64,000 nucleotides of DNA. Source: Takakia lepidozioides (lineage: Eukaryota > Plantae > Bryophyta). Numbering within the stretch: position 1 is the first letter of the stretch; every line of letters starts with the position of its first letter. The notes beneath the pieces are model-generated. The model searched no databases, had not been told where the DNA came from, and was given only the letters and a program-made list of their open reading frames with translations. Shown piece by piece: positions 1-64,000 of this stretch. The position numbers and the translations under genes are program-made. Location of the stretch: contig CM060732.1 in the NCBI GenBank assembly GCA_030704615.1, positions 36,890,001 through 36,954,000 on the forward strand, in the 5' to 3' direction.

Positions 1-199
1 TTCAGGGTCAGCATCATGCACTCTTTTAAGAATGTTTTCTTTACAACCGTCTGGCAATTCCAAGAACCTCTGAAAGAATCGTTTGGACAATCTTTCCTTC
101 TCAGTTTCACAAGGAATTTGATTCACATCAAATTCTTTAATTCTCCAACCACCATGATCCCACCAGATGCTTGTCACATCTGGTTGTTCATGACCCAGT

Positions 200-219
200 T
201 CCCCAGTATGGTCGCCAAA
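200..219 (-). promoter_or_regulatory. Primer binding site (tRNA-Arg-like)
   Basis: Minus strand reads TTTGGCGACCATACTGGGGA right after the LTR end, resembling the TGGCGAC...TGGGGA PBS of Tat/Ogre elements. Confidence 0.65.
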
Positions 220-1208
220 TGTCGCGCGGCTTTTGCTCACCCATCCCTTCGCTATCCGAGGTGGGAACTCCAAGATAGAAGAGTTGGAAATCTCTAAGCA
301 CTCAGCCCGCTCAGAACAATTAGTCATGACCTACCGCTAGTGTATCATGGGGGTGTTTCCTATTTATACTCCTTCCCGCATTCATGTTAGCGAGTTACCT
401 TACTATCTGCAATTAAGTATCAGTTTGCTTCAGAAATCTAACAAGATCCATCCATTCATTCCACAGCTTCACTCAGGTCTCTCCACAGTGTGAGTATGAA
501 GTATGTATCAGATTAATATCAATCAAGTATCAGGCTGAAGCCATGGTGTCTCTATTCTGCTCTACATTACAACTCTACTTCTTGCATTCAGCAAGTATCA
601 ACAGATCGTTCTCCTCCTACTCTGTGCTCTCCCTGTTTCTGCTCAGAGATGCGCTCTCCGCTTCATTTCCAAGTTCTGATCCCCCCCCCCGAAGTCCTTC
701 CAGAAGTCCCCCCCAGAAGTCCCCGTTCTTGACTTTATCCCCCTACAAGCTGTTCTAACCGCTTTCCTGACTAACCGTCATCCCTGTAGTACACGTTCCT
801 TTTGCAGATGTCGTTCCCTCACAGCCGTTCCCTGCCATTGATAACTGTTCCCCAGCTGTGCGAAGCTGTGACTGGCTGTGTAAGGCTGTGGCGGACTGTG
901 ACTGGCTGTGTCGGGCTGTGTAGGGCTGTGCGAAGCTGTGGCGGCTATGTCGAGCTGTGACGGGTTGTGTCGGGCTGTGATTGGCTGTGACGGCTGTGTC
1001 TGGCTGTGGCGGCTGTGTCGACTGTGTCGGACTGTGACGGGCTGTGTTGAACTGTGATGGGCTGTGTTGGCTGTGACGGGCTGTGTAACCCCACCCTAAA
1101 GTGCGCTACTGTCACCCCTAAGGCTCATGTTGGTCTCAGCCCGTGCAAAAATTAAGGGTACCCCACAGATCTCGAAAAAGTGCCTAAGTCCCAGACAGTC
1201 CTCTAACA
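220..1208 (-). mobile_element. 5' LTR of a minus-strand Ty3/gypsy (Tat/Ogre/Athila-like) retrotransposon whose body runs off the left edge
   Basis: TGTCG...CTAACA termini; colinear with 61037-62027; PBS-like sequence directly adjacent at 200-219. Confidence 0.85.
855..1087. repeat. Degenerate (GGCTGTG..)n minisatellite inside the LTR
   Basis: About 20 copies of a GCTGTG core at ~10-bp spacing; the same array occurs at ~61684-61900. Confidence 0.9.
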
Positions 1209-1888
1209 TGACAGGCGGGTAAGTATGTTTTCCACGTTTGCTAGAGTGGTTGCTGCATCATAGGTTGCTAGGGTTTTTTTCAAGGCTTTTGGCCTGGTTT
1301 TCTTTCCAATGGTTGTTCATGCTAGGTTTTTTTTGTTTGATTCATACTTGGGCAAGTTTTCATGGATTGGCAGGAGGGAAGTCTCGCATATTCTACAGTA
1401 GTTGGCAGGATGGATGGCTTGGACAAACTGGTGGAATCACAAGGACGTGACATGGCAGACTTAAAATTACAGATGCAGAGCATGATTGAGTACCGGAAAG
1501 CCATTGTGGCCAGATTGGGGATTAATCTACCAGGCGCAGGACCAGTGACATCTACGATGGATGCGTCTGCTGTGACAGTATCAAATGTTTGGAATCCCAA
1601 TTTCAGACGGCAACTGGTGCTCACTCTAAGCCCTTATGTCTTCCTGTCACTAATGATCGTTTGAATTTGACCGAGCAGCGGCAGGATACAGGGAAGGCCA
1701 GCTATGAGGTACACGTGGAAATTCAGCCCTTGCCACGTACAAAGGCAGTAGCAGTCCAGGGGGCAATGGTGACAGAGCCGCCGGATACACCGGATTCTGG
1801 TATGTAGGTATGTGGGAGTTTAAATGGGGAGGAAGATGCAGACGGGGACAAAACAAACAAGCAGGTTGCTTTAATTTCTTCTGCTCAC

Positions 1889-2554
1889 ATGTTGAAGCCA
1901 AATGACAATTTACTTCCTGGACCAGCGAGGAAGCATTTACTAATTCTGGACTTAAATGGTCTGTTATGTGAATCTTTTCATTCTGCTAATGGGCCTGCAT
2001 CCCTTCCCAAAGGTTTTGTGGGGAAGATGTGTGGCAAGAAGATGGTAGTTTTGAGACCACGCTGTTATGACTTTTTGCAAAAGTGTTTTGAACACTTTGA
2101 GGTGGCGGTGTGGTCTTGTTGCCAAGCTCGCAACTTCTTCCCAATGGTAATCTATATTTTTGCAGCCCACACTAAGCTAGTTTTCCAGTGGGATGCCCTT
2201 CACTGTGACGAGGATCCAGTCCTCCCATGCCGTTAGGGGTCTGATTCAAAGCCATTATATTTCAAGAACTTGTCTAGAGTGTGGGCAGACTGGCCAGAAT
2301 GGACTTATGAGGACACTGTTCTTGTTGACGACACACCAAGAAAGGCGGCAAACAATCCTCCCTTCAGTGGGATTTTTCCAGAGCCATGGAAAGTGCAACC
2401 AAATTCACCAACTTATGAGTATCTAACAGAGGTGTTGTGGCCTTTCTTGTGGAAGGCATCGAAAGCTGCCAGTATTCCCAAGTTTTTGGAGTCTCAGCCT
2501 GTTTTCGGACAACAACCATACAACACTGCTACTGTGAAGGTACAAACATTTTGA
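1889..2554 (+). pseudogene. FCP1/NIF-type HAD phosphatase domain, frameshifted near 2235
   Basis: Motifs LLILDLNGLL, LRP..YDFL..CFEHFEVAVWS, LSRVW and TVLVDDTPRKA..NPP across ORFs 1889-2236 and 2270-2554. Confidence 0.8.
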
Positions 2555-3002
2555 CAGTGCTCCAGAGGCTACAATTTTGTGGGTTCATTCATTGCATTGC
2601 TTTCCTGGATGCTTCTCCTCGGTTGCTTGATTAATGCTAGATTTTCTTTGCAGGTTTTCATGTTGGCTTTTTTGTTTGATTCATACTTAGATTTTGTTTC
2701 TATTCACTATTCATGTTTGCTCATTGCTTTCCTGGTTGTTCTCTGGTCTGTGACACAGGAACTTGTGACAAACAAAGGTGATATTGTCGACAAGCCAGTA
2801 CAGACCAGGGGCAAGAGTGTCGACCCGGCGAGTAGCCCCCCAAAAGAGGTCTCACAACCACTCGAGACTGCAAATGGAGTAAGTCCAGGCCGTTGTCTTG
2901 TTTGTTTTATTTTTTCCAACCTTGGGGCTCTCTTTAATTCGCAAATGTTGAGTGTCCTAGTCGTGTGTATGTCATGGGTTTTCACATCGTGTTCTTTTTT
3001 GT

Positions 3003-3302
3003 GTGGAGTTGGGATCACAGTTCAGGGTGGGTGACGAGGTTCGGCTGTTGGATGTGAACTCCAAACGCAAGAAATGTGGAGTAGGGCTGATTGTTGCTCT
3101 TCAAGGTGCTGTGGTGGGTTACGGGTACCCTGCTGTGCCCCTTGATTATGCCTGTGTGTACATCAAAGAGGCATGTGTCAGTAACACCCCTCTACCATAT
3201 GTGAATGGTGTTAGGAAACATACCGAATTGGGGCAGGTGGTTGGCCAGACAACACTTTGGAGTCTAAAGTTACTGAAACTTATGGAGCTACGGAATGGAT
3301 AG
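3003..3302 (+). CDS. Tnp1/En/Spm-like transposase-associated domain (terminal exon)
   Basis: VGDEVRLLD...GVG.I...VP.DYACVYI......PLPY.......LGQVVGQTTLW matches the typical CACTA TnpA C-terminal pattern. Confidence 0.65.
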   Translation: MELGSQFRVGDEVRLLDVNSKRKKCGVGLIVALQGAVVGYGYPAVPLDYACVYIKEACVSNTPLPYVNGVRKHTELGQVVGQTTLWSLKLLKLMELRNG

Positions 3303-5034
3303 TCAGTATTGCACTGTTTAACAGAGTTCTTGATTCTAATAGCACCAGAACATACTAGCTACAACAATTCAGCCTATGTGTGGGCTTACTTGTTTTTTGC
3401 TGGGCCTTTTGAGGCATGGATTTTTTGACCTTGTGGCTTTTGAGGTGTCCATTGGGACATTGGTCTCATTTGGATTTTTGTAATGTGATTTATAGGGCTT
3501 GTATTGCCCTATAGTTGACTATTTTCATTCTCCTTGTGGTTGATAGTATGCAGGAGGGATCCATTCTGTTTTCATGTTGGAATTTCACCATGTAATGAAG
3601 ATTTAAATCATTTAATGCACTTTTATTTTAAATAATATTATTAAAAATAATACCATTTAATAAATTTTTCCAAGGTTGCAATCTCCCTGTTCTTTTAAAT
3701 ATTAAATGAAAACTAAAAATTAAAATATAAACTATTTCGGAAAACAATCTTGATGACACGTGGCATCACACCTGCTCAAACTAGAACACGTGGCAGTATA
3801 TGACACGACATTCTTTATCCATATTTTCACCACGTGTAAAGATCCGTAGTCATATATGCTAGTCATATATTTTGTCTGTGTGCCACATGTCACATCTCAA
3901 GTGCAACAGGTGTCCCGCTAACAACTCTCCATGTAGACATCCTTGTAGTCATATGAGCGAGTCATGTAGTCACCACGTGTGAAATCTGCACACGTGTCCC
4001 GCTAGCGCCTCTCCATGTAGGCATCACTGTGCAGACATGTAGTCATATAATCATGGCAAGAAGTCGTGACATGTCAAATTCGCAGTGGCGCACGTGTCCA
4101 TTCGTCGCCTCTCCATGTAGGCATCACTTTGCAGATATATAGTCATATGATCCCCTAACGAATGCATGACATGTTGCTTGCGCAGTGGCGCACGTGTCCC
4201 GCTGAAGCCTTTCCATGTAGGCAGCGCTCAACAGACAATGTAGTCATATATTAGTCATATAGTTGTGACTGCAACCCTCTCTGCAGTAGGACTCCAGGTG
4301 CCACGCAAGCAGTCACGGATATGATTTGCAAAACGCAGTCCTAAAGACTAGTCGCTATGACAGGGTTTTTTTCACTACAGAGTGATATAGTCATGAACGC
4401 ATATAAGACTGAAAAAATAGTCATATGTAAAGTCATAAAAACGCTCATCTGTTGTAGTAACACTAGTGTGGATTATGCCACATTGGTAGGGCAAAGTTTG
4501 TTATGTTTATATACAATCAAACCACTTATGTTGTGCATGTATATGTAATAGGTGTGTTGTTAGTGTATAGTGACTTAGTGATATTATAATGAGGAGGTCT
4601 TAGGTTCAAGTGGGCGGTCAACCGTTGACTTGGATAGGGCGGAGTTAACGGTCAACGGTCAACGCATATTTCAAATTTTGAATTTTTGAACCACCAAAAT
4701 TTGAATTTGAGTTTTAAATTTTAAATTCGCCACATTGTCAAGCAGGGTGTAAGGTAAGCCGTCAAAAAATCCAATCGAAATGAATGTAAGAAAAGCCAGT
4801 CAAAACGGGTGTAAAAAAACCCATGTCAAAAAAAGCCAGACAGGCCGGGCGCCACGTCGGGGTGTAAATGGGTGTAAGATGGCTTTTTCGACACCACTGG
4901 CTTTTTCTACATGGTGGCGGAATCAACACGGTTTACCTTACACCCAGGGGGGTGTGAACAGGTGGCTTTTTCTATACCTGTAGGTGTAAAAAAATGTGTA
5001 AAAAAAACCAGTTTCTCTTGTAGTATAAAAACCA

Positions 5035-5284
5035 AGCCAGAAGGAGCGAAGTGAATGGCTTCCCATTGAAGCAATGCGATTTTATGATCGGAGTTTTTCT
5101 CATGATCACGAACAACAGACTTTTGCATGCTCTTATAGCCTGCTCCACGACCCCATGGCGAATTGATACAAAACTCCTCACAAACAGCACATTTCATTAA
5201 ACCGGTAGATGATCCACATGGTGGTTTGAAGTGCATAAGTCATTTCCTCCCAATTTTCCATGAAGCTTTGAATCTTCGGTTATA
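5035..5284 (-). pseudogene. hAT-like (ZNF862/C17orf113-type) zinc-finger fragment
   Basis: CAVC...W..G...MQKS...HE...H..A in ORF 4907-5236; cut off by the LTR at 5285. Confidence 0.55.
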
Positions 5285-6180
5285 GGTCATACCTTGGGAA
5301 CCACGAGCTTCGGAAGATAGAAGTTGATAAACATCTACAGAGTTGGAGAAATATTCATCTTATTAGTTTGGCTTTCTGATAAAGCCTCGGGCGAAGAAGG
5401 TCGTGATGAAATCTGCAAAACAACGATTTTCTAACATCAATTTACCCGGTCATAACCCCTTACGAAGCATATCAATAATTTCACATGATCAAAGAAAGCC
5501 AAAGCCTAAGTTAGGTCAAATAATGCCAGTAGCTGAACTGAAGATACCTGTCACGGACATAGCCCAGAGGAACTTATCAGGAGTAAATACCAGAAGTTAC
5601 CAAGTTACCATGTTACCAAAAATTACCATGACTTATCGTGATTTACCATGATCTACCATGATTTACCATTACTTACCAAGTTATCGGGAGTTTACAAAAT
5701 TACCAAGAGTAACTTGGGAAACTACTCAGGAAGCTTCATTTGGAGAAAACTTTTCCATCAAGATACCTCATTTGTTTAAGGAAGCTTCTCCATCAAGAAA
5801 CCTTTGTTTAATCTTGGAAACTTCTCCAGCAAGAAACCTGCATAGGGGAAGCTTCTTGGGGACGCTTCTTAGTAGCCAGTATATATAGGAGGCGAGACTG
5901 GACACTCTTCAGTCTCGCCAACACCAGTTCAAGCTACTATTGTTTCCAATTCCCAGTACTCTAGCCCAGTTTCCAATATCTGGTACTCCAGTCCAGTTTC
6001 CAGCATTCCAGTATTCAAGTCGTGTTCTAATATCTTGTACTCTTGTTCATTGTTATAAAGATCGTCTTGATTTCTATTTACTCATCGTGCATTCGGCCAC
6101 GCCGACCTTGACTTCTTGTCTAGTCTTGTATCTCTAGTCTGATCTCTTGTTTGTGTTCAGTCATGTTCTCGTCCTTGACA
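5285..6180 (+). mobile_element. 5' LTR of a chromovirus-like (Tcn1/Tf1-type) gypsy element
   Basis: GGTCA (for TGTCA)...TGACA termini, TATATATA near 5880, PBS at 6183-6197, gag immediately after. Confidence 0.75.
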
Positions 6181-6218
6181 GTTTGGCGAGACTGAAGTTT
6201 GTTCCTTAGTTAGTTAAG

Positions 6219-6570
6219 ATGGAAGGCATATTTGCGGAAATGGTCGCCACATTGCAGAGTCTTCAGCTTCAGATGCAAGAACTTCGTGCCTCTACTGCCC
6301 AACTACAAGCTGATCAGTCTCAAGACCTTGGCAATGCTCTCAACAATTTGCAACAACAAATTTCAGAGTTGAAGGAGTCGAACAATGGATCTTCAACCTT
6401 ACGAGTCCCTACTACAACAAATCCCACTGCAACGGTTCCTCCAAATCTTCAACAGATTACAAGGGAACCAAAGGTCAGCATGCCCGAGAAATTTGATGGG
6501 GACGAGATCAAGATTTTGCGGTTTTGTTCAACAAGTACGATTGTTCGTACGACTACATCCACAACGCTGA
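6219..6570 (+). pseudogene. Truncated gypsy gag N-terminus
   Basis: Coiled coil, then REPKVSMPEKFDG; after a frameshift, RSRFCGFVQQVRLFVRLHPQR; truncated at ~6570. Confidence 0.8.
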
Positions 6571-7595
6571 AGATGATTCAGAGGGAATCCCTCTAAGGTG
6601 ATCATTTGTCCTCTGCAGATCATCTTGGTGGTTAATATCTATCAAATGTTGGTCCAATAGCCTAGAGAGAAGGGTAAAGGCATTTGATAGCACATCATTT
6701 GCCCTGATGTGGGCTGGCTGCATGCCCCAAGGTTTCCCCAAGGAGCAGTCCTCCCTGATCCACCAAGACCTGCCTGGGGGGGTGTGGTAGATGTTTGCAT
6801 CCTCCATTAGAGCCAACACCTGGGTGTTAGGCCTGCAGTTCAAATAAGGGTGTTCTTCCACATACGCCCCCAGGTGATGGACGAGGATGGAGAAATGAGA
6901 TAGCATGGTAGATGATTGGCAAAAAAATCCTGTATTTTAGCCATGAGCATGCACTGAGGGCTACTGTTGGGGGGACACTTTTCAATGAAACTTAACACGT
7001 CCTGATTGGTGCTCCACAGAGATTCCAGATCATGCCTATCTTCAGATGTAATGAGAATTGAGGCCGGGGGGCCTATTTTGAAGACGATGGGGGTAACACA
7101 AGAGGCTTTGGGAGCCTCGTTGGTGGACAAGGCTGAGCATCCTGGCAGCACCAGGTCTTGGAATGATTGAATGGATTTTAGAACAATGGCCACCATCGGA
7201 CTGCCTGCAATCGCTGAAGGAGAGAGCTTCATAGCTGGGTCGCCTCTTGGGAGGAAGGAGCTGCGGGAGGTGGAGGGGGATTGGAGGCCTGCGCTGTGAC
7301 GAGAGGGGGATCCTTATGGGCGAAAGGAGGGGCAGACAGTGAGCAACTAGCCTCTAGATGCATAGGATCCAAGGGGTCTTTTTGTTTTTTTGGCAATGTG
7401 TACTGGACTAAACTGCAGAAGATCAGCAGATAGAGATGGGGTTGGAGACAGCAGAGAGTGCGAGGGGAAGGGGGGTTTAGATGGAAGAGGAAGGGGGGGG
7501 CGGAGAGAGAGAGGTAGGATGGAACTGAGAAGAGGCGTGTGGGTTAGCCGCAGGCCCTACAACTGGGGACCTTTTCCTCTTACTGAAAGAGCATT

Positions 7596-8666
7596 TTACC
7601 TTAATGTGTCCATGTTTCCCACAGCCAAAGATGCTGAGTAAGATGCATCTTCAATCAGCCGAATTGTGAAGTAGTTCCCTTCGATATCGATTGGCAGTCG
7701 CACATAGTCCGGCAGCACTGCTTCATAAGGCATCATCAGCACCATTTTAGGACAACCATCTTCATTCATATTTGTTCCGATGGTGGCCGATTTCCATGAT
7801 GGCATTTTCCTGAGGACATCAGTGTTCATGAGAGCATCAAATACCCCTAGACAGCCCAAGTACTCTCCAAAATGGTTTGCAATGTCTGGTAGATTTGCAA
7901 GATACTGATCTGGGATAAAAGGAATAGAAACAACTCTAGGTCCCCACAACTTGTCGTTCTTGTTGCCCAGCTTAGACGACCAAGGGAAGATATTTACGTT
8001 AAAACCTTTCTGATGCGGGTTGAATTGCAGGGCCTTAGCTGCCGCAACCGCCGATTCAAACATCACTGAAAAGAAACCCCGTCCTTTGGCAATGCAGAAG
8101 TGATGGGTAAGCTCACCCGGGCCCCCAAGATAGCGGATCGCCCAGTCCCTCACGTAGGATCTCTTGACCTTTCTGCCCGGAAAGTTTAGTAAGATACCAG
8201 AATTCTCCATACCTGGGATTCTGATGTGCAGATCTTGTATATCCATCTTGATAAGGGGAAAGACATTGCTCATTGCTCGCTGCTCCTCCAGGGGGTCAGT
8301 GAAAAACTCCTCTTCTTCTGGTACTGGAGGGGAGAGGCACTGCTCCAGGATGTGCGGGGGCCTTGCCTCACTGATGTGGACTTTCGGGGGCAGATCCGTC
8401 GAAGTTGGCGGGATTTGCTTAGGCCTGTAAATTTGCCTTGAGCTGGCCGATCTTTCCTGGTGGGCCCAGTAGAAGCCCCGACTTGAGCTTGGCTGGGACC
8501 CATTAGGCGGGTGCCTGCGAGTGACCCGACTGGCGACGCAGCCAGTCTGAGGACTTGGAGCGATGGAACATGGAATTCGGCGCCATGGCACGCAGCACAG
8601 AGAGAGGTGCCGGGGAAGGATCAGGGACTCTAAGAGAGGTAATAACGACTGAACTGCAAACAACAT
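7596..8666 (-). CDS. LINE (L1-like) ORF1 with DUF4283-like domain; decayed continuation to ~6570
   Basis: VRDWA...KGRGFFSVMFES..AA..AL....FNVNIFPWS, then L..IANHFGEYL; GA-rich leader at 8720-8780. Confidence 0.6.
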   Translation of the reverse strand: MLFAVQSLLPLLESLILPRHLSLCCVPWRRIPCSIAPSPQTGCVASRVTRRHPPNGSQPSSSRGFYWAHQERSASSRQIYRPKQIPPTSTDLPPKVHISEARPPHILEQCLSPPVPEEEEFFTDPLEEQRAMSNVFPLIKMDIQDLHIRIPGMENSGILLNFPGRKVKRSYVRDWAIRYLGGPGELTHHFCIAKGRGFFSVMFESAVAAAKALQFNPHQKGFNVNIFPWSSKLGNKNDKLWGPRVVSIPFIPDQYLANLPDIANHFGEYLGCLGVFDALMNTDVLRKMPSWKSATIGTNMNEDGCPKMVLMMPYEAVLPDYVRLPIDIEGNYFTIRLIEDASYSASLAVGNMDTLR

Positions 8667-9509
8667 GTGTTTAAAGCTTGGACTCCATTTGCTTCCGGGG
8701 AGGCCTTGCTTCAGCTAACGATCGGTAGAGAGAGACCACATGTGAGAGACGAAGCGACCGTTGGGCCTCACTCTCACTGCCAACTTTTGAACTGTTAGTT
8801 AGTTCATTATATGTTATACAAACTCAAAAAATCCTCAATTGGATGAGATGAAATGACAACACCGATTAATCTATCTAAACAACAAATATTTTATGCTTTG
8901 GCAAAAATCACAACAAATCAAACAACAACTGAATGTGCATTGTGCCTAGTGTCTAGTCTCTAAATATTTTGAGTTTCAAAATATGAAATTAGATTGGTTG
9001 AGATAAGTTGACACTTTTTCTTTCCAGTCTACAAATATTTTGGGCTTTGGGAAAAATCACAACCATTCAAACTTACTACATATAAGTCAATGTTGAATGG
9101 TTAGTTCATTTAATGTATGTAACATTATATATCATGTCCCTTTAGAAGGGCAATGTCATTGCACTTATACTAGAAGAAGTGGTTCTTATTTATGCTAGTA
9201 GCCTTGTCCGAAGTCTTCTCTCTATATCCACATGATGGCCCTTAATATATGTATAAAGTGGATAAAGTGGTGACTCACCCAAAGTTCATATATGAACTAT
9301 TTCTCCAAACAAGTATTATTGCTTGTTGGGGTGGTTTCTATTAAAATACATTATATATCAGCTTAGCTAAGAGAAGTAGCTCCGACCAAATCCAACATAA
9401 ACAAAAATCATTTTTCCAACATGCTAATTAGGGTTGGTGGTAGGTTTAATTAACTTTTATAAAGACAACAATGAAAGTAACTCAACCAGCTCTAGATTCT
9501 GCACAACCA

Positions 9510-10690
9510 TGAATCAGACAATAGCACATACTAAATCTTTACTACAGGACACCGGCCAACTTGGCTCTAATTGAAGATTAAATTGGAGATGAAGGCAGAA
9601 AATTGAGGCAAGATCAGTTGGGACCATGGCTAATGCGCACAAAAGTAGATGTGGGGACATTGTCTCCACAGGCAAATGGGTCTCTGTCCGTAATGAAATG
9701 AACATCATGCCCAACAATTGCATTCTAATCAACATGCTTCAAGACCATGAATAACTTGTCCCTATACCTATATTTAACAACTTTCAAAATCTTGAGGCTG
9801 AGCCTAAAGCCCTGGCTTCTTGGTTTTTAATTGTTGGGTAGCTCACACACAACAAATAGATGTTTGTGTGAAGGGCTTTCTAGATTGTCTCTATCAAGAT
9901 GTGCTTCTACTGGAGTGAGCCTCACAAAGGTAGTATCTGCCCTCTTTTGTTCCGCCTAAACTGGGCGTCGGGGTCTATGGCCACAACTATCCAAAACCAC
10001 AACAATATTTGGAAGCCCTTAGTTACTCAATCCCTTGACAGACTGACTAGGATAATATGGTTTGTCATTGGGGTTACTTGTATGTGGGCATATGGTGCCA
10101 AAAAAGTCTACCTGTAACTTGTCTCATCTCAAACTTGAAACAAAAATTTTATGAACTCGAGAGTCAAACTCGAACTCCATATCAACAACCTTATGAACTA
10201 GAGTAATGTGAGGAAACCTCTCCAGCCAAACTGGAGTGTTAGAACAAACTATATCCATTAAGTCACTAGGACTTGAGGCAAGATCGAGCTCCCAAGATGT
10301 TGTAGGCACACCTGGACTGTCATTGACATGCATCCAATGTGTATGTATCCCATGAGCGAATCTCCCTGTGACATGCTTGGATGGAATCCAATAAGATAAT
10401 GCATCGTATTGTGCCTTGAACAAGATTTTGAAACCACTCATTTTTACCGGTACCAATTTCAAAAATTTACTATGAATTACCACCAGCTCGTAATCATATT
10501 TACATCATCAACCACCTCTTGAGGCTGCCATATATCCCAGTTTTTGTAAAGAGCAAAGATGTCCACATTTCCCAATGAAGTAGCCCTTGCAAAGTGACAT
10601 CTATACATGAAGGAAGGTGGTTTGTTTGGTTTTGTTTGTTTGTCATGTTGAGATCTCCCAAACCACGGGGCCTCCGTCCACAATGTTGAA
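9510..10690 (-). pseudogene. Heavily decayed coding remnant, possibly a Mutator-like transposase N-terminus
   Basis: Chain of broken minus-strand ORFs; YCCGFG and RG....CEAH-like pieces. Confidence 0.3.
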
Positions 10691-11008
10691 ACTGTTGAAA
10701 AGCCCTTAATGAGTTGGGGTGCTCCGAATTAGTTTCATAATTTTCGGATCCAACGGGAGGGACATAATGATTTTCAAATAATTTCCGTCGCTGAAAATAA
10801 TTTAAAATACTAGATTTAAAGATAATTGATCTCTTAGGGCTTTGGTTGTGTTCCTCCTTTTCGAGAAATTTTCATGAGGATGAAGACGCGATCCTAGGGT
10901 AATTTGGGTTAAAGAATCTGTATTTTGAGTCATTTTGAACAAAAATAAAATAAAATAGACCATCCATGAGTCTCTTACGGGGAACATTTGGGCCAACGGC
11001 ACAGGTCA

Positions 11009-11760
11009 CGTTACGAATAAAAGTAGGTAGACATTTTTGGTTGAAATAAAGGACCAATAAATCTACGCTCGGTCTCCAAGATTAGAAGAATGGATGAATT
11101 CATTTTATTTGGGCTAGTGTGAAGTGGTGTAGTAGTTTCTGAAGTGGTTTTCAGACGTTGCAATTGTATTATGACTTGGGACACAGTGTGAACAGGGTCT
11201 TACTTCTAGAAAGTTCATATCGAGAAGCCACAGTACGAGCCTAGCCAAGTCTGGAACGTTCCATTTGTGTCTTCTCTTACAATAATCTGTATAGCTCTCC
11301 ACACTCTTCTATCGCCCTATAGTTGTCTCATCCCCTGCATCAATTCACCGCTCTTCTACGCTATCATACACTCTTCAACTCTTCACAATTGATTTCAGAC
11401 GTCTTACCTAATTAGTCTTTTAGCAAGCGACATTGGTGTATTGCTTCATCTCTTGCAATTGTAATTAGAGGCGTTGTACTACGCGGATTTTTGTATGTTT
11501 CGAGTATGTTTCCTTTCTCTTCTTAGTTTGTATCTGTAATCGAGGATGTAATCTTGTACTCTGTCGAGTATGGTTAGCACTATAACGCTCCGATAAAGTG
11601 ACGTTGGTGTTTTGCTGAGTACTCAGTATGTTAGTGATAAACAAAACATTACTTACAAATATTTCATCTGTTTAGTACCGCATACATTGTTGAATTTTGC
11701 AAAGCAAGTGGATGCCACTTCTCCTCTACAGTTTTGGAGTGGCCCGAACATTTCGTAGCA
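11009..11760. mobile_element. Possible solo LTR
   Basis: Imperfect inverted termini CGTTACGAA...TTCGTAGCA; TATA-like site followed by a CT-rich tract; no matching TSD. Confidence 0.3.
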
Positions 11761-13767
11761 CTGTAACGCTCTAAATTTGTTATAATGTAACGTCGGTATT
11801 TTGCACTTGTTGAGATTCTTTGTAGCAGACCACGTGTCATTTGACCGAGTAGTTTAGCGACGAACAAGGTATTTTTACAATTCATTAATTTGATTGTTTA
11901 TCACCCTATGTGTTTGCAAAGATTTTGAGTAGGGGGCCTTGCATTAGTAGATAGCCTTGTCTCTTCCAATTACAATTGAAGACGGTCTTGCGACGTAGAT
12001 TTTTGTTGTTCATTTTGCCTCTATAAATTATAACGTGTATCCCTCAGTCAAAAATACTGCTTCACCTTTATTTTGTGTTTCTTTCCATTGCTTGAGTGCC
12101 TTGATATTTTCTGTGGCTTTATATCGCTCCAGTCCAGTATAAATCTGACACTATTGCACTGCATATCCTGAGGTTTGCCAGAAATTGATAGCGTTGTAGT
12201 AGGTGAAATAGTTTCGACTTTCTTAGCTAAAATCACGGGACTCTATTTCGCTAAATCGTTCACTACATTAGCGTGCAACTTTTGCTTACAATTCCACTGG
12301 TTTTCGAGAGAATACAGTTCGGTGCTACTGTTTTTCATAGGATGAGGGTTGACAAGATGATGTTTTTCTTATTGCTACTCAAAAGGTGATTGAAGAGCAT
12401 CTTGAAGGAGTGAAAGGTTCTGATATTTGTCCTCAATATTGGCATGTCTCTCTTTGTGCAGTCTTGTCATAATTTATGTTTGCTCCATAGGACCAAATCA
12501 ATTAATAATTAAAACAAATGGTCTACTAACGATTATGGTAGTCACCTTACAAGGAGTCATGATTAGTTGTCTGTTGGATGTCATCCCATTATAACCAACA
12601 TAGGTATAAAATGTGGGACATTGGGCCAATTTGACACATTAATCTACGGTTACTTAAGCATGAGTAAATGTTTTCACTGAAAATCTTATATCATGGAAAT
12701 GAGGTTCAAGATTTTAATTACGAACTTAGATACAAGTATTCTAAAAATCATAATCATATAAAACATGATTATGTTATGACTTGCAAGTTATACGTAACAT
12801 ATTAATTATAGACGGAAATTGAATGTACATATAAGAAACATTTGATGTTATATAACATAAATAACATTAAGTACAATCTGAAGATAAATGTGATATGACT
12901 TAATTTTGTTGTGTTGTTATAGTATAATATTATTTAATTAAGTAATGATAATTATTGCAAGCTTTGATCATAATACACTTGCAAGATGATTTTGTGTCTT
13001 AGTATTGGGTCAATTGGTAAATAAGTTAACTTGATTGTATAAGATTGCTAATAAAAAGTGAAAAAATTAGACAAATTCTCAAAACAATATATCATGAGAG
13101 TTGACGTTAATCTATATTTTAAATAGATGTAATAAATATATTAACTTACTTGGTGTAACAATTTAGACCTTATGTTTACAAATACAAATATGTTTGAAGA
13201 CATAGTGTCAAATTTATAAAATCAATCATTGTTATGTGGGAGAAAGAAATGTATTAAGATCCATTGACATAGTTGACAATTTCTACTATTATCTTAAAAT
13301 TTGAAGTATTTAAATATCTGAAAATATATTAAATATGATAGTATTAATAATTGTCATTGTGCCACATTACATTGCAAAATAGTGCAATGACATGTATCAA
13401 TGGTTTTTTTTTAAAAACTTTTTTGTCTTTTATATTTATCTATTTTTTAAGAAAACAAATTCCTAAAGTAGGCTCACCTTTGAGCGAACATATTGTCCTT
13501 TTTTTGTGGGTTTATTTATGAAGTCTCGAATAGTACATTAAGAGAAAAATCCTCATGCAATCGTAAAATGCATACATATATGACGTGTGAAAGATCTTGA
13601 TTTTGATAATAATGTGGATGATATGGACCGACCTCCCCACCAGCTTGGCGAGACCTCAGTGTCCCCCTCCACTCTTTCCCCCGAGTTCGAGCGTGACGTG
13701 AATTGGAAGCATCTCAAAACATCCTCGAAAGCTTCACGGCTTAATTATAGATAAAAACTTTATGTTT

Positions 13768-14433
13768 AGGAAAAGTCAATGGTGCTTTTTTGGGGAACTT
13801 CTAGTGCCCTTGCTTTGCTCGGGCCAATCTTAGAGAGGCGAGACAATTCTTTAATTAGGTATTTATGTGATCTGGTTTCTTGGGATGAGGTCCTCTTTGG
13901 TTTCATAGGTAAGCTCTTCCACACGAGGAGGTAAAGTTCGTAGAATAGTGATCACAATAAAGTTATCCGTTAAGTAGAGGGGATGGAGGGTGAGTTAGGC
14001 CGGTTTGGCCAAAAAAGAGGTTGAAGTGCAATAAATGTCAAAAGAGCAAGGGATTAAAATACAAGGAAAAAAAAAAAAAAAAAAAAAAAACACCAAAATG
14101 AGAGCAAAACGATTTTCATCCTGCGTTGGTTTTTGGCTTTCCTCTCGGGTACGTGGCGCGGTGTGGAACCAAGAGGGCATGAGGCTAGGGTGGGGCCCAC
14201 GCTGATTTAAAGAGAATACACGCTGACTTTAAGGAGAACACGTGTGTGCATATGTGGGTGGCCCGATGCCGTCCCTAATTTTGGTTTTGATATTCTGTCT
14301 GCATGACTTCTTGGATACGTGCAAAGTGCCGAGAAGAGGTATAGTGGGGATGTATTAGGGGGCGGAAGGGCTGGTCACTTAACGGATAACTTAGTGTGCC
14401 TCATGGTGTACCAGGGGTTTTAATTTTTTTCCC
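13768..14433. mobile_element. MITE / non-autonomous Mutator-like element
   Basis: Perfect 16-bp inverted pair AAGTTATCCGTTAAGT (13960-13975) and ACTTAACGGATAACTT (14377-14392); outer limits approximate. Confidence 0.4.
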
Positions 14434-17400
14434 CATAATAAGTTACAATAAAGTTAATCAGGGCAACATAAAAATAAATAAATAAATGTGGATGCGTTGG
14501 AAATGGGCTCTTATAGTTTGTCCTAACTTCGGTTGGTGTGTGTGTGTGTGGGCGCGTGCCCGCATTGCTGAAGCAGGAAATTATGGTGTCAGTTGACCTT
14601 GACTCTAATTTGAATAAGAGATTTCTTATTCTGAAGTTGCATCTATTCCCTCTATTTTGCTTATATGTACATATATATATTATTTATTTGTAATTATTTG
14701 TATGTATGTGCAGACAAGTTTCACTTGACAAAGTACTGCACGGCGGGTACCAAAATGAATGGATAGATATGCACAAGTGGCTCCAATCACGACATCCAGA
14801 GGACTATTTTGTCGACGATAGTAAAAAAAACTCCGTAATCAAAACAAAAAATGTGAAATTGTATTGTGAAGCCAACAAAATAAAGTTGCACCCCCCACCA
14901 AATAAAGAAAGATTTATTCTGTCTAGATTCAAAAATATTTCTAAAAAGATTGACAATCTTAATCCCATTATTCTTAAAAGAGATGGTCCTTATTACCAAT
15001 TTTTTGGATGTTAATTAGATATAACATTTGAAGCAACAATGACCGCAAGATCAGATAATAGCTTATTGTAGATGTTGTCAGTTTTGCAATATAAATCAAT
15101 TATTTATATTAGATTGTTACATTGATATTATCTTTAAATACCCAAAATAATTATTTATTTAATAATAAGTACTATCTACTTAAATACAAACCCAAATTTG
15201 TTCATAATTTACATTTGCAGCTCCTCATTTAGCTCTCTCATCCATTATAAACAACATCGACCGAATTCTATAATCAATAAGGCCCCCGAGTTTGCAGGGC
15301 CTTGTCCATTGGAGGATGGTCCAGGAATTAAAAAAGGGGGATATAAACTACACAAGGATTTGCAGAAATAACCATGGTGTAAGGGGGTAAGAAAAATAGA
15401 TAGGTAGGAAGGTGACATCTATTAAATGGGGGATGGTTCAGGTGCCAAGTTTGGGTTGGTAGAGTACATATGTCAAGTGGTGGTTTCTGGGGGTGATATG
15501 TGTGGGGTAGACCGTAGCCTTCTAGAAAAGTACTCCACCGCTTGAGGAGGTGGGGGCGTCGCCTTGAGAGGGTATATATAAAGGAGAAGCACGCTCTCTT
15601 TCCTTGCCGAGTCTTACTACTTATTTACTAGTAGTAACTACTTTAGTGGGCTTTGCACATGCCGGGCCCCAAGAAAAGACTCAAACAGTTAGCTAAATAA
15701 TGTACGAGAAGACGGATCTAACATTTTTCAATGGTCAACATTGCGTATGGAGGCTCAGTAATAGATGGTCTCCTTGTAATCATGGCTCGTCTCTCATACA
15801 CGGAGTGAGATTATCGCCACTTGTCAAGCAATTACCAGATATAATGCGTCGCCCTCATGCTCCGCATCTCCCGCAGCTCGACGTCAGGGCTCCCCATTAT
15901 ATCTGATAATCTCCAGCTTCCATACAGAGATGATCTAATTCATAATCCCTACAAATTGATAAATATGTGATGTATGAGATTATTTTTTACTTATTAAATT
16001 AAATCTGTCTTGTGGAAATTTATCACAATAGCTGAAGAGGTAGACCTTTAAGCTGAACTTTTAGTCCTCATTCTCATTTCAAAGTTTAGTCTGCACCTTT
16101 GTTGATCAACTTCCGAAATCTCGAGGCTGAGTATGAAGTCGGCCAGGCCAAGATGAGGTTTGATTATTGGGCATCTCATACATAACAGATTGATGGTTGT
16201 GTGAAGGACTTTTTAGAAGAAAGCCCAAATCAGATTGTCATGCTCACTCGGTGCATTTATGGTAATGGCATGTTCATTGCAGTTGACAACGTGTGACTAA
16301 AGCATCAAAAACTCAGTTTCTTGGGTTTTCAGATGTCGCAATGTTCTTCGTCATTATACCGATCCCACATCATGATCGACATCAAAACATCTTTACTTTC
16401 ACATTTGTTCTCATCCTTACCTTCATATTCTTCCGAGACATCTCCTATTTCCTGCTCTCCATCGTCACAATAATTATGAGCACTATAACCCATAAATGCC
16501 AATGTTGGTCCACTGCAAATGGTATCAAAAAATAGATACTACATGTTCCCATAAACCCTACTTTGAAGTTGAAGGCGTGAGTGCTATTGCCAATGATTTA
16601 GATACAAATGTAGCCAATTCTTCTTTGCAAACATCCCCATGAGTACGTCTCTTAAACATATAGTATATACATGTATTTCTTTAACAGTGAGCAAAACAAG
16701 TATTTGGTGATGACGCGGACTATGCTGGATCCAAAAACCCCATGACGATACCCTGCTGTTGAAAACCTAACTCCTCGTAGGGATCCCAATAATAACCTTT
16801 CCATTGTTTCCCGAGTGCAATGACATCGAGAAAATCGACAATTGTGGCTGGTACATAGATGTCTGCAGATCTCATGGGCACCGAAGTCTTCAGTTCGAGT
16901 GACTCCGAGTGCTAGAGAAGACAAATGTTTTCTCTATATCATTTGATAATTAATTTAGGTTTTGGATGAATTTTGCAAATTCATTTCCTCTTGTAACATC
17001 TCTCTTACTTTTAAGGAGAGCAATTACATTTTGTAAGGCTGCAGCCTTGCTATAGGAAAATACATACTAGTCAGTAAGAGCATCCCCACCCTTGAGCCCG
17101 AAATACTCCTTGTAACGTAAAAATTACGTGATCGATTCAGAGCCTGTTGGGTTATGTGGTGAGGCAGCCCCTCCTCGCGCACACCCTTGCCCCTAAATCG
17201 CCCACACTATCCCCGTGGAGCTCGGCTCCCATTGGCAGGAGGGGCCATGCTCGCTGCCAAGCTGCTGACATGCACGCGCTGGTCACGTTGACTTGGATTC
17301 AGGGGCGTATTCGGGGCCCTGAATATGGCGCTTGGGTTCAGTGCACGGAACGATATTCAGTGCCCGCTTTTCATGGGATATGGGGTTCAGTGCAAGGGTG

Positions 17401-19851
17401 TGGACGTTTTCCCGCCACCACACCCTGATATTCCGTTGGCGTGCTAGGTTCAGTGGAGGGTGGGGATGTTCTAAGGGTGATGCAAAACTTAATAGCTCCT
17501 TGTGAGGAGACGTTTTTTTTTCCGTCTTGTAGCAAAGAAGCCACGATTGAGTGTCATTACTTAGAGAGTACTATTCCATCTAAATCAATTGTGCATTTTT
17601 AGACCTTGGGGTGATTCACTTAGGGGCGATTGCGAGTGCCCATAGAACCTGGCACTTATTAGGCCTACTCAAAGGCTATTGCGTCAACACTATTGGCCCT
17701 CTCTTTAACTGGGATGTGCACAAAGAGTCCTTTAGTTTCAGTCCTAGGTATATTGAATCTGTGTTTTGTACTGAAATTCATTGTTGATGAATTCACAACT
17801 AGTAAGGAAATTATGGACAAAGAACCCCTCTCATTTCTTACGACTTTTGTATATGTTAGGGTGCCATCTTGAGGGCACACATCTTAGTAGCCCAACGGCA
17901 TCCCCATCCCCGACCATCTCAAGTGTCTTTATTTTTCCATGTCTCTTGCCCAACACAAATGTGAATGCCAAATGTTAGCTTGAAGAACTTGTCCCAGTTC
18001 AAATTGTTTGCTTTGGTTAGAACTTAGAACTTCAGTTCACAACACTTGAAAGTGCACAACCCTTTTGGATACGAATTGTTTGTCGGTTGCTAATTTTGAA
18101 TGTAATTATGCATTGTAAGGTAAGCTTCTTTGTGTGCAAGCCGTTGGTTGCACGCAAAGGTAGATCTGACCGACATGGTCATGCATAGACGTGTGGCCAT
18201 TTAATTTTTTATTTTTTATTTTATTTTTTTCGTAGAAGGCAGCCGTTTTGCCTAGATATGATTACTTGCTTAAGTACTATATAAATCAAAGCACTCAGGA
18301 GAACGAGGTGGTGGATTTTGGTCTCAGATCTTGTACAATGTACCTATGAAGTGATTGGATGAAAGTGTATGAGAAAGGTTAATCCTTGTGTTAGATTCCA
18401 TCCTGTCTAGCGTGTCTCTGTCCTGCCGTGCTACAACCCTCATACGGGTAATACCGGACCAACAAGGGGAATATATCCCCGGCCCCGGAATCTTGGTGGA
18501 GATGGGGGGCAGTTTGTCTGTTATGAAGATGTATGAACTAATGATGTTCAGGTGCTGGTAAGGTACAGGGAATTGGAAGGTACGGCGGTAGCAAGCATGA
18601 TGTTTGCGGCTTATACTCCTTGTTTCTTCGTTTTCTTTTTTTGTTTGTGCCAACTTGTGTTGATTCGATCTACTGTGTGCAATGGCATCTCCTTCCCACT
18701 CTGAGATGTTGTTTCCTAATATTACTCCTGAACTCAACTTCGAGCTCACATTTATGCATGAATTACGAGTCCGTTTAAGCAAAGATATCTGCAAGTACGC
18801 CCCTATTGATGCCAAGGAAGCATGGACGCGTGATGAGATTGTGGTGGACACTCCCTCGGATTACTGGATTGTCAAATTCAAAGGGAGGTTGCAAAAGTCA
18901 CAACCACCGCTGCTCAAAAGCGTGAACAAAAACGCAAAGTAGACGAAGCACTATATAGGGCTTGGGCTGGGAAATTGTTGCAAGAACTACACGCGGAGGA
19001 GATTGCTCAGAGGATCCCATTTGCAATGCTCAAACAACGTATGAGTGCTAGTGAATGGTTCAACTGGGCTCAATTGGGTGTTCCTAAGTTTACTGTCTCC
19101 CGGGAGCTTGGCCGTGATTTAGAGAGCTTTGCGCATCCCAACAGGCCCAGTCCTTTGCGGCTCTGGGAATTTGTCAAGGATGGTACGGCTATTGTATTTG
19201 CTACTCTTCGTGAGGCCACGGTCACTGAGGCTGCTGCTGATCCCACCTGGGAAGAGGTAGTAGCTGGGGTGCTTGAGCAACGATTCCATCATTGTGCCAC
19301 GGATGTAGTCGTCCTCCCTGGCAAAAGCTTCAAATACAAACGCGTGGGGCTTAGTTAGGTGGAGGAAGCAGCGGAATACCCTCCCCATACCCTAATTGTC
19401 AAAGAACGCATCATTCGCTCCATTGCTAAGGTCTCGTTTTGGCTCAAATCCGATCGGGAAGTCTGGGATTAGTTGGGTGAGGCGGTCTACCTCTTGCCCA
19501 AGCACAAATACATCAGTTGCCACCGTGTGGCGAACTTGGAAGAATTTCTTCAAGCTCCAGCAGATAGGAGGTAAGCTGTGTTGGTCCTGCCTATGCCTGT
19601 CCACACTAGGGCCATGCTGGAAAAAGAAGCAGAAGAGATGGTAGGCTTAAGTGAGCTTGAAGCTGGAAGAGAGAGAGAGTTAGATGCTGACAAGAATGAA
19701 AACTCTCAAGCTAAAGAATCTATTGATCAGGGAGGGGTAGAAGATGATAAGGTCGCTCAGGAGCCAGCTCTTGATGTGGAAGAGCTTTTTGAGGCCATGG
19801 GTATCATATCCAACTGTCCGCCTTCAATGAAAATGCAATCAAGGTGCACAT

Positions 19852-20653
19852 GTGGTGTCGGATAACAAGTCAATGGGTTTTGTTGAAAGAATGCACAAGC
19901 AACCCTTTCCTGATTTTAATTTGGGCAAGGATTTCAAATCTTTTCTGGAGTTTTTTGACATCAGCACAGAAATCAATTCAGTCCCACAGAAATTTATTAT
20001 AAAGATCTTTTGCATGTGTCTGAAAGGGGAAGCTAGAAAGATTTTTGAGTCCAACATCAAAGGCAAAACTGATCTGACTTGGGCTGAGGCCAGACAATTG
20101 GCAAATAGGTTGTTTCGGGAAGTCAAGCCCATTGCCTATACTGTCCCTGAGCTAATATTTTCCCCTGGTGACAGTATCTGGAAGTATTACTCTGATCTTC
20201 GTACAGCAGTTTGTAAGGCAGTGGAAGAGCCGGCTGAACGTTCAGCCATACTGAAGCATTGTTTCATCAAGGGTTTACCCCTAGCTGAAAGGGTATTCTT
20301 GCAAAAACAATATATATCACCATGAAGACGAAATGGTAGGCTTACTGAAAGAGCGACTTAGGTTGAAGGCTGCCAAGGTTGGCATGAGCTTCTCCCTTCT
20401 TAAGGCCACACATTTTCTTGCTGCTAGTCAGGAAACTAATCTAGTGGATGTTCATGGTGAGGTGACTGCAACAGCAGACCAGGTATTACTCACGTTGGTT
20501 CATGAGTTGCATCAATTGCATAGTGATATGCAAGACCAGCTGCAGGCTTTGAAAAGTGAAGCCACTTGGAGGGCCTCGGGTTCCGATGCCCCTAGCCAAA
20601 GCCCGAAGGTTCTAAACGAGGGGTTTATAGGGGAAAAACCCAAACAGGCTTGA
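19852..20653 (+). pseudogene. Retrotransposon gag capsid
   Basis: FPDF...FLEFF....F...LKGEARK.F.....LTW.E.....F and FIKGLP. Confidence 0.7.
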
Positions 20654-20899
20654 GGTATGTTGACAAGGCCTCACTACCTGCAAGCATCATCTGTAAATCC
20701 ACTGAACACTACACTCGACGCTGCCCATACATGCCTGATTTGCCAGTTCTTATTGAGCAACTTAAGAAAGAGAAAAATGGAGTTGGAAACGAAAACGGTC
20801 GTCTGTGAGGGTGCTAGACGATCACCGTAGCAGCCCCAAATCACTGGTAAGTGCGGTTTTCTCACAAGATTTTAAGTTATTGCATTGTGAGGCTCTCCG

Positions 20900-21137
20900 T
20901 ACCATGCGCAAGGTTCGTGTTCATCCTCTCATGACACAATGTTATGTGGGTCACTTGTCCTTTTCTTGTATCATAGATACTGGATACACAATGTCTGCAG
21001 TACCACTAAATGTCGTGCTTGTCTTAGGCCTCAAGTTACAATCTGCTATTGGCCTTACAGTGACCATGGCTGACGGTACAGCCTATGAACCATTACAATA
21101 TTATGAAGCAGTGAATCAAGATTTAGTTTTCAAGTGA
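20900..21137 (+). pseudogene. Retroviral-type aspartic protease
   Basis: CIIDTG...SAV.....LGL......VTMADG. Confidence 0.75.
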
Positions 21138-21759
21138 ATGTGCATGACTCCAAATTCTTTAAATATCGACATCAAAGTCGAATGACATACATTAGACAAT
21201 GCAAATGATACATATTAGTAAAATAATTTTCATGACTCCAAATTCATTAACGTCGACATCAAAGTCAACTGATATACAAATTTAGCCAATGCAAAGGATA
21301 TATACTAATTAGCACAAGTATCCATGAGACATCATTACCCAGTACATGTTGTCAATTAGTCTGCTATCCCCAATACAAATGCACCATATATAGTCCACAA
21401 ACACCCTAGCCCTGAAACTAGAACATCTACACATAAGGTTGACATTGAGAAGACTGGGTGTGCGTCGCACGAAAATATGTTTTTGCAAATGCCTCCGCGT
21501 AGATAGGTAGCTTGTAAAAATGAAGACTCGAACTTAGACCAAAAAATTTGTTTTGTAAAAAAAAAAAATGTCGGTTTCGAATTCAAATTGACTCCTGCAA
21601 AAGAGTAACCACGGATATAAATTGATGAATACTAACACATGAATACAAGGCCCGAAGGCGAACTAAAAGGTATTTAAAATCAAAGCGGTACACCGAAATT
21701 AAAAAAAAATCTTACTCACATGAGAAAACCGAATCAACATTAATAAAATGTGGAAAAAT

Positions 21760-23470
21760 GTATGGAACCTATGGAACTTCTAGACATTTTTACTCGAAAT
21801 AATTTCTCCAGACCAATGTATAAGTGTACTCCAAAGCTATGTACATTTATTTTTTCAATGACTCACTTCGGGATATGAGGTTGTGAGGTATTATACGGTT
21901 TAGGATAAGAAAAAAGTGTGAAGAGGGGGAAAAAAGAAACAACAGTGCATCGAACCTATAAGAACTTTCAATCAAATATCTCAACCTTGAATACATTGTA
22001 CCCCAAAGTAAGAATGTGTTTTTTTAACGAGTTTCCAACATGGATATAACGTTTTAGGAGCATAAAGTTTTAGAAAAATTATAAGTATGAATCACACAAA
22101 ATATGCAGGAAAGTTTACGACCTATAAAAACGTTCAATCACGTAATATTTTAACCATAATTGTATTATACCCAAAGCTGAAAAAATGATTTGAATGTACT
22201 TCAAATATTTGAATGAGGTTTAGGGTATAGGGGTTTGGAGAAGTAAAAGTACTATCAAGTACAAATAAAATTGGAAGAGTGTGTAGAACATATAAGAATT
22301 TCTAAGTAAATATCCCGAGGACTCTATCATATATATAAGCTAGAATAAAATGAGTCAATGAGCTTCAAATGTATAAACTACGTTTTAGGATATACTAGGG
22401 TTTAGAACAAGCAAAAGTGTGAATGATACAAATAATGGGATATTGTTTAGGACTAATACAAAATTTCAATTCAATATTCCAACAACTCTTAGTAGTATGC
22501 AACCCCAAAGTTAGAAAAAAAATTTTTGAGTGAGCTTCAAACATTACAAAGATATGTTTGGGGTACTGGGCTTAGGCTATTAAGCTAAAGTATACGTAAG
22601 AACAAATATGAAAGAATGGAACTTAGGATCTTCAATTAAAAATCCAGACCACTTTATCTTATTATAAATCAATGGGAGAAAAAAAATAATGAGCTTCAAA
22701 CAATAAAAAAAGATGACATACTAGGATGTAGGGTAAGCAAATTTGAGAACGTAAGAACAAATATGAAAGAATGGAACTTAGGATCTACAAAAATATCAAT
22801 TAAAAATCCAGACCACTTTATCTTATTATAAATCAATGGGAGAAAAAAAATAATGAGCTTCAAACAATAAAAAAAGATGACATACTAGGATGTAGGGTAA
22901 GCAAATTTGGTACTATTCAATGACAAACAAATTTACAAGAGTAATTAAGACATATAAAATCTCTCAATTAAATATCATAAAATTCTATAAATTTCCCCAA
23001 AGCTTAGTACTAGCCAAAAAAAATAAAATCTATTCAATATAAACAAATGGTTGAAAAGTGCTTATAAGGAAGTTCCATACAAAATTGCTACCAAGTAGTA
23101 CTAAACAATTGTTTTAATGAACTAATTCAATCTTATACATGTTGGGATTAAAATTTGTTCCGACCACGTCCCCACTCTATTGTACCCCAAAGCTGAAAAA
23201 TTTAGAAATAGGAGGAAAAAAAAACAAAAAACAAACAAAAACGGGACTTGGGCTTCAAACATGGATATGAGGTGGACAAAAATATCAATGAGAAACTAAT
23301 ATAGAAGAGAGAGTTTGTGTACGAGGTCCTATAAAAACTTTCAATCAAATATCCCAACCTTGAATGCATTGTATTCCAAAGTATGAATTTGCTTTCTTAT
23401 GAAGGTTCAAACATGGATATAAGGTTTTAGGGGTGGATCTATGGTTTGGAGCCAAGTTAAGACAAGATAA
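21760..23470. repeat. Degenerate AT-rich tandem repeat of ~165-190 bp with one recent ~155-bp near-exact duplication
   Basis: Recurring GAACCTATAA..TTCAATC, CCCAAAG and GAGCTTCAAACA at ~168-bp spacing; 22595-22745 nearly equals 22750-22908. Confidence 0.7.
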
Positions 23471-23847
23471 AACAATAGAAAACAAGGGAAACAAGACAAC
23501 ACAATGAATTAATAAGTCTGCAATTTTACCTGTTACTGGATGTCATGTCGAAGTGCTTCGGTGTGTCTTCGAGGCTTCCAAATAAATGCTTCAAATGCCC
23601 CTTATCCACTGATTGACCCTTCCACAAATACATCTATTAGTTTAAAAGGTATAAAAAGAGGTCTAATAAGGACAATGGAAAACAAGGTACCCAATATGGT
23701 GGTAATGACAAGAACTTCCCCTATGCACTAGCCTGCCACTCCACTGTTCCAAGCTCTGTCCATCTCTCTCGCTACCTCTCGACTCGCAGCAACTTCAACG
23801 TCCCTGCTCGCAACAGAGGTGGTGGCTGAAGAATTAGGGCAAATCCC

Positions 23848-24273
23848 CATCCGTTGGATCTTGCCAGATCCAACGACATCACCTAGATGAGAGAAAAAAA
23901 AAAAAAACGCTATCCACCGTGGCCGTTGGATCCACGATCCAACGGCTTTCACAAAGCCTTGAAAAAAACCAAAAAAAAAAAAAACACCAGCGCGATGCCA
24001 CGTGGCCACATGATGATGCGCCGAGCATGCGTACTGGCGTGGGTCGGCGCCGTCAGCGGGCGCCGCCAGAAAAAAATTAAAAATTAAAATACAAAAAGTT
24101 GCTGCATCTGGCCACGTGCAGTTGCGCCGAGCGCGCGTCGGCGCCGTTAGCTCGGCGCCGCCACCAAAGAAAAAGAGAAAGAAAAAGAAAAAGAAAAAAG
24201 AAAAAACCTGCCGCGCTTGGACACGGGCGACGCGCCGAGCGTGGGTCCCTGGCGCCGTCAAAGGCCGTCGCCA

Positions 24274-24319
<46 letters not shown>

Positions 24320-25210
24320 CAACGTCCGTTGGCTTGTCGTGCTAGGCCATGTGGCGATGCGCCGAGCGTGCAGCCTGGTGTGGGTCCACGAGGCCCGGCA
24401 AAGTCAGCGGTATCAGCCACCAAAAAATAAATTAAAACAAAACAACAAAACCCAACGCCCGTTGGATCTTCCAGATCCAACGGCAACGCTCAAGTGAGAT
24501 CTCTACACCGTTGGATCTTTGAAATCCGACGGCTTCGAAAAACCCAGCAGAAATGTAAAATATATTAAAATATAAAATAAAACATTATTTTAAATTCCAA
24601 TAATACCTGAATGGACGGATGCTGGATCTTTGCGATCCAACGGTCTCCATCCCAGGAGAAAAAATCCAATATAAAATAAAACAAAATATAAAAAATAATA
24701 GACATTAGATTTCGATAATAAAAAATAAAAAAACAACTTGGCGCATTTCAACATTTGAATTGCTCCTTATTACTTTGTGTTCAACATATATATTATGAAC
24801 GATGCATATTTTTTCAAAATCTCATGTGTAGTCTGTTGGTATGATTGACAAGCCTGGTACAAAAGGTTACAGGTTCAATTTTCTACCCTTTGTTTGGTTT
24901 GCCTTGTAGGACTAGTTTTATAATTACTCTCATGCAGGTAATTTCATGTTGTTTTGCACTTTCAAGTATAATAAGAAATATTAAGTAGATAATATCTAAC
25001 TAGAAAATAAAAATAAAAAATAAAAAATAGGGTAAAAATTAGCAATAGGTCCTCCCATCCGTTGGATCTCTGTGATCCAACGGTTTCCCAGCCTCCGGAA
25101 AAAAAAATCCAAAAAATCAGAAATTAGTTGCTGAGGGTTCCGTCGAATCTCGGCGCACACGCCGAGGTCTCAACTATTGAGGTTCGACGCACATGTCGAG
25201 ATCTTAATTA
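23848..25210. repeat. Cluster of palindromic CCGTTGGATCT-N-GATCCAACGG and CGCGCCGAG motifs with poly-A tracts
   Basis: Copies at ~23850, 23922, 24458, 24508, 24617 and 25059. Confidence 0.75.
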
Positions 25211-25350
25211 TTGAGCCCGCCACAAAAAATAACCCCAGCCGCTACTGAGGTGTGCATTCAGGTAAAATAAATGGTCGATAATAGATGATAACTAAGTGGA
25301 AAATAAACAAATAGTACATATGGAATTAAAAAGAAATAATTGTTGCAGAA

Positions 25351-26278
25351 CTAAGTTCACTGGTGTAACGATTTTTGTTGTTCATGATATTGTTGCAGGA
25401 CCTAGGAATGTAGGTGTTAGTTGCTCATGGAAAGTTTCAAATCGAACTAAAATCATACGAACGGTGTTTTCTAAGTTCACTGGTGTAACGATTTTTGTTG
25501 TTCATGATATTGTTGCAGGACCTAGGAATGTAGGTGTTAGTTGCTCATGGAAAGTTTCAAATCGAACTAAAATCATACGAACGGTGTTTTCTAAGTTCAC
25601 TGGTGTAACGATTTTTGTTGTTCATGATATTGTTGCAGGACCTAGGAATGTAGGTGTTAGTTGCTCATGGAAAGTTTCAAATCGAACTAAAATCATACGA
25701 ACGGTGTTTTCTAAGTTCACTGGTGTAACGATTTTTGTTGTTCATGATATTGTTGCAGGACCTAGGAATGTAGATGTTAGTTGCTCATGTAAAGTTTCAA
25801 ATCGAACTAAAATCATACGGACGGTGTTTTCTAAGTTCACTGGTGTAACGATTTTTGTTGTTCATGATATTGTTGCAGGACCTAGGAATGTAGGTGTTAG
25901 TTGCTCATGTAAAGTTTCAAATCGAACTAAAATCATACGGACGGTGTTTTCTAAGTTCACTGGTGTAACGATTTTTGTTGTTCATGATATTGTTGCAGGA
26001 CCTAGGAATGTAGGTGTTAGTTGCTCATGTAAAGTTTCAAATCGAACTAAAATCATACGGACGGTGTTTTCTAAGTTCACTAGTGTAACGATTTTTGTTG
26101 TTCATGCTATTGTTGCAGGACCTAGGAATGTAGGTATTAGTTGCTCATGTAAAGTTTCAAATCGAAATAAAATCATATGGATCGTGTTTTGTAAGTTCAC
26201 GAGTGTAATGACTTTTATGGTATATGGTACTATAGGACATATGAATGTAGGTGTTACTTGCTCGTGCAAAGTTTCACA
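25351..26278. repeat. 120-bp tandem array, 7 near-identical units plus 1 diverged unit
   Basis: Units begin (C/G)TAAGTTCAC at 25351, 25471, 25591, 25711, 25831, 25951, 26071 and 26191. Confidence 0.97.
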
Positions 26279-26423
26279 CTTGGATGAATTGGTTGCATAG
26301 ATAGTGCATATGAATGATACATATACACATATAATTTGACACATCACCACCCACAATATATGAGAGATATATCACTATGTGAATATAATGGTGTATATCC
26401 GATATGCTCTCACAATGATAATG

Positions 26424-28922
26424 TCAATGTAGTGAACTAATCCACAATAAAATGTGTAAATGAGGGTCGTGGTCTCGCCGGTGCCCGACCTCCACGGCCT
26501 CCACGGCCCCGAAAGGGTGTGCTCTCATTCTTACCAATAATTGATGCAAATACCGTAGCTTCCTCAATTGTGATATTATGCCCTGTAAATTCCTTCCGCA
26601 AAACCGCAAGGATTGCAGGGCCCTGCCAACGCTGCTGCTTGTAAACCTTATAGGAAAATTAAAAATAAATACACGGTTCAAATACACAACATGAGAATAT
26701 TGAATTGATCATAGATAGTAGTGTGTAACTAAAATGAATACAAATAAGTATTACAACAATCATTTGTAAATACAATTAGTACATGTTCACAATTACAAAC
26801 ATTGAATATCATTTAAACGTTGGGTAGACAAATTACCTTGCTCGAGTTATCACGATCCATGGCCAATCCCTAAATACCTTCACATGTGTGGCCTTTTCAC
26901 GGTCCCATGCCTCTATACAACAGCTAATGGGTTCATCATGTGATATCGCTTCAAGCCATGGGTTCAATTCCTGACATATCGCATCAACTTACATATTAGT
27001 AACATGAAAATGACCAATGAGACTTCATTGATTTATACAGAACTTATCATTGATATTTTGAACAAAATTATATATATATGTAAATTATATGATGAATGTA
27101 TCGACACGTACCATAATGATGTCAACTTGAGTAGCATACCGAGTTGACACGGACAAAATGGTATCAAAAGGCTCAACCAAATGTAGGTGAGTGATGTAGC
27201 CGGAAGTGACATTGGTAACTGTACACCAACGGCAAAACGATGTGCCAGTGGCGGAGACTCCACCTCTGCAAATGAGAGCGTATATACAATGTACATCATG
27301 ATACTCCACAAGAGTGAAGCGTACATGACGTCCATCAAACATGCTCAACCCATGTGTCATAAGTTGCTCCAACTGGTCGAAGAGATGACCTCCATCCAGA
27401 AACGCCTCCATGTCGGCAATATGAGCGATAACCTCAGGGCCAGCATCCTTACCCTCCCACTTGGCAATGGATATCCATGATAACAACCAGCGGTCACAAC
27501 GCAACTCCTATGCAACCTCACATACCTGAAAGAAAAATAATCACATTAATAATTAACATGAATGAAGTGACGTGTATCTTTCAATGGTTGTAGATATTAT
27601 GTTACTGCAACCAAATGTTTGGAATTGAATAAAATCTGTCCGTCTTTGCCATAGTAAAGTCGCGAGTCGTTACTAAGTTTGACAACTATTTCATCATCAA
27701 CTCGGCAACCAGAGCGCTTCTCATAATACAATAACATATATGTGACCCATGCCTCAATGCTATCAACTTGTACGCCATATGTAACATCATCCGTGCGGCC
27801 CCAACCAAGCCCTGATGCTGAAGCCTCGGTGTAGAACTCCTAAACATAACAACAAGATTAATTTTAATATGAATTTATATTGAAGTGGATATAAAAAATA
27901 CATAAACTTACAAACGTAATATAAATATGTATGCACAAATTAATAAATTAAAACTAACCTTCATCTGCTGTACGACATTTGTGGAATTAACGGTCTTGAA
28001 AACGCCATACACGTCAAACGACTTAAGAAGTCTCAAAGTGTTGTGAGTCATCCCAATATCAACCATCAATGCCGCAATCCGTGTAGGGTCAAAACATTGT
28101 CGTTTATTTGTCAATACACACTCTACCTCACGGTCACGAATAATAGGCCATACATTCCAAGTTTGAACAATGTCGACGAGTGCCAAATGACGGTGTTATG
28201 TACTCTGGCCAATGTATTGAATGACCCTGCAGAATCATGACACTTAGCCATCGGTATACCAGTGATAACAGATGCCAGATAGGTCATGCCCCACTAGTAC
28301 TGCCACCTACGACGGTCATATGCACCAGAACCCATCTCCAAATCACATATGGACAATCTCTGACGAGAGCTCGGCACCGGAGTAACAAACTGTGTGGCGT
28401 ATGAATGCGGGCCAATAGGGGCATGTATGGGTGCACGCACGTCAACATGACCTGACTGTATAGTATGAGTAATATTCACATCGACATCAACAGTCATAGA
28501 GACTGTACTATGAGCTAGAGTCATCTCGGATATATCACTGTGACCATGAATGACTCGCTCAATACTCTCCAATGCCGCACCAAACTCATCCTCAGTAAGA
28601 TGGGGGTGGACATCTGGGTCAGGAATGAGATCCGTGTCCTCACGATGAGGAATCTCATCATTATCATCATCATCAATAATAATGCGACTTGGAATGACGG
28701 CTCCCTTACTTATAAGATCGAAGGACCAGCGATATTTTAATGCAACTCTAATGCGACTGTCTGACGTATCGGTCGACTATCAAATCCACTGAAATATAAT
28801 TGTCCTATCCATGGGGTGGCTAGGGTCGGATCAATGTCAGGGGCTCGACGACGTGGAGGCCTTGGTGGAGGTCTACGATCTGGCTCAAAAGCGAGGGCCA
28901 AACCGGAAGAGTCGTCTTCCAT
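26424..28922 (-). pseudogene. Spliced RAG1/Transib-like DDE (RNase H-fold) transposase-like gene with a LysM-like insert
   Basis: Inferred exons 28922-27959, 27839-27606, 27525-27112, 26970-26837 and 26646-~26535 with GT-AG borders; motifs VVKLSNDSR, FTLVEYHD, GGVSATGTSFCRWC and HLVEPFDTILSVSTRYATQVDIIM|ELNPW; several stops and frameshifts. Confidence 0.6.
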
Positions 28923-29100
28923 ACTTTATTTGATGGTAATAATTATGTTGAGCCCATCACAATTTTACATATTGACCCGCCAACACACAACAACAAACAA
29001 ACAAAAATCTTATGTATATCAAAATAGTAGGATAGTCAAATTTTTACTATTACATGATTAGACCTATTATATTCCTATTCAATATGCGGGTTAGTGAAGC

Positions 29101-29247
29101 GTAAAATAATGGTGTTTCTTGACCCCGAAGGGCTACTGCCTTCCAGCATGAAGGTGGACACCTTTGTGACATCAATTAGTGGATTCAACTCACAACCATT
29201 TCCGAGGTGGTAAGTATCAATTACAACTGGGCTACAACTTGGTTGTC
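29101..29247 (-). ncRNA. tRNA-like plus multi-hairpin RNA candidate, copy 1
   Basis: A-box-like TAGCCCAGTTG, anticodon-like loop CTCGGAA, T-arm-like GTGAGTTGAATCCAC, then CCTTC-loop-GAAGG and CCC-TTCG-GGG hairpins. Confidence 0.45.
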
Positions 29248-30208
29248 AGTGTGCCATAATAATTTTATCCACCACCTACTGAAAAAACATTGCTATAATA
29301 GTCCCATGTAATCAGTGACTCCGTCGGATAGAGCCCGCTCATAGTATAAGGAGGTAGTACCCGCAAAGGGAAGAGGTTCTTATTTACGCTAGCTTCGGTT
29401 AGCGTTATATATATAATTTCGTTTGTTCTAATGCAACTTGCATAAAGAATATTCTTGCATGTTCGAACCAGTGTGGTAATGGTATATTACTTTGTACCTA
29501 GGTATGAGTAAAGGGTATTGTAGAACATACCGGTTGGGTATGTCTTGGGGCTTATACCCCGACTATACCTTGGACCCTCGGGTTTTGAATATTGGACCTA
29601 CTCCCTACCTACCATACCAATCTAAGTATGGACTATTTTCATACTCGGCTTGAGACATATAGTGGGGATTGATGAACCCAAGCTAGCATCATAGGTATGT
29701 GTAACGATACAATTTTTTTGTGCTTATCTTCATTCACATTTGTGCATTAATGTAGAAAATAACACTATATCTTTGCAAATTTTATTAAAAAATAAAATAA
29801 AGAAATTATTTTCTACATATCTTATCTTTACATAGACATAATATATACTTATGATATGTACATACCATACACTTGCACATATAGACCTAGTATCTCCATT
29901 TAAAATTTGACTTACTCATGCCTAGGATCAGGGTATGTCCACATATGAATACTAATACCAGCCATGTACCCTACCCACGCGGTGAATATGTAACATTTTA
30001 CATATTCAAGCAGCTATTGAACAGGTGCACCGACCATGCTCGAACAATGCCCATCCTATTGATTAATATATAATTTAAGTCATTCACATATCATCGGAGG
30101 TATATGGACTCAATACAATCAGTAATAAAGTAATGAAAGGGTCGATCCATAGTATCGCCTAAACCCTAAGTGTATTGTTTGATTCATAATATTTAATATT
30201 TAATATTT

Positions 30209-30373
30209 GACGCCTTCCGAAGGAACTGTAAATTATGGCGTCTCTTCATCCCGAAGGGTTATTGCCTTCCGCTAAGAAGGTGGACACCTTTGTGACACCA
30301 AGGGTGGATTGAACCCACAACCACTTCCGTAGGTGGTATGTGCCCATTATCACCAAGCGACAACTTGGTTGTC
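30209..30373 (-). ncRNA. tRNA-like plus multi-hairpin RNA candidate, copy 2
   Basis: GACAACCAAG/CTTGGTGTC acceptor-like stem, ACCAC-CTACGGAA-GTGGT, GGTTCAATCC B-box, two TTCG hairpins. Confidence 0.5.
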
Positions 30374-33300
30374 TTGATTCATAATGTTTTAATAATATGT
30401 CACTTGCTGATTGAAAATAATATCCCATCTTGATTTAATAGTACGCGATGCATTGAAAAACCAACATTTTTAAGTCAAAAGAAGCAATATACCTAAAGTA
30501 TCCAAAACTAATATCGTATAACAAACATTTACACTTATAATATTTATTCATTCAAAGATGGTATTATATATATATATATATATATACAAGCATATTCAAT
30601 TGTATTTTACACAATTGTACAATCCCAAAGTTATATTAATTATGAATATCAAAATCATAATATCGTAGATGGTAGAAATATCATATCCGACAAGTACAAT
30701 GATGACATGTTCGTACTGCGATTATCGCTGGTGGGCCGATTCGTATTTGCAACGTATGTCCTTCTTGCAACAAACACTCCATCCTTAGACTTAAGACCAC
30801 ACAAAAAAATAAAAATAAAAATAAAAATAAACACCAAAATACAAAACAAAAGAATAAAATGAAAAAACATTGCAATACAACAAGTAGGCATAGTGGAGGC
30901 TTACCTTGAGAGCTCGTGGAAGAAGTGCACGTTCAAATGTGGGCTTGCAATTCTTATAGTGTGCAATTAGCCCCTAGCAATTAATGCTATGAAAGATCTA
31001 TTAAAATTTATCATCCATTGGATAAAAATTACCATCCGGACGGAATGGAACGGCCATTGGGTTTGGATGGTTGTGCAACTGTTGGACTTTGGATACTAAG
31101 GGACATGCACCGTTGGACGGAATGAAACGGCCGTTGGATTTTGGATGGTAATTGGTTGTGCATTGCATATTAGGTGGATGATATATCATTAATATGCATT
31201 GACTTGTGTGTGTGCACGGTGCATCGTTATGATAAGCTAATAAGACAAACAACGTAGTGGTTAAATGTCATTATAACGCAGTCTATTCATTTGAATTGTT
31301 TGAATGCAGTGCATTAAATACCTTGGCATGCACAAAGGGATGACCGGCGAGAGCCAATCATTTTTGGATTTTTGACCTGCTGTTGAAGGTTCAACATGTT
31401 ACGTGTAAGCATCCCACAATATAAGATGTGTTTTAAAGTATGTTTCATTGCTAGATACGTTCATAGTACCAAGGTTTGAGGGAGACTTTGGCACTTCCAC
31501 ATACTCTGCACTAATTTTAAACAACTATGCATTTCGGAACCTAGGCAGAATTCAGAACGGGATCAGCCGGCAAAGGAAATTGAAACATAAGTCATGACTA
31601 TGGCTATCCAGCCTATAAGATGGTGTTGAGTGCTAATCTAAGCAGGCCTAAAGGCCGAGGTCAACAGTGGTTGAGAACTAATCTAAGCAAGTTTAAGCAG
31701 GCCGAGGTCAACAGTCGTAAACGAGCACCCTATGTATAGTGAAGCCTGGAGGCCACTTCTAGTTTTCATTTCATGCTAACAGCATCATCAGAGTTTATCA
31801 CCTTAATTTAACCCAAGGATGTGCATTGCTTCTTGTTTGGGACCAGTCCCTTCCACCTTATATGTATTGGCAACCCCCTCCATGTGCGAAGATGTGTTTT
31901 GAGCATGGACGATATTCTCATGTCCTCACTGCCAGTATCAGCTCATAGATTGGGTGTGAAAGCTTAGAAGAAGTGCGATGCAGGCAGTGACAAGGGTATG
32001 CATACAGGATCAGCCAGCAAGGTACCGAACGTCAAGCACTCTAACACAAGGGAAATATCCACCAAGTAGTATCCACAGACCCTTCATTGTACACCAGGTT
32101 GTACATACGAAAAGAAACCCCTTTAATCACGGTGAAGCTGATCACTTACCAGCAAACCCTACGTTCCACTTAGCCACCAACTGACAGCACTGCATATGTT
32201 ACGCATAATGGTACTCCGCCGTCGTCTACTAAATGCAAGGAGGAGCTTATACAAAAACATCGCACGGAAAGACAAGTAGAAAGGCAGGGAAGTATGTCAG
32301 CAACTCTTGCAAAATATCCCTGACAGGCCACATGGACCTGGGCATTTCTAAAATAACACAACACGCTAGAATTAAATGCAAAGACACCAGCTCCGGCTAA
32401 TCTCTTGGCGTTCCACTGTTTCCAGCTCTGAACGGCCTGCTCTACTCATAATCAGTTGTCATCTTCACTGCAAATTCAAATCAAAGACATCTACCTGTTG
32501 AGTAAGCCGTATCGATAGAGAGCCCAACGTATAATGGTCTGCCATCTCGACTTTAAGAGTAACATTTGAAAGCCTGTCAGAGACAACAAGGCGGGGACAA
32601 ACAAGCCAAGGCCCAAGAGATGATCTGCACAAACATTGTTCCTATTTAGTTCATAACCCTTGAAGGCACTAAGGGGATATGCCGGCATGTTCCAGTGTGA
32701 ATTCAGATAGAAGTGGGTATCTTCAGGATATGCAACTAATTACAATGACTGTCTGTGGAGGAGACGTACCTAAGGGAATCAAGGGATGAGCTCCACACAA
32801 TTTAGGGAGGGCCTTGGTAGCATACGTGGCATGTACGTACCCTTGTACTATGGAGGTTTTAGTTGACGTGGCGTTTTAGCTCCACGTAGGATCATATCCC
32901 TACGGCAAAACTTGGAAAATCCTGCTCGTAGCGGTAGCAGAAAACTCAAACTAGTATTAGGGCCTGGCCAGGAGCCTTCCTGGAATGAAGAGGAGCTTCT
33001 CGACACCCAGGCAAGGAGATTGAGAGCAAGGAGATTTCAGCGCATCGACTAGCTTCATCTTTTCGGTGAGATTCCTGCAGGCCGCATGGAACGTGAATGA
33101 ACTTGGTGAGTGTTTCACAGCTTTCTTTGAGATTATGGATGAGGCACACTCTCTTAAGACATTGACTTCAATATGTTAACACATGTAACGCACTGCAGGA
33201 AAACTCTAAGTACAACGCGATCTCAGAGTTCGAAAAAAAAGAGACTATGGACAAGCTTGCCGAAGTCTATCTAGAAGGAGACGACCTCAAGGAACTAATC

Positions 33301-33945
33301 CCGATGACACAGGGGGTGTGTGGTGTGAGCGCTTAGGAAGGTAGTCTGTGTTAGTGTGCCTCTTTGGTAAAATCCCGTGTGAACGCTGGTAGTGTAACAA
33401 CTGGTAATCCTATAAGTGAGAAGATTGCTAACATTAAGTGATACGAGGTGATAGGGTGGTGTGAATGGAGCTTTAGAAGGATGGTATTCTCTAGGTGGAG
33501 GTTGAAATTCCGGAGTATGTAATGGAGTGGAGTGATGGCCTGTTCGAGGCTTTCTTTCGGCCTCGTATAGATTGAACCATTCACGCGACGACGACAATGA
33601 TCTTCGATCTCCATGGTCAACATCCCCTATCTAATCCCCTATCGAGTATAGGTTTCCAGTCTCTCTCGCACTCAGACATGCCTGTCATTTCTCGGTTGTC
33701 GTAAAGACGATAGCATTCTTGGCACATTTGCGACTGTTATGCCAAGTTGTTGGGGGTTTCGCAACATGGCATTTCGATCTCAATGACAGATGGATCGAAA
33801 TCGAACGGTTGGATTTCTTAGATGGCAGCATATAAGCGTGGAGAGCTGTCTTCGTGATGAGAGCTAAAGATTGTACTCATAAGACGTTGTTTGCCGTAGC
33901 CTTGTGGCCTGATGAGAGCTAAAGAGTGGAGAGCAAGCGAAGAAG

Positions 33946-36916
33946 ATGGCGTTTCCACAAAAAGTTGCAGAGTGTAGGCTATTGTACGAGCATCGAGGAA
34001 GACCCAAAAAATATAATGACTACGAAAGTGCAGCAGAAACTGTTCAATGGACGGTAAGATTTCTCTCTATCTCCTCAAGTATAGTTCGCTAAATTTCTTT
34101 CATGTCTGTTTTTGATATTTTTCCGTAAGTATGAGTCTTATAAATTCTGCCCTTTGCAATGGAATTTCAGGAGTTTTTGGAAGCAGCCAAAATTACTCTT
34201 GAGATGTCAAATATTAAGGAAGCAATGGTGCTGGTCCTTTGTGAGGAAGACATTTGGGCGATGTGGGAACAAGTGTTTGATCGTTGGGAATCTGGTAAAC
34301 TAATTGATGTGTATGGGAAAGAGTGCAAGACAGAACAGGTGCAGCTTCCAAAAACCTCTATCAGTAAGCTGCAAGGGCTTGACTCCCGCCAACTGAAGAA
34401 GGTTACCCAAAAAGTTCTGGATTGCAGTTTTTGTCTCAGACATCCTTACAAGGGTAAGGACAAGTCGATAATGAGCATGCATGACTATATAGAATATATG
34501 AAACTCAGAAGGTTCATTATCGACGACATTATGGTGGTGTTTGGATATCCCACACGGACAAAGGCCAACCAAAATCCATACACAAGAGAGTCGTGGTTAG
34601 AGATAAAGCAGAAATACAAGTTTGAGAAATCCACGTTTGAGTCGATGCAATTGACTCTCGGAAGGTCCTACCTCAACAACAAAGGGAAACGAAACCAAGG
34701 GAGCCAGACGTTTTTCTGACATTCATACGAGCTTGGAGGAAGAGTATTGATGAGAAGTTAGATAAGAGAGTGAGTATGGCGGAGAACTTCGAGACTGATT
34801 ACAGGTCGGTTGGAGTATGCAAGAAAGCAACAGATGTCAGCAAACAGCTTTCCTATATCGGCCAGACCAAAAAGTACGACAATATTGGTATGGTGTTTGT
34901 AAACACAATCCCTGACGATATTTGATGGTGTCATTTGGTCGACTGCAGATTATGCAAACATCCTGAATTCGTTCAGGTTTCCAAAATTCAAACGTAATGC
35001 TTTCGTTTTTCTGTCCAACCAATCCTCGTCAATGAATCTGGCATACTATGTCCGAGGAGGGGAGGGCCTGAAGAGGTATCTCATTGTTCAAGGTGTTTAC
35101 TTTCCGGGAGGTACAGAGAGCCATTTCAAGAGCTGCTCAGCTGGATTATCTCGTCCTATCCTTTGTGTGGACTATGTCTTCCCTGTCAATATGACAGAAT
35201 TTGAACATCCCCATGAGCATATCGATCGGTGCCTTTTGGAGAAACCTATCAACCCCCTTCTTCATCGGACAAATCAAGACATCAGCGATGAAGAGACAGA
35301 TCTAAAGGTTTATAATAATGAGCTAAGAAGTAAGACATACGAGTATATTGTCTCATTGTTCTGCAGATCTGGGATGACAGCGTTTAACATTTTCGGAGGA
35401 CCTCTGCTCACCCTCCAGCTTCACGTACATTCCTAACCTTAATTATGGTTTTGCTTCATACATCTCGTATGTCTTTGTCTCTTCTTATTTCCTCCCGTTC
35501 TAATCAGCTCATCGGAAAAAGAATAAAAATGAAAAATCAGCGACGTCATGAACGTCGACTGGCCATTGGACGTTCATGCATCATTATCTTTTCTTTATTC
35601 ATCACAAACTAATCTGAGCCACTCTCCTTTATCCTCACCAGGCTCGAAATGTTCAAGTGGTCGACATGAATGAGGAGGACAAGAGTAGGTTATGCATGCT
35701 GAAGGTCCACTCGGCCTATCGCTTGCTGCAATCAGAAAAGGAAACTCTTAAGTCTGCTGATGACGAGATCGACAATGAGGACCTATTTGGCGACAATATT
35801 AGGGGGAATCATGAGGGGGAAGAGAATAGTAAAGAGGATGAAACTAGTGGGGACGCACTGGATAGTGATAGCGAATCCCGAGATGAAGATATGCATCTAA
35901 TTCAAAGGAGACGAGCTTCGAGCAAAGAGTATTATGTTGACGATGAAGTGGACGATAGAGAAGGCGAAGCCGAAGATCTGCACTTCGAGAGGAGACGAAA
36001 ACGATACCATGCTTTGAACACTATCATAGATGAGTCGAGGAGAAAAGAGGATAATACTTGCAACGAAGTGGATAGTACTGGTAGCAAAGCTGACGCTGAA
36101 GATATGTACACTGAAAGGAGTATCCATGCTTCGAAGACTCTGACATCAAATGAGAGGAGCAAAGAGGATATTCCTACTGTCTACGAGGTGGACTGTGATA
36201 CTAGCGAAGCTGAAGCTGAATATCTGCACATTGAAACAAGTATCCGTGCTTCGAGCGCTCTGATAAATGAGAGGAGCAAAGAGGATCTTAACACTGGCGA
36301 CGAGGTGGACTATGATCATAGCGAAGCTGAAGCTGAAGATATGCACATCAAGAGGAGACGGATCGAAGGATACCATGCAGCTTCGGCCAGTACTGATCTA
36401 ACGAATGAAATCGAAGTTTCTTGGACTCTCATTTTAAAAATAGAGACAGGCTTGCTGCCTGCTTGTGATCTCTTTGTGATTCATAAAGGAAACGTTTTGA
36501 GGATGCCCTTACGGCAGACGTACGTGGTTATATGGTTATTAGTTACAAGTTACAAGTACTTGTGTGGACACAAGTTCGAACTTAATACGAGGCAACCCTT
36601 GACTGATCAGAATTTGATACATTGTGCAGTAACTCTGCAGAAAATGGCTCAAATTTTTAACGATACATGGGGATACCCTTCAAAATTCTTGTTTCAATCC
36701 GCCTGGATCGATCCGAGTGGTCTTATTGAAGTGCTGGGGAGGGAGATATCAAAGCTGCAGCGACTCGGCACCACAATCCCTGAATCCATCACATGCAACA
36801 ACGCCCCAATTGAAATTGACCTCAAGTTAATTAGAAGTGTGTATGCCGCATATCAGTCAATGTACACAGCATCCTGCATGTGTATCCAAAGGGAAGAAGA
36901 TAAACTCATCACTTGA
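33946..36916 (+). pseudogene. Spliced gene copy 1: helical N-domain, degenerate N4C/N6A MTase-like domain, acidic repeats
   Basis: ATG at 33946; introns 34054-34170 and 35425-35641; frameshift near 34705; colinear with 40208-42290. Confidence 0.7.
35860..36410 (+). repeat. Coding acidic tandem repeats (NERSKED...D..SEAEAED.HI)
   Basis: About 5 degenerate units of ~100-115 bp. Confidence 0.8.
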
Positions 36917-37879
36917 GAGGCTTTAGCATGTTTCCAAATGGCAAGAACAAACCCTAAATGGAGGATGTGCTAAATCACGTGGTAGCACTACTGCATACCT
37001 GCTGACAGCAATGTTGTTAATATTTCAGTCTTGAGTGGGTCCACAGACCATAAGGCCGGAAGATTGCACTGGAACGATGAGATGGCCAGGAACCAACGAC
37101 TCGTTTGCTTGCCTAGCTACTCTAAACACAGACTTACTTTGACTTGCTTTGACGGCCTTTGCTGTACGTTTAATATATTTTCCAATCTGATTCCAAGACA
37201 GACCATCCATTCCGCTTAACTTTCTATACTCAACGCTATGCATAGTACTGGAAGCAACGTCCAGCTGCTCATCTACCACACCAGGACCTGGCCATGCATT
37301 TATCTATGTCTCTATTCATCATCAATCTTCTTGCAGCCAGTGTTACACTATCACCTGAGAGTGCCTCTTTCTTTTGGTTTATGATCTCATGTGCAGCCCC
37401 ATCTCCATATGGCTCCATCAACGTGTTCCTGTCGTAGCTAGCCACCTTAGGATTATCACGTTAGTCAAGCAAGGGGTGCGGTGCACTTGGTTTACTGAAT
37501 GAATGATGACCAGTATGCTTTCTGGAGAGAACCAGCTGCAGATTTCTTCATGTCAACACCTCCATACACTTAAGGCTGCTCATTTTTGGCTCAGTTTAAT
37601 GAATTGCTCAGAAGAGCCCATTGGGCACCCCTTTTTTGAATCCAGGCTCTACCAATTCATACAATCATATGCCGGGATCTGAATTCACCTAAAATTTGAC
37701 ATTTCATTCTGTGAACAACTTGCAGTTGAATCCAGAAAGAAAGATTCTCAAGTGAGGGAATTAGTTCACGTCCTGGTGGACAATTTTAAGTCTTGCACAT
37801 ATTTCAAGTTCATTGCAAAGCTAAGAATCTGTTAGGTTTTGTTGAATATATAACATTGTCTTGCTTATTGTTAGCTCTG

Positions 37880-38488
37880 GGATATTGGATAGATGGCTAC
37901 GAAGGACATATTCCAACTTGGATAGAATACATAACAGGTCCCGGGATTAAATGGCCACAGCACATTGAAGTCCTATTGTTTTAATCTCGCCTCGTCAATT
38001 TGAAAAAAGGTTTTGAAATAGTTGTGAAAGGAAAGGGATGAAGCACGGTAGGCTCGGCCCTTTTTAATCCTAGTTTCGATAGTGGACATCAATAGGACAT
38101 CAACCGATTCAGCCAGCCGCTGGAATTGACGACAATCGAGATCCTTGGTGCACGGGTCAGAAGTGTAGTTATAAGTAGGCACAGCAACGACCTCCTTTCT
38201 TGTCAACTCCTTCCTTGTCTACCGCCTCTTGCAAACAGCAGCTTGTTGGAAGCCTGACCTAAAATTAGTGCACATAGAAGATGACCATGATTGCCCACGA
38301 ATCGAAATGAGGATTAAAAAGGGCCGAGCCTACCTTGCTTCATCCTTTCCTTTTCATGACTATTTCAAAACGTTTTTCAAATTGACGAGGCGAGATTAAA
38401 GCAATAGGACTTTGTGCTGTGGCCATTTAATCCCGGGACCTATTATCCAAGTTGGAACATGTCGTTCGTAGCCATCTCTCCAATATCC
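37880..38488. repeat. Long inverted repeat with ~200-bp arms and ~200-bp spacer
   Basis: 37880-38090 is the reverse complement of 38288-38488, e.g. GGTCCCGGGATTAAATGGCCACAGCAC / GTGCTGTGGCCATTTAATCCCGGGACC. Confidence 0.92.
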
Positions 38489-39348
38489 TCGCCTTCTCTA
38501 ATAGTCGGTTCTGGGTCAACCTCTTCAAAGGCATCAAACGAGTTGGAAAAATTGAAGTTCCCATCTTTGAACTGTCTTCCCCGTGCCCCTACTGAACCAT
38601 CGATGTCCAGGGTGGCACTCTCCAACCTGTCAAGGGTCGAACTTCTCCAGAACTTCTCTTTCAATTCTCTTAGGACTTGACTGTCTTCCCCCCTTATTCC
38701 AAGAATCGCCTACGTATGAGGCAACCACCCACTGAGAGGATCCCCAGAGACTCCAAGGAACATCCCCTCCTTCCCTCCAAACTGTAAATAAGTGATAAAA
38801 GTCTTTGAAAGAAAAATGTTCGTGCAAGCATCTATTCCGTGGTAATGTCGTAATGTCTTCCCAAGGAAAAGATGCCGACATCACTCATTCTGGTTTGGTG
38901 CAGGTTATTCAATAGGAAGTCTGGAGTGAGGTACATACTGGGGAGCATCGGCCCTGCAACCGAGCTGCAACCCTGATTCATGGTTAGGTAACCATTGATT
39001 TGCAACCTGTAGGTTTGATGTACATATATATACCGGTAGGCTCAAAATCAGCTCATTCTAGATAGTGCACCACTTCTTTTTACCTCTGCCCCAGGACACA
39101 GCAGCTTTATGACTAGCCATCATAACTTTGCATTCCAAGTTCATGTCTTTAACAATTTACATTGCCAACTCCTGAGTCAGTAATTGTAACGAATCTCATG
39201 TCACATACCCTACTTCTATCTGAGTTCACGATGGAAATATGCCGGTGTATCCCTTCTAATAGCTTATGATTAATTAAATAGGAACAACATTCCGGATCGG
39301 GGAGCTCCGCAGTTTGCGGTGGGAGGCATGGCGGGACTTAGTTTCTGC

Positions 39349-39960
39349 AAGTGGACAGCACTGATAGCGAAACGGAAGTAGAAGCTGAAGACATGCACAT
39401 TGATAGGAGACGGCAAGGTTACCATTCGTCAAATGAGAGAAGCAAGGAGGATTATAATACTGGAGATGATAGCGAAGCTGAAGCTGAAGATGTGCACATT
39501 TATAGGGGATGGCAGAGATACCATTCTTACCAAAGAGAGCAGTAAAGAGGATTATAATACACCCGATGATAGCGCAGCTGAAGCTGCAGATGCGCAGACT
39601 GATAAGGGACAGCAAAGATACAATTCTTCAAATGAGAGGAGCAAAGAGGATTACAATTCTGGCGATGATAGTGAAGGTGAAGCTGAAGATGCGCACATTA
39701 AGAGGACAACAAAGACACTGTTCTTCAATGAGAGGAGCAAAGAGGATTATAATACTAGCGATGAATATAGTGAAGGTGAAGCTGAAGAGAAGCACATCAA
39801 GAGGAGACGGACCGTCCAAGGATACCATGCAGCTGCCAGTGACACTGATGTAATGAATGAAATTGAAGGCTTCTTGGATTCTCATTTTAAAACCAGATGA
39901 TCTTGCTGCTTGTCTGCATGACATTCACAAAGGAAAAAAGTTGACGGAGCCCCTGCTGCA
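39349..39960 (+). pseudogene. Orphan third copy of the acidic-repeat 3' exon
   Basis: About 5 units of ~99 bp (SKEDYNTGDDSEAEAED) ending MNEIEGFLDSHFKT, as at 36400 and 42240. Confidence 0.8.
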
Positions 39961-40207
39961 GTGGTTGTAATATGCATGGTTATTTCGTTTCTCCAAAATA
40001 ATTCTAATGAAAGAGGAACATGAAAGGTAGAGAAAACCCACAGGAGAAAGGCCAATTTTGCAAGACTATCATTGGTTGCTCATGAGCCCTACAAGGATGC
40101 TAGCCTCAAGGGTGGAGGTTGAAGCTTAGAGATATTATACCGTTCTATTGATGGCTTTCAAGAAGGCTTTCTTTCGGCCACATACAGATTGAAGCAGAGT
40201 GGACAAG

Positions 40208-42290
40208 ATGGCGTTTCCGCAGAAAGTCGCAGAGTGTAGGCTATTGTATGAGCTTCAAGGAAGACCCAAGAAATATAATGACTACGAAACTGCTGCAGAA
40301 ACTGTCCAGTGGACGGTAAGATTTTTCTCTATCTTCTCCTCAACTGTATAGTTATATTAGTAGCTGAATTTCCTGTTTCTGCTTATGTATGGTTTCCATA
40401 CACATGAGTCAGATTATGAATTCCGCCCTTTGTTATTGAATTTCAGGAGTTCGTACAAGCAGCACAAACCATTTTCGAGTGGTCAAGTGTTAAGGAAGCG
40501 ATGGTGCTGGTCCTTTGTAAGGAAGACATTTGGGGACAAGGAAATCTGGTAAACTAATTGATGTGTATGGGAAAGAGTGCAAGACAGAACAGGCGCAGCT
40601 TACAAAAACCTCTATCAGTAAGCTGCAAGGGCTTGACTCCCGCCAACTGAAGAAGGTTACCCAAAAAGTTCTGGATTGCAGTTTGTGTCTCAGACGTCCT
40701 TACAAGGGAAAGGACAAGTCGATAATGAGCATGCATGACTATACAGAGTATATGAAATTCAGAAGGTTCATTATCGACGACATTATGGTGGTGTTTGGAC
40801 ATCCCACACGGACAAAGGCCAACCAAAATCCATACACAAGAGAGTCATGGTTGGAGATAAAGCAGAAATGCAAGTTTGACAAAGCCGCGTTTGAGTCGAT
40901 GCGATTGACTCTAAGATGGTCCTACCTCAAGAGCAAGGGGAAACGAAACCAAGGGAGCCGACAAATTCCAGACGGTTTTCTTAGATTCATACGAGCTTGG
41001 AGGAAGAGTATTGATGAGAACTTAGATAAGAGAGTGAGTCTGGCCGAGAACTTCGAGACTGATTACAGGTCGGTTGGAGTATTGCCTTCTAGCTCGGTTG
41101 GAGTATGCAAGAAGGCAATAGATGTCAGGGAACTACTTGCTGGCCGAGCTAAATACGACAGAATCGGAATGGTATTTGTAAACACAATCCCTCACGATGA
41201 TGGTGTCGTTTGGTCCGGGGCAAATTATGCAAACATTTTAAATTCCCTCTCTCCAAGAAAGTGTAATGTTTTCGTTTTCTTGTCCAACCAATCCTCGTCA
41301 ATGAATCTGGCATACTATATCCGAAGAAGGGAGGGCCTGAAGAGGTATCGCATTGTTCAGGGTGTTTACTTTCCTGGAGATAAAGAGAGCCGTTTCAAGA
41401 GCTGCTCAGTTGGATTATCTCGTCCTATCCTTTGTGTGGACTATGTCTTCCCTATCAATATGACAGAATTTGAATATCCCCAGCTGGTGCATATCGATCG
41501 GTGCCTTTTGGAGAAACCTATCAACCCCGTTCTTTATGGGACAGACGAAGATCTCATCGATGAAGAGACAGATCTAAAGGTTTATAATAATGAGCTAAGA
41601 AGTGAGACATACGAGTATATTGTCTCATTGTTCTGCAGATCTGGGATGACAGCGGTTAACGTTTTCGGAGGACCTCTGCTCACCCGCCATCTTCACGTAC
41701 ATTCCTAACCTTTTTGGTTTTGCTTCATACATCTCGTATGTCTTTGTCTCTTCTTATTTCCTCCTGTTCTAATCATCTCATCGGGAAAAGAATAAAAATG
41801 GAAAATCAGCGACGTCATGAACGTCGACTGCCAGTTCATGCATCATCATTATCTTTCTAGTTGTTTATTCATCGTGCTATCCTTTATCATCATCAGGCTT
41901 GAAATGGTCAAGTGGTCGACATAAATGAGGAGGACAAGAGATGCCTTTGCGAGCAAAAGGTCCAGTCAGCCTACCATTTGCTGCATTCAGGAAGAAGAAA
42001 TAAAAAGTCTGCCGATGACGAGATCGACAATGAGGACCTAGATGGTGAAAATAATAAGGGGAACCACGAGGGAGAAGAGAGTAGCAAAGAGGATGATACT
42101 AGTGGTGATGAAGTGGATCCCAAGCTGAAGATGAAGCTGAAATGAAGACGAAGTGGATAGCGAATCCCAATGTGAAGATGAAGATGACGATGACGATGAA
42201 GTGGATAGCGAATCCCAAGATGAGGCCTCGGTCTAATGAATGAAATCGAAAGTTTCTTGGATTCTCATTTTCAAACTAGCTGCTTGTTTG
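40208..42290 (+). pseudogene. Spliced gene copy 2 (same family as 33946)
   Basis: Same ATG exon and introns; 392-aa open stretch at 40530-41708; deletion near 40533; 3' flank resumes at 46998-47700. Confidence 0.75.
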
Positions 42291-42297
42291 TGATCTA

Positions 42298-45200
42298 TGA
42301 TAAAAATGAAGAGCACTATACAGCCAAGGATCTAGAACTGGAATACAACAACTATACTGCTAGAGTAAGGCCAGCAATATATACACAAGTGGCACCGCTA
42401 AGCCTACTAAATCTAAAGGGCTCAATTAAGTAGAAGAGCCAAAGAATACCAACTACTCCTACGTAGTCAATAATTGTGCTCCTATAGAGTCGGTGATCAT
42501 GTGGACATCACTAAAGTTCGCTTAATTAGCCGGACGGTGCGCTGCAGGAAGGTCTGATAATTCTAACACCCCCTCTCAGACCTTACGTCACTACGAGGCA
42601 ACAACTTCAGAGAGACTGCAAACCCCAAGCTCACTTCTAAATTTGGAGTACTTCGTTCTGCCGAGTGGTTTTGTCAATACGTCAGCTACTTGATCACCAG
42701 TTGCTACATGAACTAGATCTATTTCTCCATTTTCTACCTTATCACGAATATAGTGGTAATGAACCTCTATATGTTTAGTGCGTGCATGGAACACAGGATT
42801 TTTTGCGATTTTCACACTAGATTGGTTGTCACATAGTAGTGTTGTGGGTTCCTGTCCCAAAAATCCGAGCTCAGCCATGAGAAATCTCAACCAGACCGTT
42901 TCTTTTGCACCCTCAGCAAGGGCACGATATTCCGCTTCTGTCGAAGACAAAGCCACAGTAGATTGCTTCTTTGAACACCAAGTGATAGTACTTTGCCCAA
43001 GACGAAATATATAGCCAGTCGTTGAGTGGCGATTTTCGGAGTCTCCTGCCCAGTCTGCGTCAGTGAAGCCGTTTAGGATGTCATCTGTGCCTTTCTCAAA
43101 GAACAACCCAAAATCAGCCGTTCCCTTTACGTATCTGAATATCTGCTTGACTGCCTCCAAGTGGGTTTGTTGGGGTTTCGACATGAACCGACTCACCACC
43201 CCTACAGAATATGCTAGATCTGGGCGAGTGTTTGTTAAATAGATTAATTTTCCCACCATTCGCCTGTACAAGGTCGCATCAATCACTGGTGCTCCCATGT
43301 CACTGATCAGTTTCAAGCCTTCTATCATAGGAACACAGTGAGGGTTACAGTCAACCATATTAAATTCCTCCAGCATTTTCTTGATATAACCACGTTGTGT
43401 CAACATGATCCCATTATGCAAATGTATGAACTCTGCTGCTAGGTAAAGATTAATGAGGCCAAGATCTGTCATATCAAACGCACTTTTGAGTTGAGTCCTT
43501 AGCCACTCCACCTTCTCGGTATGATTCCCAGTGAGTAAGAGATCATCAACGTAGAGAATAAGCATTGCCTTCTTCACGCATGTAATAGAGATTGTAATCT
43601 GCGTTGCTACGAAACAAGCCTTGCGATTTTAGGTACGTATCTATCTTTGAGTACCATGCACGCGGAGCTTGTTTGAGGCCGTATAGTGCCTTGAGCAGCT
43701 TACATACCTTTGATGCATTCCCTGGTGATGCAAATCCCTGTGGTTGCTCCATAAACACTTCCTCCTTTAGTTCCCCATTCAAGAAGGCGGTTTTTACGTC
43801 CAAGTGGTAGATAGGCCAACCTGAGTGTGCAGCAAGGGCAACCACCGCCCTTATAGTACCCCATTTTATGACAGGTGCAAATGTCTCCTCAAAGTCTATT
43901 CCTTCTGTCTGCTGAAATCCACGAGCTACCAAACGCGCCTTGAGTTTGCCTGTAGAACCATCTGTTTTCTCTTCACACGATAAACCCAATTGGCAGTTAT
44001 CGGCCTCTTTCCAAGAGGAAGGTTGACTAGTTGCCAAGTCCGATTCTTATAAATAGAATCAATCTCCTGTTGCATGGCTTCTTTCCACCCAGAAGATTTA
44101 GATACCTCCTCAAAATTAGCTGGCTCAAAAGGGACCTCTACCGCATTCATATAATCATCCATTAGATATGCAGGTTTCTTCGTTGTTCTCTTGGATCTTC
44201 TAGGTTGGATAACCTCTTCCTCTTGAGTCTCTGTTGTAGCCGGTGGAACAATTTCCAGATTTATAGGAGCAGATTCATGGTCCTATGCCTGTGTCATACT
44301 TGTGTCATCATCAGTGACAAGTTTCATGTCAGGCAGAGATGGATCTCTCGACAAATCCACATGAATGTCAATGCCAGGTGGTGACTCGGGTGTATTGTTG
44401 GGAATGATGGATATAGTAGCAGGATCTTCTGTGGAGATAACATCTTGTACAGTAATCGATTCTTCCTCATCAAAATGGACATCCTTGCTGATAATAACCT
44501 TACGAGAAGATGAGTTGTACAACCTGTATCCCTTTGTTGACTGATCATAGCCAACAAATATACATTTGATTGATTTAGAATCTAGTTTGCCTCTGTCTTC
44601 CTTGGCAATGTGAACATAAGCAGGGCATCCAAAGATACGAAGATGGCTTAAGTTAGGTTTTTCATCTGAGAATTTTTCTTATGGAGTCACACCTGAGTTT
44701 GCTCTCGTCGGGGAGCAATTTAATAAGTATGCCGCAGTATTGACAACTTCTATCCATAGGAGCCTAGGTATATCTTTCTCCAAAATCATGCTTCGGGCGT
44801 ATTCAAGCAGAGTGCGATTCTTACTTTCTGCGACTCCATTTTGATGCGGCGTACGAGATTTTGATCCATTTTTCAGTGGCTATCTCGATATCTCCTTAAA
44901 GATTCGACATTTCTTAAGTGCTTCATCCTTGCTCTTTAGAAAATATACCCAAGTCATCATGCTAAAGTCATCTATGACAGCCATGAAATATTTTGATCCT
45001 GATAATGAAGCTGTACGCATGGGACCACAAAGATCTGTATGCACGAGATTGAGGATACCTTTAGCTCGATATTGGCTTTGTCGGGGAACCCTTTCTCAGT
45101 GTTGCTTTCCAACAAGACAGCCTGGACATGTCTCAGATAGAAGCGGCAACTCAGGCAAACCGGTAGCTTTGTTGCGATTTGACAGAAAATGCAAGCTTTG

Positions 45201-46997
45201 GAAATTTAGGTGGCCAAGGCGTTTGTGCCAGAGTCGTGTTGTTTTGACAGATATCAACAGCTACATTTGCCTGCGTGCACATGTTGGACTCTAAACATGT
45301 TGCAGTGTCCAATTTATAGAGCCCATTCATGGGATCTCTTACGCAACGAGCAACAATCTCCCTTGGTTGATGTTTGTCAACAATTAAGCATTTTCTAGTG
45401 CCGAAATTGACAGATGACCAGTGTCAGCTAAAGCTCCAACAGAAATCAAATTTTTCCGCAAGCCAGGAACGTACAAAACATCTGTGATGCGTTTTATTGA
45501 TCCGCTTGGGGAATGAAATTTTGCATGACCTTTTCCTTTCACACTGCGGTGATGTCCTCCGGCAGACTTGACTCTAGAAGAACTGGCAGTCTCTCGGATG
45601 TTATGCAAAAGATTTTTGTTTCCAGCAACATGTTTGCTAGCACCAGAATCAACGTACCACTCTTTGTCATCTTCTTCCGTAAAAGAAAGAGCAAGAGCCT
45701 CTTGCTCAGCTTCCATACAAGCAGTCGCTACTTCAAGCATCTCAGCGGTGGTTTCTGAAGCGTCACTCTCGTTTGATTCACAATCGTCTTCTACCGCGTT
45801 CACTTGTTTGGCTCGTTGTTTGAGAATTTCTTCATATGGCACAGCACAATGTTTTGCCTAGTGCCCAAACCTTCCGCATCGGTTGCATCTGCTTCGCTTC
45901 TTGTCAAACGCTTGTTTCCGACCTCCAAGCTCCTTGTCATCGTCAAAGTGTTTGCGAGCATGGGATAACTTCCGAAATTCCGAAATTTAACCCATAATGC
46001 TTCCTCGTCCTTCTTCTTGTTGCGGAGTTCACGTCTGCTTTCTTCATGAAGAAGCTTAGCTATAAGCTCTTCCATAGATGGAAGGTCCCTGACTGAGTAT
46101 TGACTGCACATAAGACTCGTAGCTTTCAGGGAGAGCATTTAATACCATTTCCACAATGATATCATCAGAATTTTTTTCACCAAATCCCGCAAGTTGATTC
46201 AGGAGATCTTTGACACTTTCTAGGAAGCTCTCCGTTGGAGCATCTTCCTCCATCTTGAGTAATCTACGATAAGAGGCTTTGACTTCATACAGCTTTGACA
46301 GGGTATCCCAAATCTCCTTGGGTTCTCGCAGGTTTTGGATGTAAGGGATGATCTTGTCTGAGAGACAGACAAGTTTATGATCGTGAGAGCCCTTCTTTTA
46401 TGACGATCGAAAACCTCTTCTTCACCTTCACCTGACCATGTGACATCCTCTTCTACAAAGTCAAGAAGATCTTCTCTCATAAGAATATTACGAATCTTAA
46501 ACTTCCAGACACTGTAGGTTGACTGACCTATAAGCTTGTTGGCCTCGGTGATAGAGTTTTCTACGAGATGAGACATGATGGCAACGATTTCTGAGAACAC
46601 GTCAACGGTAAGATAGACACTACGACAGTCGACAGATACTCTATTGCTTTGGAGCAGTGCTCCACAAAGACTTTTAAAAAAAAATGATGAAGACTCCCTG
46701 TCTACAACAACGTACGAATGGTGGAGCAGTGCTACACACCAGAGGTTTTCCTAGTACCTCTAAAACTTTCAACATTCCCACGGTCCCCTTCTGACTAGCT
46801 CTGATACCATGATAAAAATGAAGAGCACTATACAGCCAAGGATCTAGAACCGGAATACAACAACTATACTGCCAGAGTAAGGCCAGCAATATATACACAA
46901 GTGGCACCGCTAAGCCTACGAAATGTAAAGGGCTCAATTAAGTAGAAGAGCCAATTAGCCCGACGGTGCGCTGCAGGAAGGTCTAATAATTCTAACA
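42298..46997 (-). mobile_element. Full-span decayed Ty1/copia retrotransposon
   Basis: LTRs 42298-42568 and 46810-46997; PBS TGGTATCAGAGC at ~46798-46809; PPT GAGGGGG at 42569-42575; TSD ATCTA/ATCTC. Confidence 0.95.
42591..46600 (-). pseudogene. Copia gag-pol
   Basis: WKFKIRNIL (gag), WYVDSGASKH (PR), integrase pieces, KARLVARGF and LYVDDLL (RT), FTDADWAG...SSTEAEY (RNase H); many frameshifts. Confidence 0.95.
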
Positions 46998-47892
46998 ATC
47001 TCTTGGTGATATCATAAAGAAAACGTTTTGAGGATGCCCCTGCTGCAGATGTACGTGGTTATTAGTTACATGTACTTGTGTCGACACAAATTCGAACACG
47101 AGTTTATAAGTCGACACAAGTCAAACTTAATACGAGGTAACCCTAGACTGATCAATATTTAATACATTGTGCAGTAACTTTTCAGAAAATGGCTCAAATT
47201 ATTAACGATAAGTTGGGAATCTGGGATACCCCCAAAATACTCGTTTCAAGTCGCCTGGATCGATCCGAGTGGTCTTATTGCAGTGCGGGGGAGGGAAAGA
47301 TCAAAGCAGTTTACAGCGACTAGGCACCACAGTCCCTGATTCCATCACATGCAGCAACGCCCCAATTGCAATTAACCTCAAGTAAATTTGAAGTGTGTAT
47401 GCCGCATATCATTCCATGTCCACAGCATCCAGCATCCTGCATGTGTATCCAAGGGAAGAAGATAAACTCATCAAGAACTTCAGTTTTTTAGCATGTTTCT
47501 AGAAAGAACAAACCCTAAAATGGAGGATTTGCTCAATCATGTGATAGCACTACTGCATACCTGCTGACAACAATGTTGTTAAGATTTCAATTTTGAGTGG
47601 GTCCACAGACCATAAGGCCGGAAATTTCACTGGAACGATGAGATGGTCACGAACCAACAACTCGTTTGCTTGCCTACTCTAAAGCACAGACTTGCTTTGA
47701 ACAGGTTTTTAGGTACAGGTCTGTCTTTCCGAGTCCTTCATCAATATAATTGAGGATTAAGAGATATCAAAATAGAAGGGTAACAGTTCTACATGGTTGT
47801 GGTACTAGCCTGATCCAACGATCAGTGCACACCATCAACCATAAGCACTGCTGGTCCGTGGTACTAATCTGATCTAACAATCAGAGTCTACC

Positions 47893-50800
47893 ATGGCATC
47901 GGTACCTTCTGAGTATCGTTCCATAATGATTGAAAAACTAAATGGCACAAATTTCACAATTTGGAAAATAAAAATTGAAATTATGTTGCTAAGAAATGAT
48001 TTACTGAATATAGTAAAAGGTGTTGATCAAGACCCAGGGTCAGATGATCCTGACGAGCAGAAGGCCTGACAACTTAAGAACGCTAGAGCCAAGTGTGACA
48101 TCCTTCTGAACTGCGGAGACAGTCAGTTAGCGATGGTCAGAAATCTTCATACGGCCAGTGAAATTTGGGAATACTTCACGAGGCTCTATGAACATACTGA
48201 TAGAGCCTCGCAATTAATGCTTCAGAAGAAATTCATGGGAATGGAAATGAAGGAATGAGAACCTGTTACAGCATTCTTGGAATCATTCCAAGGCATGTTA
48301 AACCACATGGTTGCAGCCGGCTTGGAGATCTCAGACGATGAGGCTGTAATACAACTCCTATCGAATTTGCCTCCTTCATGGCGGTCGTTTGTAACAACCG
48401 TGGGCAACAATCCTGAACTGTCTTATCCAACGTTATGTGGAAAACTACAACAGGAAGAAGCCATAAATAGTAGTTCCTCGAGAAAAGGGAATGCGTCATC
48501 TTCAACATTTTACACAAGCCATCTAGGCAATAAAGACAAAATGTGGAACAAATACAACTTTCAGAGTCAAAATGGATTCGGTCAAAAATCCAACAAGAGA
48601 AATCAAGAGGGAAGTGGAAGCTCATCTGATGTTCGAAATGACTCCAAAAGAAATAAAAGACCTTGTTTCTATTGTCGTAAGAAGGGGCACATCGCTGCTG
48701 AATGCAGAATTAAAGCAGCAGATAGAGCCAACGGGATATTTAAGTCCCAAGCAAATACGGCAAATTCTAGTGATTCAATTGGTATTCAATTGTTTACTGC
48801 TTGTTTATTTGTTGGCACCATTTCTAAAGATACATGGTATCTGGACTCTGGTGTGTCCAAGCATATGTCTCCTCACAGAGGGTGGTTCAGTTCCTATAAA
48901 CTTTTTGATTCTCCCATATCAATATATCTAGGAGATGATAATACTCAACAAGTTGTAGGACAGGGCACAGTAACAATCAGTATTACATTGGGATTGAGAA
49001 CCGAAGTACAAGACGTGCTTCATGTACCAGGGCTGAAAAAGAATTTGTTGTCCGTTGGTAAATTGACTCAAGCTGGAACAAGCTTCGAGTTTACACTAGA
49101 TAAGTGTACCATAAGAAGGGCAGGAAATCCGACTGCCATCACTTGTTCATTGCAGGGTGCACTATACCCAGTTGGTGTTGGTGTTCCTGCATCAGAGTGT
49201 GGTCTCTCTGTACTAACAAAAGAGGAAGATCAGGCTCTACTATGGCATCAGAGATTGGGTCACTTAAATTTGAAAACCATAAAAGACATGCAAAGTAAAG
49301 AAATGGTTATCGGTTTAAGTGGGCAACTAAGAGAATTGTTTGTATGCCACAGTTGTATGGCAGGGAAGCAGCATTGCCAAGCATTTCCACAAGGTGGAGG
49401 TACTCGTGCAATTGATGTGCTCGAAATTATTCATTCAGACATATGCGATCCCATGCAAACTCAAGCAATGGGAGGAGCAAGGTATTTTGCTACATTTATA
49501 GATGACAAATCACGCTTCACAGTAATTTACTTTCTAAAATATAAGAATGAAGTGTTTGATAAGTTCAAGATCTATAAAGCATATGCTGAAAAACAAACAG
49601 GAAAGAACATCAAAGTTTTTCGATCAGACGGCGGTGGTGAATATGCATTGAATGAGTTTAATCAATTCTATGAACACAATAGGATTGTGCATCAATTCAC
49701 TATTGCCTATACTCCACAACAAAATGGGCTTTCAAAAAGAAAAAATAGAACCCTAGTTGAAAGTGCACGGTGTATGCTCAAGTTGGCAAAACTGCCAAAG
49801 ACTTTTTGGGCAGAGGCAGTGGCTACTGCCTGCTATCTCCAAAATCGGTCTCTCACATCCTCAGTATCAAATGCTACCCCATTTGAGGTGTGGCATGGTA
49901 GAAAATCCGATTTAAGCAATCTTAGGATTTTTGGGTGTCCAGCTCATGTTCATGTCCCGGATGAACTGAGAAAGAAGTGGGATTACAAAAGTTTCCCATG
50001 CATACTAATTGGGTATGGAGAACAAGAAGGGGTAAAGGCTTATAAAGTCTATGATAAATAAACCAAAAAGATGCTTTTAAGCCGTGATGTCATCTTTGAT
50101 GAAAAAGCATTGGTTCGTGCTGAAGAGGGAGATATAACTCCTACCGCTACTCAATTCCCCAAGATACCCATAGATACTACCTCTGAATGTTCAAAGGAAC
50201 ATGAAGAAACGGAGTATGAATACGATGAGACGATTGGTCTTGTCACACCTAATGTAGAACAATCAAGGCTGGCACAACAAGGTTCAGCACCTCAAGGTCA
50301 GAACTTAGAAGTTCAGTCAACTGAAGGTGGTTATCCTCCTACGTCAAGTACAGAGGAGAGTATTGGTATGTTGTTACCACATGATCCATTTGGACATGAG
50401 ACAACAAGGTCCACGATAGAAGAAAGAGAAAGCGAATTAACATTACAAGTTGATCAACAAAATTTACGTAGGTCTACTTGGACAAGGACACCGTCCTTAA
50501 AATTAAAATAATCTCTCAGCAACGCTTATGCTTTTCTTACACAGACTGATGAGCCTTCCACAATAGCAGAGGCTTTGTCTGGACCTGTCACCTAATGCAG
50601 ATAAGTGGAAAGAGGCTCTTGATTCTGAGTACGACTCTCTTATAAAGAACAGAACGTGGACTTTGGTAGATCCTCCAGGAAACAGATCTATTGTCAGCTG
50701 TAAGTGGATTTTAAAAAAGAAGTACAATGTTGACGATTCAATAGCTCGTTTCAAAGCAAGATTGGTAGCACGTGGATATTCTCAAACCGAAGGTATTAAT

Positions 50801-52588
50801 TATCATGAGACATTCTCTCCGGTGATAAGAATGACCTCTTTACGAACAATCTTCTCTTTAGCTGCTAACCTAGATCTGGAAATACACCAGATGGATATTA
50901 AGACTGCGTTCTTAAATGGTTATCTAAAAGACGAGATTTATATGAAACAGCCTGAAGGCTATGTCAAAGCGGAAAAAGAAACTAAGGTTTGTAGGCTACT
51001 AAAAACACTTTATGGCCTCAAACAATCCCCAAGGGTAGGGTATGAGCGAATAGATTCTTATCTATTGAAATCTAGTTTTGCTAAAAATCCAGCAGATTTG
51101 AATGTCTATGTTAAGCGCCATCAAGTTTCTTTTGTATTGTTAGGGTTGTATGTTGATGACTGCATCATTGTTGGAAACGATTTGAAGTTTCTAAAAGCAA
51201 CAAAATCAGAGTTGTCAAGTGAGTTTGAGATGACAGATAATGGTCCTATTGAGTATTTGTCTCGGCATACAAGTATCTAGAGATAGAAGAAAAAGAATAA
51301 TTCATTTATCTCAAGAAAAGCCTAGTTGCAAATTTGGACGTGACGTGGCGTGACGCGTCAGCGTCACGTCCGACGTCAGCGACGGACATGCGTCACGTCA
51401 CGTCCTAAACGGACATTACTGTACATAAATATGTTTATTTTTTTACTTTACTATTGACTATTTACTATGAGAACCGACGTGGCAACCGATGTGGCCTCAT
51501 TACGTGGACTTCATTATTTATCTGTAAAATTTATATATTATGATTTATATTGTCAATCAAGCGACCATCAGCAACGGTTGATCGGACAATTTAAAAAATA
51601 AATAAAAATAGGTGCGACCACCAGAAGGGGGTGGTCGCACATTTTTTCTTATTTTTTAAATGGGTGCGACCACCAGCAGGTGGTGGTCGCAGCATTTTCA
51701 TTTTTTTTAATAGGTGCGACCACAAGCAGAGGGTGGTCGCACATTTTTTCTTTTTTTTAAATTGGGTGGGAGGAAGTCGCATGTTATTTTTTTTTTAAAA
51801 ACTGCTGCAACCACCCTTATGCTGGTGGTCGCAGATATTAAAAAACAAAAAATTGCTACGACCACCCCCTGCTGGTGGTCGTACCTATTAAAAAAAAGAA
51901 AAATGGTGCCACCACCCCCATTCTTGTGGTCACAGAGATTATTTTAAAGAAACAAAACCCAAAAATTAAAAAAATTCAAAAAAAATTTTGCTGCGACCAC
52001 CCCCTGCTGGTGGTCGCACCTATTACAAATAAAATAAAAATTGTACGACCACCAATAGCGGTGGTCGCAACTGTTTAAGAAAAGAAAAAAAATGCAACCA
52101 CCCCTGCTGGTGGTCGCATCTATTTTTAAAAAACAAAAATGCTGTCACAACCCCTCTGCTGGTGGTCGCAACTATTAGAAAATAAGATAAATTCTGCGAC
52201 CACCACCATTTGGAGGTCGCTCCAATTTAACAATAATGATTTAAAAATGACCTCAAATACTGGCGGATAAAGTAATTTATAAAACAATTCATTCACTTGC
52301 CAAGATGTCGCTTGGAATACAACGTGTCCACCTACGTGACATATTTTTTACCTAACTCATGTTATACTGAATTTTCGGCAAAACTGACGTGACGTTGGTC
52401 GCGTCAGCGTCAGGTCCGACGTGACGTGACGTCACTGACATGTGCAACCCTGACGAAAAGTATATACGAGATACACTTAAGAAATTCAATATGGAATTAT
52501 GTAAAGCTATCTCTACACCAATGGAACCAAGAAATAAGCTTTCCAAGGAAATGACTCCTGAAAGTAAATCTAAGCAAGATGAGATGGT
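47893..52588 (+). pseudogene. Second Ty1/copia gag-pol, lacking its 5' LTR, interrupted by a hAT MITE and truncated by an LTR
   Basis: EKLNGTNFTIWK, CFYCRKKGHIAAEC, WYLDSG, IHSDICDP, RSDGGGEY, LYVDDCII; RT resumes at 52461. Confidence 0.93.
51321..52452. mobile_element. Non-autonomous hAT-like foldback element
   Basis: 8-bp TSD AAGAAAAG/ACGAAAAG; imperfect TIR CCTAGTTGCAAAT / ATGTGCAACCCTG; GACGTG subterminal repeats. Confidence 0.85.
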
Positions 52589-54921
52589 AGTGACGAGCCC
52601 TGGTCGCGCGCGGCCAGGGTGACGGCATACTAGCCTAGGGGGTCGTGGCAAATTGCGGTGTAGGTTGGGCTCAACGAACCACCTACCCAGCTGCGGTAAG
52701 TGTAGGGGTCTGTGACAGCTATGGACGGATCTAGATAGTCTAAGTTCTTACCGGCAAAGCAAAGCTTAACAATTCTACTTCACAGGACGATTTGCGTTTC
52801 CTAGTCCTACGTTTTGTTTATGGGTTTTCTACGTCTTTAATCGTAATTGCCTTCCAAGTCTTTGTTTACTACTACTTTCTACATGCCTGGACTCCCAACA
52901 ACCTCAGGTAATTCCCGAGGTTTAATAACAATAGTCGTTCCTTGGCCCAAGGCCCCCCCAGCGCCCGGGTACTTGACTTCAAATATCCTCGGCGGAAGGG
53001 GGCGATATCGCCCTTAAAACTTGCGTTTCGAAGTTAAGGGGATCCGGATAAAATCCCCTAATAAAGGAGAATTATCCTGCTAAATATTAAAGACAAATCA
53101 TTAAAATAGTCCTACAAATGCATGAAATTCGTAGAAATAGAGAATCATCGTAGGATGCTGGGGGCTAACTAAATTACCCTCAAGGTACCATGGGAACGCC
53201 CTTTATGCCGGGAGCATTGGGGAACCGCTCTCCACTTGGGAGCGCCCCTAAATTCCTACACCAAACCACTCAAGAACGCATTAGCAACTTAAACCATCAC
53301 CGGGCCAGGATGAATGAAATCTGCCGCCCATCAGTTTCTCATCTGCTCGCCACCCTGGTGTGTAAACAATGATTAAACAATCAGTGGGTCCCAGGGTCCA
53401 CTCCCTGCGCCTCTTCCACCTACTTCCAATATAATCTCATTAATTTATGCAGGCAGTCAGCCTAGAATGAAGTTGAAACATGTCATCTTCTACCTTGTGA
53501 AACCCCACCAAGGATTCTCTCATCCCTGTCTCTAGGCTCACTCTATCTGCCTATGGCATCTACCCGTGAGCCGTGCTTTTACAAACCCCGGAATACATAT
53601 AAAACTGATGGCCTTGCTGGGGCCTATCCAATGGTTCCAACCATTTATTATCCCTTGCTAAAACACACCCTTATTCTCATGCAAGAAGAATACCATGAAT
53701 AGTGCACATGAAATCAAAGGCATAGGGAGAAAACCCCCCTTAAAATACCCGTTCCAAGGACCAACAGTCCCTGGCGGGGTCCGTCGAATTATTCAGCGGT
53801 TAAGACTGATACCCTGCGGCCAGCGCTACGTGGCGCGGCGTAGCTGGCCCGCCGCCGGCGCGGGTCCAGCGGGTAATAGGCAGGCTCCGTCGTCTCTGCC
53901 GCTCGTGTCGTACCTGCGCGGGCCCAGCTATGGCGCCTGATGCTGCCACGCAGTGCACCAGCGAGCGTACTTTGCTCCAGGGGTCAACTCCCCCCACAGA
54001 GGCAGGCCACGTCACTCGTGTTAGATGCGCCACTCCATGGCGATTCTAGGCAACCTCCTTGGTTGACCTCCAACCCAAAGGCGCCTAAAGCGCCGGCACT
54101 TAAGTGCTGGGCTCTGCCTTTTTTGGTAGCCATCTACAAAATAGCTTATTTTGGGATGCACTAAATCGCTCGGTAGAATGGTACTCAAGCTTGGTCCTCC
54201 TCCGGCACTCCTACTCGTCCTCAAGTCTCCCACTTCATGGAGCGCTTCCTCTACTTCTTGCCTCAAATGGCAACAAGGCCCTGAGCTAGGATTATCATGC
54301 TCTCAATATGCTTGCTTCTAATACTAGTGAGCCACATGCTCAACTCTCTAGGAACTAGCTCCCTCAAGCTCAAAACTAATTACACAAGCAAGAGGCCCAA
54401 AACAAGGAAATGAGACTAGATTGAAGAACAAGAGGAGCTTGCTCTTCTTTTACTGTGTTTTTGGGCCATCTTAAACTAGTGAAGGATAGTCTTAAACTAT
54501 TATTTCCTACATGAATCTATAATTTAAAAACGATAAAACACCATAGAATAATAACCACGGATGGAAAACCTTGGTGTTAATGATAAATCTGTTTTTTCAT
54601 CCATCCAATGGATGACCAGTTGGCGCTAGGTTGTCTTTTCATCCCTCCAGCTTGCAGGTCGAATTTCCAGATTTCATCCATTGGATAAACTAGAATTCCA
54701 TTTAATCGCCATTCGCAACGGCCTCCGGCGTGATAATTTGATGTCGTCTCTCATCACCTCCAAAAATTCTCAAACTTGGTGAAAAATTATAATTAGATGC
54801 CCCATAGTTGCCCACAAAATCTCAAAGGAATCGGGGAAGAAAAGCTACACCTTTGGTTGATTTCCATGGTTTCGCCATATAGGCAGTCTGCCGCTTCCTG
54901 GCAGTAAAAATACTGGTGGTG
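52589..54921 (-). mobile_element. Long LTR-like segment, probably the 3' LTR of the adjacent gypsy element, fused to integrase by a deletion
   Basis: Non-coding; ends GGGCTCGTCAC on the minus strand; abrupt junctions with copia RT and gypsy integrase. Confidence 0.55.
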
Positions 54922-57900
54922 AGGTCAGATACTCGGTGGCTACGATGATGTAGCGATTTTGTCGAATTAAAGCGGGGTGCACTTCCCCTACGTAGTCGAT
55001 TCCCCACTTCTCAAACGGAGCAAGGGGGAGAGTGGGAACTAACGACATTCCAAGCCTGTTATCCCTTTTAGCGTACCTCTGGCAAAAGTCGCATTTTCGC
55101 ACATGTATGTGCGCATCTTTGAACATGGAGGGCCAGTAATATCTGCCCTCAAAATCTTTTGGACCGTGAGTCGCCCTGCAAAGTGTCCTCCGCACATGCT
55201 GTCATGAGCTGACTCTAAAATATGGGGAACCTCCTCTGGAGTAACGCATCGCCTCAAGAGTCCATCCAATCCCCTCCTATAAATTTGCCCTCCCACAAGG
55301 GCAAACTTCATACTACGCAATCGAAGTCGTCTTCGTGCGCGTCGATCCATTCATGGTGGAAATTCCAGGGTGCTAACATACTGAGCAATGTGCTCGTACC
55401 AAGGAGAAACTGTCTCAATCGAGAATAAGAAGGCATCCGGAAAATCATCGTCCATAGGCTCGTCCCCCATCTTCTCTGACAACCGGAGAAATGGTCGGCC
55501 TGAGCGTTCAGCCTTCCCGGTTTGTAGACTACCTTGTAGTCGAACTCTTGAAGTAAAATGACCCATCTTGCTATTCTCCCTGTCAGGTCAGGTTTGTTGA
55601 TCAAGTATCGCAATGCCATGTGATCAACAAAAAATGTAAATGGGGTCTCCAATAAATAATGCCGATACTTCTTTACGGCAAAAATCATTCCCAGAGCCTC
55701 TCGCTCCATGGTGTTGTACCTAGTCTCAGCGAATGTCAGCTGTTGACTGGCGAAAGATATCGGATGATCATGGCCATCAGCGTGTGGCTGGCAAAGGGCA
55801 CATCCTACCACCACCGTTGAAGCATCAACATAAACATGAAAATGCGTGTTCCAATCCGGAGCCGCCAAGACTGGTGCAGACACCAACCGTTCCTTGAGCC
55901 TTTCAAAAGACTCTTGATATCCTGCATCCCAGGAGAATACTTGGTTCTTTTTCAATAGTCGAGTCAGAGGTAATGTCTCTGCTGCATACTTGTCCATAAA
56001 TTTCCTATACCACCCTGTGTGGCCAAGGAATCCCTTCACTTTGGACGACGTCTCTGGTGCGGGAAGTTCGGCGATGGCGCTTACTTTTGCTGGGTCTGTC
56101 GCCACTCCGTCTCTGGACACTATATGTCCCAGGAGCAGTCCATGTGTGACTGCGAATACGCACTTCATTGGATTGAGAGATATCCCATTTTCTCTGCACC
56201 GGATGAAGCATTCTTGTAGTGCCACAACGTGATCCTTCGCATCCCCGTTGCAACAAAAGTCATCTAAGAAAATGACTAGATTCTTTTTCACAATGTCCGA
56301 GAAAGAATACGTCATGACCCTCTGAAATGTCAGGGGTGCATTGCACAAGCCAAAGGGCATCCTTGTGTAAGCAAATGTTCCCCAGGGTGAGGTGAATGTG
56401 GTCTTCAGCACATCTTTCGGGTCGATCAACACTTGATTGTAGCCCAAGAACCCATCCATGAAAGAGTAGAGTTCCTTCCCTGCTACTTCTTCCACTAATG
56501 TGTCTATAAACGGCAAGGGAAAATGATCCTTGTGTGTTACCTTGTTAAGGGGGCGGAAGTCCACGCATACCCTTAATCCTCCATTCTTTTTCCGAACGAT
56601 CACCATGGGGGACACCCAGGCTGATGTCTCCACTGGAAAGATAAACTCAGCGGCTAGCAGTTTTTTTATTTCTGCTTTGATGAGAAGAGCCAGATTGGGA
56701 TTCACCCTCCTTTCTCGTTGTCATCGTGGTGTAGCTCCCGGAATCAGGGGAATAGAGTGCCACATAAGAGGGCACCCCTTTCAACTCAGTGTATGACCAC
56801 GCGAAGATGTCTCTAAATTCTTTGAACAAGGCTTGGGACTCTGCCGCATGTTCTACTGTCAAATGGGATCCAACCTTCACCATCTTGGGTGATTCTCCTC
56901 CCACCACCATATCGACCAATTGCGTTGTTGGCTCAGCTGTGAAGGTTGATCCTGGTTCAAACCTTGATCCGTTTGACCCTTGTTGTAAATATGGAATGTA
57001 GGGGGCACTATGTTTCATCACATCCCTTTCTAGGTCGGCCTCCTCTACAATTCTCATTTTAATGTTCTCGCCGTTCTCCTCCTGAGGAATCTCCGGTTCC
57101 TGCAGACCAACTTGTTCGGCGGATATCGAGAAGAGCTCGGTTAGTGACTCGAACTCTGGAAGTGCCTCGGTTGATACCGAGTGTACCATCACCTCCTTGC
57201 CTTGGTTTTCTTCAAACAACAAGGCGATGCAGTCTGCATCAGACTCGCATTCATATAAACCCGGACCTAGGGATTTGACGGCGTCCTTTAATCCTACCTT
57301 CCTTCGCTTAACCTCCCTGCAAGGAGCGGTGCTGGTTGCTAATACTCGGTGGGCCTGTGACGTTGGATGGATCTCTCTATCTGTCCACCAGTCCTCCTCA
57401 CTCAAGTCCGCAGACTCCTCTTCAGAACCAATCATGATCCCCATCTGTCTCGTGGTGAGGTGCTCCCGAAAGAAAAGCGACTCTAGTCGTGTAAGGTTTT
57501 ATCCCATAAGTGATGGTACCTGCCCCCCAGTCCGTTCGAGCTCAGGACTGGACCAACCATGGCCTCCCTAGTAGGAGTGCGTAGGAATACTCATCAATGG
57601 GGAAATCTATGATTTGGAAGTCTACCGCGTACGTGTAGCCTCCGGTGTTTAGCCGAACATTCGCTAAGTGACCCACTGGTCTGATCTTTCGTTGGTCATG
57701 AGCCAGTCTGATAGTTAATGGAGACTCCCCTGTCATGTTCAATCCTAACTTTGACAAGGTGGAGAGTGGCATGATGTTGACTGAGCTCCCATCATCCACT
57801 AAACAACGTCGTATCAGACGGTCTACAATCTCCACTTCTATTTCTACTGGGCCCGGATCGACATGGGCGTTAATGTGGTGGGTCTGAGCAAAAGTACCTA

Positions 57901-58252
57901 CTCGCTTCCTCACCAAGGATGCCTTGAGAGCATGTCGGACTGTTGGTGCCAGTGCTATGAGTTGGGCAAATGTAATGTTTGCCTTAATGTGGCGCAAGTC
58001 TTCCATTAGATTATACAGCTCCAACTCATCGGTGAAGCGCATAGTGGAGTGTGTTCTCCTTTTGGGAAGCTTCACTGGTGCTACTGGTCGATTGGCCAGG
58101 CCAACCATTTCTCGGCCACTTTTGACATCCTTGGGATGGGTATCCTCTTCCTCCCTGAGTACAGTTTCCGCCACCTTCCGTGGGTCTGACTTCATGACTT
58201 TAAAGTTCAGATCTTCCTGTTTTGATGCCGATGTGGCTGACTCCGACGCCAC
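54922..58252 (-). pseudogene. Ty3/gypsy (Athila/Tat-like non-chromovirus) pol: PR-RT-RH-INT, integrase truncated
   Basis: LVDDGSSVNIM, HFPLPFID, RMPFGLCNAP, FLDDF, YVDAS, H...CGGHF...CDFCQR, FEKWGIDYVG. Confidence 0.95.
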
Positions 58253-58283
58253 GTACCCAGGGCCTTTGCGTATCTCGTTGCTG

Positions 58284-60071
58284 TCAGGTCATTACTGCAT
58301 AGCTACCTTCCTCTAGGTTAGCCTGCGTAGTTTGAGTGGCGCCAAGCTCACTGGAAATCCAATTGACTTGGTGCTGCGTCTCCTGTTGACGGGACGACTG
58401 ACCGGGATGCATACTGGCCTGCTGCTGGAATGGCGCTGAAGTGGACGTCTGCTGCCCTCCCTGCACCCTTACATCCTGAGGGGGAGACCACGTATTAGAA
58501 GAACCCTGGGCTATTTGAGCCGCAAGATTTGAATAGGCTGCTCGGGAATTCTGTCCCATAGCTGCATTGCCTCCAGACTATGATGGGCGTGCCTGATCTG
58601 TTCTAGGCCGCTGCACTATCTGCATTGGAGTAGCAAAATACATGCTATGTTGTTGTGGTAGAGGGTTGGGTGGTTCAGTGGTATACTGATCCGGGAAGGG
58701 TGCTCGCTGCCCTTCCAAATTCCTCTCTACTTATTGAATGGTGGCCGGCATAGGCTAGTCCACTTGTCTATGAGGACATTTGTCCAAGGGGTGACCTCGT
58801 TGGCCACAGTGCAAACACACAATGTCACTCCAACAATTTTCAGTCGGGTGAGTGGTTCTTCCACACTTTTGACATCCTCTACGGGATTGATTGAATTGCC
58901 TCTTTGGTTTATCTTGATAAGTTGGGTTCCGGCTTACCTGCCTTTCCCGAATGGGATAAGGACAGTGTTGAGATGTATGTCCCGAGTTGTTACAATTGGA
59001 ACACCATACCTTGGCCGGGTTGGGGCCGGACTCTCCAACTGGGGCCGCATCTCGGTACCCCACATAGCTGGTAATCTGCTGACCGATTGAGCTCATGCGG
59101 TCGCCCATTGTTTCAATTGTCTTGATGAGAGAAGTGACTTGTGCCTCTAGATTTCCCACTTGCGAATCGGAGTGCCCGCTCGAATCTGCCTGTGAGTTGG
59201 TAGGAACAACATTCGTGTATTGCGGCACCGTTGGCACTACTACGGGTGTCGGGGACGCTGCTGGGGCGTAGGGTCTCACTCCTCCTACATAAGATGGCGT
59301 GTAATGCAGCGCGGGCTGGATTACCGCTAATGGTGTCGGCTCCTGTGCGGGCTCAATTGAATTGTACAATGGTAGAACAAAGTCGGGCATCTTAGCTCGT
59401 TATACTTGGCGATGCATGTTGTCGAATTCCTTGCCCACTTGTATGGCATCTACCAACGTTGCAGGTCTTTGCTGTAAAACATGAAAGTGAGTGGCATCTC
59501 GTAATCCACTCAAAAAACAATCTTTGAGTACCCCATCATCTAGGGGGGTCAAAGGGTTTTGGAGTCGCATTAGCTCCCTGAATCGCATTTCGAAGTCTGC
59601 TACCTCCTCTGTGGGGCCCTGACGAATCCTTGCCAATGCCATTAAGACACTGGTGAATTGGTGGACTGCCCGAAAATGATCGAGAAATGCATCCCGAATC
59701 TGCTGCCAAGTAATAAATATAACTGGAGCCTGTTGCCAATACCAAGTAGATGCTCTTCCCCTCATGGTTGTGGGAAACCATATCAGCCAATAGGCATCAT
59801 TTAGTGCTTGATTAGAGTAACAACATTGAATGAAGCTTTTCACATGATATTCTGGATTTTCATGTGCTTCCCCATACAGGGATGCCTCGGCGTGAGCCTG
59901 GTCGCGTGAGCGCAACTGCGCTCACGCCACGTCATCTTACGCCAACGCCACATCACGGGGCTCACTCCACGTCATCGCGTTTGAAGGCCCCGTCACCACG
60001 CGCCAAGGAAGAAGTGGAGTGTATTCCCGCGGAAGAGCACCCTTTCACCGCGGAAACAAGCTGGACGACAT
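58284..60071 (-). pseudogene. Gypsy gag with three CCHC knuckles
   Basis: FPTTMRGRASTWY...TWQQIRDAFLDHF; CSNCNNSGHTSQHC, CQKCGRTTHPTENC, CLHCGQRGHPLDKC. Confidence 0.9.
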
Positions 60072-61036
60072 AATAAAAGGACGTGGTCAATCCCACCTGA
60101 AAGCAACAGATGAATGAAGGATGGATGAATGTAGAGTGGATGATAAACAGATGGATGAGTGCGAAAAATGAAAGTAGATGGATGAATGTGGGATGGGTAA
60201 TAGTAAAATGGATGAATATATAATGGATGTTGAATAATGGAAAACATTCATGACTGGAGGATGCATGAATACTCTGTAGATGAATGCACAATGTATATGA
60301 CATGAGTGTGGTAGGTTTGTGGGGTGGATTACAGAGTACAGTGGATGAATGTATACTTGATGATTAATAAAGGAAAACATTCACGAATGGAGCACGCATG
60401 AATGCACAGTAGATGAATGCACAATGGATATGACAAGAGTGAGTGGGGTTTGTGGGATGGATTCATACATATTGCCATTTTAATGAAAGTGGATTCTTTG
60501 ATTTTTATTTTTTTCTGCGGGAACAACTACAGTGGAGTAAGGGGATTCAATGTTTTCCAAAGAGGATGAAACAGAACATTAAAAGAACAAAGTTCAGGCT
60601 GACTCAGAGTCAGTACAATGTATCCTCGCGTCCTCTGCATCTAAGTCTAAGTATTGAAGAACTCCGGATCTACGTTGCCTACACCTACGGCCGGGCAATA
60701 AAAAGTCAGGGGATAGAGACTCGGCCGCATGAAGTGCCATTGCTTCGGCATACACAGGAAGCAGAAAATTGGAAAGGGGGCTGTCGAAAACAGACTCGTC
60801 AGAAATGGGGGTATCTCCTGAAGATCCATCGCCAGCTGACATGACGCTCACGCCACGTCACTCTTGCATGAGCGTACGCTCGCGCGCACAAGGCTCACGC
60901 CATTGCGTTGTTGTTCCCCAGATAACCAAGGCAGATGTCAGGGCAATGTGAGCGGGGGTAAACCTGCTGGAACCACAATGGGTACCTCAGGAGGTCCTGG
61001 AATATGTGCCATGATTGACGCTTATGATGGCGAGGA

Positions 61037-62027
61037 TGTCGAACGGCTTTTACTCACCCATCCCTTCGTTATCCGAGGTGGAAACTCCAAGATAGAAGAG
61101 TTGGATATCTCTAAGCACTCAGCCCGCTCAGTACAATCAGTCATGACCTGCAGCTAGTGAATCATGGTTGTGCTTCCCCTTTGTATTCCTTCTTGCCTTC
61201 ATGTTATCAATTTACCTTATCTGATACTGAAGCATCAGTTTGCTTCAGTATCTTCTTAGTTCCAGTTAATCATGCATTCATTTCATAGCTTCACTCATGT
61301 CTCTCTACACAATGTGCTTGTATCGAATAAGTATCAGATTACGATTTATCAGGTACTAGCCCAATGTCAAGTGACTCTAATCCGCCCTACAGTATCACTA
61401 CAGTTCTGCATGAAACAAACATCTACTGTCTAACTCTCCTCTTTCTCCGTGCTTTCGTTCTTGCTCTCCGCCCGATCTCCTCTCCTCCATGACCAAGAAG
61501 TACCCCAGAAGTCTGTCCCCCCCCCCCCCCCCCCCCCGAAGTCTCCGCTCTCCGCTTTATCTACCTACAAGCTGTTCTAACCGCCTTGCTAACAATTAAC
61601 CGTCATCCCTAATGTAACACGTTCTTTCTGCAGATGTCGTTCCTTCACAGTCGTTCCCTGCCCATGATAACTGTTCCCTATGTACTGTGACAAGCTGTGT
61701 CAAACTATGCCGAGCTGTGACTGGCTGTGTAAGGCTGTGTCGGCTGTGACTGGCTGTGTCAGCTGTGTCGGGCTGTGCGAAGCTGTGGCGGGCTGTGACT
61801 GGCTGTGTCGGCTGTGTCGGCTGTGCGAAGTTGTGGCGGTTGTAACGGGCTGTGATGGGCTGTGACGGGCTGTGTTGGCTGTGTCGGGCTGTGTTGGCTA
61901 TGTAACCCTCGTCCCTAAAGCCTGCTGCTATCACCCCTAAGGCTCCTGTTCGTCTCAGTCTGTATAAAAATTAAGGGTACCCCACAGAACCTGTAAAAGC
62001 GTCCAAGTCCCAAGCAGCCCTCTAACA
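61037..62027 (-). mobile_element. 3' LTR of a minus-strand gypsy element (same family as 220-1208) nested in the neighbouring gypsy leader
   Basis: TGTCG...CTAACA termini; PPT GAGAGGGGGAGGGGTAAA at 62028-62046 on the minus strand. Confidence 0.88.
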
Positions 62028-62069
62028 TTTACCCCTCCCCCTCTCAAAAAGTCGTGTCCTCACGGTTTA

Positions 62070-63440
62070 CTATTTGGGATTAGCAAATCTTTGTGAGCGA
62101 GCACCCTTCTGACGGTGAGAGTCCCGTGAAGGACTCCGTGTGCGAGCCCGAGTCCTGTCACTGGTTGACGGAGATGATTGAGCACTACCTAGAAATGTCA
62201 GTCCCTCCTTTGGCTGATATCGAGGTAATCTCTCAGGCATAGGAGACCCCCGTCGCTTCTTCTCGGCCATCTGAATTGCATAGTCCTCTGCCATGTCAAA
62301 AGAGTCCGCTGAAGAAACAGTAGTATCAAAATCGTCTTCCCCCCTGAGGTGTTTTAACGGTCGAACTCTAACTGGAATCCTCTGGGGCATACAATGTGGT
62401 CCCACCATGTCTGGAAGTTTAATCTTTAAAACTTGTTGTAAGCGCTGAATTGCAAAATTGGTGAAGACCCTGAACTCTTTGTCTGTACAGATGAGTGGTG
62501 TGCCAATGACTTGAGAACAGTGCAAGTATTTCCATGCCTCATGTCCCTTAAAGAAAATATCGTCAGGCCCGAATTTCTGTGTTGACAAATTGTTCCAGGC
62601 CGAATGAAACCATGAACGAATTTGAGAATCCTTTTGCATCATAACTTTTGCCTCATATAGGTACATATGAAGTGGCACTAAAGGTAAGACCCAATGATCC
62701 CCACTGGAATAATTCAGAAAGCGCGATTGCATCTTCTGCTGCTCAATGTGATAACATGCCAGAAAACAAACAGCATAGTATAACCCGCAGCCCATGACAA
62801 TACTTGCCTTGGTCTTGGTATAAATGAATCCATGTACAACTTGGAAGGCAATTAATTCCTTCAACATGGTACTTGCCTCATGCTAGTACCTCGCAAAGTG
62901 ATGATCCTCAATGGGTCGATTGTTCGGAAGAACCTTAGTCCTAGTTGCCACTGGCAGCCAAATGCGCATGATCTGGTAGTAATGTGCCAACGACTGCGGA
63001 GGACTAGCCCGATTGTACTCCCGTGCAGCAGGAGTTTTCGGTGGGTTAAAAGCAGCATCCCCCCATACCTCAGGCTGTGGCGGCTGTGGTGTGGCTGTAG
63101 TAACAACAGGGTCAGCTACTGGCACAGTCACTTGTTGTGGTATTGGTAGCACTGGCTCTTGTATCACTGGCATCTCCTGCACCCCCTACGAAGAAGACTG
63201 AAAAGCTAAAGTTCTGGCTTGTAAATAAGAAGCCATCAGCTGCTCCTCAGGTACAAAGACTCTCTTGTCAATATTTGATGTCAGGTCCTCCACCTGAGTC
63301 TGCAGGCCATCTACATCCTCCTGTAACTCTGTTATCCTACTATAGACATTGTCTATAGTAGTTGTGGCAATGTTCTGCACCTGCAATCTGGGTTCATTCA
63401 TCTCGCCTTGGGTGAGCTTCCGTGGTGCTTTGCCTTCCAC
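62070..63440 (-). pseudogene. Extra ~457-codon ORF upstream of the PPT (env-like position), unknown function
   Basis: ORFs 63186-63440, 62883-63182 and 62070-62867 share one frame and are separated only by single TAG stops. Confidence 0.7.
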
Positions 63441-63481
63441 CGGCCCTTGTGCTAACTAGACTTGCATAAGGTGGTTATCCA

Positions 63482-64000
63482 CCCCGGGGGGTGCACTCCT
63501 CATTAAATGTACCAGCCACGTGCGTGCACAGGAGGGGGTATTTTAAACATTATACATACAGAGGGGGGTTTAAAACACCTTAAATATAATTTTACAGGAG
63601 GGGGTTGTTGAGTTTTTAGGGATAGTGTAGTGGTAAGAATGGCGATTCCGCCGCGATGCATCCCGGGATCGAATCGTGGAATCGTCGTTTTGTATGTTTG
63701 TTTTTTTTTTTTTTTTTCGCTCCACGATCTTTCTCCCCTGACCTCCCGCGGCTTTCTCTTTTCTTTCTCCTCCTCTCCCGCGTTCGCCTTCCCTTCCGCG
63801 GGCTTTCTCTTTTTCCTCCTCTCCTCTCCCCTCCCTCTCCACAGGGCATGGTAGGACAATGTGGTGAGGGCACTGACTTGGGAGAAGGTTTGAGGTTGTG
63901 ATGTATGTAGAGGGCAGGAATCGAAGGGGATGAAGTAAGTGCGCGGGAATGTGGGGCAGGCCTGGGCTGATCGGTGATGATATGCGGGTGTGGTGGCGGA
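63482..64000. mobile_element. Possible DNA-transposon end inserted in the retroelement
   Basis: Abrupt start CCCCGGGGGGTGCACTC, GAGGGGG repeats, palindromes, poly-T and CT tracts. Confidence 0.3.

Follow-up and report, generated by a model that had tools for sequence, protein, structure and literature searches.

Our analysis indicates that the locus described here, which lies on the minus strand of a 64,000-nucleotide stretch of DNA (hereafter the window), is very likely a dead copy, with an internal deletion, of a cut-and-paste transposon of plants, probably of mosses, that exists in multiple copies and whose transposase belongs to the branch that includes Transib and RAG1, the enzyme that shuffles antibody genes. 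The host is a plant whose DNA has spliceosomal introns and LTR elements.

The original prediction of a RAG1/Transib-like gene, spliced by hand, holds in so far as the locus is a real, intron-split relic, but the gene is not protein-coding, being dead and internally deleted. The peptides cited in support are present on the minus strand where they had been placed, as are both candidate aspartate codons (GAC in KLSNDSR and GAT in EYHDV; Table 1), and the CxxC is confirmed as a CRWC motif (Cys codons 27234–27232 and 27225–27223, minus strand). The absence of the gene from the track of open reading frames had been put down to introns, and spliceosomal introns do hide it; canonical splice sites flank exons 2, 3 and 4 and the last exon. 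The lower end of the predicted span, 26424–28922, shifts slightly, as the frame that matches the family stops at 26437.

The gene was searched exon by exon. Among 1.84 billion proteins, exon 3 from 27507 to 27112 gave 26 matches at E ≤ 1e-3, the best at 1.9e-21; about 24 of the 26 are members of one family, the other two are long repetitive proteins that are not relatives, and none is named or carries a transposase Pfam domain. The exon and intron positions of the window gene are repeated in independent loci, and on this evidence, together with the E-value of exon 3, a chance match to the motifs was rejected. The junction of intron 1 is confirmed because the homologous locus L015, which lacks this intron, runs continuously there. 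We take the conserved RRR-WW block in the 5' part of exon 1 to be a possible equivalent of the nonamer-binding domain. The last exon shares with the family its Arg/Gly-rich tail ending in FT....D; when it is compared with the terminal region of the family, 2 of 2000 shuffles score equally and the pairwise E-value to L015 is 0.007, and across the whole window it reaches only E 0.8–0.9, which is not significant.

Table 1. Features of the decayed transposase gene. Positions count from the first base of the window; L numbers denote homologous loci.
Feature	Position	Strand	Content and basis
Possible N-terminal coding start, Pro/Arg-rich	28740..28922	-	ORF without a family match, uncertain; not conserved; frame change near 28750 needed to join the next segment
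Exon 1, 5' part	28249..28761	-	Matches L008 and L014; acidic low-complexity stretch, then conserved RRR-WW-GM..Y.AS..G.P block; stop TAG 28296–28294
Exon 1, 3' part, DDBD-like helices, shifted frame	27959..28248	-	36–46% identity to L014 and L015; stop TAA 28198–28196
Intron 1 (GT..AG)	27840..27958	-	Position shared with L008 and L014; L015 lacks it
Exon 2, pre-RNase H (GLGW), then the first RNase H strand, bearing Asp 1 (27668–27666)	27636..27839	-	38–44% identity to homologues; Asp 1 within family motif KL[AG]ID[SA]R
Intron 2	27526..27635	-	Family donor is AT here (27635–27634); GT at 27605 is cryptic and in frame
Exon 3, remainder of RNase H, Asp 2 (27297–27295), ZnC2 CxxC (27234–27223)	27112..27525	-	N-terminal half of LysM-like module (27183–27112); stop TAG 27510–27508
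Intron 3, interrupts LysM-like module	26971..27111	-	Position conserved in the family
Exon 4, C-terminal half of LysM-like module (ELNP), DWP motif	26837..26970	-	One-base loss near 26861; family exon profile E=0.007 window-wide; DNA comparison
Chimeric intron with deletion breakpoint (about 26796)	26647..26836	-	
Last exon	26437..26646	-	Weak match to family terminal coding region; Arg/Gly-rich tail, FT....D-stop

The window copy is dead and cannot make the enzyme of the family. In addition to the three stops of Table 1, it carries frameshifts near 28250–28235, near 26861 (the one-base loss) and possibly near 28750, and a mutated splice donor, reading AT rather than GT at the family position for intron 2. 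The donor that had been chosen by hand, after KHLVA, is a cryptic site 30 nt into the intron and is not the donor of the family; the homologues L003/L004, L005, L008/L009/L011 and L014 splice 30 nt earlier. Furthermore, the stretch left out after VCEV in the hand-spliced peptide conceals the in-frame TAG of exon 3.

Profiles of four C-terminal exons of the family found no match in the whole 64 kb (best E 0.45–4), whereas the exon 4 profile found its site in the window (Table 1). A paralogous contig tracks the window from 27387 to 26796 and then diverges. The best reading of these observations is that an internal deletion, spanning intron 4 to a late intron, removed the exons that encode the ZnH2 histidines and the third acidic residue, and that the copy, having lost its central-to-3' exons between two introns, then decayed; it would at most have been moved in trans by intact copies. 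This explains why no third acidic residue had been visible: the residue is indeed absent from the window, but the family has it, and its exon was deleted here. The original prediction had included neither the loss of the catalytic C-terminal exons nor the LysM-like insertion, which was noted separately. A simple 3' truncation was rejected, since the last exon weakly matches the end of the family and an internal deletion therefore fits better. Apart from the one-base loss, exon 4 and the last exon agree in phase, so that the reading frame may originally have survived the deletion. Such agreement would be consistent with a deleted copy that still makes a short DNA-binding or LysM-bearing regulatory protein; however, given the three stops, at least two frameshifts and the dead donor, such a product is hardly credible, and no contig covered the gene in one small RNA-like run from another sample, a weak indication as to expression.

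Mobile-type copies of the family (L003, L005, L008, L014, L015 and L021) lie in unrelated flanks and are mostly decayed. They have the intron positions of the window and keep the motifs KL[AG]ID[SA]R, ECHDLA and CPWC; both aspartates and the CxxC are conserved among these homologues, the latter reading CRWC in the window. A near-complete mobile-type copy with all catalytic motifs occupies L015:1299–6390 (also L016, L022 and L023; 45 kb contig). One stop is seen in its exon 1 and a break in its terminal exon, intron 1 is lacking, and its further exons carry YCTRH, TPYFHIQVAH and KNEVVERKH; it offers the best prospect of defining the element's ends. The near-complete homologues L015, L003 and L021 retain the His motifs and the Glu, with H(4)H and NEVVE in L015 and L021, and with NEVLE and an altered second His in L003; the register of H(3-4)H and of the last Glu in the family was set by motif and not by structure. 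The family features run from DDBD-like and PreR regions through the RNase H domain with Asp 1 and Asp 2 to the CxxC and the LysM-like insert, followed further C-terminally by a CxxH motif, TPYxHxxxxH, which we take to resemble the ZnH2 motif of RAG1 (nearest named Atlas cluster RAG1_ZnH2, at only 0.76), and G.L.NE..E.KH, which gives the third acid. To judge by its sequences, the family combines D, D, C(2)C, H(4)H and E, by which the CMCT clade is defined (PMC12730594).

The homologues come from other samples. Over the gene body, contig depths in the runs of the source organism sum to 196–404 against 33–40 per single contig, which suggests roughly 6–11 related copies in the same organism at ≥80% identity, a depth-based figure that is not a true copy number. 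At Asp 2 the paralogues have ECHDL in place of the EYHDV of the window, and they make up more than 90% of the depth at the two differing positions. The probable moss host is based in part on homologue run accessions that we assume to be from Physcomitrium. A metagenome scan with P0001 returned one locus.

An intact, intron-containing gene of the family lies between DNAJC11 and a large low-complexity ORF on three contigs from different samples (L001:9635–14470, L012:10001–14480 and L013:3046–6400). Its second Asp has become His in all nine sequences, and Ala or Ser stands where the mobile copies start NE..E, the motif not being continued and the Glu being lost; the LysM-like insert and the zinc motifs are kept, and the gene is intronless across the core. 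The DNAJC11-linked sequences form a supported clade (99/97), and the gene looks like a tamed derivative of the family in the service of the host. The core and the LysM-like insert are common to the window copy and this gene, the window row sits on the branch towards it (86/86, not starred) and no termini were found, as might also be seen if the window locus were a decayed duplicate of the tamed gene that had never been mobile. Such an origin is extremely unlikely and was rejected: the window copy keeps Asp 2, which is His in the tamed gene; its introns 1 and 2 are those of mobile-type copies and are missing from the tamed gene; its row is placed outside the tamed clade; it is 44–46% identical to mobile-type copies versus 33–39% to the tamed gene; and it has no DNAJC11 neighbour, while several dispersed paralogues exist.

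The fold was tested on a natural homologue, P0006:190–462 (the intronless core of the tamed gene; 30 rows, pLDDT 61, core strands 80–93), which is 38% identical to the window over exon 3; exon 3 of the window folded alone gave a poor model and no fold match. The core of P0006 matches the RNase H fold of RAG1 and Transib. Against 48,161 PDB representatives, six chains reached Z ≥ 5, all of them RAG1, HzTransib or BbRAG1L (Z 5.4–6.9, rmsd 2.7–3.1 Å, about 110 residues; next fold 3.8), and in a second structure search the top 28 rows were all RAG/Transib (Z 6.1–7.2, rmsd 2.6–3.0 Å, ∼110 residues), Z below 8 being middling by the search tool's own scale. The top four Foldseek matches were likewise Transib/RAG1 (E 0.016–0.027). 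Residues of the model from 48 onwards align with RAG1 from 472–473. Model residue 207 aligns with HzTransib 222 and with mouse RAG1 706, where the alignment ends, and the family Asp 2 site (model residue 208) therefore lies at most one residue from HzTransib D224 (residue number from 10.64898/2026.08.26.747230). In RAG1 the site is likewise at most one residue from D708. When single exons and exon profiles were searched by sequence against Pfam and the PDB, RAG1, Transib and CACTA were not matched; matches to zf-UDP, DUF, LRR, SWIM and ubiquitin entries were rejected as short-motif or repeat artefacts.

The parallel that had been drawn with RAG1 holds at clade level as regards the RNase H fold, the register in which both aspartates lie and the kinship with RAG1/Transib. 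We regard the clade as established and place the family in the RAG1/Transib branch of CMCT, where the matches do not separate Transib proper from a sister lineage; the C-terminal motifs owe their assignment to RAG1/Transib to motif likeness and to the way the clade is defined, and not to a structure. It is quite possible that the family is instead a separate CMCT lineage, nearer to Chapaev/DUF1280-type or EnSpm/Plavaka elements than to Transib. Its Asp 1 and E.KH motifs presumably resemble those of Chapaev, whereas its H(4)H spacing, HA.IR motif and LP..IG.L.NE..E stretch presumably resemble those of RAG1/Transib. RAG1, HzTransib and BbRAG1L are the only CMCT members among the solved-structure matches, no other CMCT protein appearing in the PDB lists, and may top the fold searches only as the solved members of the clade. 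The language-model features of the window exon tie RAG1_RNase_H/RAG1_ZnC2, Transposase_21 and Plavaka clusters (0.94–0.95), and the nearest predicted models in the Atlas are Transposase_21, DUF1258 and DUF1280 (TM 0.42–0.49). In addition, all members of the CMCT clade, which comprises EnSpm, Mirage, Chapaev, Transib, RAG1, Plavaka, ESTA and Lanisha, have C(2)C and H(3-4)H placed after the second Asp and before the Glu (PMC12730594). Against a separate lineage, neither the window exons nor any of the 30 aligned members matched Pfam Transposase_21 or other plant EnSpm families at E ≤ 1, and the fold match continues upstream through PreR and DDBD (RAG1 472–515 onward). A separate lineage would change the label but not the mechanism, and we retain the RAG1/Transib branch as our placement.

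Directly after the CxxC, the family carries an H.v...DTI.S....Y motif, then an intron and then ELNP. On Pfam LysM, P0018 reaches 20.0 bits with its half-motif (E=6.6e-4; gathering score 20.9 bits), and the window half alone reaches the PDB LysM structure 4uz2 at E=0.011, with no Pfam match. With a 17-row half-profile, LysM proteins rank first in the PDB; six LysM proteins are matched, and the matches include CERK1, an autolysin, Ecp6 and LytE. The best E of this profile is a sum over two repeats, and summing also gives polyubiquitin a score. From these similarities the insert is probably a LysM. It sits inside the zinc-binding insertion domain; the RAG2-binding helices of RAG1 belong to this domain (PMC9435367). 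Our favoured guess is that the module may add a surface for DNA contact or partner docking; glycan sensing is a less likely one. More broadly, and with considerable doubt, one may envisage an intron-rich RAG1/Transib-type lineage of bryophytes with a functional LysM in its zinc region, tamed once into a conserved but catalytically disabled host gene, in which the LysM would act as a ligand or partner sensor controlling the transposase or the tamed protein.

By analogy with HzTransib and RAG, and building on what the locus and family themselves display (anatomy, conservation, the fold of the N-terminal half of the core and multicopy decay), we propose that in intact members a transposase dimer would bind both element ends and a two-metal D-D-E site would nick each end. 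A hairpin would then form on the flanking DNA, and the element ends would be joined to a new target by strand transfer. The zinc site, formed by the CxxC and two His, would organise the insertion domain.

Searches for CAC..GTG and CA..TG terminal inverted repeats with target duplications stayed at control level in both the window and L015/L016, which are old copies on short contigs; neither Transib-type CAC-heptamer inverted repeats with a 5-bp duplication nor CMCT-type CA..TG termini with a 2–5 bp duplication were found there. A CACTATAAG at 30961 has no partner end. Transib termini are labile (10.64898/2026.08.26.747230). Neither the ORFs of the window nor the 3' flanks of L015 and L021 showed a RAG2-like kelch gene, and no shared ORF or Pfam match pointed to a facing BAH/ubiquitin-like partner gene in the 3' flank of the window or at L015, L021, L003, L008 and L017; at the window locus such a partner may have been lost or may lie beyond the contigs.

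Upstream of the gene, two repeat copies that are about 80% alike (29104–29415 and 30201–30373, minus strand) fold into stems and carry a B-box-like GGTTCAATCC. Their summed depth of 16,000–24,000 corresponds to several hundred copies, they also occur in the RNA-like run, and they are probably a SINE-like interspersed family; Rfam and ARAGORN gave no Rfam or tRNA match, and their folding is not better than that of shuffles (z -1.2). Downstream of the gene, at 25351–26276, there is a tandem array (7.7 x 120 bp, 96% identical) whose plus strand carries a frame free of stops (ORF 25296–26300) and which looks far younger than the adjoining decayed gene. Since these parts adjoin, and the two repeats are alike and fold into stems, we considered whether the gene, the repeats and the array form one multi-part, possibly RNA-guided system. 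This is very unlikely and was rejected, because several hundred repeat copies stand against about 6–11 gene copies, the folding is ordinary, and blastn found neither repeats nor array in any homologous locus, although these loci are from distant relatives.

The rest of the window holds further repeats and elements. Clusters of GATCCAACGG in both orientations, with long poly(A) runs, at 23730–25100 and 31020–31150 resemble the subterminal repeats of another DNA element, and no ends were identified for them; similarly, palindromic units of ∼50 bp (GCGACCACC...GGTGGTCGC), arrayed in two opposite orientations at 51596–52241, resemble DNA-transposon subterminal repeats. A long inverted repeat of about 600 bp at 37880–38488 is MITE-like. 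Two Ty1/copia elements and one Ty3/gypsy element were read from ORFs at 42297–46954, 48277–51280 and 54845–59915, one of the Ty1/copia elements having 146-bp repeats 4.5 kb apart, and a 356-aa ORF at 7596–8666 (minus strand) is, by eye, like LINE ORF1 and has no Pfam match. Two duplications were also seen: a gene in copies ∼6.26 kb apart (33936–36916 and 40198–42290; segments 81–97% identical, internal 99–117 bp repeats, ORFs without a Pfam match), and an element with a 10-bp CTGTG-rich minisatellite in two copies 60.8 kb apart (219–1086 and 61036–61905).

We found no published RAG/Transib-like family of mosses or other bryophytes and no LysM-bearing transposase in a literature coverage that was incomplete and did not include Repbase. 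Scattered Transib matches from flowering plants have already been published: Tao et al. (2022) list 39 Transib-like proteins in plants, the species named being flowering plants (PMC9435367). Their set resembles ours in consisting of Transib-like sequences in plant assemblies, but neither a LysM insert nor a tamed derivative is mentioned, a distinction made by description rather than by sequence; in the parts of the supplements that were searched, no moss terms occur, and we found no paper on the moss lineage. The other CMCT lineages (Chapaev, Mirage, EnSpm/CACTA, Plavaka, ESTA and Lanisha) share C(2)C and H(3-4)H with the family and are its neighbours in Atlas features and shape, but the family has no Pfam Transposase_21 or Plavaka sequence match, differs in its H(4)H spacing and has no CACTA termini that we could find.

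With RAG1 and BbRAG1L (ProtoRAG; PDB 4wwx, 6oem and 6b40), the family shares the DDBD-PreR-RNase H-ZnC2 order and the fold (Z 5.4–6.9). It differs from them in its LysM-like insert, and no RING/ZDD region, kelch RAG2-like neighbour, RSS-like ends or Cx2Cx3GHx4C tail were found for it; this C-terminal tail, a RAG-like (ProtoRAG) feature (PMC7204232), is absent from the terminal exons of the window gene and of L015, L021 and L003. From HzTransib (PDB 6pqn, 6pqr and 6pqy) it differs in its 13% identity, its many spliceosomal introns, its LysM-like insert after the CxxC and its plant host; the termini and the 5-bp duplication of HzTransib were not found for the family in the window or L015/L016, and the window copy is dead. 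The likeness to HzTransib covers the PreR-RNase H fold (Z 6.5–7.2, rmsd 2.7–3.0 Å), the order D, D, CxxC, His motifs, E, and the lack of a visible RAG2 partner.

Relatives of RAG1 and Transib are known mainly from animals, with scattered matches elsewhere. The window copy, a fossil, is of value in attesting the family and in showing how copies with internal deletions come about, and the copies to study are those of the near-intact L015 type and the tamed gene. A long-resident plant lineage with a conserved intron pattern of its own, a LysM-like insert in the zinc-binding domain and an independently tamed gene would broaden the evolutionary setting in which the V(D)J recombinase is viewed, and the tamed gene would provide a second, experimentally accessible taming of the fold, knock-outs being routine in mosses, if the host assignment holds.
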